Part shown: one piece after another, positions 1 through 64,000 of the stretch
Layout: each line of letters begins with the position of its first letter
Position numbering within the stretch: the stretch's first letter is position 1
Source: Chloroflexota bacterium
GTDB taxonomy: Bacteria > Chloroflexota > Anaerolineae > Anaerolineales > UBA11579
DNA: 64,000 nucleotides
Direction: 5' to 3'
Assembly: GCA_016191875.1 (NCBI GenBank)
Contig: JACPVG010000029.1
Span: 272,237-336,236, forward strand
Notes under the pieces: generated by a model
What the model was told of the DNA's origin: nothing
The model's input: only the letters and a program-made list of their open reading frames with translations
Databases searched by the model: none
Made by a program: the position numbers and the translations under genes

Positions 1-441
1 AACCGTGAGCGCGAAGGAAAGCACACCGCTGACGTGATGCCCTCCTGACGAACCATCCCAGCCGACCGCCGCCAGTTCCAGGCCGTTGTCGGTAAGCAGG
101 GTGGCAAACTCAGCCAGGTCCATGCTGAGGTCGACAGAGTGTGTGTTGAGCGAGATCTCGAAATCTATGGAGGCCGCGCCTTCCTGAAGATCCAACGGCG
201 TAACCGCGATCTCGATCTCGCCCTGCTCGTCGGTCTGGGTGGCTAACGCGGTCCATCCGCCGGGAATCCTGTCAAGGGTCTGCGGGTATTCGCTTGTGGC
301 GGAAGCTGCAGGTGGGCCGGCTACCTGCCCGGATGCTGAACCCGGTGCGCCCTGCGGGAGGCGTTGCACCACAGTCGCGGCCACAAGGATCAATCCGAGG
401 CTCAGCGCCGCGGCCAGAAGCAGGAGAATTCGGTTTCTCAT
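1..441 (-). CDS. Secreted protein of unknown function (partial; C-terminus lies beyond the window edge)
   Basis: Not in the ORF track because it runs off the edge. My reverse-strand translation from the ATG at 441 gives MRNRILLLLAAALSLGLILVAATVVQRLPQG... and stays open for 147 codons to position 1. Signal-like hydrophobic N-terminus. GGAGG lies a few nt upstream. ATGA start/stop overlap with gene 438..935. Confidence 0.5.
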   Translation of the reverse strand, partial: MRNRILLLLAAALSLGLILVAATVVQRLPQGAPGSASGQVAGPPAASATSEYPQTLDRIPGGWTALATQTDEQGEIEIAVTPLDLQEGAASIDFEISLNTHSVDLSMDLAEFATLLTDNGLELAAVGWDGSSGGHHVSGVLSFALTV

Positions 442-935
442 AGTACCTCCGAGATTGGTCGTATCGCCAGGGCTTTCTTGCGTTCACGGAACAGGATAGC
501 CAGCATGATGGCGATACCCACCAGCGTCGTCCCAAGACCGACGAACATGAACGCGGTCTGGTATTCCGCCAGGAAAGTGGCGGCGGCCGTCAGGCCCAGG
601 ATGGGCAACACATCTGCGACATGATGGGCACAGCAGGCCACCATCGCCGCCGTGGATGTCGCGCCGCCCGCCCCGGTCAGCGCGCCGGCCGGGCCGGCGT
701 TGGCAATCGGCGCGTACAGGCGCTTCTTGAGGATGGTGTAAAGAGCCATCTGGACGCCGAATCCAAGGATGAGCGGGACCGCGATCCAACGGTCTTGCCA
801 GAACAAGTCGAGCGCGTGCTCAACACTTTCGGCAATGGAGACGATGGCAAAATACACCAGCGCCAGACCCAGCGCGCCGCCAATGCCGGCGAACAACGGC
901 CACATGTAACGTCTTGAATTTTGCATAACCGACAA
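438..935 (-). CDS. Polytopic membrane protein of unknown function with an intramembrane CCAHH motif
   Basis: 165-aa ORF with several hydrophobic helices (FAGIGGALGLALVYFAIV, AVPLILGFGVQMALY, FMFVGLGTTLVGIAIMLAIL). Motif MVACCAHHVADV. Coupled to the downstream secreted protein. Confidence 0.6.
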   Translation of the reverse strand: MSVMQNSRRYMWPLFAGIGGALGLALVYFAIVSIAESVEHALDLFWQDRWIAVPLILGFGVQMALYTILKKRLYAPIANAGPAGALTGAGGATSTAAMVACCAHHVADVLPILGLTAAATFLAEYQTAFMFVGLGTTLVGIAIMLAILFRERKKALAIRPISEVL

Positions 936-997
936 CTTCCGATGGTCACAGGGAACGCCGGTATTCTAAATGACGGCAGGCATTCTGAAATCGGCGC

Positions 998-1032
998 TAT
1001 GGCGCATGCGCTGCTAAGCAATATGGCGCATG
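998..1032. repeat. Two copies of TATGGCGCATG (998-1008 and 1022-1032); the first overlaps the palindrome GCGCATGCGC
   Basis: Read directly in the divergent intergenic region between genes 438..935(-) and 1182..1559(+). Confidence 0.5.
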
Positions 1033-1181
1033 TCACTCGGCTCATGTCCGCCGAGACAATCGTCAGGCGCAATGGCGGATGCCAGCGTAGGCAATACTGC
1101 CTGTGGCAGGCCGGTGAGTTTGGCGCTTGATAGCGTTTCCTGTATTCCATATACTCGGAACAATAGTGCATAGCGAAGGCA

Positions 1182-1559
1182 ATGAGCGACATTTTCTCTC
1201 TCCCGGCAAACTGGAAAACGGCCAAACCGGCCGTCTTTGATGCTTTCGGACTTCTGGATTTAGACGTGCTGCAGTCGTTTGACTTGAAAGGCGCCGAGAG
1301 CGCCTTGAAAGCCTGTAGCTGCCCCCATCACGGCACGCGAGATTGTGAATGTGAATACGTGGTTTTGCTGGTCTATGGCGGCGATGAGGCCCCCATCACG
1401 CTTGAGGGGCATGGAGATGGCAGCAGGATTCTCTTCGATCTGGATAGTTTGCCCTATCATCGTATCCGCTCGAGCGCGGTCGCCATGCAGATCCGCTGGG
1501 CGTTTGAGCACGCGCGCCGGCGCCTGGCCGCAGGGGTCGAATTGGGCAAGGGCGCGTGA
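1182..1559 (+). CDS. Small cytoplasmic Cys/His-rich protein of unknown function
   Basis: 125-aa ORF with the cluster CSCPHHGTRDCEC. No hydrophobic segment. Divergent from the CCAHH membrane protein. Confidence 0.5.
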   Translation: MSDIFSLPANWKTAKPAVFDAFGLLDLDVLQSFDLKGAESALKACSCPHHGTRDCECEYVVLLVYGGDEAPITLEGHGDGSRILFDLDSLPYHRIRSSAVAMQIRWAFEHARRRLAAGVELGKGA

Positions 1560-1626
1560 ATGTCGGTTGGGGAACCAACAAAATTTCAAGAATCAACGGA
1601 TTGCATCCGCGCGGAGAACTGAGTCT

Positions 1627-2583
1627 ATGACGCTGACAGAAGAACATCGCAGTATTCCCGGAATCCTGAGACGTTCCCCATCCACTCTGCTGCTGATCGC
1701 CTTCCTCATGGGACTGGCGGCTGCCTACTTCGTATGGGGCTTTCCCGGGGTTGGTAGCCTCAGCGGAGTGGCAGGCGCTGCAGAAGCATCGATGGAGTTC
1801 ACTGATCAGGAGTTGCTCCTCCAAATCAACCCGCCAGAGGGCTTCACTCTTCCGGCAACCTATGGGGATATCGGCCCGGCGCTGCTGGCTGCCGGAGTCA
1901 TCGATCTTGATAAGTTCACTGCGGTCTACCTTCAGGCCGGGCAGCCCCTGTCGGACTATCAATTGAAGGTGCTTCTGGAGGGCAGCGACGACCCGATTGT
2001 GATGAATCGCCAAAACGCCCATTTCCTTCTTAACTTTTTCTGGGCATTGGGGCTCGCCAATGAGAACAACATCCTCACGGCCGGCCCCATGGCCCAAAAT
2101 GGAGCGGATCAGGTGGGCCGTTTTGCTTCTGTTGGCGGCTGGACCATAGGAAGACAGGAGCCGGCAGAGTTATATGCCAGTCAGGCGCTCGTAAAGTTGA
2201 CGCCTGAACAGCAGCGGCGGGTTGAACAGGCGGCCGCTGCGATTTACCGGCCGTGTTGCAGCAACCCGACAATCTTTCCGGATTGCAACCACGGGATGGC
2301 GATGTTGGGCCTTCTGGAGCTGATGGCCTACCAGGGCGCCAGCCTGGAAGAGATGCTGGAGGCTGCCAAATACGTCACCGCCTTCTGGTTCCCTGAAAAG
2401 ACGCTGATGTTGGCGCGCTACCACTTGTCCAGCGCCGGGGCAGGCTTCGCCGATATCCAACCCCGCCAGGTAGTGGGGCCGGATTACATGTCTGCCTATG
2501 GCATCCGACAGGTGGAGATCTGGCTGGACTCGCGCGGGCTGCTGCACCCACCAGACTCAAATGGCGGAGGCTGTGGGGTGTAG
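1627..2583 (+). CDS. Membrane-anchored extracytoplasmic protein of unknown function (CC-X8-C-X-H motif, C-terminal GGGCGV)
   Basis: The track ORF 1345..2583 overlaps the previous gene. The internal ATG at 1627 (MTLTEEHRS...) follows a GGAGAA and precedes a TM helix (LLLIAFLMGLAAAYFVWGF). Motifs RPCCSNPTIFPDCNHG and terminal GGGCGV. Confidence 0.6.
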   Translation: MTLTEEHRSIPGILRRSPSTLLLIAFLMGLAAAYFVWGFPGVGSLSGVAGAAEASMEFTDQELLLQINPPEGFTLPATYGDIGPALLAAGVIDLDKFTAVYLQAGQPLSDYQLKVLLEGSDDPIVMNRQNAHFLLNFFWALGLANENNILTAGPMAQNGADQVGRFASVGGWTIGRQEPAELYASQALVKLTPEQQRRVEQAAAAIYRPCCSNPTIFPDCNHGMAMLGLLELMAYQGASLEEMLEAAKYVTAFWFPEKTLMLARYHLSSAGAGFADIQPRQVVGPDYMSAYGIRQVEIWLDSRGLLHPPDSNGGGCGV

Positions 2584-2679
2584 CCTGAGTCCCATGCCAG
2601 CACCAACGCCACGGCGGATGAGGCCGGGTACAATAGTCGCTGACCGGGTTCGAGACCGGACCCGGGGAGAGAACAGGCT

Positions 2680-3354
2680 ATGGCCCGGAAACAGCCAAAG
2701 ATCAAGGTGATGCTGGCAGACGACCATGCCGTCGTCCGCTCCGGCATTCGCCTCTTCCTGGAAGATACCCTGGATATTCAGGTTGTGGCCGAAGCCGAAG
2801 ATGGGGCAGAGGCCAGAGCGCTGATCGAACAATTGCAGCCCGACGTGGCGATCCTGGATATCCAGATGCCGCACTCAAGCGGCATCGAAGTGACCCGCTG
2901 GTTGAGGACCAACTACCCCCATATCGGTGTGCTGGTGCTTACGTCCTATGACGATGACCCGTACGTCACGGCGGTGCTCCAGGCCGGTGCAAACGGCTTC
3001 ATATTGAAGACCGCATCGCCCGAGGACATTGTCAAGGCTGTGCGGGATGTACACGAGGGCGCATCGGTGCTGGATCCGGCGGTAGCTCACAAACTCCTGC
3101 TTCAGATCGCCCGGCGGCAGGAGGAACAGGGACCGACTTATGAATCGCTGACGGAGCGCGAGCGCGATGTGATCACCCTGGTAGCGAAAGGCCACACCAA
3201 CAAGGCAATCGGGGTGCAGCTGGGCATCAGCGACCGAACGGTCCAGGGCCACCTGGCGCACATCTTTGGAAAACTCCAGGCGGGTAGCCGTACAGAGGCG
3301 GTCATGAAGGCCGTTTCGTTAGGCTGGCTGCCGGCTGACATCGTAGATCTTTAG
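2680..3354 (+). CDS. Response regulator, NarL/FixJ family (REC + LuxR-type HTH)
   Basis: KVMLADDHAVVRSG...AILDIQMP receiver motifs. C-terminal LTERERDVITLVAKGHTNKAIGVQLGISDRTVQGHLAHIFGKL. Confidence 0.9.
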   Translation: MARKQPKIKVMLADDHAVVRSGIRLFLEDTLDIQVVAEAEDGAEARALIEQLQPDVAILDIQMPHSSGIEVTRWLRTNYPHIGVLVLTSYDDDPYVTAVLQAGANGFILKTASPEDIVKAVRDVHEGASVLDPAVAHKLLLQIARRQEEQGPTYESLTERERDVITLVAKGHTNKAIGVQLGISDRTVQGHLAHIFGKLQAGSRTEAVMKAVSLGWLPADIVDL

Positions 3355-3358
3355 CCGA

Positions 3359-5092
3359 ATGGCCGACAGCGCGGGCGGTGAACGGAAACAAATGGCCTGG
3401 CGCGGGCTGACCAGCCAGGTGCTGCTCATCGCTATCCTCCCGATCAGCGCGTTGCTGCTGGTTGTTACGTTTGGGAGTCTTGCATTGCACCGCAGCGCAA
3501 TGCGCTCGGTGGTTGCAGAACGCGATGGCCGAACGGTGCGGAGCGCCGCCCGCGCGCTGGACGAACACTTGAGCCATCGCGCCGCAGCCGTCCATGGCCT
3601 GGCGGCCCGGCTGGAGGCTGGGGGAACGGTGGAGGAGACGCTTCGATCCGCCGATCTTCTGCTGGTCGATTTCGACGGTGGAATAGTTGTGTATTCCGGG
3701 CGAGGCCAGCAGCTTGGCTCTGTCGGGGCGGCTGACTTCTGGCCCACTATCGAACCTGAGATCGTCGCCAGAATGGTGGCGTGCGAAGTCCCGGAGTCGG
3801 CCACGGCCTGCTTCCCAACATCGATCGCATCTTCGACGACCGGGGGTGCGATTCAGCTGGTTGTTTCCCGGTCCGGTCCCGGCCGGTTCATTGTCGTTGG
3901 GGCGTTCTCGGTGAGCGGATTGGCGGAACAGATACTGGGTGAGGCCGCCAGCGACAGTCAGTCCCGTCTCGTCCTGGTGGATGCCGTGGGAGCGCCATTG
4001 TTTCAGGTCGACAGTCAACGCGCGGACGGCGCCCCGGAGCAGTTTCCCGGAGTGGCGGAAGCGCTGCGAGGCGAGAGTGGCACGGCCTATCTGTCGATTG
4101 CCGGGACAGAGTATGTCGTTGCCTACAGCTCTGTTGCGTCGACAGGCTGGGCGCTGGTGCTCTTCGAGCCCTGGCATGCAGTTTCCGGCCCGTTGCTCCA
4201 GTTTACTGCTGCGGCTCCGTTGATTCTGGTTCCGGTCTTGTTGTTTACCCTCGCCGCCCTGTGGATGAGCGCCCGTCAGATCGTCCAGCCGCTCAAACAG
4301 CTTGAAACGCAATCCGCGGCCCTCGAATGGGGCGATTACGACGCTGTGCGGGGTGATGTGGGCGGTATCCAGGAAATTCAAAGCCTTCAACGAACCCTTG
4401 TGCATCTTGCCGACCGGATCCGCCGCTCCCAGCAGGGGTTAAGGGACTACATTGGCGTCATCACCGAGGCTCAGGAACAGGAACGCAAGCGCCTGGCGCG
4501 GGCTCTGCACGATGATGCTCTTCAGGAATTGATCGCCCTGAACCAGCAGACTCAAATGCTGAAACGAAAATCGAAGGACCGTACCGTGACCCGAGGTCTG
4601 GAAGCGGTTGAGGCCAGGATTGTTGACTTAGTTCAGGATCTGCGCCGATTCACCGGCGCGCTGCGTCCCCTGTATCTGGAAGATCTCGGCCTGGTTGCGG
4701 CGCTGCAAATGCTGGCCCAGGAAACCGGCAATCGGGATGGGTTGTCGGTCATGTTTCGCGGCGAGGGCGCCGAAGTGCGCCTGCCGGATGAGATCGAGAT
4801 CGCCATCTATCGCATCGCGCAGGAGGCCATATCGAATGTCGTCAAGCACGCCCAGGCAGGCAGCGTAGAACTTTCCCTTAACTATGAAGGCCGGTATGTC
4901 CTCTTGGAAATTCGCGACAATGGCGTCGGATTTGCGGTCCCGGAAAGTCCATCCGACCTGGCTCACGAAGGCCACTTCGGCTTGCTGGGTATCTTTGAGC
5001 GCTCGCAGCTGATGGGCGCAAAGACCGAAATCCTCTCAGAGCCCGGGAGAGGCACGACCATTCTGGTCAGCATCCCCGTCCCAGAATCTTAG
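3359..5092 (+). CDS. Sensor histidine kinase (HisKA_3 / HATPase_c) with periplasmic sensor domain and HAMP-like linker
   Basis: Two TM segments flank a ~250-aa extracytoplasmic region. H-box ERKRLARALHDDALQEL. N-box ISNVVKHAQA. G-boxes IRDNGVGF and GHFGLLG. Lies immediately downstream of the NarL-type regulator. Confidence 0.85.
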   Translation: MADSAGGERKQMAWRGLTSQVLLIAILPISALLLVVTFGSLALHRSAMRSVVAERDGRTVRSAARALDEHLSHRAAAVHGLAARLEAGGTVEETLRSADLLLVDFDGGIVVYSGRGQQLGSVGAADFWPTIEPEIVARMVACEVPESATACFPTSIASSTTGGAIQLVVSRSGPGRFIVVGAFSVSGLAEQILGEAASDSQSRLVLVDAVGAPLFQVDSQRADGAPEQFPGVAEALRGESGTAYLSIAGTEYVVAYSSVASTGWALVLFEPWHAVSGPLLQFTAAAPLILVPVLLFTLAALWMSARQIVQPLKQLETQSAALEWGDYDAVRGDVGGIQEIQSLQRTLVHLADRIRRSQQGLRDYIGVITEAQEQERKRLARALHDDALQELIALNQQTQMLKRKSKDRTVTRGLEAVEARIVDLVQDLRRFTGALRPLYLEDLGLVAALQMLAQETGNRDGLSVMFRGEGAEVRLPDEIEIAIYRIAQEAISNVVKHAQAGSVELSLNYEGRYVLLEIRDNGVGFAVPESPSDLAHEGHFGLLGIFERSQLMGAKTEILSEPGRGTTILVSIPVPES

Positions 5093-5506
5093 GCGGCATG
5101 CCGACCTGGCTGTGAACCACAGTGTAAGGGCTGGCCGAGCGTATTCCGGCACAGTGTCCCTGGCGTTCGACTTCTGTTGAACTCTTCCGTAAAGCAGATT
5201 CTGCGAGGAGTCATTCTTCCGGTTCCCCGCGCAACGGATGTTGTGTTCTACCGCATAAGTAGCTCCCTCGATGCGGTTGCTTGCTCCCAGTTTCGACCAT
5301 ATCGAACTGACGCAATGCCCGACGGTTTTCTCCGTTAGGTTCAGCGCGGCGGCGATCTCGCTGTTGGATCTGCCCTGCGCCACCAGGGCCAGCACCTCCA
5401 GCTCCCACTGACTGAGGTCGCGCTCCGCCTTGGTAACGCGGTTGATGACCTTGCGGGTTACCTGCGTGTCGTCGTCTAGTGGGCACTGACCATTCCCGAC
5501 GACCAT
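5036..5506 (-). CDS. LuxR/GerE-type HTH transcriptional regulator (solo, no receiver domain)
   Basis: LSQWELEVLALVAQGRSNSEIAAALNLTEKTVGHCVSSIWSKLG. A ~65-aa low-complexity C-terminal tail overlaps the kinase 3' end by 57 nt, so the true stop or extent is uncertain. Confidence 0.55.
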   Translation of the reverse strand: MVVGNGQCPLDDDTQVTRKVINRVTKAERDLSQWELEVLALVAQGRSNSEIAAALNLTEKTVGHCVSSIWSKLGASNRIEGATYAVEHNIRCAGNRKNDSSQNLLYGRVQQKSNARDTVPEYARPALTLWFTARSACRLRFWDGDADQNGRASPGL

Positions 5507-5547
5507 CGCGGTGCCAATGGACTACAAATCCTGATTGGTTGAACCCT

Positions 5548-5576
5548 TTGCAGGAAATTGAGAGACTGTGTATAAT
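5548..5576 (+). promoter_or_regulatory. Sigma70-like promoter: TTGCAG, 17-nt spacer, TATAAT
   Basis: -35 at 5548-5553 and -10 at 5571-5576, read directly. An exact TATAAT stands out in GC-rich DNA. An in-frame ATG lies at 5583, 7 nt after the -10. Confidence 0.4.
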
Positions 5577-8489
5577 CGGGTCATGTTGTCTAGACATCCC
5601 GTCCCAGTGCCTGTCTTCCGTATAGACGTGATGACCGAGGCAGACCACCGTCGGAGGGGGCTCAAAGAGCAGATTCGGGGGACGGGCTATCGCCTGAACG
5701 GCGATGTTGAGGTTCGCGAGGTGTACTTCCTGCAAGGGGTGCTCACCGAAGCGGAAGTTCGCGAAATCGCCCAAACGCTGGTTCTCGACCCCGTCACACA
5801 GCGCTACACGCAAGAGCAGCTCAACGCTGAGGATGGGGTCGAAGTGTTTAACTGCATTGAGGTCGTCTATAAGCCGGGCGTAACCGATAGCGCAGCCAGC
5901 CAGCTTCTGGAGGCTGCCCATCAGATGGGGATCACTGCGCTGTTGGCCGCCAGGACGGGGCTGAGCTATCGCTTTGACGAACCCGTGCCCGAGGACGTTG
6001 CACGTAGCCTTGCGTACAGATTGCTGGCGAACGCCACCGTCCAGGATTTTGCGTTTGGAGAGATCCGGCCGGAGTTTATCCATCCCGTTCCCGGCGCAAA
6101 CAAGGCGACTATCGTTCCCATCAAGGACCTGAATGCTCTGGGATTGCAGGCGCTCAGCAGCTCCCACCGCCTGTCCCTGAATCTCAAAGAAATGCAGGCC
6201 ATCCAGGCGTATTACTGTGCTCTGGGGCGCGAGCCGACCGATGCAGAACTGGAAACCATCGCCCAGACCTGGTCCGAGCACTGCCTGCACAAAACGTTCA
6301 AGGCGGATATCTTCCCCATGGACGGCAGCGAACCGATCCGCGGCCTGATAAAGACCTACATTCAGGCGGCGACCACGGAAATCAATGCCCCCTGGGTGCG
6401 TTCGGCTTTTGTGGACAATGCCGGGGTGATCGAATTCGATGAGGAGTTCGACCTGTCTTTCAAGGTGGAAACGCACAATCATCCCTCGGCAATCGAGCCG
6501 TTTGGCGGGGCGAACACCGGCGTGGGCGGGGTGGTACGCGACATCCTGGGTGTCTCCCATCGCCCGATTGCCGTAACGGATGTGTTGTGCTTTGGGCCAC
6601 AGGATCTTGCGGACGAACGACTTCCGACAGGCGTGCTGCATCCGCGCCGGATTCAAGCTGGCGTGGTGCATGGCATTGCGGATTACGGAAACAAACTTGG
6701 CTTGCCTACAGTCAATGGCTCGATTCATTATCACAGCGGCTTTTCGGCCAACCCATTGGTGTGCTGCGGATGCGTCGGCATCGGGCCGCGCGGCAGTCAT
6801 CCGAGAAGCCCCCGACCCGGCGATCGGGTGATTGTGCTGGGCGGCGCCACGGGCCGGGACGGCCTGCGCGGAGCGACCTTCAGCAGCCAGGTTATGGATG
6901 CCGGTTCGGGCGAAGTGGCCGGCGCATCGGTGCAGATCGGTGACCCAATCACGGAAAAAGGCTTGCTGGAAGTGGTCGAGCGGGCCAGGGATGCTCAATT
7001 GTACAGTGCGATCACAGACTGCGGCGCGGGCGGGCTATCCAGCGCGGTGGGTGAGATGGCCGCCCAGATTGGCGTGAGCGTGGATCTCGCCCATGTGCCG
7101 CTCAAGTATCCCGGGCTGGCTCCATGGGAAATCTGGCTCAGTGAAGCCCAAGAGCGTATGGTGCTGGCTGTGCCCGAGCGAAATTTGCCAGCGCTGCGTG
7201 CTCTGTGTCAGACCTATTGGGTGGCGCTCAGCAATATCGGCGCTTTTGAGGAAACAGGACGACTGCGGGTCGCGTTTGGCGAAGAACGCATCGTTGACCT
7301 TGACAACGACTTTCTACACGGCGGCTACCCGCCGCTGGAACTCCGGGCAGACTTTCAATTGCCTCGAAATGACATGCGCATAGCCATTGATGCTCCTGCT
7401 GATCTGGAGATTAGCGACGAAGCCGATATGCTGTTGTCCCTCCTCCGCCACCCGGATATCGCCAGCAAGGAAGCCGTCGCCCGGCGCTACGACCATGAGG
7501 TGGGGGGCGGGACGGTCATCAAACCGTTCGTCGGTCCCAGGGCGGACGGGCCTTCGGATGCCGCAGTGCTCAAACCGCGCGGCACGCGGGATTGGCGAGG
7601 AATCGCGCTCGCCAATGGTATCAATCCCCACTATGGCGAGTTCGACCCATACCGGATGGCAATCAGCGCCGTGGACGAAGCCATCCGCAATGTGGTGGCC
7701 GTCGGCGCGGACCCTGAGCGCATCGCCCTCCTTGACAATTTCTGCTGGGGAAACCCAAACCATCCCGATATGCTGGGAGGCTTGGTGCGGGCCGCCCAGG
7801 GCTGCCACGCCGCTGCCTTGCATTACCAAACGCCGTTCATTTCCGGCAAAGATTCTCTCTACAACGAATATGTTGACGAAAGCAGTGAACGGCGGGCTAT
7901 CCCCGGAACGCTGCTGGTTTCCAGCATCGGTATTGTGCCGGACATCCGTAACGCGGTTTCGATGGATCTGAAGGAAGCCGGGAACGCGCTGTTTCTCGTC
8001 GGGGACTGGGAGGGCGCGTTGGCGGGCAGCCATACCTTACTGGTCGTCCCTCATTACTTCAGTGGCCATCCATCCATCCGGCAGGTTCCAGGACTATCGC
8101 TCAACGCGCCGCACCTATACCGCGCTCTGCATGGCGCTATGCGTGCTGGCTCGGTGCGCAGCGCCCACGACCTGAGCGAAGGCGGGCTGGCGGTGGCGCT
8201 TGCAGAAATGGCGCTGGCCGGCCGAATAGGCGCACAGATTGACCTCAGCCATGTGCATGTCGATCCCCGGTTGAGTCTGTTTGCTGAAACCAATGGCTGT
8301 TTGTTGGTTGAGGTGCAAACCGAAAGGTTGCGGGAATTTCCAGAGACGCTGGCTGGTTGTTCGGTAGTTGAACTGGGGCGGGTCGAGGACTCGGGCCAGT
8401 TGATCATAACCCATGACGACCGAGTAGTGATCGACCTGTCTGTCGATACGCTTGCCAATGCGTTCACGCCGCAGGGACAGGCAGAATGA
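5568..8489 (+). CDS. purL: Phosphoribosylformylglycinamidine synthase, PurS-PurS-PurL fusion (FGAM synthase II with tandem N-terminal PurS-like units)
   Basis: WSEHCLHKTF, ETHNHPSAIEPFGGANTGVGGVVRD and two ATP-grasp-like PurM-fold halves. The ~175-aa N-terminal extension has two PurS-like units (...LVLDPVTQRY and YKPGVTDSAA...RLLANATVQDF). The start may be ATG 5583 rather than GTG 5568. Confidence 0.9.
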   Translation: MYNRVMLSRHPVPVPVFRIDVMTEADHRRRGLKEQIRGTGYRLNGDVEVREVYFLQGVLTEAEVREIAQTLVLDPVTQRYTQEQLNAEDGVEVFNCIEVVYKPGVTDSAASQLLEAAHQMGITALLAARTGLSYRFDEPVPEDVARSLAYRLLANATVQDFAFGEIRPEFIHPVPGANKATIVPIKDLNALGLQALSSSHRLSLNLKEMQAIQAYYCALGREPTDAELETIAQTWSEHCLHKTFKADIFPMDGSEPIRGLIKTYIQAATTEINAPWVRSAFVDNAGVIEFDEEFDLSFKVETHNHPSAIEPFGGANTGVGGVVRDILGVSHRPIAVTDVLCFGPQDLADERLPTGVLHPRRIQAGVVHGIADYGNKLGLPTVNGSIHYHSGFSANPLVCCGCVGIGPRGSHPRSPRPGDRVIVLGGATGRDGLRGATFSSQVMDAGSGEVAGASVQIGDPITEKGLLEVVERARDAQLYSAITDCGAGGLSSAVGEMAAQIGVSVDLAHVPLKYPGLAPWEIWLSEAQERMVLAVPERNLPALRALCQTYWVALSNIGAFEETGRLRVAFGEERIVDLDNDFLHGGYPPLELRADFQLPRNDMRIAIDAPADLEISDEADMLLSLLRHPDIASKEAVARRYDHEVGGGTVIKPFVGPRADGPSDAAVLKPRGTRDWRGIALANGINPHYGEFDPYRMAISAVDEAIRNVVAVGADPERIALLDNFCWGNPNHPDMLGGLVRAAQGCHAAALHYQTPFISGKDSLYNEYVDESSERRAIPGTLLVSSIGIVPDIRNAVSMDLKEAGNALFLVGDWEGALAGSHTLLVVPHYFSGHPSIRQVPGLSLNAPHLYRALHGAMRAGSVRSAHDLSEGGLAVALAEMALAGRIGAQIDLSHVHVDPRLSLFAETNGCLLVEVQTERLREFPETLAGCSVVELGRVEDSGQLIITHDDRVVIDLSVDTLANAFTPQGQAE

Positions 8490-9229
8490 GCAAAGCACTG
8501 ATCCTGCATGCGCCCGGCACCAACCGGGATGGGGACCTGGCTGAGGCCATTCGCCTGGCAGGTGGAGAAGCGGATATCGTGCCGCTCAGCCGCCTGCAAG
8601 CTGAGAAAACGGATTGGCTAGATTATGGATTGCTGGCACTGCCGGGCGGGTTTTCCTATGGCGACGCGCTCGGCGCAGGTAAACTATGGGCGCTTGCCCT
8701 GCAAACGTGGTTTGCCCACCAGATGCAGGCTTTTGTTGAGAGTGGCCGCCCCATCATCGGCATCTGCAACGGCTTTCAGGCGCTGGTAAGGGCGGGTTTC
8801 CTGCCGGGGGATAACCTGGCTGCCACCCTTGCCCACAACGAGTCGGCCCAATTCGAATGCCACTGGGTCACGCTTACTCCCAACTCTGCGAATCACTCAT
8901 TCTGGCTTCAGAGACTCGAGTCGCTGGTCTGTCCGGTGGCCCACGGCGAAGGGCGGTTCGTCACTGCGCACGGCGCTCGCTTGCCCGATGAGCTGGTTGC
9001 CCTGCGCTATCGTGCTGCGGATGGTCGCCTGGCCGATTCGCGCTATCCAGCAAACCCCAATGGCTCGCCCGGCGATGTCGCCGGTATTACCAACAGGGAT
9101 GGAAACATCCTTGGCCTGATGCCTCATCCCGAAAACCATATTCTTCCATACCAGCACCCCAACTGGACGCGCGGCGAGCAGGGGGGACTGGGCATCCAAT
9201 TGTTTAGGAATGGACTGCGGGCAGCATGA
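8486..9229 (+). CDS. purQ: Phosphoribosylformylglycinamidine synthase I (glutaminase subunit)
   Basis: APGTNRDGD, catalytic GICNGFQAL, MPHPE. 4-nt overlap with purL. Confidence 0.9.
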   Translation: MSKALILHAPGTNRDGDLAEAIRLAGGEADIVPLSRLQAEKTDWLDYGLLALPGGFSYGDALGAGKLWALALQTWFAHQMQAFVESGRPIIGICNGFQALVRAGFLPGDNLAATLAHNESAQFECHWVTLTPNSANHSFWLQRLESLVCPVAHGEGRFVTAHGARLPDELVALRYRAADGRLADSRYPANPNGSPGDVAGITNRDGNILGLMPHPENHILPYQHPNWTRGEQGGLGIQLFRNGLRAA

Positions 9230-9257
9230 TTGCCTGCACAACGGAGGAACGCAAAGA

Positions 9258-10220
9258 ATGACTCTATCCCAGGAGCGGCTTACCCCATTCGAAATTTCCG
9301 ACCTGCCTTTTAGCGGCAGGGACTCTGGCAAGGTGCGCGATATCTATGCCCTGCCGGATGATCGCTTGTTATTGGTTACCACAGACCGACTCTCGGCCTT
9401 TGACCACGTCCTTGGTGCAGCGGCATACAAAGGGCAAGTGCTCAATCAGTTGACAGCCTGGTGGCTGCGAGAGACGAGCGACATCGTCGCCAATCACATG
9501 ATATCTGCGCCCGACCCGAATGCCATGCTTGTCTATCAAGCAGAACCCTTCCTGCTGGAAGTCATCGTGCGCGGGTTCATTACCGGCGTCACCGAAACTG
9601 CCCTGTGGACGCGATACAGCATGGGGGAGCGCGAAATCTATGGTCAACGTTTTCCGGATGGCCTGAAGAAGAACGAAGCGCTTCCTGAACCGATCATCAC
9701 GCCTACCACCAAGGGCGGGCCGAGCGGCCACGACGAGCGTCTGACCCTCAAGCAGGTGGTCGCCGATGGGATCCTCGATGAGCCCACCTGGGCTGAAATC
9801 CGTAGCGCGGCTTTGGCGCTTTTCCGGCGCGGGCAGGAGGTCGCGCGCCGGGCGGGGCTGATTCTGGTCGACACCAAGTATGAATTCGGCCGCCTGTGCG
9901 ATGGCCGCGTGGCGCTGATCGACGAAGTGCATACCCCAGATTCTTCACGCTTCTGGGTCCTGGACACCTACGCGGCATGCCTGGAGGCCGGGCGGGAACC
10001 GGAGAACTACGACAAAGAATTCCTGCGGCTGGAATACGCCCGGCAGGGATACACGGGCGATGGTACGCCCCCGCCGATGCCGCCCGACCTCTGGCAGCGC
10101 GTGAGTTCCCGTTATGTCGAACTCTATGAACGGCTCACCGGGCTGGCCTTCGACCCCGGGCGCTATCCGGTCGAGGAGCGATTGCTGGAAAATCTGGCGC
10201 GGGAAGGGTTGCTGCCATGA
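9258..10220 (+). CDS. purC: SAICAR synthase
   Basis: GKVRDIY and LLLVTTDRLSAFD. ATG at 9258 is preceded by GGAGGA. The track ORF starts at 9210, inside purQ. Confidence 0.9.
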   Translation: MTLSQERLTPFEISDLPFSGRDSGKVRDIYALPDDRLLLVTTDRLSAFDHVLGAAAYKGQVLNQLTAWWLRETSDIVANHMISAPDPNAMLVYQAEPFLLEVIVRGFITGVTETALWTRYSMGEREIYGQRFPDGLKKNEALPEPIITPTTKGGPSGHDERLTLKQVVADGILDEPTWAEIRSAALALFRRGQEVARRAGLILVDTKYEFGRLCDGRVALIDEVHTPDSSRFWVLDTYAACLEAGREPENYDKEFLRLEYARQGYTGDGTPPPMPPDLWQRVSSRYVELYERLTGLAFDPGRYPVEERLLENLAREGLLP

Positions 10221-10699
10221 ATGGCGTTGTCGTTATCCTAATGGGTTCGGGCTCTGACGAGCCACATGTCGATAAGATCGCTGCTGTGCTGGACGAATTT
10301 GGTATTCCGCATGTCGAGCGTGTCTCATCGGCTCACAGGACTCCGCTCAGGTTGCTAGAGATACTCAAGGAATGCGAGGCGGACCCGCGTCCGAAGGTTT
10401 ACGTCACGGTCGCCGGGTTGAGCAACGCGCTGAGCGGGATGGTGGATGCCCAGGTGAGCACGCCGGTAATCGCCTGCCCGCCGCTTGACCCCGCCTTCGG
10501 GGGAGCGGATATCTTCTCTTCCCTGCGGATGCCGGTCGGAGTCGCCCCGTTGATGGTCCTTGAGCCAGCCAACGCTGCGTTGGCGGCCGCCAAGATGCTC
10601 GCCCTGGCCGAGCCGGGCCTGGCCGCCCGGGTCGCCGCCCGGCAGCAGGAACTGGCGGAAAAAGTCTACGCCGCAGACCGGGATGTGAGCGAAGGATGA
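10217..10699 (+). CDS. purE: PurE, class-II-like (AIR carboxylase type)
   Basis: VVILMGSGSD and SSAHRTP. VAGLSNALSGMV...PVIACPPLDP...SSLRMP resembles the animal PAICS AIRc motif (AGRSNGLGPV...ISCPPL...SSLRLP, from memory) rather than class-I AGGAAHLPGM. Confidence 0.85.
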   Translation: MNGVVVILMGSGSDEPHVDKIAAVLDEFGIPHVERVSSAHRTPLRLLEILKECEADPRPKVYVTVAGLSNALSGMVDAQVSTPVIACPPLDPAFGGADIFSSLRMPVGVAPLMVLEPANAALAAAKMLALAEPGLAARVAARQQELAEKVYAADRDVSEG

Positions 10700-12120
10700 T
10701 GCCCGAACTGGATAAACCCCACGAAGAGTGCGGTGTATTCGGCGTCGCCGCCAACCACGCGCAGGCCGCCCGCCAGGCGTATTTTGGTATCTTTGCCCTA
10801 CAGCATCGCGGCCAGGAGGCCGCCGGGATAGCCGTCAGCGACGGGGCTCGGCTGCGACTCCACAAGGATGTTGGCCTGGTGTCGCAGGTGTTCGATGAAG
10901 GCATTATCGCGGGCCTTCAAGGCCACATGGCGATTGGGCATACGCGCTACAGCACCACTGGCTCCGCCACTGCCCCTAACGCCCAGCCTATGCTGCTGGA
11001 TACCCGCCATGGCCCGGTGGCCTTGGCGCACAACGGCAACCTGACCAATGCCGCCCAACTGCGCCAACGCCTGATGGAGCAGGGTGTTGGCTTCACTTCG
11101 ACCTCTGATACGCAGGTGATGATCATGATGCTGGCAGCGTCCGATGGGGGGAGTTGGATGGACCGCATCACCGCGACGATGGCAAAGTGGCAGGGGGCCT
11201 ATTCCATCGTCGTCCTCACGAACGAAGGGGTGTACGCCGCCCGCGACCCATGGGGGTTGCGACCTCTTACAGTTGGCAGCCTGCCCGGCGGAGGACACGC
11301 CGCGGCCTCTGAGACTGGCGCGCTGGAAACCATCGGCTGCGACGGCGTGCGCGAGGTCCATCCCGGTGAAGTGATCGCCCTGCACCGCGAGGCGCTTATC
11401 GTGCGCCAGGCGCTCGAACCCGATCTGCGACTGGCGCGCTGTACCTTCGAACACATCTATTTCTCCCGCCCGGACAGCGTGTGGGATGGGAGGGTGGTGC
11501 ACGATGTGCGCTACCGGCTCGGCCAGCAACTGGCCCGCGAAATGCCGGTGGAGGCCGATGTGGTCGTTCCGGTCCCCGATTCTTCCATCCCCAGCGGCCT
11601 GGGGTATTCTGCTGAGAGCGGTATTCGTTTTGACATCGGTCTGGTCAAGAATCGCTATATCGGGCGCACATTCATCCAGCCTTCCCACGAGATGCGCGTC
11701 CAGGGCGTAGCATTGAAATTCAACCCGATGCCGAGTGTGCTGGGCGGGCAGCGGGTGGTGCTCATCGACGATTCTATCGTGCGCGGCACCACCATGCGCC
11801 ATCTGGTGGGCATGCTGCGCGGGGCGGGCGCGGTCGAAGCGCATGTACGGGTCACCTGCCCGCCCATCCGCCATCCGTGCTTCATGGGCGTGGATATGTC
11901 GACGTACGACGAGCTCATCGCCCACAAGATGAGCGTCGAAGAGATGCGTATCTCGCTGGATGCCGATACGCTGCATTTCGTATCGCTTGAAGGCATGATG
12001 ACCGCTATCGGGCGGGAGCAAGGATACTGTAATGCCTGCTTCACCGGCCAGTATCCGTTCGAGATCCCTGAAACGGCGGGGAAGTTCAGCCTTGAGCCGA
12101 TGGGGGAGGGCCGGGTATGA
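10696..12120 (+). CDS. purF: Amidophosphoribosyltransferase
   Basis: Propeptide then the Cys nucleophile in ECGVFGV. PRTase loop VVLIDDSIVRGTT. C-terminal Cys residues fit the Fe-S type. Confidence 0.95.
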   Translation: MMPELDKPHEECGVFGVAANHAQAARQAYFGIFALQHRGQEAAGIAVSDGARLRLHKDVGLVSQVFDEGIIAGLQGHMAIGHTRYSTTGSATAPNAQPMLLDTRHGPVALAHNGNLTNAAQLRQRLMEQGVGFTSTSDTQVMIMMLAASDGGSWMDRITATMAKWQGAYSIVVLTNEGVYAARDPWGLRPLTVGSLPGGGHAAASETGALETIGCDGVREVHPGEVIALHREALIVRQALEPDLRLARCTFEHIYFSRPDSVWDGRVVHDVRYRLGQQLAREMPVEADVVVPVPDSSIPSGLGYSAESGIRFDIGLVKNRYIGRTFIQPSHEMRVQGVALKFNPMPSVLGGQRVVLIDDSIVRGTTMRHLVGMLRGAGAVEAHVRVTCPPIRHPCFMGVDMSTYDELIAHKMSVEEMRISLDADTLHFVSLEGMMTAIGREQGYCNACFTGQYPFEIPETAGKFSLEPMGEGRV

Positions 12121-14372
12121 ACGTTCTCCTTCTTGGTTCGGGCGGGCGCGAACATGCGATAGCCTGGAAACTGGCGCAATCCCCCCGGCTGACTCAGATA
12201 TATGCCGTGCCCGGGAATCCCGGCACCGCGCGCCTTGGTCGCAACCTGGATGGGGACATCCTGGATAGGCGGCGAGTCGCCAGCCTTGCGAAAAAGCATG
12301 GTATCGATCTGGTGGTGATCGGCCCGGAAGCGCCGCTGGCGGCCGGGTTGGCAGACGACCTGCGGGCAGCGGGTGTGTCGGTGTTCGGCCCCTCACGGGC
12401 CGGCGCCCAACTGGAAGCCTCAAAGGCCTTTGCCAAAGAATTCATGCGCGTTTCCAAAATCCCCACGGCATGCTACGCGATCTTTGAAGAATTCGAGGCC
12501 GCCAGGGCACATCTTGCGCAAGCCTCTTATCCATCCGTGATCAAGGCCTCCGGACTGGCGGCGGGTAAAGGGGTCTTCCTATCGGAAGACAGCGTGCAGG
12601 CGGAGCGGATACTGCAAGACCTGTTGGTGGAAAATCGACTGGGGGCGGCAGGCGCTCAGATCGTCATCGAAGAGAGGCTCAACGGCCCGGAACTTTCGGT
12701 GCTGGCATTCACAGATGGGCAGAGGCTGGCCATCATGCCGCCGGCGCGTGACCACAAACGCCTGCTGGATGGCGACCAAGGACCAAACACTGGCGGCATG
12801 GGGGCGCTGGCGCCCAGCCCGGACGCGACGCCGGAACTCATGCAGGAAATCCTCGAAACGATTCTGGCGCCGACTCTCGCCGGGCTGAACGAACGAGGTA
12901 TCGATTACCGGGGCGTGTTGTATGCCGGGCTGATCCTGACTGAAGATGGCCCCAAGGTGTTGGAATATAACTGCCGCTTTGGCGACCCCGAAGCGCAGGC
13001 CATCCTGCCATTGATGGAGTCCGACTTGCTTGAAGTGATGCTTGGCGCGGCGCAGGGTAACCTGCCGGATGTACGCTGGCGTGATGGGTACGCTGTTTGC
13101 GTGGTGCTGGCTTCGGGCGGCTACCCCGATACGTATCAAAGTGGGTTCCCCGTCTCCGGGCTGGAGGAGGATGCCGGGGCACTGGTCTTTCACGCCGGGA
13201 CCCGCGTGGTGGATGGGAGGATTGTGACTCATGGCGGGAGGGTGTTGGGCGTCACCGCGGTAGGCGGAGACCTGTTTGAGGCGGCGCACCGGGCTTATCG
13301 GGCCGCGGCGGCGGTTCGTTTTGAGGACATGCACTATCGGACCGATATCGGGACCGAGTTCTCTGCCTACCGGGCCGCCGGGGTGGACATTGACGCGGGG
13401 ACTCAGGCCGTCCGCCTAATGAAAACCAGCGTGGAGGCTACCCACGGCCCGGAGGTACTTGCCGGAGTGGGCGCGTTTGGCGGTCTCTATGCTGCCGCCG
13501 CGCTTCAACGGATGGCCGCTCCGGTGCTGGTTGCCTCTACCGATGGCGTTGGCACGAAAGTGTCGCTGGCGGCGCAATTCGGCATGGTCGCGGGCATCGG
13601 TTGCGATATCGTCAACCATTGCATTAACGACATCCTGGCGCAGGGAGCTCGCCCGCTGTTCTTCCTGGATTACATCGCTGTAGCCAGGCTGGATCCAAAC
13701 CAGGTCGCCGAAATCGTGGCGGGCATGGGCGTGGCTTGCCGGGAGGCGGGTTGCGCGCTGCTGGGCGGCGAAACCGCGGAAATGCCGGGGGTCTATCGCG
13801 AGGGCTACTTTGATGTGGCCGGGACACTCGTAGGCGTGGTGGAACGTGAACGCATCTTGCCGAGGGACGACATCCGAGTTGGCGACGTACTGATCGGGTT
13901 GCCTTCGTCCGGGCTGCACACCAACGGCTTTTCATTGGCGCGCAAGGCCTTTGACGGCGTCGACCAGCAACATGTCTACCCTGAACTAGGGCAACCGCTC
14001 GGCAGCGTATTGCTTGCTCCGCACCGCAGTTATCTACCCCTAGTTTGGCCCTCCCTGGAGCGCAGCCCGGAGTGGATCAAAGGACTTGCCCACATCACCG
14101 GCGGCGGTTTCCCGGATAACCTGCCGCGCATCCTCCCGGACGGCCTGACGGCGCGCGTCGACCTGGGCGCGTGGGAAGTTCCGCCCATCTTCCGACTCAT
14201 CCAACGTCTCGGCTGCGTCGCCGAGACAGAAATGTACCGTGTCTTCAATATGGGCATAGGCATGGTCGCGGTCGTGGCTCAGGAGCATGTCACACGATTG
14301 CTCGGCGACCTGGGCGAAGGCATAGCGATCGGCGAGGTTGTCCCTGGCAAAGAAGTGCGGCTTGAGACCTAA
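12117..14372 (+). CDS. purD-purM: Bifunctional GAR synthetase / AIR synthetase (PurD-PurM fusion)
   Basis: N-terminal MNVLLLGSGGREHAIAWKL and ATP-grasp (PurD) to about residue 425. Then DGVGTKV, GGETAEMPG and HITGGG (PurM). Single uninterrupted 751-aa ORF. Confidence 0.9.
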   Translation: MNVLLLGSGGREHAIAWKLAQSPRLTQIYAVPGNPGTARLGRNLDGDILDRRRVASLAKKHGIDLVVIGPEAPLAAGLADDLRAAGVSVFGPSRAGAQLEASKAFAKEFMRVSKIPTACYAIFEEFEAARAHLAQASYPSVIKASGLAAGKGVFLSEDSVQAERILQDLLVENRLGAAGAQIVIEERLNGPELSVLAFTDGQRLAIMPPARDHKRLLDGDQGPNTGGMGALAPSPDATPELMQEILETILAPTLAGLNERGIDYRGVLYAGLILTEDGPKVLEYNCRFGDPEAQAILPLMESDLLEVMLGAAQGNLPDVRWRDGYAVCVVLASGGYPDTYQSGFPVSGLEEDAGALVFHAGTRVVDGRIVTHGGRVLGVTAVGGDLFEAAHRAYRAAAAVRFEDMHYRTDIGTEFSAYRAAGVDIDAGTQAVRLMKTSVEATHGPEVLAGVGAFGGLYAAAALQRMAAPVLVASTDGVGTKVSLAAQFGMVAGIGCDIVNHCINDILAQGARPLFFLDYIAVARLDPNQVAEIVAGMGVACREAGCALLGGETAEMPGVYREGYFDVAGTLVGVVERERILPRDDIRVGDVLIGLPSSGLHTNGFSLARKAFDGVDQQHVYPELGQPLGSVLLAPHRSYLPLVWPSLERSPEWIKGLAHITGGGFPDNLPRILPDGLTARVDLGAWEVPPIFRLIQRLGCVAETEMYRVFNMGIGMVAVVAQEHVTRLLGDLGEGIAIGEVVPGKEVRLET

Positions 14373-14991
14373 AGTGCGCCTGGTAGTGCTCGTCTCTGGT
14401 TCGGGCAGCAACTTGCAGGCGGTCATGGACGCCTGTTCCGAGGGCCGGCTGAACGCCGAAGTGACAGCGGTTTTCAGTAACCGGACCAATGCCTACGCGA
14501 TCCAGCGCGCCTCCCGGGCCGGCATCCCTTATGAAATCTTTCCATGGCAGCCCTTCAAACAGGCGGCGAAATCCCGACAGGACTATGATGCCGCCCTAGC
14601 CGAAGCAGTGAGACGCCACGCGCCGGATTTCGTTGTTCTGGCAGGCTGGATGTGGTTGTTGAGTCGCGCCTTTCTGGTGTATTTCCCGATGCGGGTCATC
14701 AACCTGCATCCTGCACTGCCGGGCATGTTTCCCGGAACGGATGCCATCGAACGCGCTTTGGCCGCCTACCGGTGCGGGCGGATCCGCGAAACCGGGGTGA
14801 TGGTGCATTACGTCCCGGACGAGGGGGTGGACGATGGGCCGGTGATTGCCCAGGCGACGGTGCCGATTCTGTCTGAAGATACTCTCGAATCACTGGCCAG
14901 GCGCATCCACAAAACCGAACACACACTGCTGGTGTCTGCGTTAGCACATGTCATCGACCGGCAAATTGAAACATCCAAGGAGTTCAACTGA
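14338..14991 (+). CDS. purN: GAR formyltransferase
   Basis: VLVSGSGSNLQAV, INLHPALPG and HYVPDEGVDDGPVI. The more likely start is the in-frame GTG at 14374, just after the purD-purM stop. Confidence 0.9.
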   Translation: MSLAKKCGLRPKVRLVVLVSGSGSNLQAVMDACSEGRLNAEVTAVFSNRTNAYAIQRASRAGIPYEIFPWQPFKQAAKSRQDYDAALAEAVRRHAPDFVVLAGWMWLLSRAFLVYFPMRVINLHPALPGMFPGTDAIERALAAYRCGRIRETGVMVHYVPDEGVDDGPVIAQATVPILSEDTLESLARRIHKTEHTLLVSALAHVIDRQIETSKEFN

Positions 14992-16499
14992 TGCCCATCG
15001 CGCTATTTTCTGTATCCGACAAGACCGGCCTGGTGGACGGGCTGGCGCGCCCGTTGCACGAACTGGGCTGGCGTATTCTAGCCAGCGGTGGCACAGCCAA
15101 TGTCCTGCGTGAGGCTGGCATTCCGGTGAAGGAGGTCGCCGACTACACCGGTTCCCCGGAGATCCTGGGTGGTCGGGTGAAAACCCTTCATCCTGGTATC
15201 CACGGCGGCCTGCTGGCCCGCAACACTCCAGAAGACAAGGCCGACCTGAAGAAGATCAAGGCCGAGATGATCGATCTGATCGCCGTGAACCTGTATCCCT
15301 TCCAGCAGACCGTCGCTCGTGGCGATGCCACGCTGGAAGCGGCGGTTGAGAATATCGATATTGGGGGAGTGACCCTCCTGCGCGCGGCGGCTAAGAACTT
15401 TGCGCGTGTGACGGTCCTGACGACCCCGGATGATTACCCGAAGGTAGTGGCTGAACTCGGGTCACAGGGTTGCACATCGCTGGAGACCCGACGGGCGCTG
15501 GCCTGGGCGGCGTTCAAGCACACTGCCCAGTACGACCGTGCCATCACAGACTTCCTCAACGGAGAAGTCTCGTTGAATCTAAGCCTTTACCCCGTGCACA
15601 CGCTGCGTTATGGCGAAAACCCCCACCAATCGGCCACCCTCTACGGCTTCAGGCCGGACGCCGGGCCGCTGGGGGGGAAGGTCTTGCAAGGTAAAGCGCT
15701 TTCCTACAACAACATCCTCGACCTGGATGCGGCCTGGAAGACGGCGAGTTCATTCGACCGCCCAACCGTGTGCATTGTCAAACATCTGTCTCCATGCGGA
15801 GTGGCGTCGGCGGAGACGCTGGCTGGGGCCTATCCGCTGGCGCTGGCTTCCGACCCGGCCTCTGCGTTCGGCGGCGTGATCGCCGTCAACCGCGCCTTCG
15901 ATGGCCGGGTCGCGAAGGCGCTTGGCGGCCTGTTCGTGGAATGTATCGTTGCGCCCGGGTTCACCAATGAGGCGCTGGCGGTCCTCGCCAAGAAGCAAAA
16001 CCTGCGCCTGGTGGCGATGCCAGCCGCCGACGGGGCGGCGCTGCACGAACTGCGCAGCGTGACGGGCGGTGTGCTGCGCCAGAGCCCCGATTTGGGCGAT
16101 CCAGATGGAACGGAATTGACCGTGGTGACCGAGCGGCATCCGACTGAGGAAGAATGCACGTCGCTGGCGTTCGCCTGGAAAGCCTGCCAGCATGTTAAGT
16201 CCAACGCTATCGTCTTTGCCAGAGGGGAGGCCACCCTTGGTATCGGCGGCGGGCAACCCAACCGCGTAGACTGTGTGCATATCGCCGCCCGGCGCGCCGG
16301 AGAAGCAAACGTACCTGGAGCGGTTATGGCTTCGGATGCTTTCTTTCCGTTCCCGGATTCTGTCGAGGCTGCGGCAGCATACGGCATCGCGGCCATCATT
16401 CAGCCGGGCGGCTCAGTGCGCGACCAGGAGTCAATCGAGGCAGCCAACCGGCATAACATTGCCATGGTATTCACGGGCGTGCGCCACTTCCGGCATTAG
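14991..16499 (+). CDS. purH: AICAR transformylase / IMP cyclohydrolase
   Basis: [11 protein letters not shown] (MGS domain), [21 protein letters not shown] overlap with purN. Confidence 0.95.
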
Positions 16500-16586
16500 G
16501 CAGTGTGTCGCCGGATGATGCTCTTCGTCGGGCGCCAGGCCTTCCCTCGATAGGCGCGTACCGCAAGTTCGTTGCGAGGCGAGCTG

Positions 16587-17753
16587 CTATGAGGGTGTGG
16601 AGGGCATCACGCAATTTCGACCGGCCTGCTTTGCGGCATAGAGTTGCTCGTCCGCCCGTCCAATCAGGTGCTGCGGATCCGCTTCGCCCGACTGGTGCTG
16701 CGCCGCGCCGATGCTGACCGTGACTATCAGTTGTGGTTCCAGCAGCGCCTGCATGCACCCAGGCAGCCCGGCGCGCAGCCGCTCAGCAACTTGAAGCGCG
16801 GCGGCCAACGTCACCCCCGGCAGGATGGCCAGAAACTCTTCACCCCCATAGCGCCCCAGCGTCCCGCTGCCGCGCAGGTATTGGCGCATGCATGCAGCCA
16901 GGGTGAAGAGTGTTCGGTCGCCTGCCAGATGACCGAACGTGTCATTAATCCGCTTGAAATGGTCGCCATCAATGATCAGGATGCAGAGCGGCGAACCCTC
17001 GGCCTGACACTTGATCATCTCCAATTCAAGTCGCTCAAGTATCGATCTCCGGTTCGGAATCTGCGTGAGCGCATCCACCCGCGCCTGCCAGCCGAGCGTA
17101 CTGGTGAGCCGCTCCACGTGCATCAGAGCATAACTGAAGGTGAGGAGCGTGGTCACCACGAGCACGCCGGAGAGGGCCGCATCCTGATAGAAGCCGGTGG
17201 CAAAGAAATCCCGCTGGCTCGTTCCGGCCGGGGTGAAGTAGTAAACCGTGCGGGAAAAGAGGAGCGCACCCAAGCAGAAGAATCCCACGCCGGTGAGAAA
17301 GCGAACGAAATCATGGCGGTGTGGCCCGCCTCTCGAAAGCATCAGGCCGGTCAGCACTGAAAGGATTCCCAGCCAACCGGAGAGCAAAAGCGTACGCGCC
17401 CCGAAATCCGGAGCCAGAACGGTGAAGAATACCAGTCCGAACCCTGCCAGCAGGTTCGCGCTCCATAACGGCCTGCGTCTGGCTGGCTGATCAAGCAGCT
17501 GGCAGACGGCTTCGTAGTAGAGACTTATGCCGAGGATGCCCATAAGGTACGGGACCATGATCGAGATAATGTCGGGGATGATATCGCGCAGGCTGCCGAT
17601 GACGAAGCCAACCGCCAGCAGGATGTTCCCGGCCGCCCATGACCGAATTCCCTTCAAGGCGTTGCCGGTGGAGCGCGCCAACATGAGGAGGATGATTCCG
17701 TTGAGCAGGCTGATGAGACCGATGCTATAGACGATGGTTCGAATATCCAACAT
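16587..17753 (-). CDS. Diguanylate cyclase with N-terminal multi-TM sensor domain
   Basis: About 7 hydrophobic helices, then a GGDEF domain (RYGGEEF, DHFKRINDTFGH). Confidence 0.85.
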   Translation of the reverse strand: MLDIRTIVYSIGLISLLNGIILLMLARSTGNALKGIRSWAAGNILLAVGFVIGSLRDIIPDIISIMVPYLMGILGISLYYEAVCQLLDQPARRRPLWSANLLAGFGLVFFTVLAPDFGARTLLLSGWLGILSVLTGLMLSRGGPHRHDFVRFLTGVGFFCLGALLFSRTVYYFTPAGTSQRDFFATGFYQDAALSGVLVVTTLLTFSYALMHVERLTSTLGWQARVDALTQIPNRRSILERLELEMIKCQAEGSPLCILIIDGDHFKRINDTFGHLAGDRTLFTLAACMRQYLRGSGTLGRYGGEEFLAILPGVTLAAALQVAERLRAGLPGCMQALLEPQLIVTVSIGAAQHQSGEADPQHLIGRADEQLYAAKQAGRNCVMPSTPS

Positions 17754-17854
17754 AGCTTTGGCCGCCTATAGGGGCAGTTCCGGTACGGAAAGCGGCGGCG
17801 CGATGACGACCCTATCGGGTGGATTCGGTCCGACGATGCCGCACACCTTCTTGC

Positions 17855-19066
17855 CTAGGCGCTCAGTCCGAGCGCGCGCAGCACCATTCGCCAGGTACGC
17901 GCAACAGCCGTGAACGGCACTGCTGCAGCGGAATCCAGATCCCAGAGACGTTGCAGATGCCGGATGAAACTGAGCCCTCTATATTTGGGCATTCGCCGAG
18001 ACCACAGATATTGGTGGAGGAATTCTCCAACCACCGGCCAGGGCCGCCGAAACTGGAAATAAGCGTTGATGCGGGCGCTGAAGTGTGTCGGCGTCCCACG
18101 CAGGTTGGCAAGCAGGGAGTTAGGGATCTTAACCTCAAAACCGCGCGCCAGATAGACAAAAGCGCGAGCCAGTTGTGGGGCAATTTCCAGCGTTCCTGCA
18201 CGCGCCAGCAGCAAATCCCAATCGATGCGCGGCCCTGCCTGGCGCAGCACCCAGACCGCGTCCGCCACCCAACGCATCGGTGGGATCGGGTCCCAGCGAA
18301 AACCCTGTAGACAGACCGTGATCAGCAGATCAGTGGGATTAAGCGCGAGCGCAGAGAGGTCACCGAACTGGATGGGGTCCGCCTGTGACCAGACCTCCCG
18401 GTTGAAGTCTTCGAAGGGCTGTTTTGCGTAGAAGAACCAATGCAGGTCCAGTTCCAACCCCAATGGGCCGACCATGTTAACCGCCCGCCGTTCCAGCCAG
18501 AAATCAGGCGGGAGTTCGCCGTACTTGTAGCGCCACCCTGATCTGACCAACAACTCATAAGCGGCCTGGGCGCGCTCGGGCTGCACCCCAAAATCAAAAT
18601 CCAGCATGGGTCGCAGGCCATGATCCTGATAGATCTGCCGCGCCAGAGCCGAGCCTTTGAGCAAGCAAACCGGGATTCCTACTGCCTGAAATCTCCTGAG
18701 TTCATCGGCGGCATAGCGGAACAGCAGCTGGTTGCTGGCCCAGGTGCGGCGGTAAACACCTCGCAGTCGCTGGTGGTGGCGGGAGGGAATCTGATGCCGA
18801 ATCAGGTTATCGTATAACAACGGCAGCAGCCGAAATGAGCCCATGTCGATCGTTTCGATATCAACCTGACGTTCCCATTGGTGATAAGCTTGCGCAGCGC
18901 GTTCGCCGCCCAGCAGGGCGGCCTGTAACAACAGGTGCTGCTCCGGGGTGGGCCATGCCGTGGCTGGGGACTCTGGTTTTGCTCGGCGCGGGCGGCCTCC
19001 TGGCTCCATGCCGGCAATCCTAACATACCTTGCATTGCCTGCCGTTCTCCTGCCCCAGTCCAGCAC
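17855..19066 (-). CDS. Uncharacterised nucleotidyltransferase family protein (NTP_transf_5-like)
   Basis: The pattern LLKGSALARQIY...RPMLDFDFGV...ELDLHWFF matches my memory of PF14907. Start uncertain (alternative MEPGG at residue 20). Confidence 0.65.
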   Translation of the reverse strand: MLDWGRRTAGNARYVRIAGMEPGGRPRRAKPESPATAWPTPEQHLLLQAALLGGERAAQAYHQWERQVDIETIDMGSFRLLPLLYDNLIRHQIPSRHHQRLRGVYRRTWASNQLLFRYAADELRRFQAVGIPVCLLKGSALARQIYQDHGLRPMLDFDFGVQPERAQAAYELLVRSGWRYKYGELPPDFWLERRAVNMVGPLGLELDLHWFFYAKQPFEDFNREVWSQADPIQFGDLSALALNPTDLLITVCLQGFRWDPIPPMRWVADAVWVLRQAGPRIDWDLLLARAGTLEIAPQLARAFVYLARGFEVKIPNSLLANLRGTPTHFSARINAYFQFRRPWPVVGEFLHQYLWSRRMPKYRGLSFIRHLQRLWDLDSAAAVPFTAVARTWRMVLRALGLSA

Positions 19067-19121
19067 CCGCCGATGCGTCGGGCGAGGTGATCGGTCTGGG
19101 GAGCACTGCGAACCTGCATGT

Positions 19122-19127
19122 TATAAT
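19122..19127 (+). promoter_or_regulatory. Candidate -10 box (TATAAT) for the PqqD-kinase-GT operon
   Basis: Exact TATAAT 29 nt upstream of ATG 19156 in a 90-bp divergent intergenic region. GAGGAG SD follows. No good -35 seen. Confidence 0.3.
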
Positions 19128-19155
19128 CCCGGCGTCCCATCCGTGAGGAGTTTCG

Positions 19156-19599
19156 ATGTTCTACATCACCAATCGGCCAACCGTTGTCGCCGAAAGTTTT
19201 GGCGATGAGACCGTCATCATCAACATGGAGACTGGCGTGTACTATAGCCTGGAAGGCAGCGCCGGCGCAGCGTGGAGCCTGCTGGAACAAGGCTGCACCG
19301 CCGACGAACTGATCGACCAGCTGGTTGCGGCCTACGACATCGACCGCGCCGCACTTGGCAACGCCCTCCAGTCTTTTCTGGAAGAACTGCTGGTGGAGGG
19401 CCTTGCCCGCCAGGCCGCGTCCGGCGAAGCGCGTTCCGGTGCGCTGGCTGCCCCGCTGCCTCCGGCTGGTTCTGTCTATTCCCCGCCCGGAATCAAGAAA
19501 TATGAAGACCTGCAGGACCTGCTGCTCCTGGATCCCATTCACGAAGTCGACGAAGAAATGGGATGGCCCAACCTAAAACCCGAATCCCCTCAAGAATGA
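19156..19599 (+). CDS. PqqD-family protein (RiPP recognition element-like) with ~60-aa C-terminal extension
   Basis: ETVIINMETGVYYSLEGSAGAAWSLLEQGCTADELIDQLVAAYDID...FLEELLVEGL is a typical PqqD/RRE wHTH pattern. The tail ...SVYSPPGIKKYEDLQDLLLLDPIHEVDEEMGWPNLKPESPQE lies beyond the domain. Confidence 0.75.
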   Translation: MFYITNRPTVVAESFGDETVIINMETGVYYSLEGSAGAAWSLLEQGCTADELIDQLVAAYDIDRAALGNALQSFLEELLVEGLARQAASGEARSGALAAPLPPAGSVYSPPGIKKYEDLQDLLLLDPIHEVDEEMGWPNLKPESPQE

Positions 19600-20618
19600 C
19601 CATTGGCGGGGGGCTGGTCGCGCAAACCGAGCACTCGTTTATCGAAGCGCTTGGGGGCGCCGCGCCGAGCGTGAGGCAATTTCGGATTGCGGGATTCCAT
19701 ATCCGCCTGGAATTTGCCTCGCCCGTCCTGGTCCCTTTTCTCTACTCTGCTTTTCAACACCTCGCCGAACCACCTACGGCCCAGGCCGACCTTATCATCC
19801 ATATCTGGGACAGCCAATCCACCGGCGCTCCACCGCCGCCTTTGCCAACATTTGACCGCGATGAAGTCTGGATACTCAAAACTTCCCGACTGCAGGCCTA
19901 CACGGTCACCCCTGGGCGTTCGTTCTATTTACTGAACTTCGGGCAGGGCCGCGCCTATTATTGGCTGGCGGCTCCTGACCTGTGGCAGCCGGAAATCAGT
20001 TCTCCAATCATCCCCATCCTGCACTGGTGGCTGCTCGAGCAGGGATGGGCGTTCCTGCACGCCGCGGCTGTGGGCGTGCAGGAACTGGGCGCAGCCTTGC
20101 TGGTTGGGCGCGGCGGGCGCGGAAAATCCAGCACCGCGTTGGCCTGCCTGAAGTCGCATCTGCTCCTGCTAGGGGATGATTATTGCCTCGCCAGACAGGA
20201 TGGGAGCCTGCACAGCCTGTTTTCCAGCGCCAAGCTGGATGACGCTTCACTGGTGCGGTTCCCCTACTTAGAATCTGCGCGCAGTCCGTTTAGCGCGCCC
20301 GATTGGGAAAAGCATCTGTTTTTCCTGTATCCGGCATTTCGTGAGAACCTGAGCGCCGAACTTTCCGCCCGCTGCATCCTGTTGCCGAGCGTCACTTCAG
20401 GACCAGACACCTTCTTCCGGCCAGCCAGACCAGCCCAGGCACTGGCTGCTCTGGCGCCGAGCACCCTGTATCAGTTGCGATTTACGCGTGAAGCAGACCG
20501 CATGCTGGCCATGATGCGCTCTCTGACCGATAACCTGCCTTGCTTCACTCTCCACCTGGGTCAGGACCAGGAGAAGATCCCGCAAGCGATTGAGGAGGTC
20601 CTTCGCCAGTGCGCGTGA
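19596..20618 (+). CDS. HPr-kinase-related P-loop kinase
   Basis: FLHAAAVGVQELGAALLVGRGGRGKSSTALACL...LLGDDYC resembles the HprK C-terminal catalytic core. ATG 19596 makes an ATGA overlap with the PqqD stop (track start 19563). Confidence 0.7.
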   Translation: MTIGGGLVAQTEHSFIEALGGAAPSVRQFRIAGFHIRLEFASPVLVPFLYSAFQHLAEPPTAQADLIIHIWDSQSTGAPPPPLPTFDRDEVWILKTSRLQAYTVTPGRSFYLLNFGQGRAYYWLAAPDLWQPEISSPIIPILHWWLLEQGWAFLHAAAVGVQELGAALLVGRGGRGKSSTALACLKSHLLLLGDDYCLARQDGSLHSLFSSAKLDDASLVRFPYLESARSPFSAPDWEKHLFFLYPAFRENLSAELSARCILLPSVTSGPDTFFRPARPAQALAALAPSTLYQLRFTREADRMLAMMRSLTDNLPCFTLHLGQDQEKIPQAIEEVLRQCA

Positions 20619-21733
20619 TGCTCTGGAGTGAGTTCTATTTTCCCGATGTGGGCGGTTTGGAAGTATGGGCATATAACCTGATGCAGGCACTGCGGCCGCG
20701 CGGTTTTGAGTTCGTTGTGCTGGCGTCGCACGGCGGGAAATCAACTTCGGACGAAGATCTCATCGATGGCGTGCCGGTCTACCGGTTCCCGCTCCTTCAA
20801 GCGTTGGAGAAGAGGGACCTGATGGCTTTCAAGCGCGCCACGCAGCGAATCAAAGCCATCCACGCCGAATTCCAGCCGGATGTCATACACATCAACTGCC
20901 TTCCATGCAGTTTCCTCTATTTTCGCGCCGGGTTGGATAAACTTACTCCCACTTTCACCACCTTGCATGCGCTGCGGATCACTGGAGAGGGCATCAACCG
21001 GCTCATGAGTGAGCTGTTCCGCGCCTCGCACGCGATCACGGCGGTCTCGCGCTACATCCTGGAATCTGCATTGACAGTCGCTCCGGATATCCTCCCGCGT
21101 GCGGAAGTGGTTTATAACGGAAAGCCCCTGCCGTCGCTCGCTCCGGCTCCGCTCTCGCTGGAACCGCCCGTTTTTCTTCTTTATGGTCGTTGGGTGCACG
21201 ACAAAGGCTTCGACACGGGCATCGAAGCCTTTCGTTTGCTTGCGGCGGAATATCCACTGGCGCGGTTGTGGATCGCCGGTCATGGCCTCAAAGAAAGGGC
21301 CCTGAAAGAGCAGACGGCACAGTTGGGTCTGACTTCTCAGGTGGAGTTCCTGGGTGTGGTTGCTCCCGAGGAAATTCCCGGCCTGCTCAACCAGACTTCG
21401 GCCGTGCTGGTGCCTTCGCGCTGGGAGGAGCCCTTTGGCCTGGTGGCTTTGGAGGCTGGCCAGATGGCCCGGCCGGTCATTGCGTCTCGCGCTGGCGGCC
21501 TGCCTGAGGTAGTAGCGGATGGCCAGACCGGGCTGCTCGTGCCCAAGGAAGACCCTGCCGCCTTGGCCGGGGCGATGCGCTGGCTGCTCGACCATCCTGC
21601 GCGGGCCGTGGAAATGGGCCAAGCCGGACGCGCTCGCGCGGAGACGATGTTTGGCTTCGAACCCATGGTCGCTCGTTTCGAGGCGCTCTATCGCCAGACG
21701 GCGGCCATGCCGATCTTCAGTTCCTTGCCATGA
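20609..21733 (+). CDS. Glycosyltransferase family 4 (GT-B)
   Basis: EPFGLVALEAGQMARPVIASRAGGLPEVVADGQTGLLV (E-X7-E region). The likely start is ATG 20618 (TGATG overlap with the kinase stop). Confidence 0.85.
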   Translation: MRVMLWSEFYFPDVGGLEVWAYNLMQALRPRGFEFVVLASHGGKSTSDEDLIDGVPVYRFPLLQALEKRDLMAFKRATQRIKAIHAEFQPDVIHINCLPCSFLYFRAGLDKLTPTFTTLHALRITGEGINRLMSELFRASHAITAVSRYILESALTVAPDILPRAEVVYNGKPLPSLAPAPLSLEPPVFLLYGRWVHDKGFDTGIEAFRLLAAEYPLARLWIAGHGLKERALKEQTAQLGLTSQVEFLGVVAPEEIPGLLNQTSAVLVPSRWEEPFGLVALEAGQMARPVIASRAGGLPEVVADGQTGLLVPKEDPAALAGAMRWLLDHPARAVEMGQAGRARAETMFGFEPMVARFEALYRQTAAMPIFSSLP

Positions 21734-22632
21734 ATGACCAGCGCCGGCCCAACTTCTTTCTCATCGGCGCGGCGAAAGCCGGCACCACCTCGCTGTACTA
21801 CGCCTTGCGCCAGCATCCGCAGGTGTTCCTCAGTCCCATCAAAGAGCCAAGCTATTTCAGCGGCCAACCGATAATCAATGGCCCAACCTATCTGAACCGC
21901 GACCAAACCCATGTAAAAGACCGCGTTCGGTATGCTGCACTATTTGCCGAAAGCGATGGCTATCCCGTCGTCGGTGACTTTTCCACCTCGTACCTGGCGC
22001 TCTCGGATGTCGCCGCGCCGGCGATCGCGGCTGAGTGTCCCGATGCCAGATTGGCGGCTGTGCTGCGCGACCCGGCCGAGCGTGCCTTTTCGCATTTTGT
22101 CATGCATCGGCAACTGCTTATGGAGCCCGAAAAGCGCTTCGAGGCCGCGTTGGATGATGAACCGCGCCGAATTGCCAACAGCTGGGAATGGGCGCTCTGC
22201 TACAGCGCCACCAGCCAGTACGCCCGCCAGTTGACACCGTATTTGGAACGCTTCCCCCGCCGCCAAATCGGTATCTATGATTACGAGGATTGGAAGAACA
22301 ACCCCGAGACCTTCCTGCGAACATTATTTGAGTTTCTGGAAATCGACCCGGACTTCCAGCCAGATACCCGCAGGCGTTATCAACTCGGAGTTCTGCCGCG
22401 CTGGCGCGCCGCCGAGCAGTTCATCAAAGTCGCTAACCCGTTCACGTTTCCACTGCGGAGGATCCTGGCTGCCCGCACGCGGGATGCCCTTCGCCAGCGG
22501 GCGCTCCGGTGGAATTCCTATAAGCCAGAGATGAGTCCGGCTGAGCGGGCGCATATGATTGCGCTCTGCCGCGATGACATCCTGGAGCTTCAAGAACTGC
22601 TTGGCCGAGACTACAGCACCTGGTTAGAATAG
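21730..22632 (+). CDS. Sulfotransferase (PAPS-dependent type)
   Basis: 5'-PSB loop FLIGAAKAGTTSL. 3'-PB-like LRDPAERAFSHF. ATGA overlap with the GT4 gene. Confidence 0.85.
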   Translation: MNDQRRPNFFLIGAAKAGTTSLYYALRQHPQVFLSPIKEPSYFSGQPIINGPTYLNRDQTHVKDRVRYAALFAESDGYPVVGDFSTSYLALSDVAAPAIAAECPDARLAAVLRDPAERAFSHFVMHRQLLMEPEKRFEAALDDEPRRIANSWEWALCYSATSQYARQLTPYLERFPRRQIGIYDYEDWKNNPETFLRTLFEFLEIDPDFQPDTRRRYQLGVLPRWRAAEQFIKVANPFTFPLRRILAARTRDALRQRALRWNSYKPEMSPAERAHMIALCRDDILELQELLGRDYSTWLE

Positions 22633-22636
22633 CCGT

Positions 22637-23320
22637 ATGAGCGAGTTTCCGCTGATCAGCGTTGTCATGCCTGCTTTCAACGCCGCCGCATTCATTGGCG
22701 ACGCCATTCAAAGTGCACTGGCGCAAACCTATCTTCGGCTGGAGGTCATCGTGGTGGATGACGGCTCCACGGATGGCACTGCCCAGATTGTGCGGGACTT
22801 TGCAGAGCGCGTGGCCTTGATCCAGAAATCCCACCAGGGCATAGCCAAGACCCGCAATGCGGCCATCGCCGCCGCGGGCGGGGAAATGCTTGCTTTTCTG
22901 GATGCGGACGATCTGTGGCTGCCCGAAAAGCTGGAGCGGCAGACTTCTTACCTTTTCTCCAACCCGCAGCTCGACATGGTGTTTTCTGCCGTCCGCCAGT
23001 TCGCTGATCCGCGGGGCACGGTGCGTCTTGACCCGCGTTACGAGACAATGCAAGGCAAGTTGGCTAGCACCATGCTAATCCGAAGGGGCAGTTTTGAGAG
23101 AGCAGGCTGGTTTGACCCGCAGCATCTGGCCTCTGAGTTCGTGGCCTGGGTCCTGCAAGCGGAGGCGAAAGGTCTGACCAGTGACGTACTTCCTGAAGTG
23201 CTCACCCTAAGACGGTTGCATGATAACAATAACGGCCTGCGCCAGCGAGACCTTCAAAGCAGGGAGTATTTGGCTTTGCTCAAGCGGCGGCTGGATCAAC
23301 GACGACGCGACGGGGATTGA
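22637..23320 (+). CDS. Glycosyltransferase family 2 (GT-A)
   Basis: ISVVMPAFNAAAFIGDAIQSALAQTY, VIVVDDGSTDGT, FLDADD. Confidence 0.9.
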   Translation: MSEFPLISVVMPAFNAAAFIGDAIQSALAQTYLRLEVIVVDDGSTDGTAQIVRDFAERVALIQKSHQGIAKTRNAAIAAAGGEMLAFLDADDLWLPEKLERQTSYLFSNPQLDMVFSAVRQFADPRGTVRLDPRYETMQGKLASTMLIRRGSFERAGWFDPQHLASEFVAWVLQAEAKGLTSDVLPEVLTLRRLHDNNNGLRQRDLQSREYLALLKRRLDQRRRDGD

Positions 23321-23361
23321 TGAACGCCGAGGACAGTCCGGGTCTGATGCCCGTCATCGTC

Positions 23362-25137
23362 TCAGCGCCAACCTCCTTGCCGCCAGCGCATCACGCGCGG
23401 CCTGGCCCAGATGCCCAACGCCCCAGCCAGACTGCCCAAAACGAATGCATAGATCAGATCCCGATGCTGTGGCGACGGATACACGCTCAGGATGCGTTGC
23501 TTGACCCACTGAACCACAGTCGGCTTGCGAATCAAGTAATCGGTGATGATTTCGACCTGCACCGGGCTCAGGTCCGGGTTGGGCATCAACGAGTTGGGGT
23601 TGTCGAAGCCCGTCAGTGTCAGGTGTTCGCGTATCCACACGCGCAGGCGGTCATCGCCCTGCGCCGCGCGTACTGCCCGACGCGCCTCCCGCTCCTCGGG
23701 AGAGTTGTCCCCAGTCTGATCAAGCGCGTCCAGAGTCTCCAGGTAGGCTGCGGAATTCAGCCGGGCGGCAAGTCGGTCGTATAAATAATAAGGGTCCAAT
23801 GACGGGCCGATATTACCTTGTTGGCCGTAGAGCGTGTGGCATCCCAGGCAGCCCAGGTGACCAAGTAGTGCGGGCACATTGGTATCCACCACTGTGCCAA
23901 TCACCGTGGGATGGGCGCGATCCGGTTCGTAGCTGAGACGGTACAACCCGCTTCCGGTTTCGTTTTCAGGCAGAAAGGGTGAAAAATACAGACCGTCCGG
24001 ACCCAAAGCCAAACCCACCAGACCTTGGCTCTCGCCGGCATAATGCAGGAGGTAGTCGGGCGCGGCGGCTGCCCGACCGGTAGACAGATCCACTTGCAGG
24101 CGCAGAATGCCGGGCTTTACGTTGAAACCTTCGCTGCCTTCCCAGTAGGAGTTGCCGACCGAGGCAAGGTAGAACTGGCCGCGATACTCCGGCGGAAGGG
24201 TGGTGTAGTCAGGCGGAACGAATTCCAGACCGGAAGGGCCGTTGGCGGGGAAGAATGCAAAGATAGGATTCACGCCTATGCTATTGTCTGTGCCGTCGTA
24301 CCAGTAGTTGCCGCCTGCAACGATCTCTATGAAGCGGTCCATTCGAAGGCCATTATCGCCCACAAACATCCGCCCGCCGGGCAAAATCTCCAACGCAAAG
24401 GGGTTGCGCAGACCGCTGGCCCAGACGAACTCGCTGTAATCGAACGGGTCATCGTTGAGCGGGTAGGGGTTGCCGGGAGCGGGGTTGAAGTCGAGATCGA
24501 AGCGCAGGATCTTTCCCAAAAACGCCTGGAGGTCGCTTGAGCGGGCGCCTTGGGTGCCATCCCCCACCGAGACATATAGCGCGCCGTCGTAGATCTCGCA
24601 GGCGCCAATTTGGTGGTTGCCGAACACGCGGATGGTATTGAAAAAATCCGCGGCCAGCATATCTGCGCCAAATGAAGCGAGGCCAAAGACTCCTGGCTGA
24701 CTGCGAAAGCGGGCCATCCGGTTGACGCGAGTTTTGCCCTTGGTGAATTCACTCCACGTCACAAAAACATAGCCCTCTTCTGGAGCGAGGCACAGCCCGC
24801 CCAGGCCATATTCGCCCACGAATTCCGTACCGCCCAGAGAGGTGAACTCGTCGGCGAAAATATGCACCTGCCCGTCGTTGGTGACAACCTTGATAACTCC
24901 GTTCAGTTCGGCCACAAACAGCCGCACATCGCCTGGCGCGGGACCGGGTTCGGGAACGAAGGCGATGGCTGTCACAAGATGGAACCCGTCCACCACTCGC
25001 TCAAGCGCGAAACCCGGAGGCACGGCCCACTCCAGAGCCGGATCGGTGGGGGTGGATATTTCGGTGGGGGCGGGCGAGGAGCAGGCAGCGCCCAGGACTG
25101 TCAGCATAACGAAGAGGAACCAAGCGCGGACACTCAT
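23362..25137 (-). CDS. Lipoprotein: beta-propeller (glucose/sorbosone dehydrogenase-like) domain fused to a c-type cytochrome domain and a C-terminal TM anchor
   Basis: The internal ATG at 25137 gives MSVRAWFLFVMLTVLGAACSS (lipobox). Propeller-like repeats (ALYVSVGDGT, GLRNPFAL). Heme motif GCLGCH with downstream SLMP. Terminal hydrophobic helix. The track N-terminal extension to 25455 is rejected. Confidence 0.55.
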   Translation of the reverse strand: MSVRAWFLFVMLTVLGAACSSPAPTEISTPTDPALEWAVPPGFALERVVDGFHLVTAIAFVPEPGPAPGDVRLFVAELNGVIKVVTNDGQVHIFADEFTSLGGTEFVGEYGLGGLCLAPEEGYVFVTWSEFTKGKTRVNRMARFRSQPGVFGLASFGADMLAADFFNTIRVFGNHQIGACEIYDGALYVSVGDGTQGARSSDLQAFLGKILRFDLDFNPAPGNPYPLNDDPFDYSEFVWASGLRNPFALEILPGGRMFVGDNGLRMDRFIEIVAGGNYWYDGTDNSIGVNPIFAFFPANGPSGLEFVPPDYTTLPPEYRGQFYLASVGNSYWEGSEGFNVKPGILRLQVDLSTGRAAAAPDYLLHYAGESQGLVGLALGPDGLYFSPFLPENETGSGLYRLSYEPDRAHPTVIGTVVDTNVPALLGHLGCLGCHTLYGQQGNIGPSLDPYYLYDRLAARLNSAAYLETLDALDQTGDNSPEEREARRAVRAAQGDDRLRVWIREHLTLTGFDNPNSLMPNPDLSPVQVEIITDYLIRKPTVVQWVKQRILSVYPSPQHRDLIYAFVLGSLAGALGIWARPRVMRWRQGGWR

Positions 25138-25343
25138 GGCCGAATTATAGGCCGGAAAGACCGTTGGTGGCCGAACCCAGGCCCATGGCATCTGTAGGTC
25201 TGGAAAGCCGTGGGGCCGGATCTGCAATAGATTGATGACATGATAGGGACAAATGCCCCGATTGTGTGGGGGTGAGATGTCCGGCTTTTGGGCGATTCGC
25301 TGTGCGGAGCCAAAATAGCCCTTACTCCGAGCGGATTTCTCTG

Positions 25344-25349
25344 TATAAT
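25344..25349 (+). promoter_or_regulatory. Candidate -10 box (TATAAT) upstream of the thiolase gene, followed by a 7-bp hairpin (25363-25384)
   Basis: Exact TATAAT. TGTCCCT / AGGGACA stem with an 8-nt loop ending 4 nt before ATG 25389. The only SD-like purines (AAGGGA) lie in the 3' arm. Confidence 0.3.
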
Positions 25350-25388
25350 GAAATTGCAAGCCTGTCCCTCCATCCCAAGGGACAAAGC

Positions 25389-26753
25389 ATGAGACCAGTT
25401 TACGCAATTTCAGGGGGAGTGTCGAAATTTGCCAAGGCGCGACCGGACAAGACATTCCCGGCTGTCGTCCAGGAAGCCTACGCGTATGCCATCGCAGATA
25501 TCGGGTTGGAATTCCCGGCGTTCACGCGCCTGGCGGATGGCTCCGTTGCCTCCTATTTTTCAGACCACTTTACGCGCCAGTTGATGGCTGGCATTATGGT
25601 GCAGGACTATCTGGGCCTGTGCCCCAAACCCAGTCACCGTGTGGAGGGCGGCGGCGCGACCGGTGGGCTGTGTTTCCAGGAGGCCTGGAAATCAGTGGCC
25701 AGTGGTCACATGGATGTGTGTGTGGCCTACGGTTTCGAGACCATGAGCCATGTGGAAACCTGGAAAGGCAACGAGTTCATCGCCCTGGCCTCGGACGTTT
25801 CTTTTGACTACCCGGTGGGCGGGTTCTACTCCGGGTATTACGCCATGATGGTGACGCGCCACATGAAAGAATTCGGCACCACCGCCGAACAGTTGGCGCA
25901 TGTAAGCGTGAAGAACCATCAGAACGCGTTCCACAATCCCTATGCACAGAAACGCAGTCGCCTGACGATAGAGGACGTGCGGACCGCACCGATGGTGGCC
26001 TGGCCGCTCACCCGGCTGGATATCTGCGTCATGTCGGATGGGGCGGCGGTGACGCTGTTGGCTTCCGAAGAGGGACTGCGAAGACTGGAGGACGCGGGCG
26101 CGCACATCGCGCGGCCGCTCGTCCGGGTAAAGGGAATTGGACGCGGCACGGATGCCATGCGCATGGCCGATCGACCGCACACGGATTATGACTATTTTAT
26201 GGAACACTATGCCACCGAGCAGGAAAAAGGCTCGGATGAAACCCGCCGATACTACAAGGCGCTCTGGAAACAGGGCACGCGCTATCCCGGCGTACACTCC
26301 TTCCGGGCCGGGCGCACGGCGGGGAACATGGCCTACCGGCAGGCTGGAATCGAAAACCCGCTGGCCGAGCTGGATTTCATTGAGCTGCATGATGCTTATA
26401 CCTCAAGCGAGATTCAAACTTACGAAGATATGGGGCTGTGCCGCTACGGCGAGGGTGGGCCATTCGCGGCCTCCGGCAAGGCGTTCATGCCCGGTGTGGA
26501 GTATGGCCTGAGACTCTCCGAAAAGCCGGTCTGCCCGGTAAACCCATCCGGCGGGCTGATCGCCTGCGGTCACCCGGTAGGGGCCACAGGCCTGATGCAG
26601 GCCGTTTTCGCCATCTGGCAGCTGCAGGGCAGCCTCGGGAAACACTTTGGCGACGAGACCCTGCAAGTGCGGGGCGCGCAGCGAGGGGCGATTCATTCAC
26701 ATGCCGGCACCGGAACCTACGTCACTGTCAGTATCCTGGAACAGGAGGCCTAG
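25389..26753 (+). CDS. Thiolase-like protein (archaeal/SCP-x-type acetyl-CoA C-acyltransferase family)
   Basis: MRPVYAISGGVSKFAKA..., ELHDAYTSSEIQTYEDMGL, NPSGGLIACGHPVGATG. Start chosen at the first ATG after the intergenic hairpin. Confidence 0.85.
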   Translation: MRPVYAISGGVSKFAKARPDKTFPAVVQEAYAYAIADIGLEFPAFTRLADGSVASYFSDHFTRQLMAGIMVQDYLGLCPKPSHRVEGGGATGGLCFQEAWKSVASGHMDVCVAYGFETMSHVETWKGNEFIALASDVSFDYPVGGFYSGYYAMMVTRHMKEFGTTAEQLAHVSVKNHQNAFHNPYAQKRSRLTIEDVRTAPMVAWPLTRLDICVMSDGAAVTLLASEEGLRRLEDAGAHIARPLVRVKGIGRGTDAMRMADRPHTDYDYFMEHYATEQEKGSDETRRYYKALWKQGTRYPGVHSFRAGRTAGNMAYRQAGIENPLAELDFIELHDAYTSSEIQTYEDMGLCRYGEGGPFAASGKAFMPGVEYGLRLSEKPVCPVNPSGGLIACGHPVGATGLMQAVFAIWQLQGSLGKHFGDETLQVRGAQRGAIHSHAGTGTYVTVSILEQEA

Positions 26754-26755
26754 CC

Positions 26756-27301
26756 ATGTCAAACCCCGCCCCGAAACGTGAAGAGTCCCTGGGTGGCTAT
26801 ATCGTTCATGGCGTTCCGTTCCCGATCGAGACCGACCCGGGTGCGCTGGCATTTCTGAAGCGCATGGCGCCGCTCCGCATCGAACAGGAATACTGCATCA
26901 CCTACCTGCATTCCTACGGCCAGGACAGTCCGTGGTTCGCCGGGCTGACCAACCGGCGGCTGCTCGCCAGTCGAGACGAAGGCAGCGGCTATACCTATGT
27001 CAATCCGCGCGGCCACGACATGTATTCGGGTGAAGAAACGCAGTGGATTGACATTACAGACAGGCCCGCGCATGTGCACGCTTTCACGGTCTGTCACTTC
27101 GGCTCCGAAGAATTCCTGCCCGAGACGCCATTTGTTCTGGCGCTGGTCGAATTTGAGGGGGTGGACACGCTGCTGCTGACACGGCTATTGGGATTGGATC
27201 CGATGAGCGCCACTCTGGACTGGATCGGGATGAGCGTCCAGCCGCAGTTTCTGCGAAACAGCAAATTGAAACCGACGGACGTGTATTTCGTGCCGAAGTG
27301 A
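26756..27301 (+). CDS. DUF35-type OB-fold protein (thiolase partner)
   Basis: The size, the position directly after the thiolase, and the C-terminal OB-like block FVLALVEFEGVD..LLTRL fit DUF35. The canonical 4-Cys zinc ribbon is not evident. ATG 26756 is 3 nt after the thiolase stop. Confidence 0.65.
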   Translation: MSNPAPKREESLGGYIVHGVPFPIETDPGALAFLKRMAPLRIEQEYCITYLHSYGQDSPWFAGLTNRRLLASRDEGSGYTYVNPRGHDMYSGEETQWIDITDRPAHVHAFTVCHFGSEEFLPETPFVLALVEFEGVDTLLLTRLLGLDPMSATLDWIGMSVQPQFLRNSKLKPTDVYFVPK

Positions 27302-27930
27302 ACCTGCGTGACAAAGACAGGCCTGTAAGAAGGCCGGAGGGCGACATGATGATTGCCGAGAGTACATTGAACGAATTGGAACACGGGACGCTTCTGGAAA
27401 GGCTCGAAGATGCGCTGGAAGATCTGGCGGCCAGCGAGCGACTGTGGTTCCTGACGGTGAAGGAACGCGAAGGACTTGATGTCGCACTCGAGCAGTACCG
27501 GCGGATAAAGCGGTTGCAGGCCGAAGAGGAGGCACACCGTTTGATGGATAAGTATGGCATCAAACCGGGCGGCGGGCTGGCAGCGCTTGAGCAGGCGTTG
27601 CGCCTTCGTCTGCGCCCGTGGAGGGACGCGGCATCCATCTACTGGGTCGACGAACGGACGCTGCGTTATGAGATGAGGCGATGCCGCATTGAGGAGGCCC
27701 GCCAGCGGCTGGATTCGCCGGAAATCCCCTGGCGGGCGGCCGGGCTGGTGGAACTGGTGTATTTTGGCCGCGCCATCGATCCCAGGATTCGGACGAACGT
27801 GCTGCCCTGTCCGGCGGATGTCCGCGAGCCGGGCGCATTCTGCACGTGGGAATTCACCCTGGAGAGCGCGCCCGTGGCAGAGACTGAGGCAGAGCAGGAT
27901 GTGTTTCGCTTCAGCAGGAGTACACCATGA
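27298..27930 (+). CDS. Hypothetical protein, translationally coupled to the thiolase/DUF35 pair
   Basis: GTGA overlap with the DUF35 stop. Charged helical N-half. The C-terminal pattern RRCRIEE...IDPRIRTNVLPCP...GAFCTWEF weakly recalls ATC-hydrolase-like proteins (memory only). Confidence 0.45.
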   Translation: MNLRDKDRPVRRPEGDMMIAESTLNELEHGTLLERLEDALEDLAASERLWFLTVKEREGLDVALEQYRRIKRLQAEEEAHRLMDKYGIKPGGGLAALEQALRLRLRPWRDAASIYWVDERTLRYEMRRCRIEEARQRLDSPEIPWRAAGLVELVYFGRAIDPRIRTNVLPCPADVREPGAFCTWEFTLESAPVAETEAEQDVFRFSRSTP

Positions 27931-27960
27931 ACACCAAGCGCGGTGCTGTTGGCGATTTAG

Positions 27961-27991
27961 GCTGAAGCAACTTCCCGGAGGTTGCTTCAGC
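27961..27991. terminator. 11-bp perfect hairpin between convergent genes (GCTGAAGCAAC-N9-GTTGCTTCAGC)
   Basis: Read directly. No U-tract on either strand, so its function as an intrinsic terminator is uncertain. Confidence 0.3.
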
Positions 27992-28090
27992 TGTCGGACT
28001 TGAGCGAGGACGCAGACGCCAATAGCACCAACCGGGTCGCAAGGCGAAGATTACAAAGCCCTTGCGGCGTATCGAGAGGCCGAGCGGTGG

Positions 28091-29164
28091 TCAGCAGATG
28101 CGCGGGAGCAGTTCGCCGGACAGGCTGTCCACGACTCTGTGAGTGCCGATTCGCGTTTGCATCAACACGCGCCCAGGCGGCTCTGCAACGACCTCTCCGA
28201 TCAGGACTGCGCCGCCGCCCAGCGGATGGGCGCGCATGGTTTCCAGGATGGCGGGGGCATCTTCCGCGGCCACGATGACAACCGCCTTGCCTTCGTTGGC
28301 AATGTACAGAGGGTCGAACCCCAGCATCTCGCACGCGGCCTGCACGGCCGGGCGAACCGGTATGGCTTCTTCTCGAATGACGATGCCGACATTGGATTGA
28401 GCGGCAATCTCATTCAGTGTGGTCGCCAGCCCACCGCGGGTAGGGTCGCGCATTACATGCACCTGTTCGCTGGTCTCCAGGGTGCGTTCGACGAGACTGT
28501 TGAGGGGCGCGACATCGCTTGCGACGCCGGCCTCAAAGCCCAGATCGCCGCGTGCTGCGAGTACGGCGATGCCGTGATCCCCAATTGAACCGGAAAGCAG
28601 GACTGCGTCTCCCGGCCGGGCGTTGGCGCCGCCAATCTCATCCGGATTGACGAGCAGTGCGCCGATTCCCGTGGTGGAAATGAACAACCCATCGGCGCAG
28701 CCTTTCTGTACGACCTTCGTATCCCCAGCCACGATCTGCACGCCAGCTTCGAGGCTTGCGGCGCTCATTGACGCAAGCACCATTTGCAGTGTCTCGATGG
28801 GCAAGCCCTCTTCAATAATGAAGCTGGCCGTGAGGAAGAGGGGTCTGGCGCCCATCATGGCGACGTCGTTCACGGTGCCGCAAACGGCCAGGCGGCCGAT
28901 ATCACCGCCGGGAAAGAACAGGGGTGAGACGACATGCGCATCGGTGCTGACCACCAGACGACCGCATTGGGTGACGGCCACCAGCGCGCCATCGTTGCCT
29001 GCTGAGAGCGCCGAGTTCTCAAAGGCGGGCAGAAAGCGTTGACGAATCAGCCCCTGCATCAACCGACCGCCGCTGCCATGGGCCATCTCGATATGATCCT
29101 GGGGCAAAAGAGGCGCAGGGCAGACCAGACCCTGGAAGTCTGTGGCTTCGTTGTTCGTGCTCAT
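28091..29164 (-). CDS. hypE: [NiFe]-hydrogenase maturation protein HypE
   Basis: PurM-like fold motifs and the diagnostic C-terminal PRIC. Confidence 0.95.
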   Translation of the reverse strand: MSTNNEATDFQGLVCPAPLLPQDHIEMAHGSGGRLMQGLIRQRFLPAFENSALSAGNDGALVAVTQCGRLVVSTDAHVVSPLFFPGGDIGRLAVCGTVNDVAMMGARPLFLTASFIIEEGLPIETLQMVLASMSAASLEAGVQIVAGDTKVVQKGCADGLFISTTGIGALLVNPDEIGGANARPGDAVLLSGSIGDHGIAVLAARGDLGFEAGVASDVAPLNSLVERTLETSEQVHVMRDPTRGGLATTLNEIAAQSNVGIVIREEAIPVRPAVQAACEMLGFDPLYIANEGKAVVIVAAEDAPAILETMRAHPLGGGAVLIGEVVAEPPGRVLMQTRIGTHRVVDSLSGELLPRIC

Positions 29165-29167
29165 CGC

Positions 29168-30271
29168 TCACTCTCCAGCAGCCGCGGCCGAGCCTGCATA
29201 TTGGTAGTAGGCGGAGCAGGCGCCTTCCGAAGACACCATGGTGGCTCCCAGCGGGCTTTCCGGCCTGCACTCGCTACCGAAGGCTGGACAATCCAGGGGC
29301 TTTCTGTGGCCCTGAAGAATCTGGCCGGCGATGCATAGCGGGGACTCCTGTGGCGCAATCGCGGCCACATCGAACCGGAGTTCAGCGTCAAAGTCAGCGT
29401 ACGCGGGCCGCAGGGACCAGCCGCTCATCGGTATCCTTCCGATGCCACGCCAGTTTCGGTCGGTCTGCATGAATACCTTTTCGATGAGCGCCTGCGCCGG
29501 GCGGTTGCCTTCCGGGGTCACAGTACGGGAGTAGGCGTTTTCGACATCGGCGCGGCCAGACTCCAGTAGGCGCACAGCGTGGAGGATGCCCCTCAGGATG
29601 TCCACAGGTTCAAAACCGGTGACGACGATCGGGACGTCATATTGCTTGGCTATCGCCGGGTATTCCCAATAGCCCATCACAGCGCAGACGTGCCCGGCGG
29701 CGAGAAAGCCCTGCACCCGGTTGTGAGGCGACTCGAGGATGGCACGCATGGCGGGCGGCACGCGCACATGCGAGACGAGAACGGTGAAGTTGTCCAGTCC
29801 GAGCTCTTTGGCGCGCGCCACAGCCATGGCATTGGCGGGGGCAGTGGTCTCGAACCCGATGGCAAAAAAGACCACCTGCCGGCCGGGTTGTGTCTGCGCG
29901 ATGCGAACCGCATCCAGGGGAGAATAGACCACGCGCACATCTCCACCGGTGGCGCGCACCGAAAAGAGGTTGCGCCCGGAGCCGGGGACGCGCAGCATAT
30001 CGCCATAGGAGGTGAAGGTCACGTCCGGGCGAGAGGCGATGGCCAGGGCTTTATCGATTTGCTCAAGCGGGGTCACGCACACCGGGCAGCCCGGTCCATG
30101 CACCAGCTCGATTTCAGGGGGCAGCAATTGGTCGATTCCATAGCGCTTGATGGCGTGGGTCTGGCCGCCGCAGATTTCCATCAGCACCCAGGGGCGGGAA
30201 AGCACGCGGCGAATCTGAGCCAGGATCCCCTGGGCCAGTTCTTCGTCGCGAAACTCGTCCAGGTATTTCAT
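29168..30271 (-). CDS. hypD: [NiFe]-hydrogenase maturation protein HypD
   Basis: [26 protein letters not shown]. Confidence 0.95.
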
Positions 30272-30537
30272 GGGACGGTATCCTCCTGGGGGTGGCCTCC
30301 GATTTCGTCATCCAGGTCAACAATCTCGCGCAGGATGGCGAGCGTCTTGGCGGCTTCGTCCTCGTTTATCAGACTGATGGCAAAGCCGACATGAATCAAG
30401 GCGTAGTCGCCGACCTGCGCCTCGGGGGTGAAATCCAGGCAGGATTCTCGCACCACACCGCCAAAGTCGATCCGACCCATCTTCAGGCCCTCTTCTTCAT
30501 AGATGGCGATGATCTTGCCTGGCACTCCGAGACACAT
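30268..30537 (-). CDS. hypC: [NiFe]-hydrogenase maturation chaperone HypC
   Basis: The internal ATG at 30537 gives the canonical [11 protein letters not shown]-terminus (89 aa). The track extension to 30807 overlaps hypF. Confidence 0.9.
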
Positions 30538-30550
30538 GGCAACCTCCCGA

Positions 30551-32851
30551 TCAATTCCCGGCAATATGGTAGGCAGCCACAGCCTGCCCCAGCGAAAGAC
30601 CGCCATCGTTGGCTGGTACCTGGCGGTGGAGAAGGATTTTGAAACCCGCGCTTTCAAGGGCTGCCACGGTCTTCCGTAGGAGGGTATGGTTCTGCCAGAC
30701 CCCTCCGCTGAGCGCAACCGCGCCTGCGCTGGTGTGTCGTTGCAGGTGAAGACAGGTGCGCAGGATTGCACTGGATACCCCGTTGTGGAAACGGGCGGAA
30801 ATAACATTGGGGGTTAGTCCAGCGCGTAGATCGACATTGAGCGCGTGCAGCAGTGAACGCCATTCGAGGCGCTCACCTGCAAGATCCATAGGATAGGTTT
30901 CGGTCTCGTCCGGGTCTGCCAGGGCTTCGAACTCGATGGCGGCCTGCGCTTCATACGTAATGTGCTGACGGCCGGTGACCAGCGCGGCGACTCCGTCGAA
31001 CAGGCGGCCGATACTGGAAGTGAGCGGGGCGTTAATCCCGCACTCCAGTTGGCGCTGCACGGTGGCAATCTCCTCGACCGCGAGGCCGGAAAACGTCGCG
31101 TAGGCGTCGCTTGCCGGGAGACCGGCGGCCGCCATCAGGGACAGCGCGGTGCGCCATGGATGTGCTACCGCGCTGTCTCCTCCGGGCAACCGGAATGGAG
31201 CGAGGAACGCCAGGCGCTCGAACTGGCGGTAATCGCAAAGCAGAAATTCGCCGCCCCAGATCGTCCCATCTGTACCGTACCCTGTGCCATCGAAGACAAC
31301 GCCAATGACCGACTCTCCTGCAGCCACGCAGTTATCCGCCATGCAGGCAGCGATGTGGGCGTGGTGGTGCTGGATGCCGATAGCGGGCAGGGACTCTTCA
31401 GTGGCCCTGTGTAGTGCGTACTGCGTGGAGAGGTAGTCGGGGTGCAGGTCGAAGGCAATGAATGCCGGTCTGACCCGCAACAGCTCTTCAAACCCCCGAA
31501 TTCCTGCTTCAAAGACTTCCAGAGTCTCGTTGTTCTTCAGGTCGCCGATGTGCTGGCTGATAAACGCATAGGGGCCGCGTGTGAGGCAGTAGGTGTTCTT
31601 TAGCTCACCACCGACGGCAAGAATTCCCGGCAGATCCCACGGTAAGCGCACCGGATCCGGCGCGTAGCCGCGGCTACGGCGGATAAAACAGGCCGGGGCA
31701 CGGCCTGCTTCCAGAGGCAGGACGCGTGTAACCGAATCGTCACAGCGGTGCTGGATCTCGCGGTCGTGGAGCAGAAAGGCATCGGCGATGCCCCTCAGCC
31801 GGTCGAAGGCTTCTTCGTCATCCACAATCAGCGGTTCTTCGCTCCGGTTGCCACTGGTCATCACCAGCGCCTCCGGGAATCCCGGGGCGGGCTGCATGAT
31901 GAGGACGTGGAGCGGCGTGTAGGGCAGCATGACACCGATGGTGTTCTGGCCCGGGGCGAGTTCCAGCGCCAAATCGGAATCCGGGCGGCGGCCAAGTATC
32001 ACGATCGGGCGCGCGCGACTGGTCAAAAGGCCGAACTCGGCCTCCGAGACGAGACAATGCCGCTTGACTGTTTCGAGATCGGGCATCATCACGGCCAGCG
32101 GTTTGTGGGGGCGATGTTTGCGCTGGCGAAGACGCCGGACGGCGGCTGAATCGGTCGCGTCGCAGGCCAGGTGGAATCCACCCAGCCCGCGAATACCGAT
32201 AATCTGGCCCTGCATCAAACGGGAGCGAGTGCCCTGAAGCGCTTCCTCGCCTTCGATCCTCTCTTCGCCAGCGCACAGCCAAACCCGGGGGCCGCAGTCA
32301 GGGCAGGCCACCGGCTGAGCGTGGAAGCGGCGGTCGGACGGGTCGGCGTACTCGGCGGCACATTGTGGGCACATCTGGAAGCGCTCCATTGTGGTGAGCC
32401 GGCGGTCGTAAGGGATACCCTGGATAATCGTATACCGGGGGCCGCAGTTGGTGCAGTTGATGAAGGGATAGCGGTAGCGGCGGTCATCCGGGTCGTTCAG
32501 TTCGGCCAGACAATCGGAGCAGATGCTGACGTCCGGCAGAACTGGTTGGATGTCAGGCTCGCCAGCCTGCGAGCGGCGAATCTCAAACCCGGCGAAGCGG
32601 CGCGGGGGTTGCCAGGCCATCTCGAAGCCGTCAATGCGGGCGAGCGGCGGGGCCTGCGAATGGAGCGAAGCAATGAATTCTTCAAGTGTGGCGGCTGGGC
32701 CATCTACTTCAATGTTCACGCCGGATGCGCTGTTGAGCACCCAGCCCTGAAGCGCCAATCGTGAGGCAAGATTATACACAAACGGCCGAAAGCCCACGCC
32801 CTGCACCAGCCCGCGAATATGGATGCTGACGCCACGCGCCGAAGTGTCCAT
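30551..32851 (-). CDS. hypF: Carbamoyltransferase HypF
   Basis: Acylphosphatase VQGVGFRPF, two zinc-finger pairs (CSDCLAEL/CTNCGPRYT, CPQCAAEY/CPDCGPR), YrdC and Kae1-like regions. Start 32851 (MDTSARG) lies 5 nt after the hypB stop. The track start 32899 would overlap hypB. Confidence 0.95.
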   Translation of the reverse strand: MDTSARGVSIHIRGLVQGVGFRPFVYNLASRLALQGWVLNSASGVNIEVDGPAATLEEFIASLHSQAPPLARIDGFEMAWQPPRRFAGFEIRRSQAGEPDIQPVLPDVSICSDCLAELNDPDDRRYRYPFINCTNCGPRYTIIQGIPYDRRLTTMERFQMCPQCAAEYADPSDRRFHAQPVACPDCGPRVWLCAGEERIEGEEALQGTRSRLMQGQIIGIRGLGGFHLACDATDSAAVRRLRQRKHRPHKPLAVMMPDLETVKRHCLVSEAEFGLLTSRARPIVILGRRPDSDLALELAPGQNTIGVMLPYTPLHVLIMQPAPGFPEALVMTSGNRSEEPLIVDDEEAFDRLRGIADAFLLHDREIQHRCDDSVTRVLPLEAGRAPACFIRRSRGYAPDPVRLPWDLPGILAVGGELKNTYCLTRGPYAFISQHIGDLKNNETLEVFEAGIRGFEELLRVRPAFIAFDLHPDYLSTQYALHRATEESLPAIGIQHHHAHIAACMADNCVAAGESVIGVVFDGTGYGTDGTIWGGEFLLCDYRQFERLAFLAPFRLPGGDSAVAHPWRTALSLMAAAGLPASDAYATFSGLAVEEIATVQRQLECGINAPLTSSIGRLFDGVAALVTGRQHITYEAQAAIEFEALADPDETETYPMDLAGERLEWRSLLHALNVDLRAGLTPNVISARFHNGVSSAILRTCLHLQRHTSAGAVALSGGVWQNHTLLRKTVAALESAGFKILLHRQVPANDGGLSLGQAVAAYHIAGN

Positions 32852-32856
32852 AGCGG

Positions 32857-33516
32857 TTACCCACGTGCTCCCAGCCGAGATATCAGCCAGGTTTGCCATG
32901 CGGCGATGCCTTGGCCCGTCTGGCAGGAGAGCGGGAACGTAGTAAGGCCGGGATTGAGGCTCTGGACGCCGCGCTCGAATTTCTGCATATCGAAATGGAC
33001 GTACGGCAGGAGGTCGATCTTGTTGATGATGAGGACATCCACGCCGCGGTACATGCCGGGGTATTTAAAGGGTTTATCGTCTCCTTCCGGCACCGACGCC
33101 ACCAGTACGCTGGCATGTGTGCCGAGCGCGAAGCTGGCCGGGCAGATGAGATTGCCGACGTTTTCGACGACCAGCAGGTCGATTTCGGCCAGGTCAAGGC
33201 GCTTCAGCGCCTGCTGGAGCATCACTGCGTCCAGGTGGCACTCTCCGCCAGTATTGATCTGCACAGCCTGGGCGCCAGCCGCGGCGGCCCGGTCGGCATC
33301 CAGGCTGGTGGCGATGTCGCCTTCGACGACGGCGATTCGGTAGGAATGGGCCAGAATCGGGACCGTGCGTTCGATCAGGGATGTTTTTCCAGCGCCCGGG
33401 GAGGCCATCAGGTTTATGGAGAAGATGCCCGCTGTGTCAAGGCGCTTGCGATTGTCTTCCGCCAGTGTCTGATTGGCGGCCAGAATATGCTCGAGGACCT
33501 GCACTCGTTGATTCAT
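32857..33516 (-). CDS. hypB: Hydrogenase nickel-incorporation GTPase HypB
   Basis: P-loop ASPGAGKTSL, ENVGNLICP. Start 33516 (MNQRVQ) forms an ATGA overlap with the hypA stop. No His-rich tract. Confidence 0.9.
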   Translation of the reverse strand: MNQRVQVLEHILAANQTLAEDNRKRLDTAGIFSINLMASPGAGKTSLIERTVPILAHSYRIAVVEGDIATSLDADRAAAAGAQAVQINTGGECHLDAVMLQQALKRLDLAEIDLLVVENVGNLICPASFALGTHASVLVASVPEGDDKPFKYPGMYRGVDVLIINKIDLLPYVHFDMQKFERGVQSLNPGLTTFPLSCQTGQGIAAWQTWLISRLGARG

Positions 33517-33878
33517 GTTTGTACCTCGGACGGGCACGTTTCCACATCGAGCGCTTCAACGTGAAACTCGTCACCGGCCAGCAGCTTCACTTGCGAACTT
33601 CCGCAAGCCGGGCATTCGAACAACCAGCTTGCCCCCTCGGACTGGCTGCCACAGACCGCGCAGGCGAAACAGGCGGGGGCGCGCCGGAAATGCAGATGAG
33701 CTCCCTGTGCGGCAGTGCCGGCGCTGATGATGTCCCAGTAAAATTGCACCGAGTCATCCAGGATTGAACTGAGTTCCCCGATGATGAGGTAGATCGCCAC
33801 GACACGCCTGGCGCTGGCGCGCTCGGCATGGTCGAGGGATATCTGCAACACCTGCTCAGTCACCGCTAGCTCGTGCAT
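33513..33878 (-). CDS. hypA: Hydrogenase nickel-insertion protein HypA
   Basis: MHELAVTEQVL N-terminus. Zinc site CAVCGS...CPACGS. Start at the internal ATG 33878. Confidence 0.9.
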   Translation of the reverse strand: MHELAVTEQVLQISLDHAERASARRVVAIYLIIGELSSILDDSVQFYWDIISAGTAAQGAHLHFRRAPACFACAVCGSQSEGASWLFECPACGSSQVKLLAGDEFHVEALDVETCPSEVQT

Positions 33879-33972
33879 AATGTCTACTAAGACAGTATCG
33901 GGAGGAAGGGGAGGATTACAGAGGCAACTGTCATTCGTTAGCGGGGTCAACTGCCCCGCCAACGAATGAATT

Positions 33973-33988
33973 TGTTCAAATTTTCACA
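33973..33988. promoter_or_regulatory. Imperfect CRP/FNR-family-type site TGTTC-N6-TCACA
   Basis: Read directly ~95 bp upstream of the hypA start. The right half TCACAA is identical to the perfect site at 34150. Confidence 0.35.
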
Positions 33989-34047
33989 AGTATGAACGTC
34001 ATGTTGCTTCCGGGACATCTGTACCTGTAACCGTCGCGGATGCTTTC

Positions 34048-34053
34048 TATAAT
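34048..34053 (+). promoter_or_regulatory. Candidate -10 box (TATAAT) in the hyp/hdr divergent region
   Basis: Exact TATAAT ~65 nt upstream of the strong hairpin at 34116. The -35 is weak (CTGTAA at 17-nt spacing). Confidence 0.3.
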
Positions 34054-34115
34054 CTAGATAGAGGAAGACTTGATAATGAGGCCGCTTTGAGCAGGGATTG
34101 TCCACGTTTGCAGGG

Positions 34116-34150
34116 AAGAACCGACCGCCTTAGAGGCGGTCGGTTCTTTT
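34116..34150 (+). terminator. Intrinsic-terminator-like hairpin in the hdrC leader (14-bp perfect stem, 5-nt loop, T-run)
   Basis: AAGAACCGACCGCC-TTAGA-GGCGGTCGGTTCTT followed by TT. No plus-strand gene lies upstream, so it is either an attenuator, the end of a small RNA, or a structural element. Confidence 0.45.
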
Positions 34151-34167
34151 GTGACAATATTCACAAA
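34148..34167. promoter_or_regulatory. Perfect palindrome TTTGTGA-CAATAT-TCACAAA (CRP-consensus TGTGA-N6-TCACA core)
   Basis: Read directly. It sits 35-54 nt upstream of the hdrC start and abuts the leader hairpin. Confidence 0.5.
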
Positions 34168-34201
34168 TTAACTCAAAGACACCCCACCGAGGAGGTGCGA
34201 T

Positions 34202-34795
34202 TTGGAAAGAATGATGCTCCAGCTGGTAATGCGTGAAGAAATGTCCGGCGCACAGAGTTTTCTGGATTATGTGGAGACCATCACGCCCGGCTATTCGCGC
34301 CTGGACATGTGCATCCAGTGCGGCACGTGTGGAGGGTCGTGCCCCTCAGGGGGGGACATGGACCATACCCCGCGCCACTTGTTTGCGCTGATCCGCGCGG
34401 ACATGAAAGATGAGGTATTGGCGAGCAATACGCCCTGGTATTGCATTTCCTGTTATCTGTGCATGTCGCGCTGCCCGCAGGAGGTGCACATCACCGACCT
34501 GATGTATACGTTGAAGAGCATCGCCATCGAAGAAGGGCACGTTAGCGAAAACACGGCCGCGAATCTCTCTGAGACCTTTCTCTCTTATGTTGAGTCCTAC
34601 GGGCGCAGTTTCGAGTTGGGCCTGGCGACGCGTTTCTATCTGCGCCACCATCCAAAAGAATCCATGGGTATGGCCGGGATGGGCTTTGGCATGCTGACCA
34701 GGGGCCGCATGGTGATCACGCCGGAGAAAATCAAAAGGATCGGCCAGTTGCGTTCAATTCTGAATCGGGCGAAAGAACTGGAGGCAGCATTATGA
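34202..34795 (+). CDS. hdrC: Heterodisulfide reductase subunit C-like (2x[4Fe-4S])
   Basis: CIQCGTCGGSCP and CISCYLCMSRCP. GAGGAGG SD upstream. The start is TTG 34202 or ATG 34211/34214. Confidence 0.85.
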   Translation: MERMMLQLVMREEMSGAQSFLDYVETITPGYSRLDMCIQCGTCGGSCPSGGDMDHTPRHLFALIRADMKDEVLASNTPWYCISCYLCMSRCPQEVHITDLMYTLKSIAIEEGHVSENTAANLSETFLSYVESYGRSFELGLATRFYLRHHPKESMGMAGMGFGMLTRGRMVITPEKIKRIGQLRSILNRAKELEAAL

Positions 34796-35775
34796 AACTG
34801 ATTTTCTACCCGGGGTGTTCGATGCTCGGCCCGGCGCGCCCTTACATGGAATCGCTGACGGCCATTGAGCCCCTCCTGGAAATGGAACTTCAGGAAGTGG
34901 AAGACTGGAACTGCTGTGGGGCGACTGAATATATGGCCGTGCACCGTCTGCCGGCTTATGCACTGGTAGCCCGCAACCTGGCAATCGCCCAGAAGCAATC
35001 CAACGGCAGCCGGACGGTGATGGCTGCATGCAGCGCCTGTTACCTGAACCTCGCCAAGACTGACAAGTACATGGCTGATTCAATCGAGATGAACGTCTCG
35101 GTCAATGATGCCCTGGCGGCGGGCGGGTTGAGTTACGACCCCGGCAGCCTGCGGATCCGGCATCTGCTGGATGTGTTGTACACCGACATTGGCCTGGAAA
35201 AGATCCGGGCACGAGTCACGCGGCCACTCAACGGGTTGAAGATCGCACCCTATTACGGCTGCATGATCGTCCGGCCGGACCCGCACCATCGCTGGCCGAA
35301 TCCGGAAAACCCGACCGCGTTGGAAGAAATCCTGGAAGCGCTGGGCGCAGAGGCCGTCGAGTACCCGATGAAAACGCGTTGCTGTTCGGGGCACATGACT
35401 CTCATCAACCCGGACACAGCCTACGAATTAATTCGCGAACTCGTCCATTCCGCCACCATCTCCCAGGCCGACCTGCTGGCGACCCTGTGCCCGATGTGCC
35501 AGCTGAACCTGGATGCCTATCAGGTGGAAATGAACAAGCACTTTGGATCCGCGTATCACATGCCCGTGCTGTACATCACCCAGCTCATTGGCCTGGCATT
35601 CGGACTGGCCCCGGAGCAGTTGGGAATTGGGAAAGAATTTATCCCATCCGCGCCGGCTCTGGCCAAGATCGGCGTTGAAATCCCACCGGAAGCCGCGACT
35701 CCGCGTCGCGGCCGTAAGAAAGATGAAGGCCTGCCCATGCCCCAGATGCCGACCCGGAAAGGTGGTCCTCGATGA
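34792..35775 (+). CDS. hdrB: Heterodisulfide reductase subunit B-like (two CCG domains)
   Basis: WNCCGA...CSACY and RCCSGH...CPMCQ. Basic, Pro-rich C-terminal tail. Confidence 0.9.
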   Translation: MKLIFYPGCSMLGPARPYMESLTAIEPLLEMELQEVEDWNCCGATEYMAVHRLPAYALVARNLAIAQKQSNGSRTVMAACSACYLNLAKTDKYMADSIEMNVSVNDALAAGGLSYDPGSLRIRHLLDVLYTDIGLEKIRARVTRPLNGLKIAPYYGCMIVRPDPHHRWPNPENPTALEEILEALGAEAVEYPMKTRCCSGHMTLINPDTAYELIRELVHSATISQADLLATLCPMCQLNLDAYQVEMNKHFGSAYHMPVLYITQLIGLAFGLAPEQLGIGKEFIPSAPALAKIGVEIPPEAATPRRGRKKDEGLPMPQMPTRKGGPR

Positions 35776-37793
35776 CCAGCGCAAATGGCAAACGCCAGAT
35801 TCCCCGTATCGGAGTATATGTGTGCCACTGCGGCTCCAATATCGCCGGGACGGTGGATGTCGAGGAGGTCGCCAAATGGGCAAAAGAGAGGCTCGGTGAG
35901 CAGGGCGTTGTGGTCGCCAAAGAATACAAATTCATGTGCTCGAGCCTGGGCCAAGAACTGATCGCTGAAGACATCCGGAAGGAAAGGTTGGACAGGGTGG
36001 TGGTGGCGGCCTGCTCACCGCACCTGCATGAGAAGACCTTTCGCGGCGCGGCCGCCCGTGCCGGACTGAACCCGTATCTGTGCGAAATGACGTCCATCCG
36101 TGAGCAGGTTTCCTGGGTGCATACCGACAAGATCCTAGCGACTGAGAAAGCCAAAGCGCTGATCTCCGGTACCGTTGCGAGGGTGAGGGAGCACTCGCCG
36201 CTCGAGTCCATCACTGTCCCCATCAACGAAACCACGCTGGTGGTGGGCGGCGGCATTGCCGGCATCCAGGCAGCCCTGGAAATCGCCAACACGGGCCATC
36301 CGGTGTATCTCGTCGAACGCGAACCGTCCATCGGCGGGCACATGGCGCAGTTCGACAAGACCTTTCCTACGCTTGACTGCGCGGCCTGCATCCTCACGCC
36401 GCGCATGAGCGAAGCCGGTTCGCACCCCGGCATTCACTTGCTGACGTGGAGTGAAGTTGAACAGGTGGAGGGCTACGTCGGCAACTTTACCGTGAGTGTG
36501 CGCAAAAAGGCGCGTTATGTCAACACCGAGCTTTGCACTGGCTGTGGAATCTGCTGGCAGAAATGCCCGAAGAATGTACTCGACGATAAGTTCGAAGTGG
36601 GGCTGGGCTATCGCAAAGCCATCTACACGCCTTTCGAGCAGGCGGTGCCGCGCTTCCCGGTCATTGACCGGGAGACCTGCACCTACTTCGAAAAGGGTAC
36701 CTGCAAAGCGTGCGAGAAGTTCTGCCCCACCGGCGCAATCGCCCTTGAGCAGCAGGATGAGCTTGTCTCGTTTCAGGTGGGCAATATCGTGCTGGCGACT
36801 GGTTACGATCTGTTCGACGCCCGGCGCGTGCCACAATACGGCTATGGCCGGCTGCCGAATGTATTTACCAGCCTAGAATTCGAGCGCATGTGCAATGCCG
36901 CCGGTCCCACCAATGGCGACATCGTGTTGCGCGACGGGAAAACCGTTCCCAAGACGGTTGGGATCATCCACTGTGTGGGCAGCCGCGATCGAAACTACAA
37001 CAACTACTGCTCAGCGATCTGTTGTATGCAGAGCCTGAAATTTGCCCACCTGGTGAAGGAGCGCACCGGCGCGGAGGTGTACAACTTCTACATCGATCTA
37101 CGCACTACTGCCAAGGATTATGACGAGTTCTATCAGCGTGTGTTGGAAGAAGGCACGCTGTTCGTGCGCGGCAGGGTAGCGGAGATCATTGACGGCGCCC
37201 AGTTGCCCGGTGGAGATGAGCGCATGGTGATCCAGGTGGAAGATACGCTGGCCGGATGCCAGCGGCACATCCCGGTGGATATGGTGGTGCTCTCGGCGGC
37301 ATTGGAGCCGCGGGCGGATGCCGGCGAGGTGGCAAAGCAGTTTGGAATCTCTTGCAGTTCCAACGGCTGGTTCACGGAGCGCCACCCTAAACTTGACCCG
37401 GTGGCGACCATGACCGAAGGAATTTTCATCGCCGGCTGCGCAACCGGCCCGAGAGATATCCCCAACACGGTGGCGCAGGGCTCGGCGACCGCAGCCCGGG
37501 TGGTTTCGTACATCGCGCAGGCCGAACTGGCGCTTGAGCCCATTCGCGCCTCCGTAGCCGAAGCGACATGCTCCGGGTGCCGGATCTGCAACGGATTGTG
37601 CCCCTTCAATGCCATTGTGTTCCACGAAGACCGCATGGTGACAGAAATTATGACCGCCCTGTGCCAGGGCTGTGGTACCTGCGTGGCCGCCTGCCCGGCT
37701 GGGGCAATCACCTGCACAGGCTTCAGCAACGATCAGGTCATCGCGCAGATCGAAGGCATGATGGCCGTTGCCTTCCAGCCGGAACCGGTCTAG
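35772..37793 (+). CDS. hdrA: Heterodisulfide reductase subunit A-like (FAD, multiple Fe-S; bifurcating flavoprotein type)
   Basis: IGVYVCHCGSNIAG, VVGGGIAGIQAALE, DKTFPTLDCAACILTPRM. Ferredoxin motifs CTGCGICWQKCP, CSGCRICNGLCP and CQGCGTCVAACP. Confidence 0.9.
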   Translation: MTSANGKRQIPRIGVYVCHCGSNIAGTVDVEEVAKWAKERLGEQGVVVAKEYKFMCSSLGQELIAEDIRKERLDRVVVAACSPHLHEKTFRGAAARAGLNPYLCEMTSIREQVSWVHTDKILATEKAKALISGTVARVREHSPLESITVPINETTLVVGGGIAGIQAALEIANTGHPVYLVEREPSIGGHMAQFDKTFPTLDCAACILTPRMSEAGSHPGIHLLTWSEVEQVEGYVGNFTVSVRKKARYVNTELCTGCGICWQKCPKNVLDDKFEVGLGYRKAIYTPFEQAVPRFPVIDRETCTYFEKGTCKACEKFCPTGAIALEQQDELVSFQVGNIVLATGYDLFDARRVPQYGYGRLPNVFTSLEFERMCNAAGPTNGDIVLRDGKTVPKTVGIIHCVGSRDRNYNNYCSAICCMQSLKFAHLVKERTGAEVYNFYIDLRTTAKDYDEFYQRVLEEGTLFVRGRVAEIIDGAQLPGGDERMVIQVEDTLAGCQRHIPVDMVVLSAALEPRADAGEVAKQFGISCSSNGWFTERHPKLDPVATMTEGIFIAGCATGPRDIPNTVAQGSATAARVVSYIAQAELALEPIRASVAEATCSGCRICNGLCPFNAIVFHEDRMVTEIMTALCQGCGTCVAACPAGAITCTGFSNDQVIAQIEGMMAVAFQPEPV

Positions 37794-37803
37794 GAGAATT
37801 GAC

Positions 37804-38274
37804 ATGAGCGGCGAATTCGAGCCCCTAATTATCGGATTTACCTGCAACTGGTGCAGCTACCGGGCCGCGGACATGGCTGGCACGGCGCGATTCAAGTATC
37901 CTCCCAACATTCGCTTGCTCCGGCTGATGTGTTCCGGCCGGCTCGACCCGACCTTTGTTCTCAAAGCGTTTCGAGAAGGCGCCGACGGTGTGCTAATCAC
38001 CGGCTGCCACCCCGGCGAGTGCCACTACATCGAACAGAACTATAAGGCGCTGCGACGGGTATTGCTGCTCAAGCGCCTGCTGGGATCAATGGGGCTGAAC
38101 CCCGAGCGTGTAAAACTGGTGTGGGCCAGTGCTGCGGAAGGCGGGCGCCTGGCGAGGGAGATTTCCAGTTTTGTCGAGCACGTTAGGGCTTTGGGCCCGC
38201 TGGGTTGGCCCCAGAGGGCGATGGCCAACGGACGTTACGCAGCGCGTGAGGAAATTGAAGAGGTGCCGGCATGA
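37804..38274 (+). CDS. mvhD: Methyl-viologen-reducing hydrogenase delta subunit (MvhD)
   Basis: IIGFTCNWCSY and ITGCHPGECHY. ATG 37804 is preceded by AGGAGA. Confidence 0.9.
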   Translation: MSGEFEPLIIGFTCNWCSYRAADMAGTARFKYPPNIRLLRLMCSGRLDPTFVLKAFREGADGVLITGCHPGECHYIEQNYKALRRVLLLKRLLGSMGLNPERVKLVWASAAEGGRLAREISSFVEHVRALGPLGWPQRAMANGRYAAREEIEEVPA

Positions 38275-39266
38275 GCGAGAACGGGAAACCGAAATTTGCA
38301 ATGTACTGGGCGGCCTCTTGCGGCGGATGCGACATCGCCGTACTCAACATTCACGAGAAGATACTGGATGTGGACGCCAACTTTGAAGTGGTGTTCTGGC
38401 CGGTAGCTGTGGATGCCAAGTACAAAGATGTGGAAGCGATGGCAGATGGCGAGATTCTGTTGACTCTATTCAATGGCGGAATGCGCAACGAGGAAAACGC
38501 GCATATGGCCCGGTTGCTGCGCCGCAAGTCTCAGATTCTGATCGCATTCGGCTCGTGCGCCAACGAGGGTTGCATTCCGGGTCTCGCGAATCTATCTCCC
38601 GTAGAGGAGATCTTTGAGACGGCCTACGCGACCGTGAGCACGGAAAACGCGGCTGGGATTCGTCCCCAGCCGGAAACGCAGGTGGCTGAGGGAGTACTCA
38701 GTATCCCGGCCTTCAGCCCAGTGCTGCGTACTCTGAATCAGGTTGTGGACGTGGATTACTACATCCCGGGCTGCCCGCCGGAGTCGCATCAGATCGCTGC
38801 CGTGATCGACGTCGTGCTCGCCGTGCTGGCCGGCAAGGCCCAACTGCCGCCCAAAGGATCGATGCTGGGCGTGGGCCAATCAACGGTATGCGACGAGTGT
38901 ACGCGCGTTCGCAATGTCCGCAAAATAACCGGTTTCAGGCGCATTCAGGACCTAGAATGCATCGACCCGCAGGTATGCCTGCTCGAGCAGGGGGTCTTGT
39001 GCACCGGTCCCGCGACGGCCAGCGGGTGCACGGCGCTATGCCCGAAAGCGGGCGCGCCCTGCGCGGGTTGCTATGGGCCGGCTCAGGGTGTCCTGGATTT
39101 TGGGGCACGCATGATGAGTGCAGTTGCTTCCGTGATTGATAGCAACGACGCCGAGGAGATCGACCGAATTCTGGACGGCCTTGTAGACCCGGCGGGTTCA
39201 TTCTACCGCTTCAACCTGGCTCACTCCGTGCTGCGCACCGGCCGCGCGTCGTGGAATGGCAATTAG
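38271..39266 (+). CDS. mvhG: [NiFe] hydrogenase small subunit, Mvh gamma-like (group 3c)
   Basis: WAASCGGCDIAVL, GSCANEGCIPG, PGCPP, and further Cys clusters for medial and distal Fe-S. Confidence 0.85.
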   Translation: MSENGKPKFAMYWAASCGGCDIAVLNIHEKILDVDANFEVVFWPVAVDAKYKDVEAMADGEILLTLFNGGMRNEENAHMARLLRRKSQILIAFGSCANEGCIPGLANLSPVEEIFETAYATVSTENAAGIRPQPETQVAEGVLSIPAFSPVLRTLNQVVDVDYYIPGCPPESHQIAAVIDVVLAVLAGKAQLPPKGSMLGVGQSTVCDECTRVRNVRKITGFRRIQDLECIDPQVCLLEQGVLCTGPATASGCTALCPKAGAPCAGCYGPAQGVLDFGARMMSAVASVIDSNDAEEIDRILDGLVDPAGSFYRFNLAHSVLRTGRASWNGN

Positions 39267-39275
39267 GAGGCTCGC

Positions 39276-40742
39276 ATGGAACGCATCTCCATAGACCCCA
39301 TCACTCGTCTGGAAGGCCATGGCAAGATCGAGATCTTCCTTGATGACAAGGGTAACGTCGCTAACACATATTTCCAGATCCCCGAATTGCGTGGCTTTGA
39401 ACGCTTCTGCGTGGGCCGGCCGGTAGAGGACATGCCAATTCTCACCAACCGCATATGTGGCGTGTGCCCTGAGGCCCATCACATGGCTGCCGCCAAGGCC
39501 GCAGATGCCGTATACAAAGTGACCCCGCCGCGGACGGCTCGCATGCTGCGCGAGTTGTTGTACAGCGCGTTCTATGTCACCGATCACACCACCCACTTTT
39601 ACGCCCTGGGTGGCCCGGATTTCGTGATGGGGCCCGATGCCCCGGTGGCCGAGCGCAACATCCTTGGCGTGATTCACAAGGTGGGGCTTGAGATCGGCCA
39701 GAAGGTCATCCAGGCGCGCAAGTACGGTCATATGGTCATCGAGACCATCGGGGGACGCAAGGTGCATCCTTGTACCTCGATCCCTGGTGGGCAAACCCGC
39801 GGAATCAATGAGACCGAGCGGAAGGAAATCGAAGAGATGGGCCGCTGGGCGGTGGAATTCGCCCAATTCAGCCTGAAACTGTTCGCTGATCTGGTGTTGG
39901 CAAACAAAGCCTATGCGGACCTGATCCTGGGAGATGCGTATTGCATCCCGATGCACTACATCGGCATGGTGGACGAGAACAACCACGTCAACTTCTACGA
40001 TGGATTGGTGAGCGTGGTGGACCCGGAAGGAGCACGACTGGGGAAATATGCACCGGCGGAGTACACGGATTGGATCGCCGAGCGTGTGGAGCCGTGGACA
40101 TACCTGAAATTCCCCTACCTGAAGAAGGTGGGCTGGAAAGGGTTTGAAGGCGGCAAGGACTCCGGGGTGTATTCGGCGACTCCGCTTTCGCGCCTGAATG
40201 CGGCTGACGGCATGGCCACGCCGCTGGCCCAGGCGGAATACGAGAAGTTCTACGACACGCTGGGTGGAAAGCCGGTGCATCACCAACTGGCGACACACTG
40301 GGCGCGGCTGATCGAACTGCTCTATGCTGCCGAGCGCTGGATGGAGTTGGTAACAGATGCTGAGATCACTTCCAATCAGTTCAGGGTCAGGCCCACCGAA
40401 ACACCCACCGAGGGGGTCGGCATCGTGGAAGCGCCGCGTGGAACGCTTACCCACCACTACTGGACCGACGAGCGCGGCGTGCTGACCAAGGTCAATCTGA
40501 TCGTAGGCACCACCAACAACTATGCTCCTATCAGCATGTCAATCAAGAAAGCTGCCCAGAGCTTCATCACAGGCGGCCAAGTGGTGACTGAGGGGTTGCT
40601 CAACCGGGTCGAAATGGCGTTCCGCTCTTACGATCCGTGTTTCGGGTGCGCCACTCATTCGCTTCCGGGGCAGATGCCGCTGGAGGTCAGAGTAACGGAT
40701 TCCGAAGGCAAGCTGGTGACGATTCTTCGCCAGCGTTGCTGA
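39276..40742 (+). CDS. mvhA: [NiFe] hydrogenase large subunit, Mvh alpha-like (group 3c)
   Basis: ITRLEGHG, RICGVCPEAHH, C-terminal DPCFGCATH. Confidence 0.9.
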   Translation: MERISIDPITRLEGHGKIEIFLDDKGNVANTYFQIPELRGFERFCVGRPVEDMPILTNRICGVCPEAHHMAAAKAADAVYKVTPPRTARMLRELLYSAFYVTDHTTHFYALGGPDFVMGPDAPVAERNILGVIHKVGLEIGQKVIQARKYGHMVIETIGGRKVHPCTSIPGGQTRGINETERKEIEEMGRWAVEFAQFSLKLFADLVLANKAYADLILGDAYCIPMHYIGMVDENNHVNFYDGLVSVVDPEGARLGKYAPAEYTDWIAERVEPWTYLKFPYLKKVGWKGFEGGKDSGVYSATPLSRLNAADGMATPLAQAEYEKFYDTLGGKPVHHQLATHWARLIELLYAAERWMELVTDAEITSNQFRVRPTETPTEGVGIVEAPRGTLTHHYWTDERGVLTKVNLIVGTTNNYAPISMSIKKAAQSFITGGQVVTEGLLNRVEMAFRSYDPCFGCATHSLPGQMPLEVRVTDSEGKLVTILRQRC

Positions 40743-40785
40743 AGCCGTTCTGTCGCCGCCGATGGATGCAAGTGAAGGAACGGGG

Positions 40786-41364
40786 ATGGATAACGAAAAG
40801 AAGATTCTGGTCATTGGATTAGGCAACCCGATCCTCGGTGACGATGGAGTAGGTTGGCACGTGGTTCGGGCGGCGCAGACCGAATGGCAGGCGCGCGGCG
40901 AGCAAGCGGGCGTGGAGTTCGAAACGCTTTCGACCGGCGGGCTGGCGTTGATGGAGAGGATGGAGGGATATTGCCGGGTTCTGGTCATCGATGCAGCCTC
41001 TTCCGGCGGCAGTCCGATTGGCTCCGTGTCTTCAAAGCCGCTCTCGGCCCTGGAGGAATTCCCGGCGGCCCACACCCGTTCGGCTCACGACACCTCCCTG
41101 CGCCTGGCCTTGGAAGTGGGGGGCAGGTTAGGCATCCCGCTGCCGGAGGAAGTCTGGGTGGTAGGGGTGGAGATCGAACCCGACTTTGAGTTCTCGGAGG
41201 CGCTTTCGTTGCCGGTGGCGGAGGCGGTGCAAGAGGCGAAGGATCTGGCGCTGTGTCACCTGAACGCCTGGGTCGCAGCGCAACACCGAAAGACCGATTC
41301 CCGGGCATCGCCTGGGCGCGCAGGGCCGGAGATCGCCAGAGGAAACAGAAGGCCATGCCAATGA
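40786..41364 (+). CDS. Hydrogenase maturation endopeptidase (HyaD/HycI/FrhD family)
   Basis: ILVIGLGNPILGDDGVGWHV and VLVIDAA. Basic ~30-aa C-terminal tail. Start chosen at ATG 40786. Confidence 0.8.
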   Translation: MDNEKKILVIGLGNPILGDDGVGWHVVRAAQTEWQARGEQAGVEFETLSTGGLALMERMEGYCRVLVIDAASSGGSPIGSVSSKPLSALEEFPAAHTRSAHDTSLRLALEVGGRLGIPLPEEVWVVGVEIEPDFEFSEALSLPVAEAVQEAKDLALCHLNAWVAAQHRKTDSRASPGRAGPEIARGNRRPCQ

Positions 41365-41383
41365 CGGCTATCCTTGCTTTGTG

Positions 41384-41408
41384 AGGACAGTTGTCACTTG
41401 ACTGTCCT
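41384..41408 (+). terminator. Hairpin after the hdr-mvh operon (AGGACAGT-N9-ACTGTCCT, then TTGCTTCTC)
   Basis: Read directly 20 nt after the protease stop. The U-tract is weak. Confidence 0.4.
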
Positions 41409-41579
41409 TTGCTTCTCATCAACGATGGTAAGGAGTTGGATGACGCTCTTTTCGTGCGCGATGCAAAGGGCGTCCAGACCGCAATTGCCGTAACCTGGCC
41501 GGCAGGCGAGCGGATCAGGGCCGGGCGGACGTCCATGTCTGGCCTCTGAACTGAAGAGTTTTGCGAGGAGTGCGCACCC

Positions 41580-41978
41580 ATGAAAGCAACCGTGTTTGCC
41601 GTACCCCGAATGTATGCTGACCATCACGTATTGAAAGTGAGGAGAATTCTCGATCAGATTCAGGGGGTATCAGAGATATACGCCAGCAGCGCTTTTCATT
41701 CCCTTGAAGTCACTTTCAACCCCAAGAAGACCTCTGAACAGGCTATTCGCGAGGCGTTGGACGCAGCCGGGTACCTGGGAGACCTGCCGACCGTAGAGGA
41801 AAGCCTTTTACCTGAGTCTTCGGCGCAGACTGGCCGGGACGGATTGTTCCGTCACAGCACAGCCTATGGGCAAACCCGCCTGGATATCAGCTTTGCGCAG
41901 GAACTCCCCCCAGTGGATCGTTCGCTGTGGCCCTGGCGGGAAACCGCTCCCGCTAAAGAACCTGCGGCCGAGGAGTGA
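41580..41978 (+). CDS. HMA (ferredoxin-fold metallochaperone)-like protein lacking the CxxC site (MYADHH instead), with an unstructured C-terminal half
   Basis: The spacing MKATVFAVPRMYADHHVLKVRRILDQIQGVSEIYASSAFHSLEVTFNPKKTSEQAIREALDAAGY follows the HMA pattern. GAGGAG SD. Its stop is 3 nt before cooS. Confidence 0.5.
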   Translation: MKATVFAVPRMYADHHVLKVRRILDQIQGVSEIYASSAFHSLEVTFNPKKTSEQAIREALDAAGYLGDLPTVEESLLPESSAQTGRDGLFRHSTAYGQTRLDISFAQELPPVDRSLWPWRETAPAKEPAAEE

Positions 41979-41981
41979 ACC

Positions 41982-43994
41982 ATGCCCAAATCGAAGCGCA
42001 CACCTGAGGAATTCAGCATCGACCCGGCGGCGCAGGAGATGCTGATCCGCGCCGCGGAGATCGGTGTGGGTACAGCATTCAGTCGCGCAGAAGAAATGAC
42101 TCCCTGCAACATCGGGGCAGCCGGCATGTGCTGCAAGATCTGTGGCATGGGACCATGCCGACTGACAAAAGAGGGCCAGACCGGAGTGTGCGGCGCAACC
42201 ATCGATACGATTCAGGCCCGCAACTTGAGCCGGGCAATCGCGGCCGGCGCAGCGGCGCATTCGGACCATGGCCGCGATATGGCGTTCACCCTCAAGGCCG
42301 TCGCGAATGGGGAGGCCGAGGGGTACCAGATACGCGACGTCGCCAAGTTGCACGCGGTCGCGGCGCGCTACGAAATCCCGCTGGAAGGGCGCACAACAGA
42401 AGAGATCGCCAATGAGTTGGCGGATCTGTATATCGCCCAGTTCGGCCAGCAGCGTGGTGAAATCCTGATTACGAAGAACGCCCCCGCCAGGCGACTGGCG
42501 CTCTGGCAAGATCTGAAGGTGGTGCCGCGCGGTGTGGACCGGGAAGTGGTGGAGGCCCTGCACCGCACGCACATCGGCGACGACCAGGACCCGGAGCACA
42601 TCCTCCGGCATGCCATGCGCACCGCGCTGGCGGACGGGTGGGGCGGCAGCATGATCGCTACGGATATCTCGGATATCCTGTTCGGCACGCCCGCGCCGTT
42701 GGTCGGGCGCACCAACCTTGGCGTACTGAAAGAAGACATGGTCAATGTGGTCGTGCATGGCCATGAACCGACGCTCAGCGAGATGATCGTAGCCGCTTCG
42801 CTCGACCCGGAGATCCAGGAATATGCCCGGGCGGCCGGCGCGCAGGGTATCAACCTCTCGGGGATCTGCTGTACGGCCAATGAAATCCTCATGCGCCAGG
42901 GAATCCCGGCGGCGGGGAATTTCCTGCACCAGGAACTGGCGATCCTCACCGGCGCGGTGGAAGCCATGGTGGTGGATGTCCAATGCATCATGCAAGCACT
43001 GGTGGCCCTGGCGGAAAACTTCCACACGAAGATCATCACGACGTCGCCCAAGGTGCGCATTACCGGCGCGACGCACATGGAATTCGACGAACACAGGGCC
43101 TATTCGATCGCCAAAGAAATTCTCAGGGCAGCGATCGACAACTATAAGAACCGTGGCAAGACCCAGATCCCCAACGTGCAGGAACGGCTGGTGCCAGGCT
43201 TTTCGCATGAGTACATTCGCTACATGCTCGGCGGGACTTACCGTGCGTCTTTCCGGCCGCTCAACGATGCGATCATGTCCGGCCGCATTCGCGGCGTGGC
43301 CGCCATCGTCGGCTGCAACAACCCGCGCAGCCAACAGGATTACCTGCACATCCATGTCGCCAGGGAATTGCTCAAGCAAGATGTCTTGCTCGTCGAGACT
43401 GGTTGCGGCGCCATCGCCTCGGCCAAACAGGGATTGATGCTGGGTCAGGCGGGCCTCGACCAGGTCGGGCCGGGGCTGCGAGAGATTTGCGAGACGATCG
43501 GCATCCCACCCGTGTTGCATATGGGGTCATGCGTGGATAACACCCGCATCCTCACTGTACTCACAGAGATGGTAGCCGAGGGCGGGCTGGGCGACGATAT
43601 CGACGACGTGCCAGCCGTAGGCATTGCGCCGGAGTGGATGAGCGAAAAGGCGTTATCTATCGCGGCCTACTGTGCAGCCTCCGGTGCTTACGTTATATTC
43701 GGCGGCTCTTCGCCGGTTAGCGGCATGCCCGACCGGGTGGCCGACAGCGAACTGGTGTTGAAGTATCTCAGTGAAGGATGGGAGGAGCTCTTTGGTGGGA
43801 AGTTGGAATTCGTCTCCGACCCGGATGAGATGGTGAGGAGAGCCCTGGAACACATCGACAAGAAGCGCGCCGCCCTGGGCCTGCCTGCCTACCAGGCCGA
43901 GAAGTTCGGGCGCAGCGGGGATACGCAGATGCTGGAATTGGAAAAATTACCCTTCACCGAGAAGCGTGCGGCTCTTTACGGCGCGGTGGAGTAG
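41982..43994 (+). CDS. cooS: Anaerobic Ni-dependent carbon monoxide dehydrogenase catalytic subunit
   Basis: CNIGAAGMCCKICGMGPCRL...GVCGA (B/D-cluster Cys). HGHEP, GICCTANE and MGSCVDN C-cluster regions. Confidence 0.95.
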   Translation: MPKSKRTPEEFSIDPAAQEMLIRAAEIGVGTAFSRAEEMTPCNIGAAGMCCKICGMGPCRLTKEGQTGVCGATIDTIQARNLSRAIAAGAAAHSDHGRDMAFTLKAVANGEAEGYQIRDVAKLHAVAARYEIPLEGRTTEEIANELADLYIAQFGQQRGEILITKNAPARRLALWQDLKVVPRGVDREVVEALHRTHIGDDQDPEHILRHAMRTALADGWGGSMIATDISDILFGTPAPLVGRTNLGVLKEDMVNVVVHGHEPTLSEMIVAASLDPEIQEYARAAGAQGINLSGICCTANEILMRQGIPAAGNFLHQELAILTGAVEAMVVDVQCIMQALVALAENFHTKIITTSPKVRITGATHMEFDEHRAYSIAKEILRAAIDNYKNRGKTQIPNVQERLVPGFSHEYIRYMLGGTYRASFRPLNDAIMSGRIRGVAAIVGCNNPRSQQDYLHIHVARELLKQDVLLVETGCGAIASAKQGLMLGQAGLDQVGPGLREICETIGIPPVLHMGSCVDNTRILTVLTEMVAEGGLGDDIDDVPAVGIAPEWMSEKALSIAAYCAASGAYVIFGGSSPVSGMPDRVADSELVLKYLSEGWEELFGGKLEFVSDPDEMVRRALEHIDKKRAALGLPAYQAEKFGRSGDTQMLELEKLPFTEKRAALYGAVE

Positions 43995-44002
43995 GAGGAA
44001 CG

Positions 44003-46291
44003 ATGTCCCGTTACATTGCCACTCGCGCCATCCGTGGCGCCAGCGCACTGGTAGCTGAAGCCGAATGGATGCTCGATCGGGCGTTGACCGAAAAGGGCGG
44101 GGAGACGAAGGTCGAGTTTCCCAACACCGCCTATCACCTGCCGCTGATTCTGGGCATGACCGGGCAGGAAGTGTCACGGCTCGACCAGCTTGGGCCGGTC
44201 TTGAACCACGCCCGCCAGTTGCTGCATCCATTGCCGTCAGCGGATACCTGGACACCCTACCTGGGTGAGACTCTCGACAGCGGCATGGCCACCCTGTTGG
44301 CCGCCGAGGCGATTGAGGCTATTCGTTTCGTCTATGGCGATCAGCCGGAGTCCATGCCGGGCTTTCACTTGGCCGGGGGGACAGCCTTCACCAGCCCGGA
44401 CAATGGTTCCGGAGCCAACGGCAAGGACGGCCATCTCAATGGCCCGATCGATGACATCCAGCTGCGGTCGTGGGGCATCCAGCTGGTGGATGGGCGCATG
44501 CCGGGATTCGCAGCCATCGTTGGCGCGGCTAAATCCAATGAAGTCGCAGTGAAACTGGTGCGTGAACTTCAGCGTCGCAATATCCTGACTTTCCTCTCAG
44601 GCAATGTGAATGGACGCAGCATCATCCACCAGTTGATCGAAGAGGGTGTGGAACTGGGCTATGACACCTATACCGTCCCGTTCGGCACAGACACCATCAG
44701 CGCCATCTATGCCCTGGGTTTTGCCACCCGCTCGGCGCTCACGTTTGGCGGGCTCAAAGCCGGCCGGGCGCGCGACATCCTGCTCTATAACCGTGAACGA
44801 GTGTTTGCATTCGTACTGGCGCTGGGCGAGGTGGACGACCTGAAGTACGCCGCCGCCGCCGGGGCGATTAACTTCGGGTTCCCGGTGATCGCGGATACGG
44901 TCATCCCGCAGATCCTGCCGACCGGCGTGACCCAGTACGAGCATGTGGTCAGCATGCCTTTCAACGAGATCGAAGGCGCCGACGACCTGGAGCGGGCAGA
45001 GCGGCTGGTGCAGAAGTGCATCGAAGTGCGTGGCGTTAAAGTTCGCGTGGCCGATGTCCCGGTGCCGGTGCCTTACGGCTCGGCGTTCGAGGGCGAGGTC
45101 GTTCGCCGGGCGGACATGCGGATTGAATTCGGCGGCAAGAATTCGCGCGCCTTCGAGTATCTCCAGATGGCCGATCTCGACGAGATTGTGGATGGCCGCA
45201 TCGATGTGGTGGGCCCCGGCATCGAAACAGTCGAGGCGCAGGGAACCATGGACCTCGGTATCGTCATCCAGGTGGCCGGACGCGAAATGCAAAAAGATTT
45301 CGAGCCGGTGCTCGAGCGCCAGATTCATTATTTCATTAACGGCGCGTCAGGTGTGCAGCACATCGGCCAGCGCGACATTACCTGGATTCGTCTCTCCAAC
45401 GCGGCGGCAGAAAAGGGTTTTGGCCTGGAACACTTTGGCAAGATCCTGCATGCCCGCTTCCACGCCGATTTTGGCGCCATAGTGGACAAGGTGCAGATCA
45501 CGCTCTATACCGACAAAACCGAGATCGAAAGTTGGCTGGCGAGGGCGCGTGAGTCGTACGACTTCCGCAACAAGCGCCTCGCTGACCTGACCGACAACGC
45601 AGTGGAAGAGTTCTATTCCTGCACGCTTTGCCAGTCGTTCGCCCCGGATCATGTGTGCATCGTCAGTCCGGAGCGGTTGGGGCTGTGCGGGGCCTACAAC
45701 TGGCTGGATTGCAAGGCGTCGTTCAGCATCAACCCCACCGGTCCCAACCAGCCCATCTGGCTTGGGAAACAACTTGACCTGGCGAAAGGCTATTGGGAGG
45801 GGACGAACGAGTATGCCAAGGTCGGTTCGCATGGCGTGGTCAGCGAAGTCGCCATGTACTCGATCATGGAAAACCCGATGACGGCCTGCGGCTGTTTCGA
45901 GTGCATTGTGATGCTCATCCCCGAGGCCAACGGCGTAATGGTCGTGAACCGCGAGGACATCGGCATGACGCCGGCCGGAATGACCTTCTCGACTCTGGCG
46001 GGCATCGCCGGCGGCGGCCTGCAAACCCCGGGCGTGATGGGCGTGGGCAAATTTTACCTGGTCAGCCCCAAGTTCATCTCCGCGGACGGCGGGTTCAAGC
46101 GGGTGGTATGGATGAGCAGCATCCTCAAGGAAACCATGGCCGAAGAACTACAGGCTGTAGCGGAACGGGAGGGCGACCCGGATCTGATCGGTCGCATCGC
46201 AGATGGAAAGAGCGCTGCAACCGTAGAAGATCTGATGGCCTGGCTGGAGGAACACAACCATCCGGCGCTGCTGCTGCCACCGATTTTCTAA
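44003..46291 (+). CDS. acsB: Acetyl-CoA synthase (CODH/ACS alpha, A-cluster subunit)
   Basis: VEFPNTAYHLPLI and CTLCQSFAPDHVCIVSPERLGLCGAYNWLDCKA. A-cluster ligands ACGCFEC. Confidence 0.95.
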   Translation: MSRYIATRAIRGASALVAEAEWMLDRALTEKGGETKVEFPNTAYHLPLILGMTGQEVSRLDQLGPVLNHARQLLHPLPSADTWTPYLGETLDSGMATLLAAEAIEAIRFVYGDQPESMPGFHLAGGTAFTSPDNGSGANGKDGHLNGPIDDIQLRSWGIQLVDGRMPGFAAIVGAAKSNEVAVKLVRELQRRNILTFLSGNVNGRSIIHQLIEEGVELGYDTYTVPFGTDTISAIYALGFATRSALTFGGLKAGRARDILLYNRERVFAFVLALGEVDDLKYAAAAGAINFGFPVIADTVIPQILPTGVTQYEHVVSMPFNEIEGADDLERAERLVQKCIEVRGVKVRVADVPVPVPYGSAFEGEVVRRADMRIEFGGKNSRAFEYLQMADLDEIVDGRIDVVGPGIETVEAQGTMDLGIVIQVAGREMQKDFEPVLERQIHYFINGASGVQHIGQRDITWIRLSNAAAEKGFGLEHFGKILHARFHADFGAIVDKVQITLYTDKTEIESWLARARESYDFRNKRLADLTDNAVEEFYSCTLCQSFAPDHVCIVSPERLGLCGAYNWLDCKASFSINPTGPNQPIWLGKQLDLAKGYWEGTNEYAKVGSHGVVSEVAMYSIMENPMTACGCFECIVMLIPEANGVMVVNREDIGMTPAGMTFSTLAGIAGGGLQTPGVMGVGKFYLVSPKFISADGGFKRVVWMSSILKETMAEELQAVAEREGDPDLIGRIADGKSAATVEDLMAWLEEHNHPALLLPPIF

Positions 46292-46310
46292 GCGATACAG
46301 GGAAACTGGT

Positions 46311-46844
46311 ATGGAAGAAAACCGCACAGACAGGAAATTGGTGCGCGACCTGATGAAGGTTGGGGTCGTCACCTGCCTGCCGGATACCCCGCTTGCCGAT
46401 TTGGTGGGGGTGTTCCTGGAAGGGGATGTCGAGGCGGTGGCTGTGCTGAACACCGACCGGCACTGCCTGGGCATCGTCACCCAGGATGATCTCCTGGAGG
46501 CTTACATCGCTGGCGATTATGCCGGTTTGCAAGCCGGCGATCTGCTGCGCGAAGAGATTCCCCGGGTCCCGCCGGATATACCGCTCGAAGCCGCGGCCCA
46601 AATCATGCGCGACCGACACGTGCGGGTTGTGTACCAGATGCATCATGCCGGTGGTTGGGAGTATCCCGCGGCTGTGCTCACATATCGGCATTTCCTGCGG
46701 CACATGGCGGCCCAGTCTGGCCTGGACGACCTGAGCGACTTGGGACTGCAAGCCAAACGTGAATTGCCGCTCGATTCGTTCATCCGGCGCAGGGATACGG
46801 CGCGGCGGAAGGCAAGCGGGCCGGACAAGATGGAAGACGGATAG
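46311..46844 (+). CDS. CBS-pair domain protein
   Basis: LVRDLMKVGVVTCLPDTPLADLV...AVAVLN...LGIVTQDDLL and a second CBS repeat. It lies between acsB and acsD. Confidence 0.8.
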   Translation: MEENRTDRKLVRDLMKVGVVTCLPDTPLADLVGVFLEGDVEAVAVLNTDRHCLGIVTQDDLLEAYIAGDYAGLQAGDLLREEIPRVPPDIPLEAAAQIMRDRHVRVVYQMHHAGGWEYPAAVLTYRHFLRHMAAQSGLDDLSDLGLQAKRELPLDSFIRRRDTARRKASGPDKMEDG

Positions 46845-46879
46845 ACCGTCCGGCCGCGTGATGAACCATAGGAGGCAGC

Positions 46880-47854
46880 ATGCCGATTGAGATTCCCAAA
46901 GACAAATGGCCCGGAAAGATCAGGACCGTGACGCTGGGCGCGACCAGCGAGCAGGGTGGGAGCCGGGGGAAGACCGTGACCTTGGGGGGCGCATCGACGC
47001 TCCCGTTCATGAATTTCGAAGCTCCCATGCCGCATCCACCCCAGATCGCGTTCGAGTTGCGCGACCGGAGGCCGGACGATTGGTCGGCTGTAGTGCTCGA
47101 TGTATGGGGTGGGGCGGCGGACGACCCGGCCGTCTGGGCCAGGGCTGCCGAAGAGCAGGGTGCAGACCTCCTGCAGCTTTCGCTCAGCCTCACCAACGCG
47201 CAGGGGAACCCGACCACGCCGCAAATGGCCGTGGCTGCGACCCGGAAAGTCCTTGAGTCCAGCAGCCTGCCGCTGATGGTCTACGGCCCTGGCCAAGCCG
47301 AGGCAGACAACGAACTGCTGGTGGCGGTGGCCGAAGCCACCAAAGGCGAGCGGTTGGCCCTAGGAATTTGCGAGGACAAGAACTACCGGACTATCGTGGC
47401 GGCGGCGCTGGCGAATGACCACCTAGTGGTGGCGCGGGCGCCCATGGATGTGAACCTTTCCAAGCAACTGAACATCCTCATCACCGATATGGGCCTGCCC
47501 CCTGACCGCATCCTGATGGACCCGACCTGCGGCGCGCTGGGCTACGGCATTGAGTACGGATATTCCGTGATGGAGCGGCTGCGCCTGGCGGCGCTGCAGG
47601 GCGACTCGATGACCCAGAACCCGATGACGGTGAGTGTGGGCTTTGAGAGCTGGAAGACCAAGGAGGCCAAGGTCGGCGCGGATGTCCCGTCTGCGTGGGG
47701 GGAGTGGACTGAGCGCGGCATCCAATGGGAAACACTCACGGCTGTCACGCTGCTGGAAGCCGGAGCCGACCTGGTGATCCTGAGGCACCCGGAAAGTCTG
47801 CGCCGCGTGCGACTAGCCATTCAGGACCTGGCATCCATCGCCCAGGCTGCTTAA
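46880..47854 (+). CDS. acsD: Corrinoid iron-sulfur protein small subunit
   Basis: MPIEIPKDKWPGKIRTVTLGA...TLGG. TIM-barrel CdhD/AcsD-like pattern and operon position. Confidence 0.9.
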   Translation: MPIEIPKDKWPGKIRTVTLGATSEQGGSRGKTVTLGGASTLPFMNFEAPMPHPPQIAFELRDRRPDDWSAVVLDVWGGAADDPAVWARAAEEQGADLLQLSLSLTNAQGNPTTPQMAVAATRKVLESSSLPLMVYGPGQAEADNELLVAVAEATKGERLALGICEDKNYRTIVAAALANDHLVVARAPMDVNLSKQLNILITDMGLPPDRILMDPTCGALGYGIEYGYSVMERLRLAALQGDSMTQNPMTVSVGFESWKTKEAKVGADVPSAWGEWTERGIQWETLTAVTLLEAGADLVILRHPESLRRVRLAIQDLASIAQAA

Positions 47855-47870
47855 CCCAAGGAGATCGCTC

Positions 47871-49214
47871 ATGGCGCTCAGTGGAATCGAGATCTACAAG
47901 TTGCTACCGCAAACCAACTGCAAGGACTGCGAGTTCCCCACCTGCCTGGCCTTCGCCATGAAGCTGGCCGCCAAACAGGTTGAACTCTCCGCTTGCCCTC
48001 ATGTGTCGGAAGAATCGAAAGCCCGACTGGCAGAGTCGGCTGAACCGCCCGTTCGGCTGATCGAGATTAAGGCGAATGGAAATTCCATCCAGGCCGGCAA
48101 CGAGATCGCCCTGTTCCGCCACGAAAAGACCTTTTACCACAAGCCGGGTCTGTTCGTGCGGTTGCGGGACGATATGGAGTCCGCAGCGCTCATCGGCGTC
48201 GTTAGGGCGGTTGATGCTTACCGTGTGGGCTATGTGGGCATGGATCTGACCGTCGACGGTTTCGCCGTCGAAGCCTGCCGGGGTGACAAGGAGGCCTTTG
48301 CAGAGACAGTAGCATCCGTGCGGCAGAATACCCGGCGACCATTAATTTTGATGAGCCGGGACGCTGCCATGATAGCGGCGGGCCTGCGCGCCATAGATGG
48401 TGAAAATCCGCTGCTCTATGCCGCCGACGAAACCAACTGGGAGGCCATGACCGAACTGGCCGCCGAGCACAAGGCGCCGCTGGCGGTGGTCGCCCCGACG
48501 CTGGAAGGGCTGGCCGACCTCACTCAGAAGGCCAAAGATAAGGGCGTGATGGACCTGGTGATCGATCCCGCTGCGCGCGATTTCAGTGAGTCGCTGGCGC
48601 GCGCTACCCAGATCCGCCGGCTTGCAATCAAGCATAATTTCCGCCCGCTGGGTTTCCCGCTGATCGCATTTCCGGGGGAATGCGATGATCTCGTAAAGGA
48701 GGCCATGCTGGCCGCGCAGGCCATTGCCAAATACGCAGGGTTTATCGTGCTTGACCACTTTTCAGCCGAGGCGTTCTACCCGTTGCTGGCGTTGCGAGAG
48801 AACATCTACACCGATCCGCAAAAACCGATCCAGGTGCAGCCGGGTTTGTACGAGTTCAACAACCCCACTCCGGAAAGTCCGGTGCTGGTCACTACCAATT
48901 TCAGCATCACTTATTTCAGCGTTGCCAACGAAGTGGAGAGTTCCGGGATGCCCGCCTGGCTGGTGGTGGCGGACGCTGAAGGGATGAGCGTGCTGACTGC
49001 CTGGGCGGCCGGCAAATTCGACGCCGAGCGCATTGCCAAAGATGTCAAACGGTTTGAGGTGGCAGGTAAGGTAACGCGCCGGCGCATCGTGCTGCCGGGG
49101 CAAGTGGCGGTGTTGTCTGGCGAGCTGGAAGAAGAACTCCCGGATTGGGAGGTAAAAGTCGGCCCGCGCGAGGCTGTTGACCTCCCCGCCTACATGAAGC
49201 AGGTACTCCTCTAG
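47871..49214 (+). CDS. acsC: Corrinoid iron-sulfur protein large subunit
   Basis: The N-terminal [4Fe-4S] motif LLPQTNCKDCEFPTCLAFAMKLA...CP is typical of AcsC/CdhE. Confidence 0.9.
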   Translation: MALSGIEIYKLLPQTNCKDCEFPTCLAFAMKLAAKQVELSACPHVSEESKARLAESAEPPVRLIEIKANGNSIQAGNEIALFRHEKTFYHKPGLFVRLRDDMESAALIGVVRAVDAYRVGYVGMDLTVDGFAVEACRGDKEAFAETVASVRQNTRRPLILMSRDAAMIAAGLRAIDGENPLLYAADETNWEAMTELAAEHKAPLAVVAPTLEGLADLTQKAKDKGVMDLVIDPAARDFSESLARATQIRRLAIKHNFRPLGFPLIAFPGECDDLVKEAMLAAQAIAKYAGFIVLDHFSAEAFYPLLALRENIYTDPQKPIQVQPGLYEFNNPTPESPVLVTTNFSITYFSVANEVESSGMPAWLVVADAEGMSVLTAWAAGKFDAERIAKDVKRFEVAGKVTRRRIVLPGQVAVLSGELEEELPDWEVKVGPREAVDLPAYMKQVLL

Positions 49215-49225
49215 GGTGATCTGGG

Positions 49226-51157
49226 ATGGCCGGTCACACCATTCGGTTCAGTCCGCAAGGCCGGGTCACTGAGGCGCCTACCGGGACGCTACTGAGTGAG
49301 GCCGTGGCGCGGGCCGGGATTGACCTGGTGCAGCCCTGCGGTGGACAGGGCCGCTGTGGCCGGTGCGTGGCGCAGGTGTGCTCGGGGGAAATCCGGGCGC
49401 GTAGCACATTGCGGCTTTCCGAGGCCGACCTGGAAGCGGGCTATGTGCTGGCCTGTCAGGCTGTGGTGGAGGGCGACGCTGAGATTTCGATTCCCCCCCA
49501 GGAAGAACTCACCCGACACCTAACCAGTGACCGGACTGCTGGAGCGGTTTCGCTGCCGCAAGGCTATGATCCCCAAAGTAGTCAGACCATCCGGCGCATC
49601 CATCTGGATATCGCGCCGCCCAGCACTGACGACCAGACCGATGACTGGAGCCGCCTGCTGGGCGCGCTCCGGCGGCAGGCGAGCATTGGGAATATCTCGG
49701 CTGACCTCAACCTGCTGAGGCGGCTCGGCGTAATCCTGCGCGCATCGGGATGGCGCGTTGTCATCGTACTCGATCAACCTGTTCAGAACGGCAATGCACG
49801 GCTGTTGGACATCGGCCCGCCGGAAACTGATGAAATGCCGCTTTACGGAATCACTGTGGATATCGGCACGACGACGGTGACCGTGTGGCTGGTGGATCTG
49901 CTAACAGGCGACGTGAAGGCCCAGGCATCCGAATATAACCAGCAGATACGCCGCGGTGAAGACATCATCGCGCGCATCATCTACGCCAGCAAGAACGATG
50001 GCGGCCATGAACTGCGTCAGCTCGTCCTGCAAACGATCAACGGACTGGTCGATACCGTCTGCCAGCGGGCGCGTACCCGGCCGGAACACGTCGTCAAGGC
50101 GGCGGTGAGCGGCAACACAACGATGTTACATCTGTTGCTCGGGATCCCGCCTGCCAGCATCCGTCTTACGCCATTTGTGCCGGTCGTCAACCAGCCCCCG
50201 CCTTTGACCGCGGCCGAAATCGGCCTGGAGATTCACCCCCGCGCCACGGTGGATTGTCTTCCGGGCGTCGCCAGTTACGTAGGAGCCGACATCACCGCCG
50301 GGACGTTGTCTTCCGGGTTGGAGCATGCCGAGACAACCAGCCTGTTCATCGACGTGGGCACCAATGGGGAAATCGTGCTCGGCTCACGGGAATGGCTCAT
50401 TGCCTGCGCCTGTTCGGCCGGACCGGCGTTTGAAGGCGCCGGCGTGCGGGACGGTATGCGCGCCACCAAAGGCGCCATCGAGGAAGTCTGGATCAGTTCA
50501 GAAACGCTGGAGCCGACCTGCCGGGTAATCGGCGGGGGCAAGCCGCGCGGCCTGTGCGGCAGCGGGCTGATCTCGCTCATCGCCGAACTGTTCTTGAACG
50601 GCCTGCTGGACAAAGCCGGGAACGTCAACGTGGGCATTGAACACCCTCGGCTGCAGATGGGAGAACATGGCGCGGAGTACGTGCTGGTGTGGGCGGAGGA
50701 TACCGTCCATGGGGAGAATATTGTTCTCAACCACGTTGACGTGGATAACCTGCTGCGCGCCAAGGCCGCCATCTACGCCGGCTTCAGCGTGTTGGCGGAG
50801 AGCGTGGGCATGCCGCTGGAAGAGGCGCAACAGGTTCTGGTTGGCGGATCTTTTGGGCAGTATATCAACGTCGAAAAGGCCATCGAGATTGGCCTGTTTC
50901 CTGACGTTGCCTGGGAGAAATTCAAATTTCTTGGCAATACATCGGTACAGGGCGCCTATCTGGCGCTGATCGACCGGAAAGCGCGGCAGAAAATCGCGGA
51001 CATCGCCGCCCGCATGACCTACCTGGAACTCTCGGCTGACAACACCTTCTATGAAGCGTTCACTTCAGCGCTCTTCTTACCTCATACGGATATGAGCCGC
51101 TTCCCATCCGTCGCGCAAAAGCTGGCGCGACCTCAGGAAAAGGAACGAGCGCCGTGA
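49226..51157 (+). CDS. acsV: Corrinoid activation/regeneration protein (RACo/AcsV; 2Fe-2S ferredoxin + ASKHA ATPase)
   Basis: N-terminal CGGQGRCGRCV plant-type ferredoxin. ASKHA motifs VDIGTTTV and IDVGTNGE. Confidence 0.85.
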   Translation: MAGHTIRFSPQGRVTEAPTGTLLSEAVARAGIDLVQPCGGQGRCGRCVAQVCSGEIRARSTLRLSEADLEAGYVLACQAVVEGDAEISIPPQEELTRHLTSDRTAGAVSLPQGYDPQSSQTIRRIHLDIAPPSTDDQTDDWSRLLGALRRQASIGNISADLNLLRRLGVILRASGWRVVIVLDQPVQNGNARLLDIGPPETDEMPLYGITVDIGTTTVTVWLVDLLTGDVKAQASEYNQQIRRGEDIIARIIYASKNDGGHELRQLVLQTINGLVDTVCQRARTRPEHVVKAAVSGNTTMLHLLLGIPPASIRLTPFVPVVNQPPPLTAAEIGLEIHPRATVDCLPGVASYVGADITAGTLSSGLEHAETTSLFIDVGTNGEIVLGSREWLIACACSAGPAFEGAGVRDGMRATKGAIEEVWISSETLEPTCRVIGGGKPRGLCGSGLISLIAELFLNGLLDKAGNVNVGIEHPRLQMGEHGAEYVLVWAEDTVHGENIVLNHVDVDNLLRAKAAIYAGFSVLAESVGMPLEEAQQVLVGGSFGQYINVEKAIEIGLFPDVAWEKFKFLGNTSVQGAYLALIDRKARQKIADIAARMTYLELSADNTFYEAFTSALFLPHTDMSRFPSVAQKLARPQEKERAP

Positions 51158-52059
51158 AGCTCACTGGCCTGCATTTCCTGCTCACGTTGCGCTGCAGCCG
51201 GAGTTGCGACCACTGTTTCGTGTGGGGCAGCCCCCATCAGCAAGCAGTGTTCCGCGTCGAGCAGATTCAGGAGGCCCTGCGGCAGGCCGCGGAAATTCCG
51301 GGACTGGAGACGATCTATTTTGAAGGCGGCGAGCCCTTCCTGTATCAGGAGCTTCTGGCGGAATCGGTACGGATTGCCAAGAGGATGGGTTTCTGGGCGG
51401 GAATCGTCACCAATGGCTTCTGGGTGACCTCGGCGGAACATGTACGGGAAACCCTTGTGCCGCTGGCCGCCGCGGGACTGGACCAGTTGGAGGTGTCCCG
51501 GGATTCCCTGCACGACAACATGGGATTGGCAACCGGTCTCCTTAAGGACATCGCTCACGAGATGGGCATTCAGGTGGCAATCCTGTATACCGAAGCGCCC
51601 TCTTTGCAAGACCAGCAACCCGGCGATGTGATGTATCGCGGACGCGCCGCAGTGAAGATGACGCCCGGGATGGCCAAACGCTCCTGGTTGCGTTTCACGG
51701 CCTGTGAACATGAGGACCTTGTCAATCCGAGGCGCATGCACCTTGACCCGTATGGGAATCTGCATATCTGCCAGGGTCTGGTCATCGGCAATATCCGCGA
51801 TACCCGCCTGCGGCACATTCTGGCCGCCTACGACCCGGAAACTCACCCGGTGGTATGGCCGCTCCTGATGGGCGGCCCCGCCCAGTTGGCCGAGACTTAT
51901 CAGCTCGAAGTCCAACCTGGCTACGTGGATGCCTGCCACCTGTGCTACGAACTGCGTGAGCAACTTCGCTCTCGCTATCCACACTACCTGGTCCCGGAGG
52001 CCCTCTATGGCTTTCCAGAGTCACCGGGCATCAAAACGGATGCTGAACTGAGGAAATGA
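51154..52059 (+). CDS. Radical SAM protein of unknown function (possible auxiliary-cluster C-terminal region)
   Basis: LTLRCSRSCDHCF (CX3CX2C) and YFEGGEPFL. C-terminal Cys residues in ACEHE...HICQG...ACHLC. GTGA overlap with the acsV stop. Confidence 0.7.
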   Translation: MKLTGLHFLLTLRCSRSCDHCFVWGSPHQQAVFRVEQIQEALRQAAEIPGLETIYFEGGEPFLYQELLAESVRIAKRMGFWAGIVTNGFWVTSAEHVRETLVPLAAAGLDQLEVSRDSLHDNMGLATGLLKDIAHEMGIQVAILYTEAPSLQDQQPGDVMYRGRAAVKMTPGMAKRSWLRFTACEHEDLVNPRRMHLDPYGNLHICQGLVIGNIRDTRLRHILAAYDPETHPVVWPLLMGGPAQLAETYQLEVQPGYVDACHLCYELREQLRSRYPHYLVPEALYGFPESPGIKTDAELRK

Positions 52060-52070
52060 AAGGATGAGTC

Positions 52071-53006
52071 ATGTACATCATTGGAGAGAATATCCATATC
52101 ATCTCACCCCACGTAAAGACCGCGCTGGAAGAGAAGGATGCCCGATTCTTCCAGGAGTTGGCCATCAAACAGGTAGAGGCCGGCGCGCAGGCGCTGGACA
52201 TCAACCTCGGGCCGCGCAAGAAAGATGGGGAAGAGGTATTCCCCTGGATGGTGGGGGTCATCGAGCAGGTCGTCGATGTGCCGATCAGTTTTGACAGTAC
52301 GAACATCCTTGGCATCGAAGCAGGACTAAAAAAAATTAACAAATCCCAGCCAATTATTAACTCGACTTCGGCCGAAGAGGAGCGCCTGGAGAAGGTCCCA
52401 CTGGTGGCGAAGAAATACAACGCCCGTCTGATCGCCTTGACAATGGGCAAGAGCGGCATACCTGTGGGCGCCGATGAGCGCGTAAACATTGCGCTGGAAA
52501 AGTTGATTCCCCGCGCTCTGGAAGTTGACCTGCCGATGAGCGACCTGATCATCGACCCGCTGGTGCTAACCGTATCCGGCTGCCAGGAATACTGTCCGGA
52601 ATTGATTCAAGCGATTCGCACGTTGCAATTTGCCTGGGATCCGTCTCCGGCCATCTCGGTGGGCCTGTCAAACGTGTCGAACGCGGTACCGCGCGAGAAC
52701 CGCCCGCTAATCAACCGAATCTACTGCGCCCTGTTGATGGGCGTTGGTCTCAAGATGATGATCGCTGACCCGCTGGATGAGGATCTCAAAGAGACCATCC
52801 GCATCCTGGAAGCGCGCGATGAGAGCACCGCGCTGGGGCGGCTGTACCTGAATCTTCGCGACCGGACGGCCGCTGCCGAAGAGCCCCGGGCCGAGGATTT
52901 CGACCTGGCCGACGCGCAGCAAGCTGCCATCTGGAAGACCGTCCAGATCTTGCTCAACAAGGTCATCTACGCCGATTCGTATCTCGAACAAGAAATGGCG
53001 TCCTGA
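52071..53006 (+). CDS. acsE: Methyltetrahydrofolate:corrinoid/iron-sulfur protein methyltransferase
   Basis: MYIIGENIHIISP and ALDINLGP. Pterin-binding barrel pattern and operon context. Confidence 0.9.
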   Translation: MYIIGENIHIISPHVKTALEEKDARFFQELAIKQVEAGAQALDINLGPRKKDGEEVFPWMVGVIEQVVDVPISFDSTNILGIEAGLKKINKSQPIINSTSAEEERLEKVPLVAKKYNARLIALTMGKSGIPVGADERVNIALEKLIPRALEVDLPMSDLIIDPLVLTVSGCQEYCPELIQAIRTLQFAWDPSPAISVGLSNVSNAVPRENRPLINRIYCALLMGVGLKMMIADPLDEDLKETIRILEARDESTALGRLYLNLRDRTAAAEEPRAEDFDLADAQQAAIWKTVQILLNKVIYADSYLEQEMAS

Positions 53007-53031
53007 GCGCACCCTCGCGCCCTGAGCGCCA

Positions 53032-54411
53032 ATGGAGAACAGAATGTTAGCGGACAAGAAACATGTGGACATCGATGCGCTGCTGGCGAAAGCCAAGAAA
53101 CCGTCCTCAGACGCCATGTTGCTGCATCCTTACTATCGGGGCAAGATCGAGACCACGCTCAAGTGCGTGGTCCGGGACTTCAACGATTTTGCCATCTGGT
53201 ACACCCCCGGCGTGGCCGAACCGTGCAAGGCTATCGCCCAGGATCCAGGGAAAGTCTACGATTACACCAACAAGTGGAACACAGTGGCGGTTGTGAGCGA
53301 TGGAACCCGCGTCCTCGGCCTGGGGGATATCGGTCCTAAGGCCGGCCTGCCGGTTATGGAGGGCAAAGCCCTGCTCTACAAATATCTGGGCGGCGTGGAC
53401 GGTGTGCCAATCATGATCGACACGAAGGATCCCGACAAGATCATCGAGACCGTACTGATGCTCCAGCCGGGCTGGGGCGGCGTCAATCTTGAGGACCTTT
53501 CGCAGCCGAAATGCTTCCGCATCCTGGATACACTGCGGGCTAAAGCCGAGATCCCGGTGTGGCACGACGACCAGCAAGGCACGGCCACCGTCACGCTGGC
53601 CGGGTTGATCAACGCGCTGAAGGTCGTTCAAAAAGAGAAGGAAGATGTGCGCATTGTCTTTGTCGGCTCGGGCGCTTCCAATGTGGCCTGCGCCCGGCTG
53701 ATCTTTGGCTGGGGCGTGGATCCGGCCAAGTGTCTGATGGTTGACAGCAAGGGGATACTGGGTGTCCATCGAACCGACATCGAAACGCGTAAGGCAGAGT
53801 ACCTGGAGAAATGGAAACTATGCCAGACGACCAATGCCGAAGGTCGGCAGGGCGATATTGCCGCCGCGATGGCGAGTGCTGATGTGGTCATCGCCCTGTC
53901 CAAACCGGGGCCGGGCGTGATCCTGCCGGAATGGGTTAAGGGTATGAACGATGACGCAATCGTGTTTGCCTGTGCCAACCCTGTGCCTGAGATATGGCCG
54001 TGGGAGGCGCTGGAAGCCGGCGCCAGGGTCGTCGCCACCGGGCGTTCGGATTTCCCCAATCAGGTGAACAACTCTCTAGGGTTCCCGGGTATCTTCCGCG
54101 GCGCGCTGGATGTGCGCGCCAAGACCATCACAGATGAGATGTGCTATGCGGCTGCCTACGCGCTGGCAGACCATGTGGGCGGCCAGCTCGATGAAGAACA
54201 CATCCTGCCCAATATGGATGATTGGGAAGTGTTCCCGCGCGAAGCCGCGGCGGTGGGGATGAAGGCGCAGGAGCAGGGTCTGGCTGGCCTAGAATGGTCC
54301 TATGACCAGTTGCTTGAACAGGCCATGACAATCATCAAACGCTCACGCGAACAAACCCACGTGATGATGGAAGAGGGGTTTATCGCCCCGCCCCCCGAAG
54401 CCCAGGGGTAG
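53032..54411 (+). CDS. maeB: NAD(P)-dependent malic enzyme (short form, no PTA domain)
   Basis: [52 protein letters not shown]. Confidence 0.9.
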
Positions 54412-54433
54412 ACAAGAAAGCGAGAGGTGCAGC

Positions 54434-55339
54434 ATGTTGGATCTAATCATCATTGGCGGCGGCCCGGCTGGCCTCACCGCGGCAATCTATGCCATCCGCA
54501 AGCGGCTGAAGGTCATGCTGGTGAGCAAGGACCTGGGCGGTAAGACCAATTTCCGCCTGGAACTCCCGTGGGTGGAAGATTACCAGGTGATTCGGGGACT
54601 GGAAGTGGTGACGAAATTCCGGAACGAACTTGAATACCTTGAGTTCGCCCACCACCTGGATGGGGTCGAAAGTGTCGAAAAGAGGGAAGACAACTTCGTT
54701 GTTCGCACACGCGCGGGTGAGCAACTCAAGGCGCGGGCGTTGCTGGTCGCCTCCGGCACGCGCCAACTCTGGCTGGATGTGCCCGGTGAGCGCGAGTATG
54801 TCTCGCGCGGTCTTTGCTATTCAGCGCTCAGCTACGCGCCGCTGTTCATTGACAAGACCACGGTGGTAATCGGCGAAGGCGAGTTGGCGTTGCGCTCGGC
54901 GGCGGAGCTGGCTACAGTTGCCCAACGCGTCCATCTGGTAGGGCCGGACAAGGCGGTGCTCGATTCCGATCTGGGCAGGAAACTGCGCAGGACAAAGAAC
55001 GTCTCGATCCTCGAAAATCATCGCGTCACCGAGGTGCTCGGCAATGGTTATGCGGACCGGGTTATCGTGAAAGGCCCGGACGGCAAGCTCAAGGAAATTA
55101 AAGCGGATGGTACGTTTGTGGAACGACGACTGCTGCCGAACACCGAGTTCGTGAAGGGTCTGGTGGATCTGGACGCGAACGGCCACATCATGATTGACAG
55201 CCTGAACCGGACCAGCGCCCCCGGCATCTTTGCGGCCGGCGACGTCACGAACATCTTTGCCGAACAGGTGCTGGTGGCGATCGGCGAGGGGGCTAAGGCT
55301 GCCCTGAGCGCTTACGACTATCTGTTGCCCAACCTGTAA
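54434..55339 (+). CDS. Thioredoxin-reductase/AhpF-like FAD flavoprotein lacking the redox-active CxxC
   Basis: IIIGGGPAGLTAAIYA and GIFAAGDV. The position of the TrxR CATC / AhpF CPHC reads GLCYSALSYAPLF, with no second Cys. Confidence 0.8.
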   Translation: MLDLIIIGGGPAGLTAAIYAIRKRLKVMLVSKDLGGKTNFRLELPWVEDYQVIRGLEVVTKFRNELEYLEFAHHLDGVESVEKREDNFVVRTRAGEQLKARALLVASGTRQLWLDVPGEREYVSRGLCYSALSYAPLFIDKTTVVIGEGELALRSAAELATVAQRVHLVGPDKAVLDSDLGRKLRRTKNVSILENHRVTEVLGNGYADRVIVKGPDGKLKEIKADGTFVERRLLPNTEFVKGLVDLDANGHIMIDSLNRTSAPGIFAAGDVTNIFAEQVLVAIGEGAKAALSAYDYLLPNL

Positions 55340-55392
55340 TGGCTATCCGCGGCGGGAGGGTGCAAGCGACTCCTGCCGCGGACAAGTGAGGT

Positions 55393-56886
55393 GTGAATAT
55401 GCCAGGTCTTACGCCCGGTAGAAGATGGCAGCCGGCGTTTTATCCGTTCAAGCGCGAGCCGGCGGGGAAGCGGTTGCTGGCAGCGATTGAGCGCGCCGTC
55501 AAAGGCCCGCTGTTTGGCTGCCGGATGTGCGGGAACTGCCTACTGCAAGAGACGGCGTTCATCTGTCCGATGGAATGCCCCAAAGGCTCCCGCAACGGGC
55601 CGTGCGGCGGCTCGACCCCGGAGCGCTGCTATGTGGATCCCAGCCGGCCGTGCATGTGGTACAAGATCTACGAGCGCGCCTCGCTACTGCATCGCGAGGA
55701 ATTGCTGCTGGAAGTGCTGCCGCCGCTGGACTGGGACCGCGTGGGCACCGAGACATGGGGGGATGTCTTTGGCCAGGTGCGAAAAGTGGGAGCAGGGCGC
55801 GTGGCGCGCGGACTGACCTCGCGTGACGCGGTGCGGCGCACGCTGGTGTGGGACGCGGTCTTCCGTCCAGTACGCCAGCCGGAGTGGTGGCAGGGCGATG
55901 CCGTCTACCATGCACCGGGATATGGTGAGCCGGTCTCCGAGCTGGAGCGCCGGCTGCGCGGCGGGGAATTCGTGGTCACGGCCGAAGTGGCGCCGCCAAT
56001 GAGCGTCTCGACCAACTTGCTGTGCAAAAACGTGGAAATGGTGGGCGATTATGTCGCCGCCATCAACTTCACGGACAACGCCTCTGCCACGCCGCGCATG
56101 TCCAGCCTGGCATGCAGCAAAATCGCCATCGAGCATGGTTTTGAGCCGGTGCTGCAGATCGCGGCTCGTGATCGCACCCGCATGGGACTGCAATCCGAAG
56201 TCATCGGGGCGGCCGCGCTGGGCGTCAGGAACATCCTGTGCCTTTCGGGCGACAGCGCCCGCATGGGGCCGCCGCCCATCGGTCGCTCGGACGTCCTCGA
56301 TATCGATTCCGTGCAGACGCTGTGGATCCTGCGGCGCATGCGGGATGAAGGCAAGTACCTGGATGGGCGCGAGATTAAATACCCGCCGCAGTATTTTCTG
56401 GGCGCGGCAGCTTCCCCGTATGCTTCGCGGCCGGATTTTCAGGCCATCCGCGAGCACAAGAAGATCAATGCCGGGGCGCAGTTCTTCCAGACGAATCTGG
56501 TCTTCGACCTGGGCGGATTCGAGGAATGGATGAACGCCCTCGCCAAAAGAAATATTCTGGATAAGGTCTTCATCCTGGCCGGCATCACGCCCCTCAAGAC
56601 GCTCAAGATGGCCGAATACATGCACGAGTCCGTGCCGGGCGTGACCGTTCCGGCAGCGCTGCGCAGGCGGTTGGCTGAGGCGGGGGATGCGGCTGAAGAC
56701 GTTGGGGTCGAGATCGCTCTGGAAATCATCGAAGGCGTCCGGAAATTCAAAGAGATCAGCGGCATCCACATTATGGCGGTGGGTTGGGAGAAGATCATCC
56801 CGCGACTTGTCGAGTTGGCAGGCATCAAACCGCCTCGGCCCACCTCGCCGGAAAACCCGCCTGAACCGAAATTGGTCCCGGCCTGA
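55393..56886 (+). CDS. metF: Methylenetetrahydrofolate reductase with fused N-terminal MetV-type Cys-rich domain (MetV-MetF)
   Basis: N-terminal CRMCGNCLLQETAFICPMECPKGSRNGPCGG (MTHFR_C/MetV-like). Then MetF barrel motifs VTAEVAPP, AINFTDN and ILCLSGD. The start is GTG 55393 or ATG 55399. Confidence 0.85.
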   Translation: MNMPGLTPGRRWQPAFYPFKREPAGKRLLAAIERAVKGPLFGCRMCGNCLLQETAFICPMECPKGSRNGPCGGSTPERCYVDPSRPCMWYKIYERASLLHREELLLEVLPPLDWDRVGTETWGDVFGQVRKVGAGRVARGLTSRDAVRRTLVWDAVFRPVRQPEWWQGDAVYHAPGYGEPVSELERRLRGGEFVVTAEVAPPMSVSTNLLCKNVEMVGDYVAAINFTDNASATPRMSSLACSKIAIEHGFEPVLQIAARDRTRMGLQSEVIGAAALGVRNILCLSGDSARMGPPPIGRSDVLDIDSVQTLWILRRMRDEGKYLDGREIKYPPQYFLGAAASPYASRPDFQAIREHKKINAGAQFFQTNLVFDLGGFEEWMNALAKRNILDKVFILAGITPLKTLKMAEYMHESVPGVTVPAALRRRLAEAGDAAEDVGVEIALEIIEGVRKFKEISGIHIMAVGWEKIIPRLVELAGIKPPRPTSPENPPEPKLVPA

Positions 56887-56909
56887 CATCTCCGGCCAAG
56901 GAGAAATCA

Positions 56910-57698
56910 ATGAAGATCGCTATCACCGGAAAAGGCGGAGTCGGAAAGACGACCCTGGCCGCATTGCTGGCACAAGCCTACGCGGAGGCAGGGCGGGCGG
57001 TGCTGGCGGTGGACGCCGACCCGGCGCCGTGCCTGGCGGATGCGCTGGGCATCCCGCCGGCACTGCGCAGTGGCCTGACACCCATAGCAGAGATGGGGGA
57101 ATTGATTGAGGAGCGAACTGGCGCGAAGCCCGGTACAGTTGGGGGTTTCTTCACCCTCAACCCGCGTGTGGATGATATCCCTGAGGAATTCAGCATCATG
57201 CATCGCGGCGTCAGATTGCTTGAGATGGGGGCGGTGAAGACCGGCAGCTCGGGTTGCATCTGCCCGGAGAGCGCACTGCTCAAAGCGTTGTTCACGCACT
57301 TGCTCTTTCGCCAGGATGATGTCTTGATCCTGGATATGTACGCCGGCGTGGAACATCTGGGCCGCGCTACGGCGGATTTCGTGGACGCCATGCTGGTGGT
57401 GGCGGAGCCCACCCGCCGTAGTCTGGGCACGGCGGCGCAGATACGCACCCTGGCCGAGGATATCGGTCTGAACCGTCTGTGGCTGGTCGGGAACAAAGTT
57501 TCCTCAGTTGAACAGGCGGCGTTCCTGGAGGCGGAGTCGCCGGGCATCCCGCTGCTGGGCTGGCTGCCGGAGGATGGCGGGGTGCTCACCGCCGACCTGG
57601 CGGCAGAGCCGGTCTACGACCATGTGCCCGTGTTGCGGGAGGGCGCGCTGCGGCTGGCCGCCGCGCTCGACAGAATCACGGTGGAGCAGCCGACATGA
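56910..57698 (+). CDS. cooC: CooC-type nickel-insertion ATPase (paralog 1)
   Basis: MKIAITGKGGVGKTT P-loop. CxC motif GCICPE. Confidence 0.85.
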   Translation: MKIAITGKGGVGKTTLAALLAQAYAEAGRAVLAVDADPAPCLADALGIPPALRSGLTPIAEMGELIEERTGAKPGTVGGFFTLNPRVDDIPEEFSIMHRGVRLLEMGAVKTGSSGCICPESALLKALFTHLLFRQDDVLILDMYAGVEHLGRATADFVDAMLVVAEPTRRSLGTAAQIRTLAEDIGLNRLWLVGNKVSSVEQAAFLEAESPGIPLLGWLPEDGGVLTADLAAEPVYDHVPVLREGALRLAAALDRITVEQPT

Positions 57699-58489
57699 CC
57701 ACGACGATTGCGCTGGCCGGAAAGGGCGGGGTGGGCAAGACGACCGTCGCGGCGATGGTCATCAAGTATCTGGCGTTGAACAAGCAGGGAGCGGTGCTGG
57801 CAATCGACGCCGACCCCAGCAGCAACCTGAACATGGTTTTGGGGCTGGAGTTGGGTTGGACGGTGGGCGACATTCGCGAGGACATGCTGACAAAGGTGAA
57901 GGAATCGCTGAAGGTCGGGGGCGCCGCCATGGGGGCGATGCGGGGCGGGATGAGCAAGCGCGATCACCTGACGTACGAGGTGCAGGCTGCTCTGGCGGAA
58001 AGCCCGCGCGTTGACCTGATCGCCATGGGGCGTTCGGAAGGGCCGGGCTGCTACTGCGCGGTCAACCACAACCTGCGCGAAGTCGTGGACGGCATCAGCA
58101 ATTCTTACGAATACGTGGTGATCGATAATGAGGCCGGTATGGAACACCTCAGCCGCCGCACCACCCGCAACGTGCAGCATCTGCTGATCGTCTCCGATCC
58201 GACCCAGCGCGGGCTGGCGGCGGCGGAGCGCATCGCCGGCTTTCGGCACGAGCTGGATATCGAAATCGAAAACGCTTACCTGATCCTCAATCGAGTGTCG
58301 GGCCATGCTCCAACGGAACTATTGGAACGTATTGGGAAGATGGATATCGAATTCCTCGGGGGAATCCCTGAAGATGCAGAGATCGGGGAGTACGACCTCG
58401 GCGGGATACCCCTCGTGGATCTGAGCGAAGACTCGACCACCTATCGGGCGGTGGCTGCCATGATGGCGAGGGTTATCCTGGAGGAATAA
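57695..58489 (+). CDS. cooC: CooC/AcsF-type nickel-insertion ATPase (paralog 2)
   Basis: IALAGKGGVGKTT and CxC motif GCYCAV. ATGA overlap with paralog 1. Confidence 0.85.
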   Translation: MTTTIALAGKGGVGKTTVAAMVIKYLALNKQGAVLAIDADPSSNLNMVLGLELGWTVGDIREDMLTKVKESLKVGGAAMGAMRGGMSKRDHLTYEVQAALAESPRVDLIAMGRSEGPGCYCAVNHNLREVVDGISNSYEYVVIDNEAGMEHLSRRTTRNVQHLLIVSDPTQRGLAAAERIAGFRHELDIEIENAYLILNRVSGHAPTELLERIGKMDIEFLGGIPEDAEIGEYDLGGIPLVDLSEDSTTYRAVAAMMARVILEE

Positions 58490-58617
58490 GGAGCATCGGC
58501 AGGTGCTCTATAGCGGCCGAGCAGTTCTCAGGCGCCCGGGGGTCATCCGCTGGGCCAGCGCTCCTGCCAGCATCGGGGTCGGGTTATTCCTGTCTCGGAA
58601 AACATCGACTGGCTGGG

Positions 58618-58623
58618 TATAAT
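58618..58623 (+). promoter_or_regulatory. Candidate -10 box (TATAAT) upstream of the large regulator
   Basis: Exact TATAAT ~95 nt upstream of ATG 58720. Confidence 0.3.
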
Positions 58624-58719
58624 TCGCAAAATCATCCGAGGGTGTGGCGCTTTCTCCTGGCCCTGGCTATGTCCCGCGGACAACTTCCTTTTCAAGGCCA
58701 TAAGTCTTCTTTGCCCTTC

Positions 58720-61700
58720 ATGCCTATCAAACTTTCCCGGACGCAGATACCGACTCAGCGAGCCCGAATCCTCAAGCGAGTTCGGCTTCTGGATCTGCTC
58801 CATGAACATGTGCACCGCCGTCTGATATTTGTGTGTGCGCCGGCCGGCTACGGCAAAACCACGCTGTTGCAGAGTTTCATCGCGGACGTTGAGATGGTCG
58901 TGTGCTGGTATCAGATCGGCCCCGAAGACGACCACCTTTCCCTTTTCCTTGAATACCTGATTCGGGTTATTGAAAACAGTTACCCCCGATTCAGGGAATG
59001 CTTTCCGGAGATCGGCCCCGCCAAGCCCGATCTGACGCCCGACGCAGCCGCGGCGCAGTTCATTAATGCGGTCATCGAGTGTGTGGACAACTACACACTT
59101 TTGGTACTGGATGACTATCATCTGGTCAGCCAGCAGCCTGCTATTGTCCAGTTCATGGAGTCGCTCCTGGCCGCCCTGCCCGAACAATTGCGGCTGGTGG
59201 TGAGCAGCCGCAGCGTATACGGTATTCCAACTGCGCATCTGTTCATTCATCAAGAGATCGCGATCCTGGCGGCTGAAGATCTGAAGTTCAAGTCTCAGGA
59301 AGTGCGCGATCTCTCCCGGCACTCGTTCCATCGTGCGTTATCCCAGATCGAAGTGGATGCCATAACCCGCACCACGGACGGCTGGCCACTGGCCACCATG
59401 CTGGTGCTTCAAGACGAGATCGCGACGACCCAGCCGCTGCGCCTGATGAGCGCCCAGGAACAGGTCTTTGAGTATTTCCGGGATGAACTGCTTGGACAGC
59501 TGGATGCGGAGCTTGTCAGGTTCTTAACGGTGACTTCTCTGGTGGATGAGTTCACTTTGGAGCAGGCTGGTTACCTCCTGAACAAATCCGACATCCAAGG
59601 TTACGTGCGGCAATTATTCGACCGGAATCTTTTCATCGCCCAGCGGGATAATCAGGAGCGGGACAGCTACTCCTACCATCAGCTTTTCCGCGAATTTCTG
59701 CTCGAACAATTCACTTTGCTCGAGCGCGGCACGCAGCAGCGCTACCATGCCCGGGCGGCTGAATGGTTTGAGCGGACGGGCGCTACGGCAGCCGCCATTC
59801 AGCATTGGTTTGCAGCCGGCGCGGTTGAAATTGCAGCCGAGTTGATCAACCGCTCGGCGAAGTGGGCGTATACATCCGGCCGGCAGGACCTGCTTGATGA
59901 ATGGCATCGCCGCTTAGCGAGCGTGCCGCAAACGCTTCATCTGGCGCCCGACCTTCTTCTCAATCGCGCCAAGAGCCTGATCAACAGAGGCCAGCATGAA
60001 GAAGCGCTGCCGCTGTTGGATGTCGCCGAGCCGGTCTTTGTGGAAAAACAAGACTACGAGAACCTGTGCAACCTGCTGGTCACGCGCGGCATGCTGCAGC
60101 GTTTCATGGGAGAGTATCAGGTCGGGCTGGATCTGGCCTTGAAGGCGAAGGAGTTGGCGGGTAAGCACGATGTTTCCGTCTATCATGCGCTTCAGGCCGA
60201 GCGGCTGGAAGGCATCACCAATCACTATCTTGGCCATATCGATCTAGCCTTGGAGCGATTGAGTTCGTCGGCGGCCGGGCTGCGAACGCTCCTACAAGGC
60301 GAGTCCGGCGACCGCACAGTTCATGAGCTAATCGCCGCGTTGACGGACATCGGCTACATTTGCATCACGAACGGCCGCATCCAGCAGGCGGAGAGCGCAT
60401 ACCTCGAAGCGCTGCAACTGAGCGCACAGGTTCACGGCAATCGCGGCGACCAGGCAGTATGCGGCAACAACGCCGCCTATTTGCATTATATCAAAGGCGA
60501 CTACGCCCGGGCCTGGGAGCTTTACGAGCAGGCCCTACAGGCGGCGCGCGAAAGCGGCTGGCGGGCCTTCCTGGTTGACGTTCTGAACGGCCAGGGTGAC
60601 CTGTTGCGCGACATCGGCGAACAGGATCGGGCAGCCGAGAAATATGCAGAGGCCCAGGCGCAGGCCGGCTCAGAGCCTGCGGGCACGTCTAGCATGGATA
60701 CCCATCTCGGCCTGGCTGAATTGGAACGCTTGCAGGCGAACTACGCCCAGGCGCAATGGCATGTGCGCGAGGCTGCCCGATTGGGTAAATCGTCCTTGGA
60801 GACCCGGCCGCTACGGGTGCAGAACGCGGCAATCTATCTTGCCATGGGTCATCCGGAGCTGGTTCTGGAGATCCTAAAGCCTGAGCATGAAAACACCTAC
60901 GAGACTTTCCAGCCGGATCAGAAGGCTGCGGCTGCGTATTTCCTTCTGGCGATTGCCCAACAGCGCACGGACCAAGCCCAAGACGATATCAGGGCCAGCC
61001 TGAAGCGCGCTCTGGAAATCACGGCCCGGCTCGGATATGATGCGTTCTTTGTGGGGTGGCTGCGGGAATTCGGCGCCGAGGTTCGGCCGCTCGAAGCGGG
61101 GATGAATTCCCCCCAATTGCGGTCATTGCTGGCTCGGGCTGACGAACCGCTCGTGGTTGAGAGCATACTTGGAAGGCCGAAGCAGGAGACTGCTGAGGTC
61201 ATTCCCAGCCGGATCGAGGCGCGCGGGCTGGGTCGGGCGGAGGTGCGCGTGAACGGTGAACGACTGACAGCATCAAGCTGGCAGTCGCTCGGAGCGCGCA
61301 GCCTGTTCTTCTACATTCTGGAGCATCAGCCGGTTGGGAAGGACCAAATCGCGTTGACCTTCTGGCCCGACTTCAGCCCGGGGAAGGTGAACAGCAACTT
61401 CCACGCCACGCTCTGGCGGGTGCGGAATGCGCTGGGAAACCCTCAGGCGATCCATTTTGATGAGCAGGGATATGCACTCCATCCAGCGCATTCGCTCTAT
61501 TACGATGTCGCAGAGTTTGAGCAGGCGATACAGGGCCTGGGCGGACTGGATAAGGGTTCGGCGGGCTGGCGGAACCTGGCCGAACAGGCGATAAACCTGT
61601 ATACGGGCGATTTTCTGCCAGAGATCGACGTGGAGTGGGTCCTTGAGCGCGCGCGCCAACTGCGTCAGAAGTTCCTGGTGACACTTACAGACCTGGCCGA

Positions 61701-61932
61701 CTTCCAAAGGGCTGCCGATCGTCCCAGCCAGGCGCTGGAGCTTTTCAGCCGCGCGGCCGAGATTGATCCTTATGAAGACCAGTGGCGGCTGGGGGTCCTG
61801 CGCAGCTATGTGGGCCTGAACCAGCGCCAGGCGGCCCGCAATTACTTTCAGGCGTACAAGCAGTTGTTGGCCGACGAACTGGGCGTTGAGCCCGGCGGCG
61901 AACTGACCGCGTTTTCGCGTACACTCGACTGA
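58720..61932 (+). CDS. Large STAND-class regulator: MalT-like NTPase + TPR region + C-terminal OmpR-type wHTH/BTAD (SARP) module
   Basis: Walker A VCAPAGYGKTTLLQ and Walker B LLVLDDYHLV (MalT-like). TPR-like repeats in the middle. C-terminal RIEARGLGRAEVRVNG...WRVRNALG...LYTGDFLPE...YEDQWRLGVLRSY...AYKQLLADELGVEP is a SARP signature. Start at ATG 58720 (track 58642). Confidence 0.8.
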   Translation: MPIKLSRTQIPTQRARILKRVRLLDLLHEHVHRRLIFVCAPAGYGKTTLLQSFIADVEMVVCWYQIGPEDDHLSLFLEYLIRVIENSYPRFRECFPEIGPAKPDLTPDAAAAQFINAVIECVDNYTLLVLDDYHLVSQQPAIVQFMESLLAALPEQLRLVVSSRSVYGIPTAHLFIHQEIAILAAEDLKFKSQEVRDLSRHSFHRALSQIEVDAITRTTDGWPLATMLVLQDEIATTQPLRLMSAQEQVFEYFRDELLGQLDAELVRFLTVTSLVDEFTLEQAGYLLNKSDIQGYVRQLFDRNLFIAQRDNQERDSYSYHQLFREFLLEQFTLLERGTQQRYHARAAEWFERTGATAAAIQHWFAAGAVEIAAELINRSAKWAYTSGRQDLLDEWHRRLASVPQTLHLAPDLLLNRAKSLINRGQHEEALPLLDVAEPVFVEKQDYENLCNLLVTRGMLQRFMGEYQVGLDLALKAKELAGKHDVSVYHALQAERLEGITNHYLGHIDLALERLSSSAAGLRTLLQGESGDRTVHELIAALTDIGYICITNGRIQQAESAYLEALQLSAQVHGNRGDQAVCGNNAAYLHYIKGDYARAWELYEQALQAARESGWRAFLVDVLNGQGDLLRDIGEQDRAAEKYAEAQAQAGSEPAGTSSMDTHLGLAELERLQANYAQAQWHVREAARLGKSSLETRPLRVQNAAIYLAMGHPELVLEILKPEHENTYETFQPDQKAAAAYFLLAIAQQRTDQAQDDIRASLKRALEITARLGYDAFFVGWLREFGAEVRPLEAGMNSPQLRSLLARADEPLVVESILGRPKQETAEVIPSRIEARGLGRAEVRVNGERLTASSWQSLGARSLFFYILEHQPVGKDQIALTFWPDFSPGKVNSNFHATLWRVRNALGNPQAIHFDEQGYALHPAHSLYYDVAEFEQAIQGLGGLDKGSAGWRNLAEQAINLYTGDFLPEIDVEWVLERARQLRQKFLVTLTDLADFQRAADRPSQALELFSRAAEIDPYEDQWRLGVLRSYVGLNQRQAARNYFQAYKQLLADELGVEPGGELTAFSRTLD

Positions 61933-61973
61933 CATTCCCCGATACAGATCATCAAAACCCGCGCTTGAAAACC

Positions 61974-62003
61974 AAGCGGCTTCATCGTGAGGCCGCTTTT
62001 TTG
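61974..62003 (+). terminator. Rho-independent terminator (AAGCGGC-N11-GCCGCTT, then TTTTT)
   Basis: Read directly ~40 nt after the regulator stop. Confidence 0.55.
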
Positions 62004-62021
62004 TTCATAGTGGCGTTCATA
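62003..62021 (+). repeat. Direct heptamer repeat GTTCATA-N5-GTTCATA (12-nt period)
   Basis: Read directly. It ends 10 nt upstream of a -10-like TATCTT (62032-62037) and 55 nt upstream of small ORF 62077. Confidence 0.5.
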
Positions 62022-62076
62022 AGCTGTCGGGTATCTTAAACACAGTTCAACCACCAAGCACCCCAGGAGAATGATC

Positions 62077-62238
62077 ATGTCGAACACGATTAAGACCCAC
62101 GTAACCCGCCTGTTGCTCGATCCGCAAGCCCGGCGTGTGGCCCAGTTTGTCTTGCTGCTGGCGCTGGTGGCCGCCAGCCTGATGCTGACCGGCACGGCCT
62201 ATGCCGACGGGCCCTCACCCGGTCCGGTGGGAGGGTAG
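62077..62238 (+). CDS. 53-aa signal- or anchor-bearing peptide (not in the ORF track, under 60 aa)
   Basis: My translation: MSNTIKTHVTRLLLDPQARRVAQFVLLLALVAASLMLTGTAYADGPSPGPVGG*. AGGAGA lies 6 nt upstream. RR + hydrophobic core + AYA|D resembles a Tat/Sec signal leaving a 10-aa tail. Confidence 0.4.
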   Translation: MSNTIKTHVTRLLLDPQARRVAQFVLLLALVAASLMLTGTAYADGPSPGPVGG

Positions 62239-62247
62239 AGGCGGCCT

Positions 62248-62493
62248 ATGGTTCCCGGGGTTCTTTCCGCCGACCTGGCGGAAATCCACGCCATCGCGAC
62301 TCGGGCGATCATTGATGAGGAGTTTCAGGCGGCAGTCCTCAACGGCCACCGCCGGGAGCGGCTACAAGAGTTTCACCTCTCTGAGCCAGTTGCCCAGAAG
62401 ATTATGGCGATTCGGGCTGTTACCCTTCAGGACTTTATCCGCCACTTGAGCGTGATGACAGGCACGCATGGCGACCGTTTCGGAAAACGCTGA
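62248..62493 (+). CDS. 81-aa helical protein, NHLP/Nif11-leader-like pattern (tentative)
   Basis: AIIDEEFQAAVLNGHRRERLQEFHLSEP recalls the DEEF..ALL motif of nitrile-hydratase-type leader peptides (memory only). It is in the same reading frame as the 53-aa ORF, separated only by TAG 62236-62238. Confidence 0.5.
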   Translation: MVPGVLSADLAEIHAIATRAIIDEEFQAAVLNGHRRERLQEFHLSEPVAQKIMAIRAVTLQDFIRHLSVMTGTHGDRFGKR

Positions 62494-62585
62494 TTGACTG
62501 TGGCTGGTCGGCACTACTATAGGAGGAGAGGGCGCAGGTAGACTCTCTCCTCTTTGTGCTGCCCTACTCCGCGCGCGGGCGAAAC

Positions 62586-64000
62586 ATGCCAACACTCCAG
62601 AAGACGCCCTTCAACTCCTTGCGTTTCAGACTGATGATGCTGGTTAGTCTGTCGCTCGTGCCGGTGCTTGTGTTAATGCTGGGTGTGTGGGGTTGGTTGC
62701 GCGAGAGCGCACATCAGTATTCCCGGCAGGAGACAGGCCGCTACGCCCAACTGATTCTCACTACACTTGAAAGCCAACTCAACCAAACACGCGAACTACT
62801 CGAAACGCTCAGCAGCACCCTGGACATCGATGGATTGGATGCGACGGAGTGTGGGGACACCATGCGGGCGCTAATAACGGAAATGCCGCGCTATCTACAG
62901 ATAGGGATTGCTTCGCCAGAAGGCGACGTCATCTGCAGTGCGTTGTCGCACACGGGCAACGTGAACATCCGCGACCGCCTGTATTTTCAGCAGGCGGTCG
63001 CGCTCAACGGATTCGCACTGGGCGAATACCAGGTGGGCCGCATTACCGGCAGACCGAGCATCAATGCGGCTATGCCTATTCAGGATGTGGAGGGGGAGTT
63101 GCGGGCTGTGGTCTTTGTGGCTCTGGACCTGGGTTTCTTTGAGTCGCTATTCAATGAATTTGACCTGCCGGACGGATCAACGCTACTGCTGTACCATTCA
63201 GATGGCCGTGTTCTGGCGCGGTTCCCGGACCCGCACCTGTGGGTGGGAGAGTTCATCGATGAAACCGAACTGTTCGCGGAGTTGCGCCAGCCTGCTCCTG
63301 ACCATCTCGCCACGCTGACGGACTCGGACGGCATCCAGCGCACCTATGCACATTTCGTGCTTGAGGCTCAATCCACCAATCCGATCGAATTTGTAGTTGG
63401 GGTTCCAACAGATGCTGCCACAAGCCGAATCAACGTTCTGCTTGGATGGATGCTATTGGTTTCCATTGCGATTCTGGTCGTTTCCCTGTCGGCCGCCTGG
63501 CTGGTGGGGGAGCACACGGTTCTTAAGTATCTCAGGCCGCTGCTGGCTGCAACGGAACGCCTGGCTGAAACAGAACCCAACCCGGTGGCACTGCCGCGAA
63601 TGGCTATCCGTGAATTTGACGTATTGGGGCAGGCTTTTGAGAAGATGTCCGGGGCTTTGTTGGGAGAGATCGACCGCCGCGCCTTGGCGGAGCGCCAGAC
63701 CCGCCAGCGGCTGGAGCAGCTTTCCGCCCTGCGCGCCATCGACCGGGCCATACTCTCTGGAACCACCGTGGAGGATATCCTCGTCGTGTTCCTCGATGTA
63801 GCCTGTTACCAGTTGCAGGCTCTTTCGGGCAGGCTGCTGCTGGCTGCACCTGGTTCACACGAGCTGGCCCTGGCGGCCCAGCATTTCAGCCGGGAGGGCG
63901 GCAGCGAACATCGAAACGAAGGGCATCCGAGCCTGGCTGAATACTCCGCGCGCACCCGGCGAATCGAAATTCTCCGTGCTCCGTCGCGCCCGCTGGAGCA
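62586..64000 (+). CDS. Sensor protein, N-terminal part (TM - Cache-like periplasmic domain - TM - HAMP - GAF-like); continues beyond the window
   Basis: Not in the track (runs off the edge). My translation from ATG 62586: MPTLQKTPFNSLRFRLMMLVSLSLVPVLVLML... is open for 471 codons. Second TM LLGWMLLVSIAILVVSLSAAWLV. HAMP-like LRPLLAATERL...FDVLGQAFEKMSGAL. Confidence 0.7.
   Translation, partial: MPTLQKTPFNSLRFRLMMLVSLSLVPVLVLMLGVWGWLRESAHQYSRQETGRYAQLILTTLESQLNQTRELLETLSSTLDIDGLDATECGDTMRALITEMPRYLQIGIASPEGDVICSALSHTGNVNIRDRLYFQQAVALNGFALGEYQVGRITGRPSINAAMPIQDVEGELRAVVFVALDLGFFESLFNEFDLPDGSTLLLYHSDGRVLARFPDPHLWVGEFIDETELFAELRQPAPDHLATLTDSDGIQRTYAHFVLEAQSTNPIEFVVGVPTDAATSRINVLLGWMLLVSIAILVVSLSAAWLVGEHTVLKYLRPLLAATERLAETEPNPVALPRMAIREFDVLGQAFEKMSGALLGEIDRRALAERQTRQRLEQLSALRAIDRAILSGTTVEDILVVFLDVACYQLQALSGRLLLAAPGSHELALAAQHFSREGGSEHRNEGHPSLAEYSARTRRIEILRAPSRPLE

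Follow-up and report, generated by a model that had tools for sequence, protein, structure and literature searches.

The window, by which we mean the whole 64-kb stretch of DNA analysed, carries a six-gene cassette that we tentatively read as a Chloroflexi representative of a very large family of stand-alone RiPP-like cassettes with a predicted role in phospho-glycosylation. What is new is an RRE chaperone that carries, fused to its own C-terminus, the type of leader peptide that such chaperones bind. Structural modelling and covariation predict that this leader-like motif sits in the RRE's own canonical leader cleft. The docked motif is predicted to leave the segment DLLLLDPIHEVDExGWP free. 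This held-out acidic His/Trp segment is most likely presented to the kinase and the transferases, for which it may be a substrate, a carrier arm or an activator.

Gene layout and enzymes of the cassette

Profile searches and reading of the DNA recovered all six genes at the coordinates assigned to them by the first-pass annotation. The locus contains the following features.

17855..19009 (-): NTP_transf_5-family protein of 384 aa with a nucleotidyltransferase fold, divergent from the operon; PF14907, E = 2e-37
19119-19127 (+): conserved extended -10 box TGTTATAAT upstream of the operon; invariant in the window and in loci L002 and L004
19147-19150 (+): Shine-Dalgarno GGAG upstream of the operon; invariant in the window, L002 and L004
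19156-19599 (+): PqqD-like protein, 147 aa; PF05402, 56 bits (cut-off 23 bits)
19596..20618 (+): P-loop kinase, HprK/PEPCK superfamily, 340 aa; HprK/PEPCK motifs, profile scores below cut-off
20609/20618-21733 (+): GT4 glycosyltransferase, accessory; PF00534, E = 1.6e-37; PF13439, E = 3e-18
21730..22632 (+): PAPS-type sulfotransferase, accessory; PF13469 and PF00685, E ~1e-11 to 1e-12
22637..23320 (+): small soluble GT2 glycosyltransferase, family core; PF00535, E = 8e-33
23362..25359 (-): GSDH-type PQQ sugar dehydrogenase with lipobox and C-terminal CxxCH; PF07995, E = 6e-17

The PqqD-like RRE, kinase, GT4, sulfotransferase and GT2 form a single tightly coupled operon. In the DNA, the PqqD-like gene overlaps the kinase gene by ATGA (19596-19599), the kinase meets the GT4 at TGATG (20616-20620, with the GT4 ATG at 20618), the GT4 overlaps the sulfotransferase by ATGA (21730-21733), and a 4-nt spacer precedes the GT2 start at 22637. 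Gene calling on the source contig places the start of the NTP_transf_5 gene at 19009. Domains, coordinates and overlaps thus bear out the initial description of five coupled plus-strand genes divergent from an NTP_transf_5 gene. The DNA flanking the -10 box and the Shine-Dalgarno sequence has diverged among the window, L002 and L004. A simple sigma-70 scan did not flag the box at 19119-19127, and we therefore only infer its role as a promoter. The GSDH-type dehydrogenase keeps its place in L002-L004, though the upstream flanks vary, and is missing from most of the distant loci; it is possibly a lineage-specific neighbour outside the core.

The first-pass annotation had seen no cyclase, protease or precursor, and this was borne out. 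Translated in all six frames and searched by phmmer with E. coli AsnB, the window yields no lasso cyclase, the best match (E = 0.057) being PurF. Pfam searches covering nearly every plausible gene of the 64 kb returned no Asn_synthase, transglutaminase-like protease, signal peptidase or ABC exporter. No precursor gene was found within the window, and the divergent gap (19010-19155) holds just two ORFs, one of 28 aa and one of 38 aa that starts with TTG, and no leader-like motif is present in either.

The kinase scores 16-18 bits against Hpr_kinase_C, HprK_rel_A and HprK_rel_B, all under the cut-offs; scores of 17-18 bits, where the cut-off is 200, do not support membership in the 'HPr-rel' TIGRFAM system. 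It retains HprK/PEPCK-like motifs (HAAAVG...GRGGRGKSS...GDDY), with H155, G171, G174, G176-K177-S178, D194-D195 and K213 invariant, and Pfam PF27840 (ScmC) is found in its homologues. Its AF2 model (pLDDT 93.6) has ATP-dependent PEPCKs as best PDB folds (E = 1e-10). The invariant DD pair is the counterpart of PsmK D158/D159, which are required for phosphorylation (PMC6993621). In the NTP_transf_5 protein, the G138-S139 motif and the carboxylates D156, D158 and D207 are intact, and the DxD corresponds to PsmN D134/D136, required for adding hexose to the phosphate (PMC6993621). Also legible in the sequences are the 5'-PSB (KAGTTS) and 3'-PB (RDPAERAFS) motifs of the sulfotransferase, the EX7E motif of the GT4 and the DDGSTD and DAD motifs of the GT2.

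The C-terminal tail of the PqqD-like protein

The PqqD-like protein divides into five parts.

19156..19413 (+): RRE (PqqD-like winged helix), aa 1-86; PF05402, 56 bits; AF2 pLDDT >90
19414..19476 (+): variable Ala/Pro/Gly/Ser-rich linker, aa 87-107; poorly conserved
19477..19503 (+): leader-like motif YSPPGIKKY, aa 108-116; family consensus [FYW]xxPx[LIV]xK[YF]
19507..19569 (+): DLQDLLLLDPIHEVDEEMGWP, aa 118-138; acidic and near-invariant, the best-conserved stretch of the protein
19570..19599 (+): C-terminal end NLKPESPQE plus stop; short, variable, overlapping the kinase start (ATGA)

The RRE resembles LppB and, most closely, lasso B1 proteins. Phmmer searches of the PDB returned TbiB1 (7.6e-12), PbaB1 (2.6e-7) and LppB (0.02), and the best Foldseek match is TbiB1 with its leader (5v1v, TM 0.91). 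The PqqD-like ORF is thus recognised as an RRE, as first proposed, with a lasso B1-leader complex as its best structural match.

The tail follows the consensus [FYW]xxPxLxK[YF]xDMQDLLLLDPIHEVDExGWP and opens with the leader motif bound by lasso and LPP chaperones. This motif is present in ~78 of 92 homologues, at a constant 18-residue spacing to DPIH. Modelling and covariation suggest that the RRE takes up the leader tethered to it. In the AF2 model, residues 112-116 (pLDDT 83-89), that is Pro+1 to Pro+5, form a strand in the same register as the LppA-LppB pairing (PMC13381572). The three highest-ranking MI-APC pairs in the protein as a whole (70-108, 33-114 and 81-115) each join the RRE cleft to the motif. 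Asp70 co-occurs with Tyr/Trp108 in 30/30 cases and with Phe108 in 0/121, and these cases come from 14 or more sequence clusters; the LppB residue aligned with position 70 is Asp70, shown by crystallography to hydrogen-bond the leader Tyr (PMC13381572), so that the 70-108 pair mirrors this contact. AF2 and covariation share a type of alignment signal and are not fully independent, and both fit binding in cis and binding between two copies alike. The linker is 14-40 residues long in 189 homologues; with a minimum of 14 residues, it would therefore suffice for looping back to the cleft. An occupied cleft would leave no room for a second leader.

In the acidic segment, D126, P127, H129, W137 and P138 are invariant in 92/92 homologues. 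Its AF2 pLDDT is ~55, and it has no strong covariation with the RRE. The earlier suspicion that the PqqD tail itself matters gains ground, as no other part of the protein is so well conserved and the tail contains a predicted RRE-binding motif. The accompanying idea of C-terminal Ser tailoring does not. No Ser, Thr or Tyr is conserved in the tail, and Ser is C-terminal in just 6/92 proteins. The 2-15 residues after GWP are variable across the family and lack Ser/Thr in 31/92. Since 8/189 tails have no Ser/Thr from position 116 to the C-terminus, the family as a whole cannot rely on phosphorylation of a Ser in the tail. Asp126 lies 18 residues past the aromatic residue, the register of the LppA phospho-Ser.

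Distribution and core of the family

Among 185,579 species genomes searched, 467 loci in more than 15 phyla contain the cassette core. Three Anaerolineae relatives share the six-gene order, with kinases 56-63% identical to that of the window, so the arrangement is not due to chance. The conserved core consists of the PqqD-like protein with its tail (71 of 79 related loci examined), the kinase, small GT2s (77/79, with 1-4 paralogues each) and NTP_transf_5 (66/79), and an MsbA-like ABC exporter is often added (30-40 of 79, ~40-50%). Although the GT4 and sulfotransferase were initially counted as core, they are lineage-specific accessories: the GT4 occurs in 25/79 loci and homologues of the window-type sulfotransferase in 6/79, with a separate sulfotransferase-like cluster in 9 loci. 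Natural kinase-GT2 fusions occur. Further accessory genes are all sugar-related (epimerases, SDR, GlcNAc 2-epimerase, FkbM methyltransferase, ABC-2 permease), and no cassette examined contains a peptidase gene.

An exhaustive search found the tail motif in 1222 cluster representatives. In nearly all of the 150 matches listed of these 1222, it lies at the C-terminus behind an N-terminal part of RRE length; the two short matches checked, of ~25, are genes truncated at contig edges. Each of 84 loci has a single copy of the motif, with no second copy and no conserved small ORF.

The family appears to share ancestry with the RRE, HprK-like kinase and NTP-transferase module that serves paeninodin/pseudomycoidin lasso peptides and Bacillota LPPs, the Bacillota LPP/paeninodin tailoring module being the closest known system. 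This supports the first-pass view of a conserved stand-alone tailoring cassette akin to that module.

Possible roles of the tethered leader

With somewhat less than even confidence, we propose that the RRE presents the peptide tethered to it to the enzymes encoded alongside, so that the PqqD-like protein would be chaperone and acceptor (or carrier arm) in one. The kinase would place a phosphate on the tail. By analogy with PsmK and PsmN acting on pseudomycoidin, NTP_transf_5 and the GT2/GT4 enzymes would extend a glycan from this phosphate, which the sulfotransferase could then cap. As no Ser/Thr is conserved, the acceptor would be a positionally loose tail hydroxyl or the invariant Asp126/His129; we know of no precedent for Asp or His phosphorylation by an HprK/PEPCK-type kinase fold. 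Natural RiPP cores are usually variable, so the invariance of the segment counts against a role as RiPP core. The lack of a peptidase and the frequent MsbA-like exporters suit a 15-kDa protein less well than they do a small or lipid-linked glycoconjugate.

These points also feed a competing account, which we regard as a real but rather doubtful possibility: the built-in leader is a permanent 'on' switch. The RRE would be a non-consumed adaptor whose segment docks and activates the kinase, NTP_transf_5 and GTs, and the leaderless substrate, most plausibly an envelope glycan, lipid-linked sugar or surface protein, would not be RRE-recruited. The evidence for self-docking serves this account equally, a tail without a conserved hydroxyl acceptor suits it, and invariance of the acidic segment is typical of a docking motif. 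It also agrees with the missing peptidase, the exporters, the sugar-related accessories, the location of some cassettes in an LPS-core or polysaccharide locus, and a whole-chain kinase fold nearest to PEPCK, whose substrate is a small molecule. Engineered leader fusions (LynD-F, MicD-F) free RiPP enzymes from the substrate leader (PMC9052802), and the switch, if true, would be their natural counterpart. However, it leaves unexplained why an entire RRE and leader, with compensatory cleft changes, should be under selection, and to our knowledge a leader-fused RRE acting in this way has no natural precedent. Several cassettes, including that of the window, lie outside glycan loci, and HprK-like kinases of known function in such gene contexts phosphorylate peptides (PMC8498205, PMC13381572).

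A classical RiPP pathway, with a separate precursor and perhaps a peptidase and exporter elsewhere in the genome, is unlikely. Here, the tail would stabilise or auto-inhibit the RRE until the true leader displaces it; such a cis placeholder could help, given that LppB is insoluble without leader (PMC13381572), and the search spanned 64 kb of the source genome plus 20 kb surrounding each related locus. The single, RRE-fused motif copy and the lack of a conserved small ORF in 84 loci argue against this, and a tethered competitor would beat a leader arriving in trans. Moreover, RiPP precursors almost always cluster with their RRE. Quite improbable, too, is an ordinary polysaccharide or LPS decoration operon with an incidental PqqD-like ORF, even though glycosyltransferases and a sulfotransferase dominate the gene set and some homologous cassettes reside in LPS-core or polysaccharide loci. 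Just some do, where the first-pass annotation had raised the prospect that all might. The PqqD-tail gene adjoins the kinase in most of the 79 loci, across many phyla and usually with overlap, its tail is the cassette's most conserved sequence, and genes for an initiating phosphoglycosyltransferase, Wzx/Wzy or Wzm/Wzt did not appear in Pfam searches of the 64-kb window. Decay of a lasso-peptide cluster, with loss of the cyclase, protease and precursor, would account for the similarity of the RRE to lasso B1 proteins and for the kinase, NTP-transferase and sulfotransferase types, which lasso clusters also contain (PMC8498205). We reject it in practice, as its probability is close to nil: the cyclase-less architecture is conserved in 467 genomes with intact catalytic motifs, and close relatives are fully syntenic. 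The first-pass annotation had considered that a lasso cyclase and protease might adjoin the cassette in relatives; beside ~90 homologous loci, there is no AsnB-like ORF, Asn-synthetase-like cyclase or protease.

The six-gene cassette and its occurrence

The cassette consists of one gene on the minus strand and a divergent operon of five genes on the plus strand.

Genes of the cassette (window positions)
17855-19009, minus strand: NTP_transf_5 gene, divergent from the five-gene operon (384 aa; KGS, DFD and a third Asp readable)
First gene of the operon at 19156-23320, plus strand: PqqD-like protein (147 aa; PF05402, 56 bits)
Second operon gene, plus strand: P-loop kinase (340 aa; motifs GRGGRGKSS and GDDY readable)
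Third operon gene, plus strand: GT4 (EX7E motif readable)
Fourth operon gene, plus strand: PAPS-type sulfotransferase (5'-PSB and 3'-PB motifs readable)
Fifth operon gene, ending at 23320, plus strand: GT2 (227 aa; DDGSTD and DAD motifs readable)

The operon genes are joined by ATGA (19596), TGATG (20616) and ATGA (21730) junctions and a 4-nt spacer. Two elements ahead of the first gene (19119-19150), an extended -10 box (TGTTATAAT) and a GGAG Shine-Dalgarno sequence, are invariant in the window and in L002 and L004, two loci of Anaerolineae relatives; the intergenic DNA around both elements has diverged among the three. A regulatory RNA was rejected, as Rfam gave no match at E <= 0.1 over the region. 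The G+C content of the window is uniform at ~60%, and the kinase is 100% identical to the protein with locus tag HYZ26_11015.

Six-frame phmmer searches with E. coli AsnB found no Asn-synthetase-like macrolactam synthetase in the window or in ~90 related loci, the best hit (E = 0.057) being PurF, and Pfam scans did not find PF00733 among the window genes. Pfam searches gave no match to a transglutaminase-like leader peptidase (B2) among the window ORFs or in the Pfam-annotated relatives. The window holds no peptidase family of any kind in Pfam scans, including SpI (SipW-like), no ABC exporter by phmmer with an MsbA-like family representative or by Pfam, and no plausible precursor gene in its intergenic gaps. 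Genes for an initiating phosphoglycosyltransferase, a flippase/polymerase or Wzm/Wzt are likewise missing from it. The first-pass annotation had described these genes and their overlaps, with no cyclase, protease or precursor gene. The genes, junctions and motifs read here, together with the lack of an Asn-synthetase-like gene, peptidase, exporter, gap-encoded precursor or Rfam match, bear out that observation in every detail.

The same six genes occur in the same order in three Anaerolineae contigs, with kinases 56-63% identical to that of the window. More distant homologues (35-42% identity; Deltaproteobacteria, Acidobacteria, Planctomycetes) have a simpler core of PqqD-like protein, kinase, one to three small GT2s and NTP_transf_5. 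Scanning a single genome per species yielded 467 loci. Among 80 of these, ~29 belong to Cyanobacteria, including cultured Anabaena, Dolichospermum, Scytonema, Chamaesiphon and Laspinema. Cultured carriers include Anabaena sp. UHCC 0451, Scytonema hofmanni UTEX 2349, Chamaesiphon polymorphus CCALA 037 and Laspinema olomoucense D3b. The other loci are spread over Chloroflexota, Acidobacteriota, Bacteroidota/Ignavibacteriota, Desulfobacterota, Gemmatimonadota, Proteobacteria, Bacillota, Verrucomicrobiota, Patescibacteria and further groups.

Neighbours counted within ~9 kb of the kinase in 79 loci
GT2: 77/79 loci
PqqD-like protein: 71/79 loci
NTP_transf_5: 66/79 loci
MsbA-like ABC exporter: 30-40 of ~80 loci
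GT4: 25/79 loci
Sulfotransferase, either type: ~15/79 loci

The other recurrent neighbours are all sugar-related (epimerase, SDR, GlcNAc 2-epimerase, FkbM methyltransferase, ABC-2 permease, SGL lactonase), and no peptidase or cyclase family is found among the recurrent gene clusters of the 80 loci. Kinase and GT2 are fused in a Gemmatimonadaceae locus (L025, 2897-4732) and an Eisenbacteria locus (L085, 2761-4545), and three GT2s form a single 732-aa protein in a Deltaproteobacterium (L006, 11084-13282). These fusions indicate that the enzymes are functionally tied. The cassette is a conserved system, not a remnant.

The conserved tail of the PqqD-like protein

The N-terminal part of the PqqD-like protein (residues 1-86) is a winged-helix RRE. 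The best-scoring NCBIfam model is lasso_PqqD_Bac (50 bits, cut-off 80 bits). It matches TbiB1 (with leader) at E 7.6e-12 and TM 0.91, and PbaB1 and LppB are also among the best sequence and fold matches. Homologues are 115-190 aa long, compared with ~90 aa for a discrete RRE. After a variable linker comes the conserved tail [FYW]xxPx[LIV]xK[YF]xDMQDLLLLDPIHEVDExGWP, and 2-15 variable residues complete the chain. All 92 proteins contain DPIH and all but one contain GWP (91 of 92), and the aromatic-xx-Pro-x-Leu start lies a fixed 18 residues before DPIH in ~78 of the 92. Conservation across the homologues is higher in the tail than in the RRE domain. The leader motif to which lasso B1 proteins and LppB bind is [Y/W]xxPx[L/V/I] (PMC13381572).

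With the 45-residue tail as the sole query, an exhaustive HMMER search matched 1222 cluster representatives; among the 150 matches listed, nearly all have the motif C-terminally, behind an RRE-length N-terminal part. Each locus has the motif exactly once, inside the PqqD-like gene. Some matches were rejected on inspection. P0217 and P0261 (44-48 aa), the two short matches checked, appeared to be stand-alone tail peptides but come from genes cut by contig ends, and P0213 (534 aa), scored as eight copies of the motif, is an unrelated low-complexity repeat protein (KGVYSPIPFGSRRWERDEGSVLTDPVWESEVGQGW) and a false positive.

In a 2025 survey, 21% of PF05402 proteins were longer than a discrete RRE and carried no other annotation (PMC12710340). 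The RRE-tail family accounts for part of this set. It also explains why 'orphan' PqqD-like proteins of more than 110 aa are met by genome-mining tools. RREs are a common handle for finding and engineering RiPP pathways, under the working rule 'RRE plus nearby precursor'. This rule is broken by a family of at least 1222 sequence clusters and 467 species-level genomes, in which the RRE protein itself contains the leader-like motif, a precursor gene is lacking, and a kinase, an NTP-transferase and glycosyltransferases serve as partner enzymes. For RiPP specialists, a natural RRE-leader fusion that lacks a precursor would come as a surprise.

Four lines of evidence, namely sequence and fold matches, structure prediction, covariation and linker length, indicate that the tail motif occupies the canonical leader cleft of the RRE. 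The AlphaFold2 model of the protein has a pLDDT of 83.8, with residues 101-120 at 83-89 and residues 121-147 at ~55. DSSP assigns a strand to residues 112-116, which correspond to Pro+1 to Pro+5, and this is the register in which the leader pairs in the LppA-LppB crystal structure (PMC13381572). The three strongest MI-APC pairs of the whole protein (189 sequences) all connect the RRE with the tail (70-108, 33-114 and 81-115), with a chance probability of ~5e-4. Pair 81-115 combines Glu with Lys/Arg, and pair 33-114 is charge-complementary. Asp70 occurs only with Tyr or Trp at position 108 (30 of 30, versus 0 of 121 with Phe), a pattern spread over at least 14 sequence clusters. Position 70 coincides in the phmmer alignment with Asp70 of LppB, which hydrogen-bonds the leader Tyr and thereby fixes it (PMC13381572), and the cleft residues Phe74, Tyr60, Leu32 and Leu83 also align position for position. 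The linker is at least 14 residues long in every homologue. AlphaFold2 and MI share the same kind of signal, and neither separates binding in cis from binding between chains. The proposed binding can be tested directly through the Asp70/Tyr108 and Glu81/Lys115 contacts.

Known tailoring systems and the candidate acceptor

The cassette appears to work like the LPP clusters and the paeninodin/pseudomycoidin module, yet it falls outside the lasso, LPP, HPr-rel-A/B and SynChlorMet classes. In LPP clusters (LppA/B/K/S/D/N; Popov et al., Nat Commun 2026, PMC13381572), a discrete PqqD-type RRE, which binds a YxxPx[V/L] leader, is encoded together with a P-loop kinase of the HprK-like type and an NTP transferase described as 'uncharacterised'; all three types are present and adjacent here. 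Like our family, LPP clusters also often contain an MsbA-like exporter, have no lasso cyclase and frequently lie near polysaccharide genes. Whereas LPP clusters encode a separate precursor of 35-200 aa, our family has its leader-like motif on the RRE protein. The separate YxxPxVLxHQxIxFETxxS precursor, with its phospho-acceptor Ser at core position 3, is missing, and the equivalent residue is an invariant Asp. Furthermore, the SpI-like peptidase is absent, small-GT2 arrays are core components, and the window itself lacks the MsbA-like exporter. Similarity of the RRE to LppB is weak (E = 0.02), and the kinase falls into another sequence family (PF27840/ScmC-like). Finally, our family is present in more than 15 phyla, whereas LPPs and paeninodins are reported to be restricted to Bacillota (PMC13381572).

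In the paeninodin/pseudomycoidin module (PadeK/PsmK, PsmN; PMC8498205, PMC6993621), the kinase phosphorylates a peptide hydroxyl, and a hexose is added to the phosphate in an NTP-transferase-dependent step; by analogy, the cassette enzymes may act likewise. The DD pair of PsmK is needed for Ser (poly)phosphorylation and the DxD motif of PsmN for hexose addition (PMC6993621), and in LPPs Ser3 of the core peptide is polyphosphorylated by LppK (PMC13381572). Both metal-binding motifs, DD in the kinase and DxD in the transferase, are kept in the cassette, sulfotransferases co-occur in such clusters too, and the RRE is of the lasso B1 type. The cassette differs in having no cyclase, B2 protease, separate precursor or C-terminal Ser. 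With lasso clusters it shares the B1 feature, a PqqD-like RRE whose cleft, by covariation, binds the [FYW]xxPxL motif, but not the C protein, B2 or the precursor.

A PqqD-family protein also adjoins an HprK-related P-loop protein in the TIGRFAM HPr-rel-A/B and SynChlorMet (ScmC/ScmD) systems. The first-pass annotation had pointed to the HPr-rel neighbourhood, but membership does not hold: the kinase scores 18.2 and 17.4 bits against TIGR04352 and TIGR04355, for a cut-off of 200. NCBIfam scores for the HPr-rel and Scm models range from 17 to 25 bits, against cut-offs of 100-200. SynChlorMet, which includes the radical-SAM/SPASM proteins ScmE/F, was rejected on the weak ScmD score of the PqqD-like protein (25 bits versus 100) and the lack of a radical-SAM gene adjoining the cassette. 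We know of no conserved tail in either system. In borosins, the precursor/core peptide is fused to the catalytic enzyme, a methyltransferase. The present family is conceptually similar to these, and it resembles engineered leader-enzyme fusions (LynD-F, MicD-F, leader-LctM) in that a recognition peptide is tethered to its recogniser. The engineered fusions are artificial and have constitutive, leader-independent activity (PMC9052802), whereas the present fusion is natural and joins a leader-like peptide to a stand-alone RRE. Our literature search found no description of a fused RRE-leader family.

The kinase family has more than 640 matches, and PF27840 ('ScmC') is recorded on kinase homologues only, often as 'faint'. 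Across 95 sequences, H155, the P-loop G171-S178 and D194-D195 are invariant. The AlphaFold2 model of the kinase (pLDDT 93.6) resembles ATP-dependent PEPCKs over both domains (E = 1e-10, TMq 0.5-0.58); sequence matches to HprK models, including Hpr_kinase_C of Pfam, are weak and below the respective cut-offs. HprK/P is a member of the same P-loop superfamily as PEPCK. With the P-loop, DD site, upstream His and fold all present, the kinase belongs to the HprK/P-PEPCK superfamily. About a third of 71 cassette-associated NTP_transf_5 proteins lack at least one of the three catalytic carboxylates. Several related loci hold two NTP_transf_5 paralogues, of which one may be non-catalytic.

The reading we tentatively favour is that the RRE, with its tethered leader, presents its own tail to the co-encoded enzymes as a substrate or carrier arm. 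The kinase would prime the arm with phosphate, by analogy with PsmK and LppK, NTP_transf_5 and GT2/GT4 would build a glycan on this phosphate, as suggested by PsmN, and the sulfotransferase would, again by analogy, decorate the glycan. We favour self-presentation because the cleft is filled by the tether, no precursor is encoded nearby and the presented segment lies at the LppA cleavage and phospho-Ser register. An RRE with a tether-filled cleft cannot easily recruit another leader, and no separate precursor was found near any of 84 loci. In LppA, this register holds the cleavage site and the phospho-Ser (PMC13381572); here, the presented segment starts there, with the invariant Asp126 at aromatic+18. 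If the tail is the substrate, it would represent a new, self-contained logic for post-translational phosphoglycosylation.

The main difficulty of the tail as acceptor is chemical. The tail has no conserved Ser, Thr or Tyr, its C-terminal residue is rarely Ser, and 8 of 189 tails contain no Ser or Thr at all. These counts reject a C-terminal Ser, the acceptor suggested at first pass from lasso peptides, or any conserved Ser/Thr. At position 117, Thr/Ser account for 61% of sequences and Asp/Glu for 17%, which is suggestive but not universal. It also speaks against the tail that exporters are common in the family, yet no peptidase is encoded. In a more specific and rather unlikely version, the PqqD-like protein would be a self-presenting carrier and the first RRE-precursor fusion from nature; its tethered, invariant Asp126/His129 arm would be phosphorylated by the PEPCK/HprK-fold kinase on a non-hydroxyl residue (acyl-phosphate or phosphoramidate) and would prime a phospho-linked sulfated glycan. 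NTP_transf_5, GT2/GT4 and the sulfotransferase would assemble this glycan on the phosphorylated arm in DPIHEVDExGWP, and it would stay on the protein or be passed on for export. Such a 'glycan carrier protein' pathway, or a conserved peptide-derived product, would then exist in hundreds of bacterial genera, including many cyanobacteria.

The chief rival, itself a realistic possibility, is that the tethered leader permanently activates or docks enzymes that act on a leaderless, possibly non-peptide envelope substrate. This would be the natural analogue of the LynD-F and MicD-F fusions (PMC9052802). In that case nature would have preceded the engineered leader-fusion trick, and RiPP-type enzymes would have been put to use on non-RiPP substrates, possibly envelope glycans. 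Whether the tail is substrate or activator, the LPP/paeninodin tailoring module extends far beyond Bacillota. That a precursor is encoded elsewhere in the genome is improbable. A precursor directly upstream of the PqqD-like gene was rejected: the gaps of 600-700 bp there in L009 and L012 (two more distant loci) contain an HNH-like ORF and tandem repeats and share no conserved sequence. An ordinary polysaccharide operon with an incidental PqqD-like gene deserves slightly less credence still. The cassette does lie inside an LPS-core locus in L006 and a polysaccharide locus in L009, but other cassettes, including that of the window, lie outside such loci. A decayed lasso cluster is barely credible, as neither the window nor any of the ~90 related loci has an AsnB-like ORF.

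The 630-bp gap in L012 (8900-9400; Pyrinomonadaceae) consists of ~50-nt tandem repeats reading 'SLRSNPGLKLANAFGV' in translation and is not a precursor gene.

Genes flanking the cassette

A GSDH-type PQQ-dependent sugar dehydrogenase gene (23362-25359, minus strand), with a lipoprotein signal and a C-terminal CxxCH haem motif, is convergent to the cassette. Paired GSDH genes occupy the same position in the Anaerolineae relatives (L002 12209-15903; L004 6916-10457) despite differing upstream flanks. SGL (gluconolactonase-like) genes recur in nine distant loci, and in L025 the cassette is followed by a PQQ quinohaemoprotein dehydrogenase. These neighbours may point to a link with extracellular sugar oxidation. 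On the other side, a membrane GGDEF diguanylate cyclase adjoins the cassette (16587-17753, minus strand), as does a PAS-GGDEF-EAL protein in L025 (6884-8737); the two cases give at most a hint of a c-di-GMP or biofilm connection.

The remaining window genes are housekeeping (two-component system, pur, GGDEF, GSDH, thiolase, hyp, NiFe hydrogenase, CODH/ACS, MTHFR). The pur genes include a PurS-PurL fusion (5568-8489; PurS, FGAR-AT linker and AIRS domains, 973 aa) and a PurD-PurM fusion (12117-14372; GARS and AIRS domains, 751 aa). Downstream of the cassette, this Chloroflexi MAG carries a Wood-Ljungdahl gene set (28091-62000) with hypE/D/C/F/B, a NiFe hydrogenase with Hdr/Mvh-like subunits, CODH/ACS with corrinoid protein and RACo, a pterin-binding methyltransferase and MTHFR. 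A large BTAD/AAA/TPR regulator is encoded at 58642-61932.
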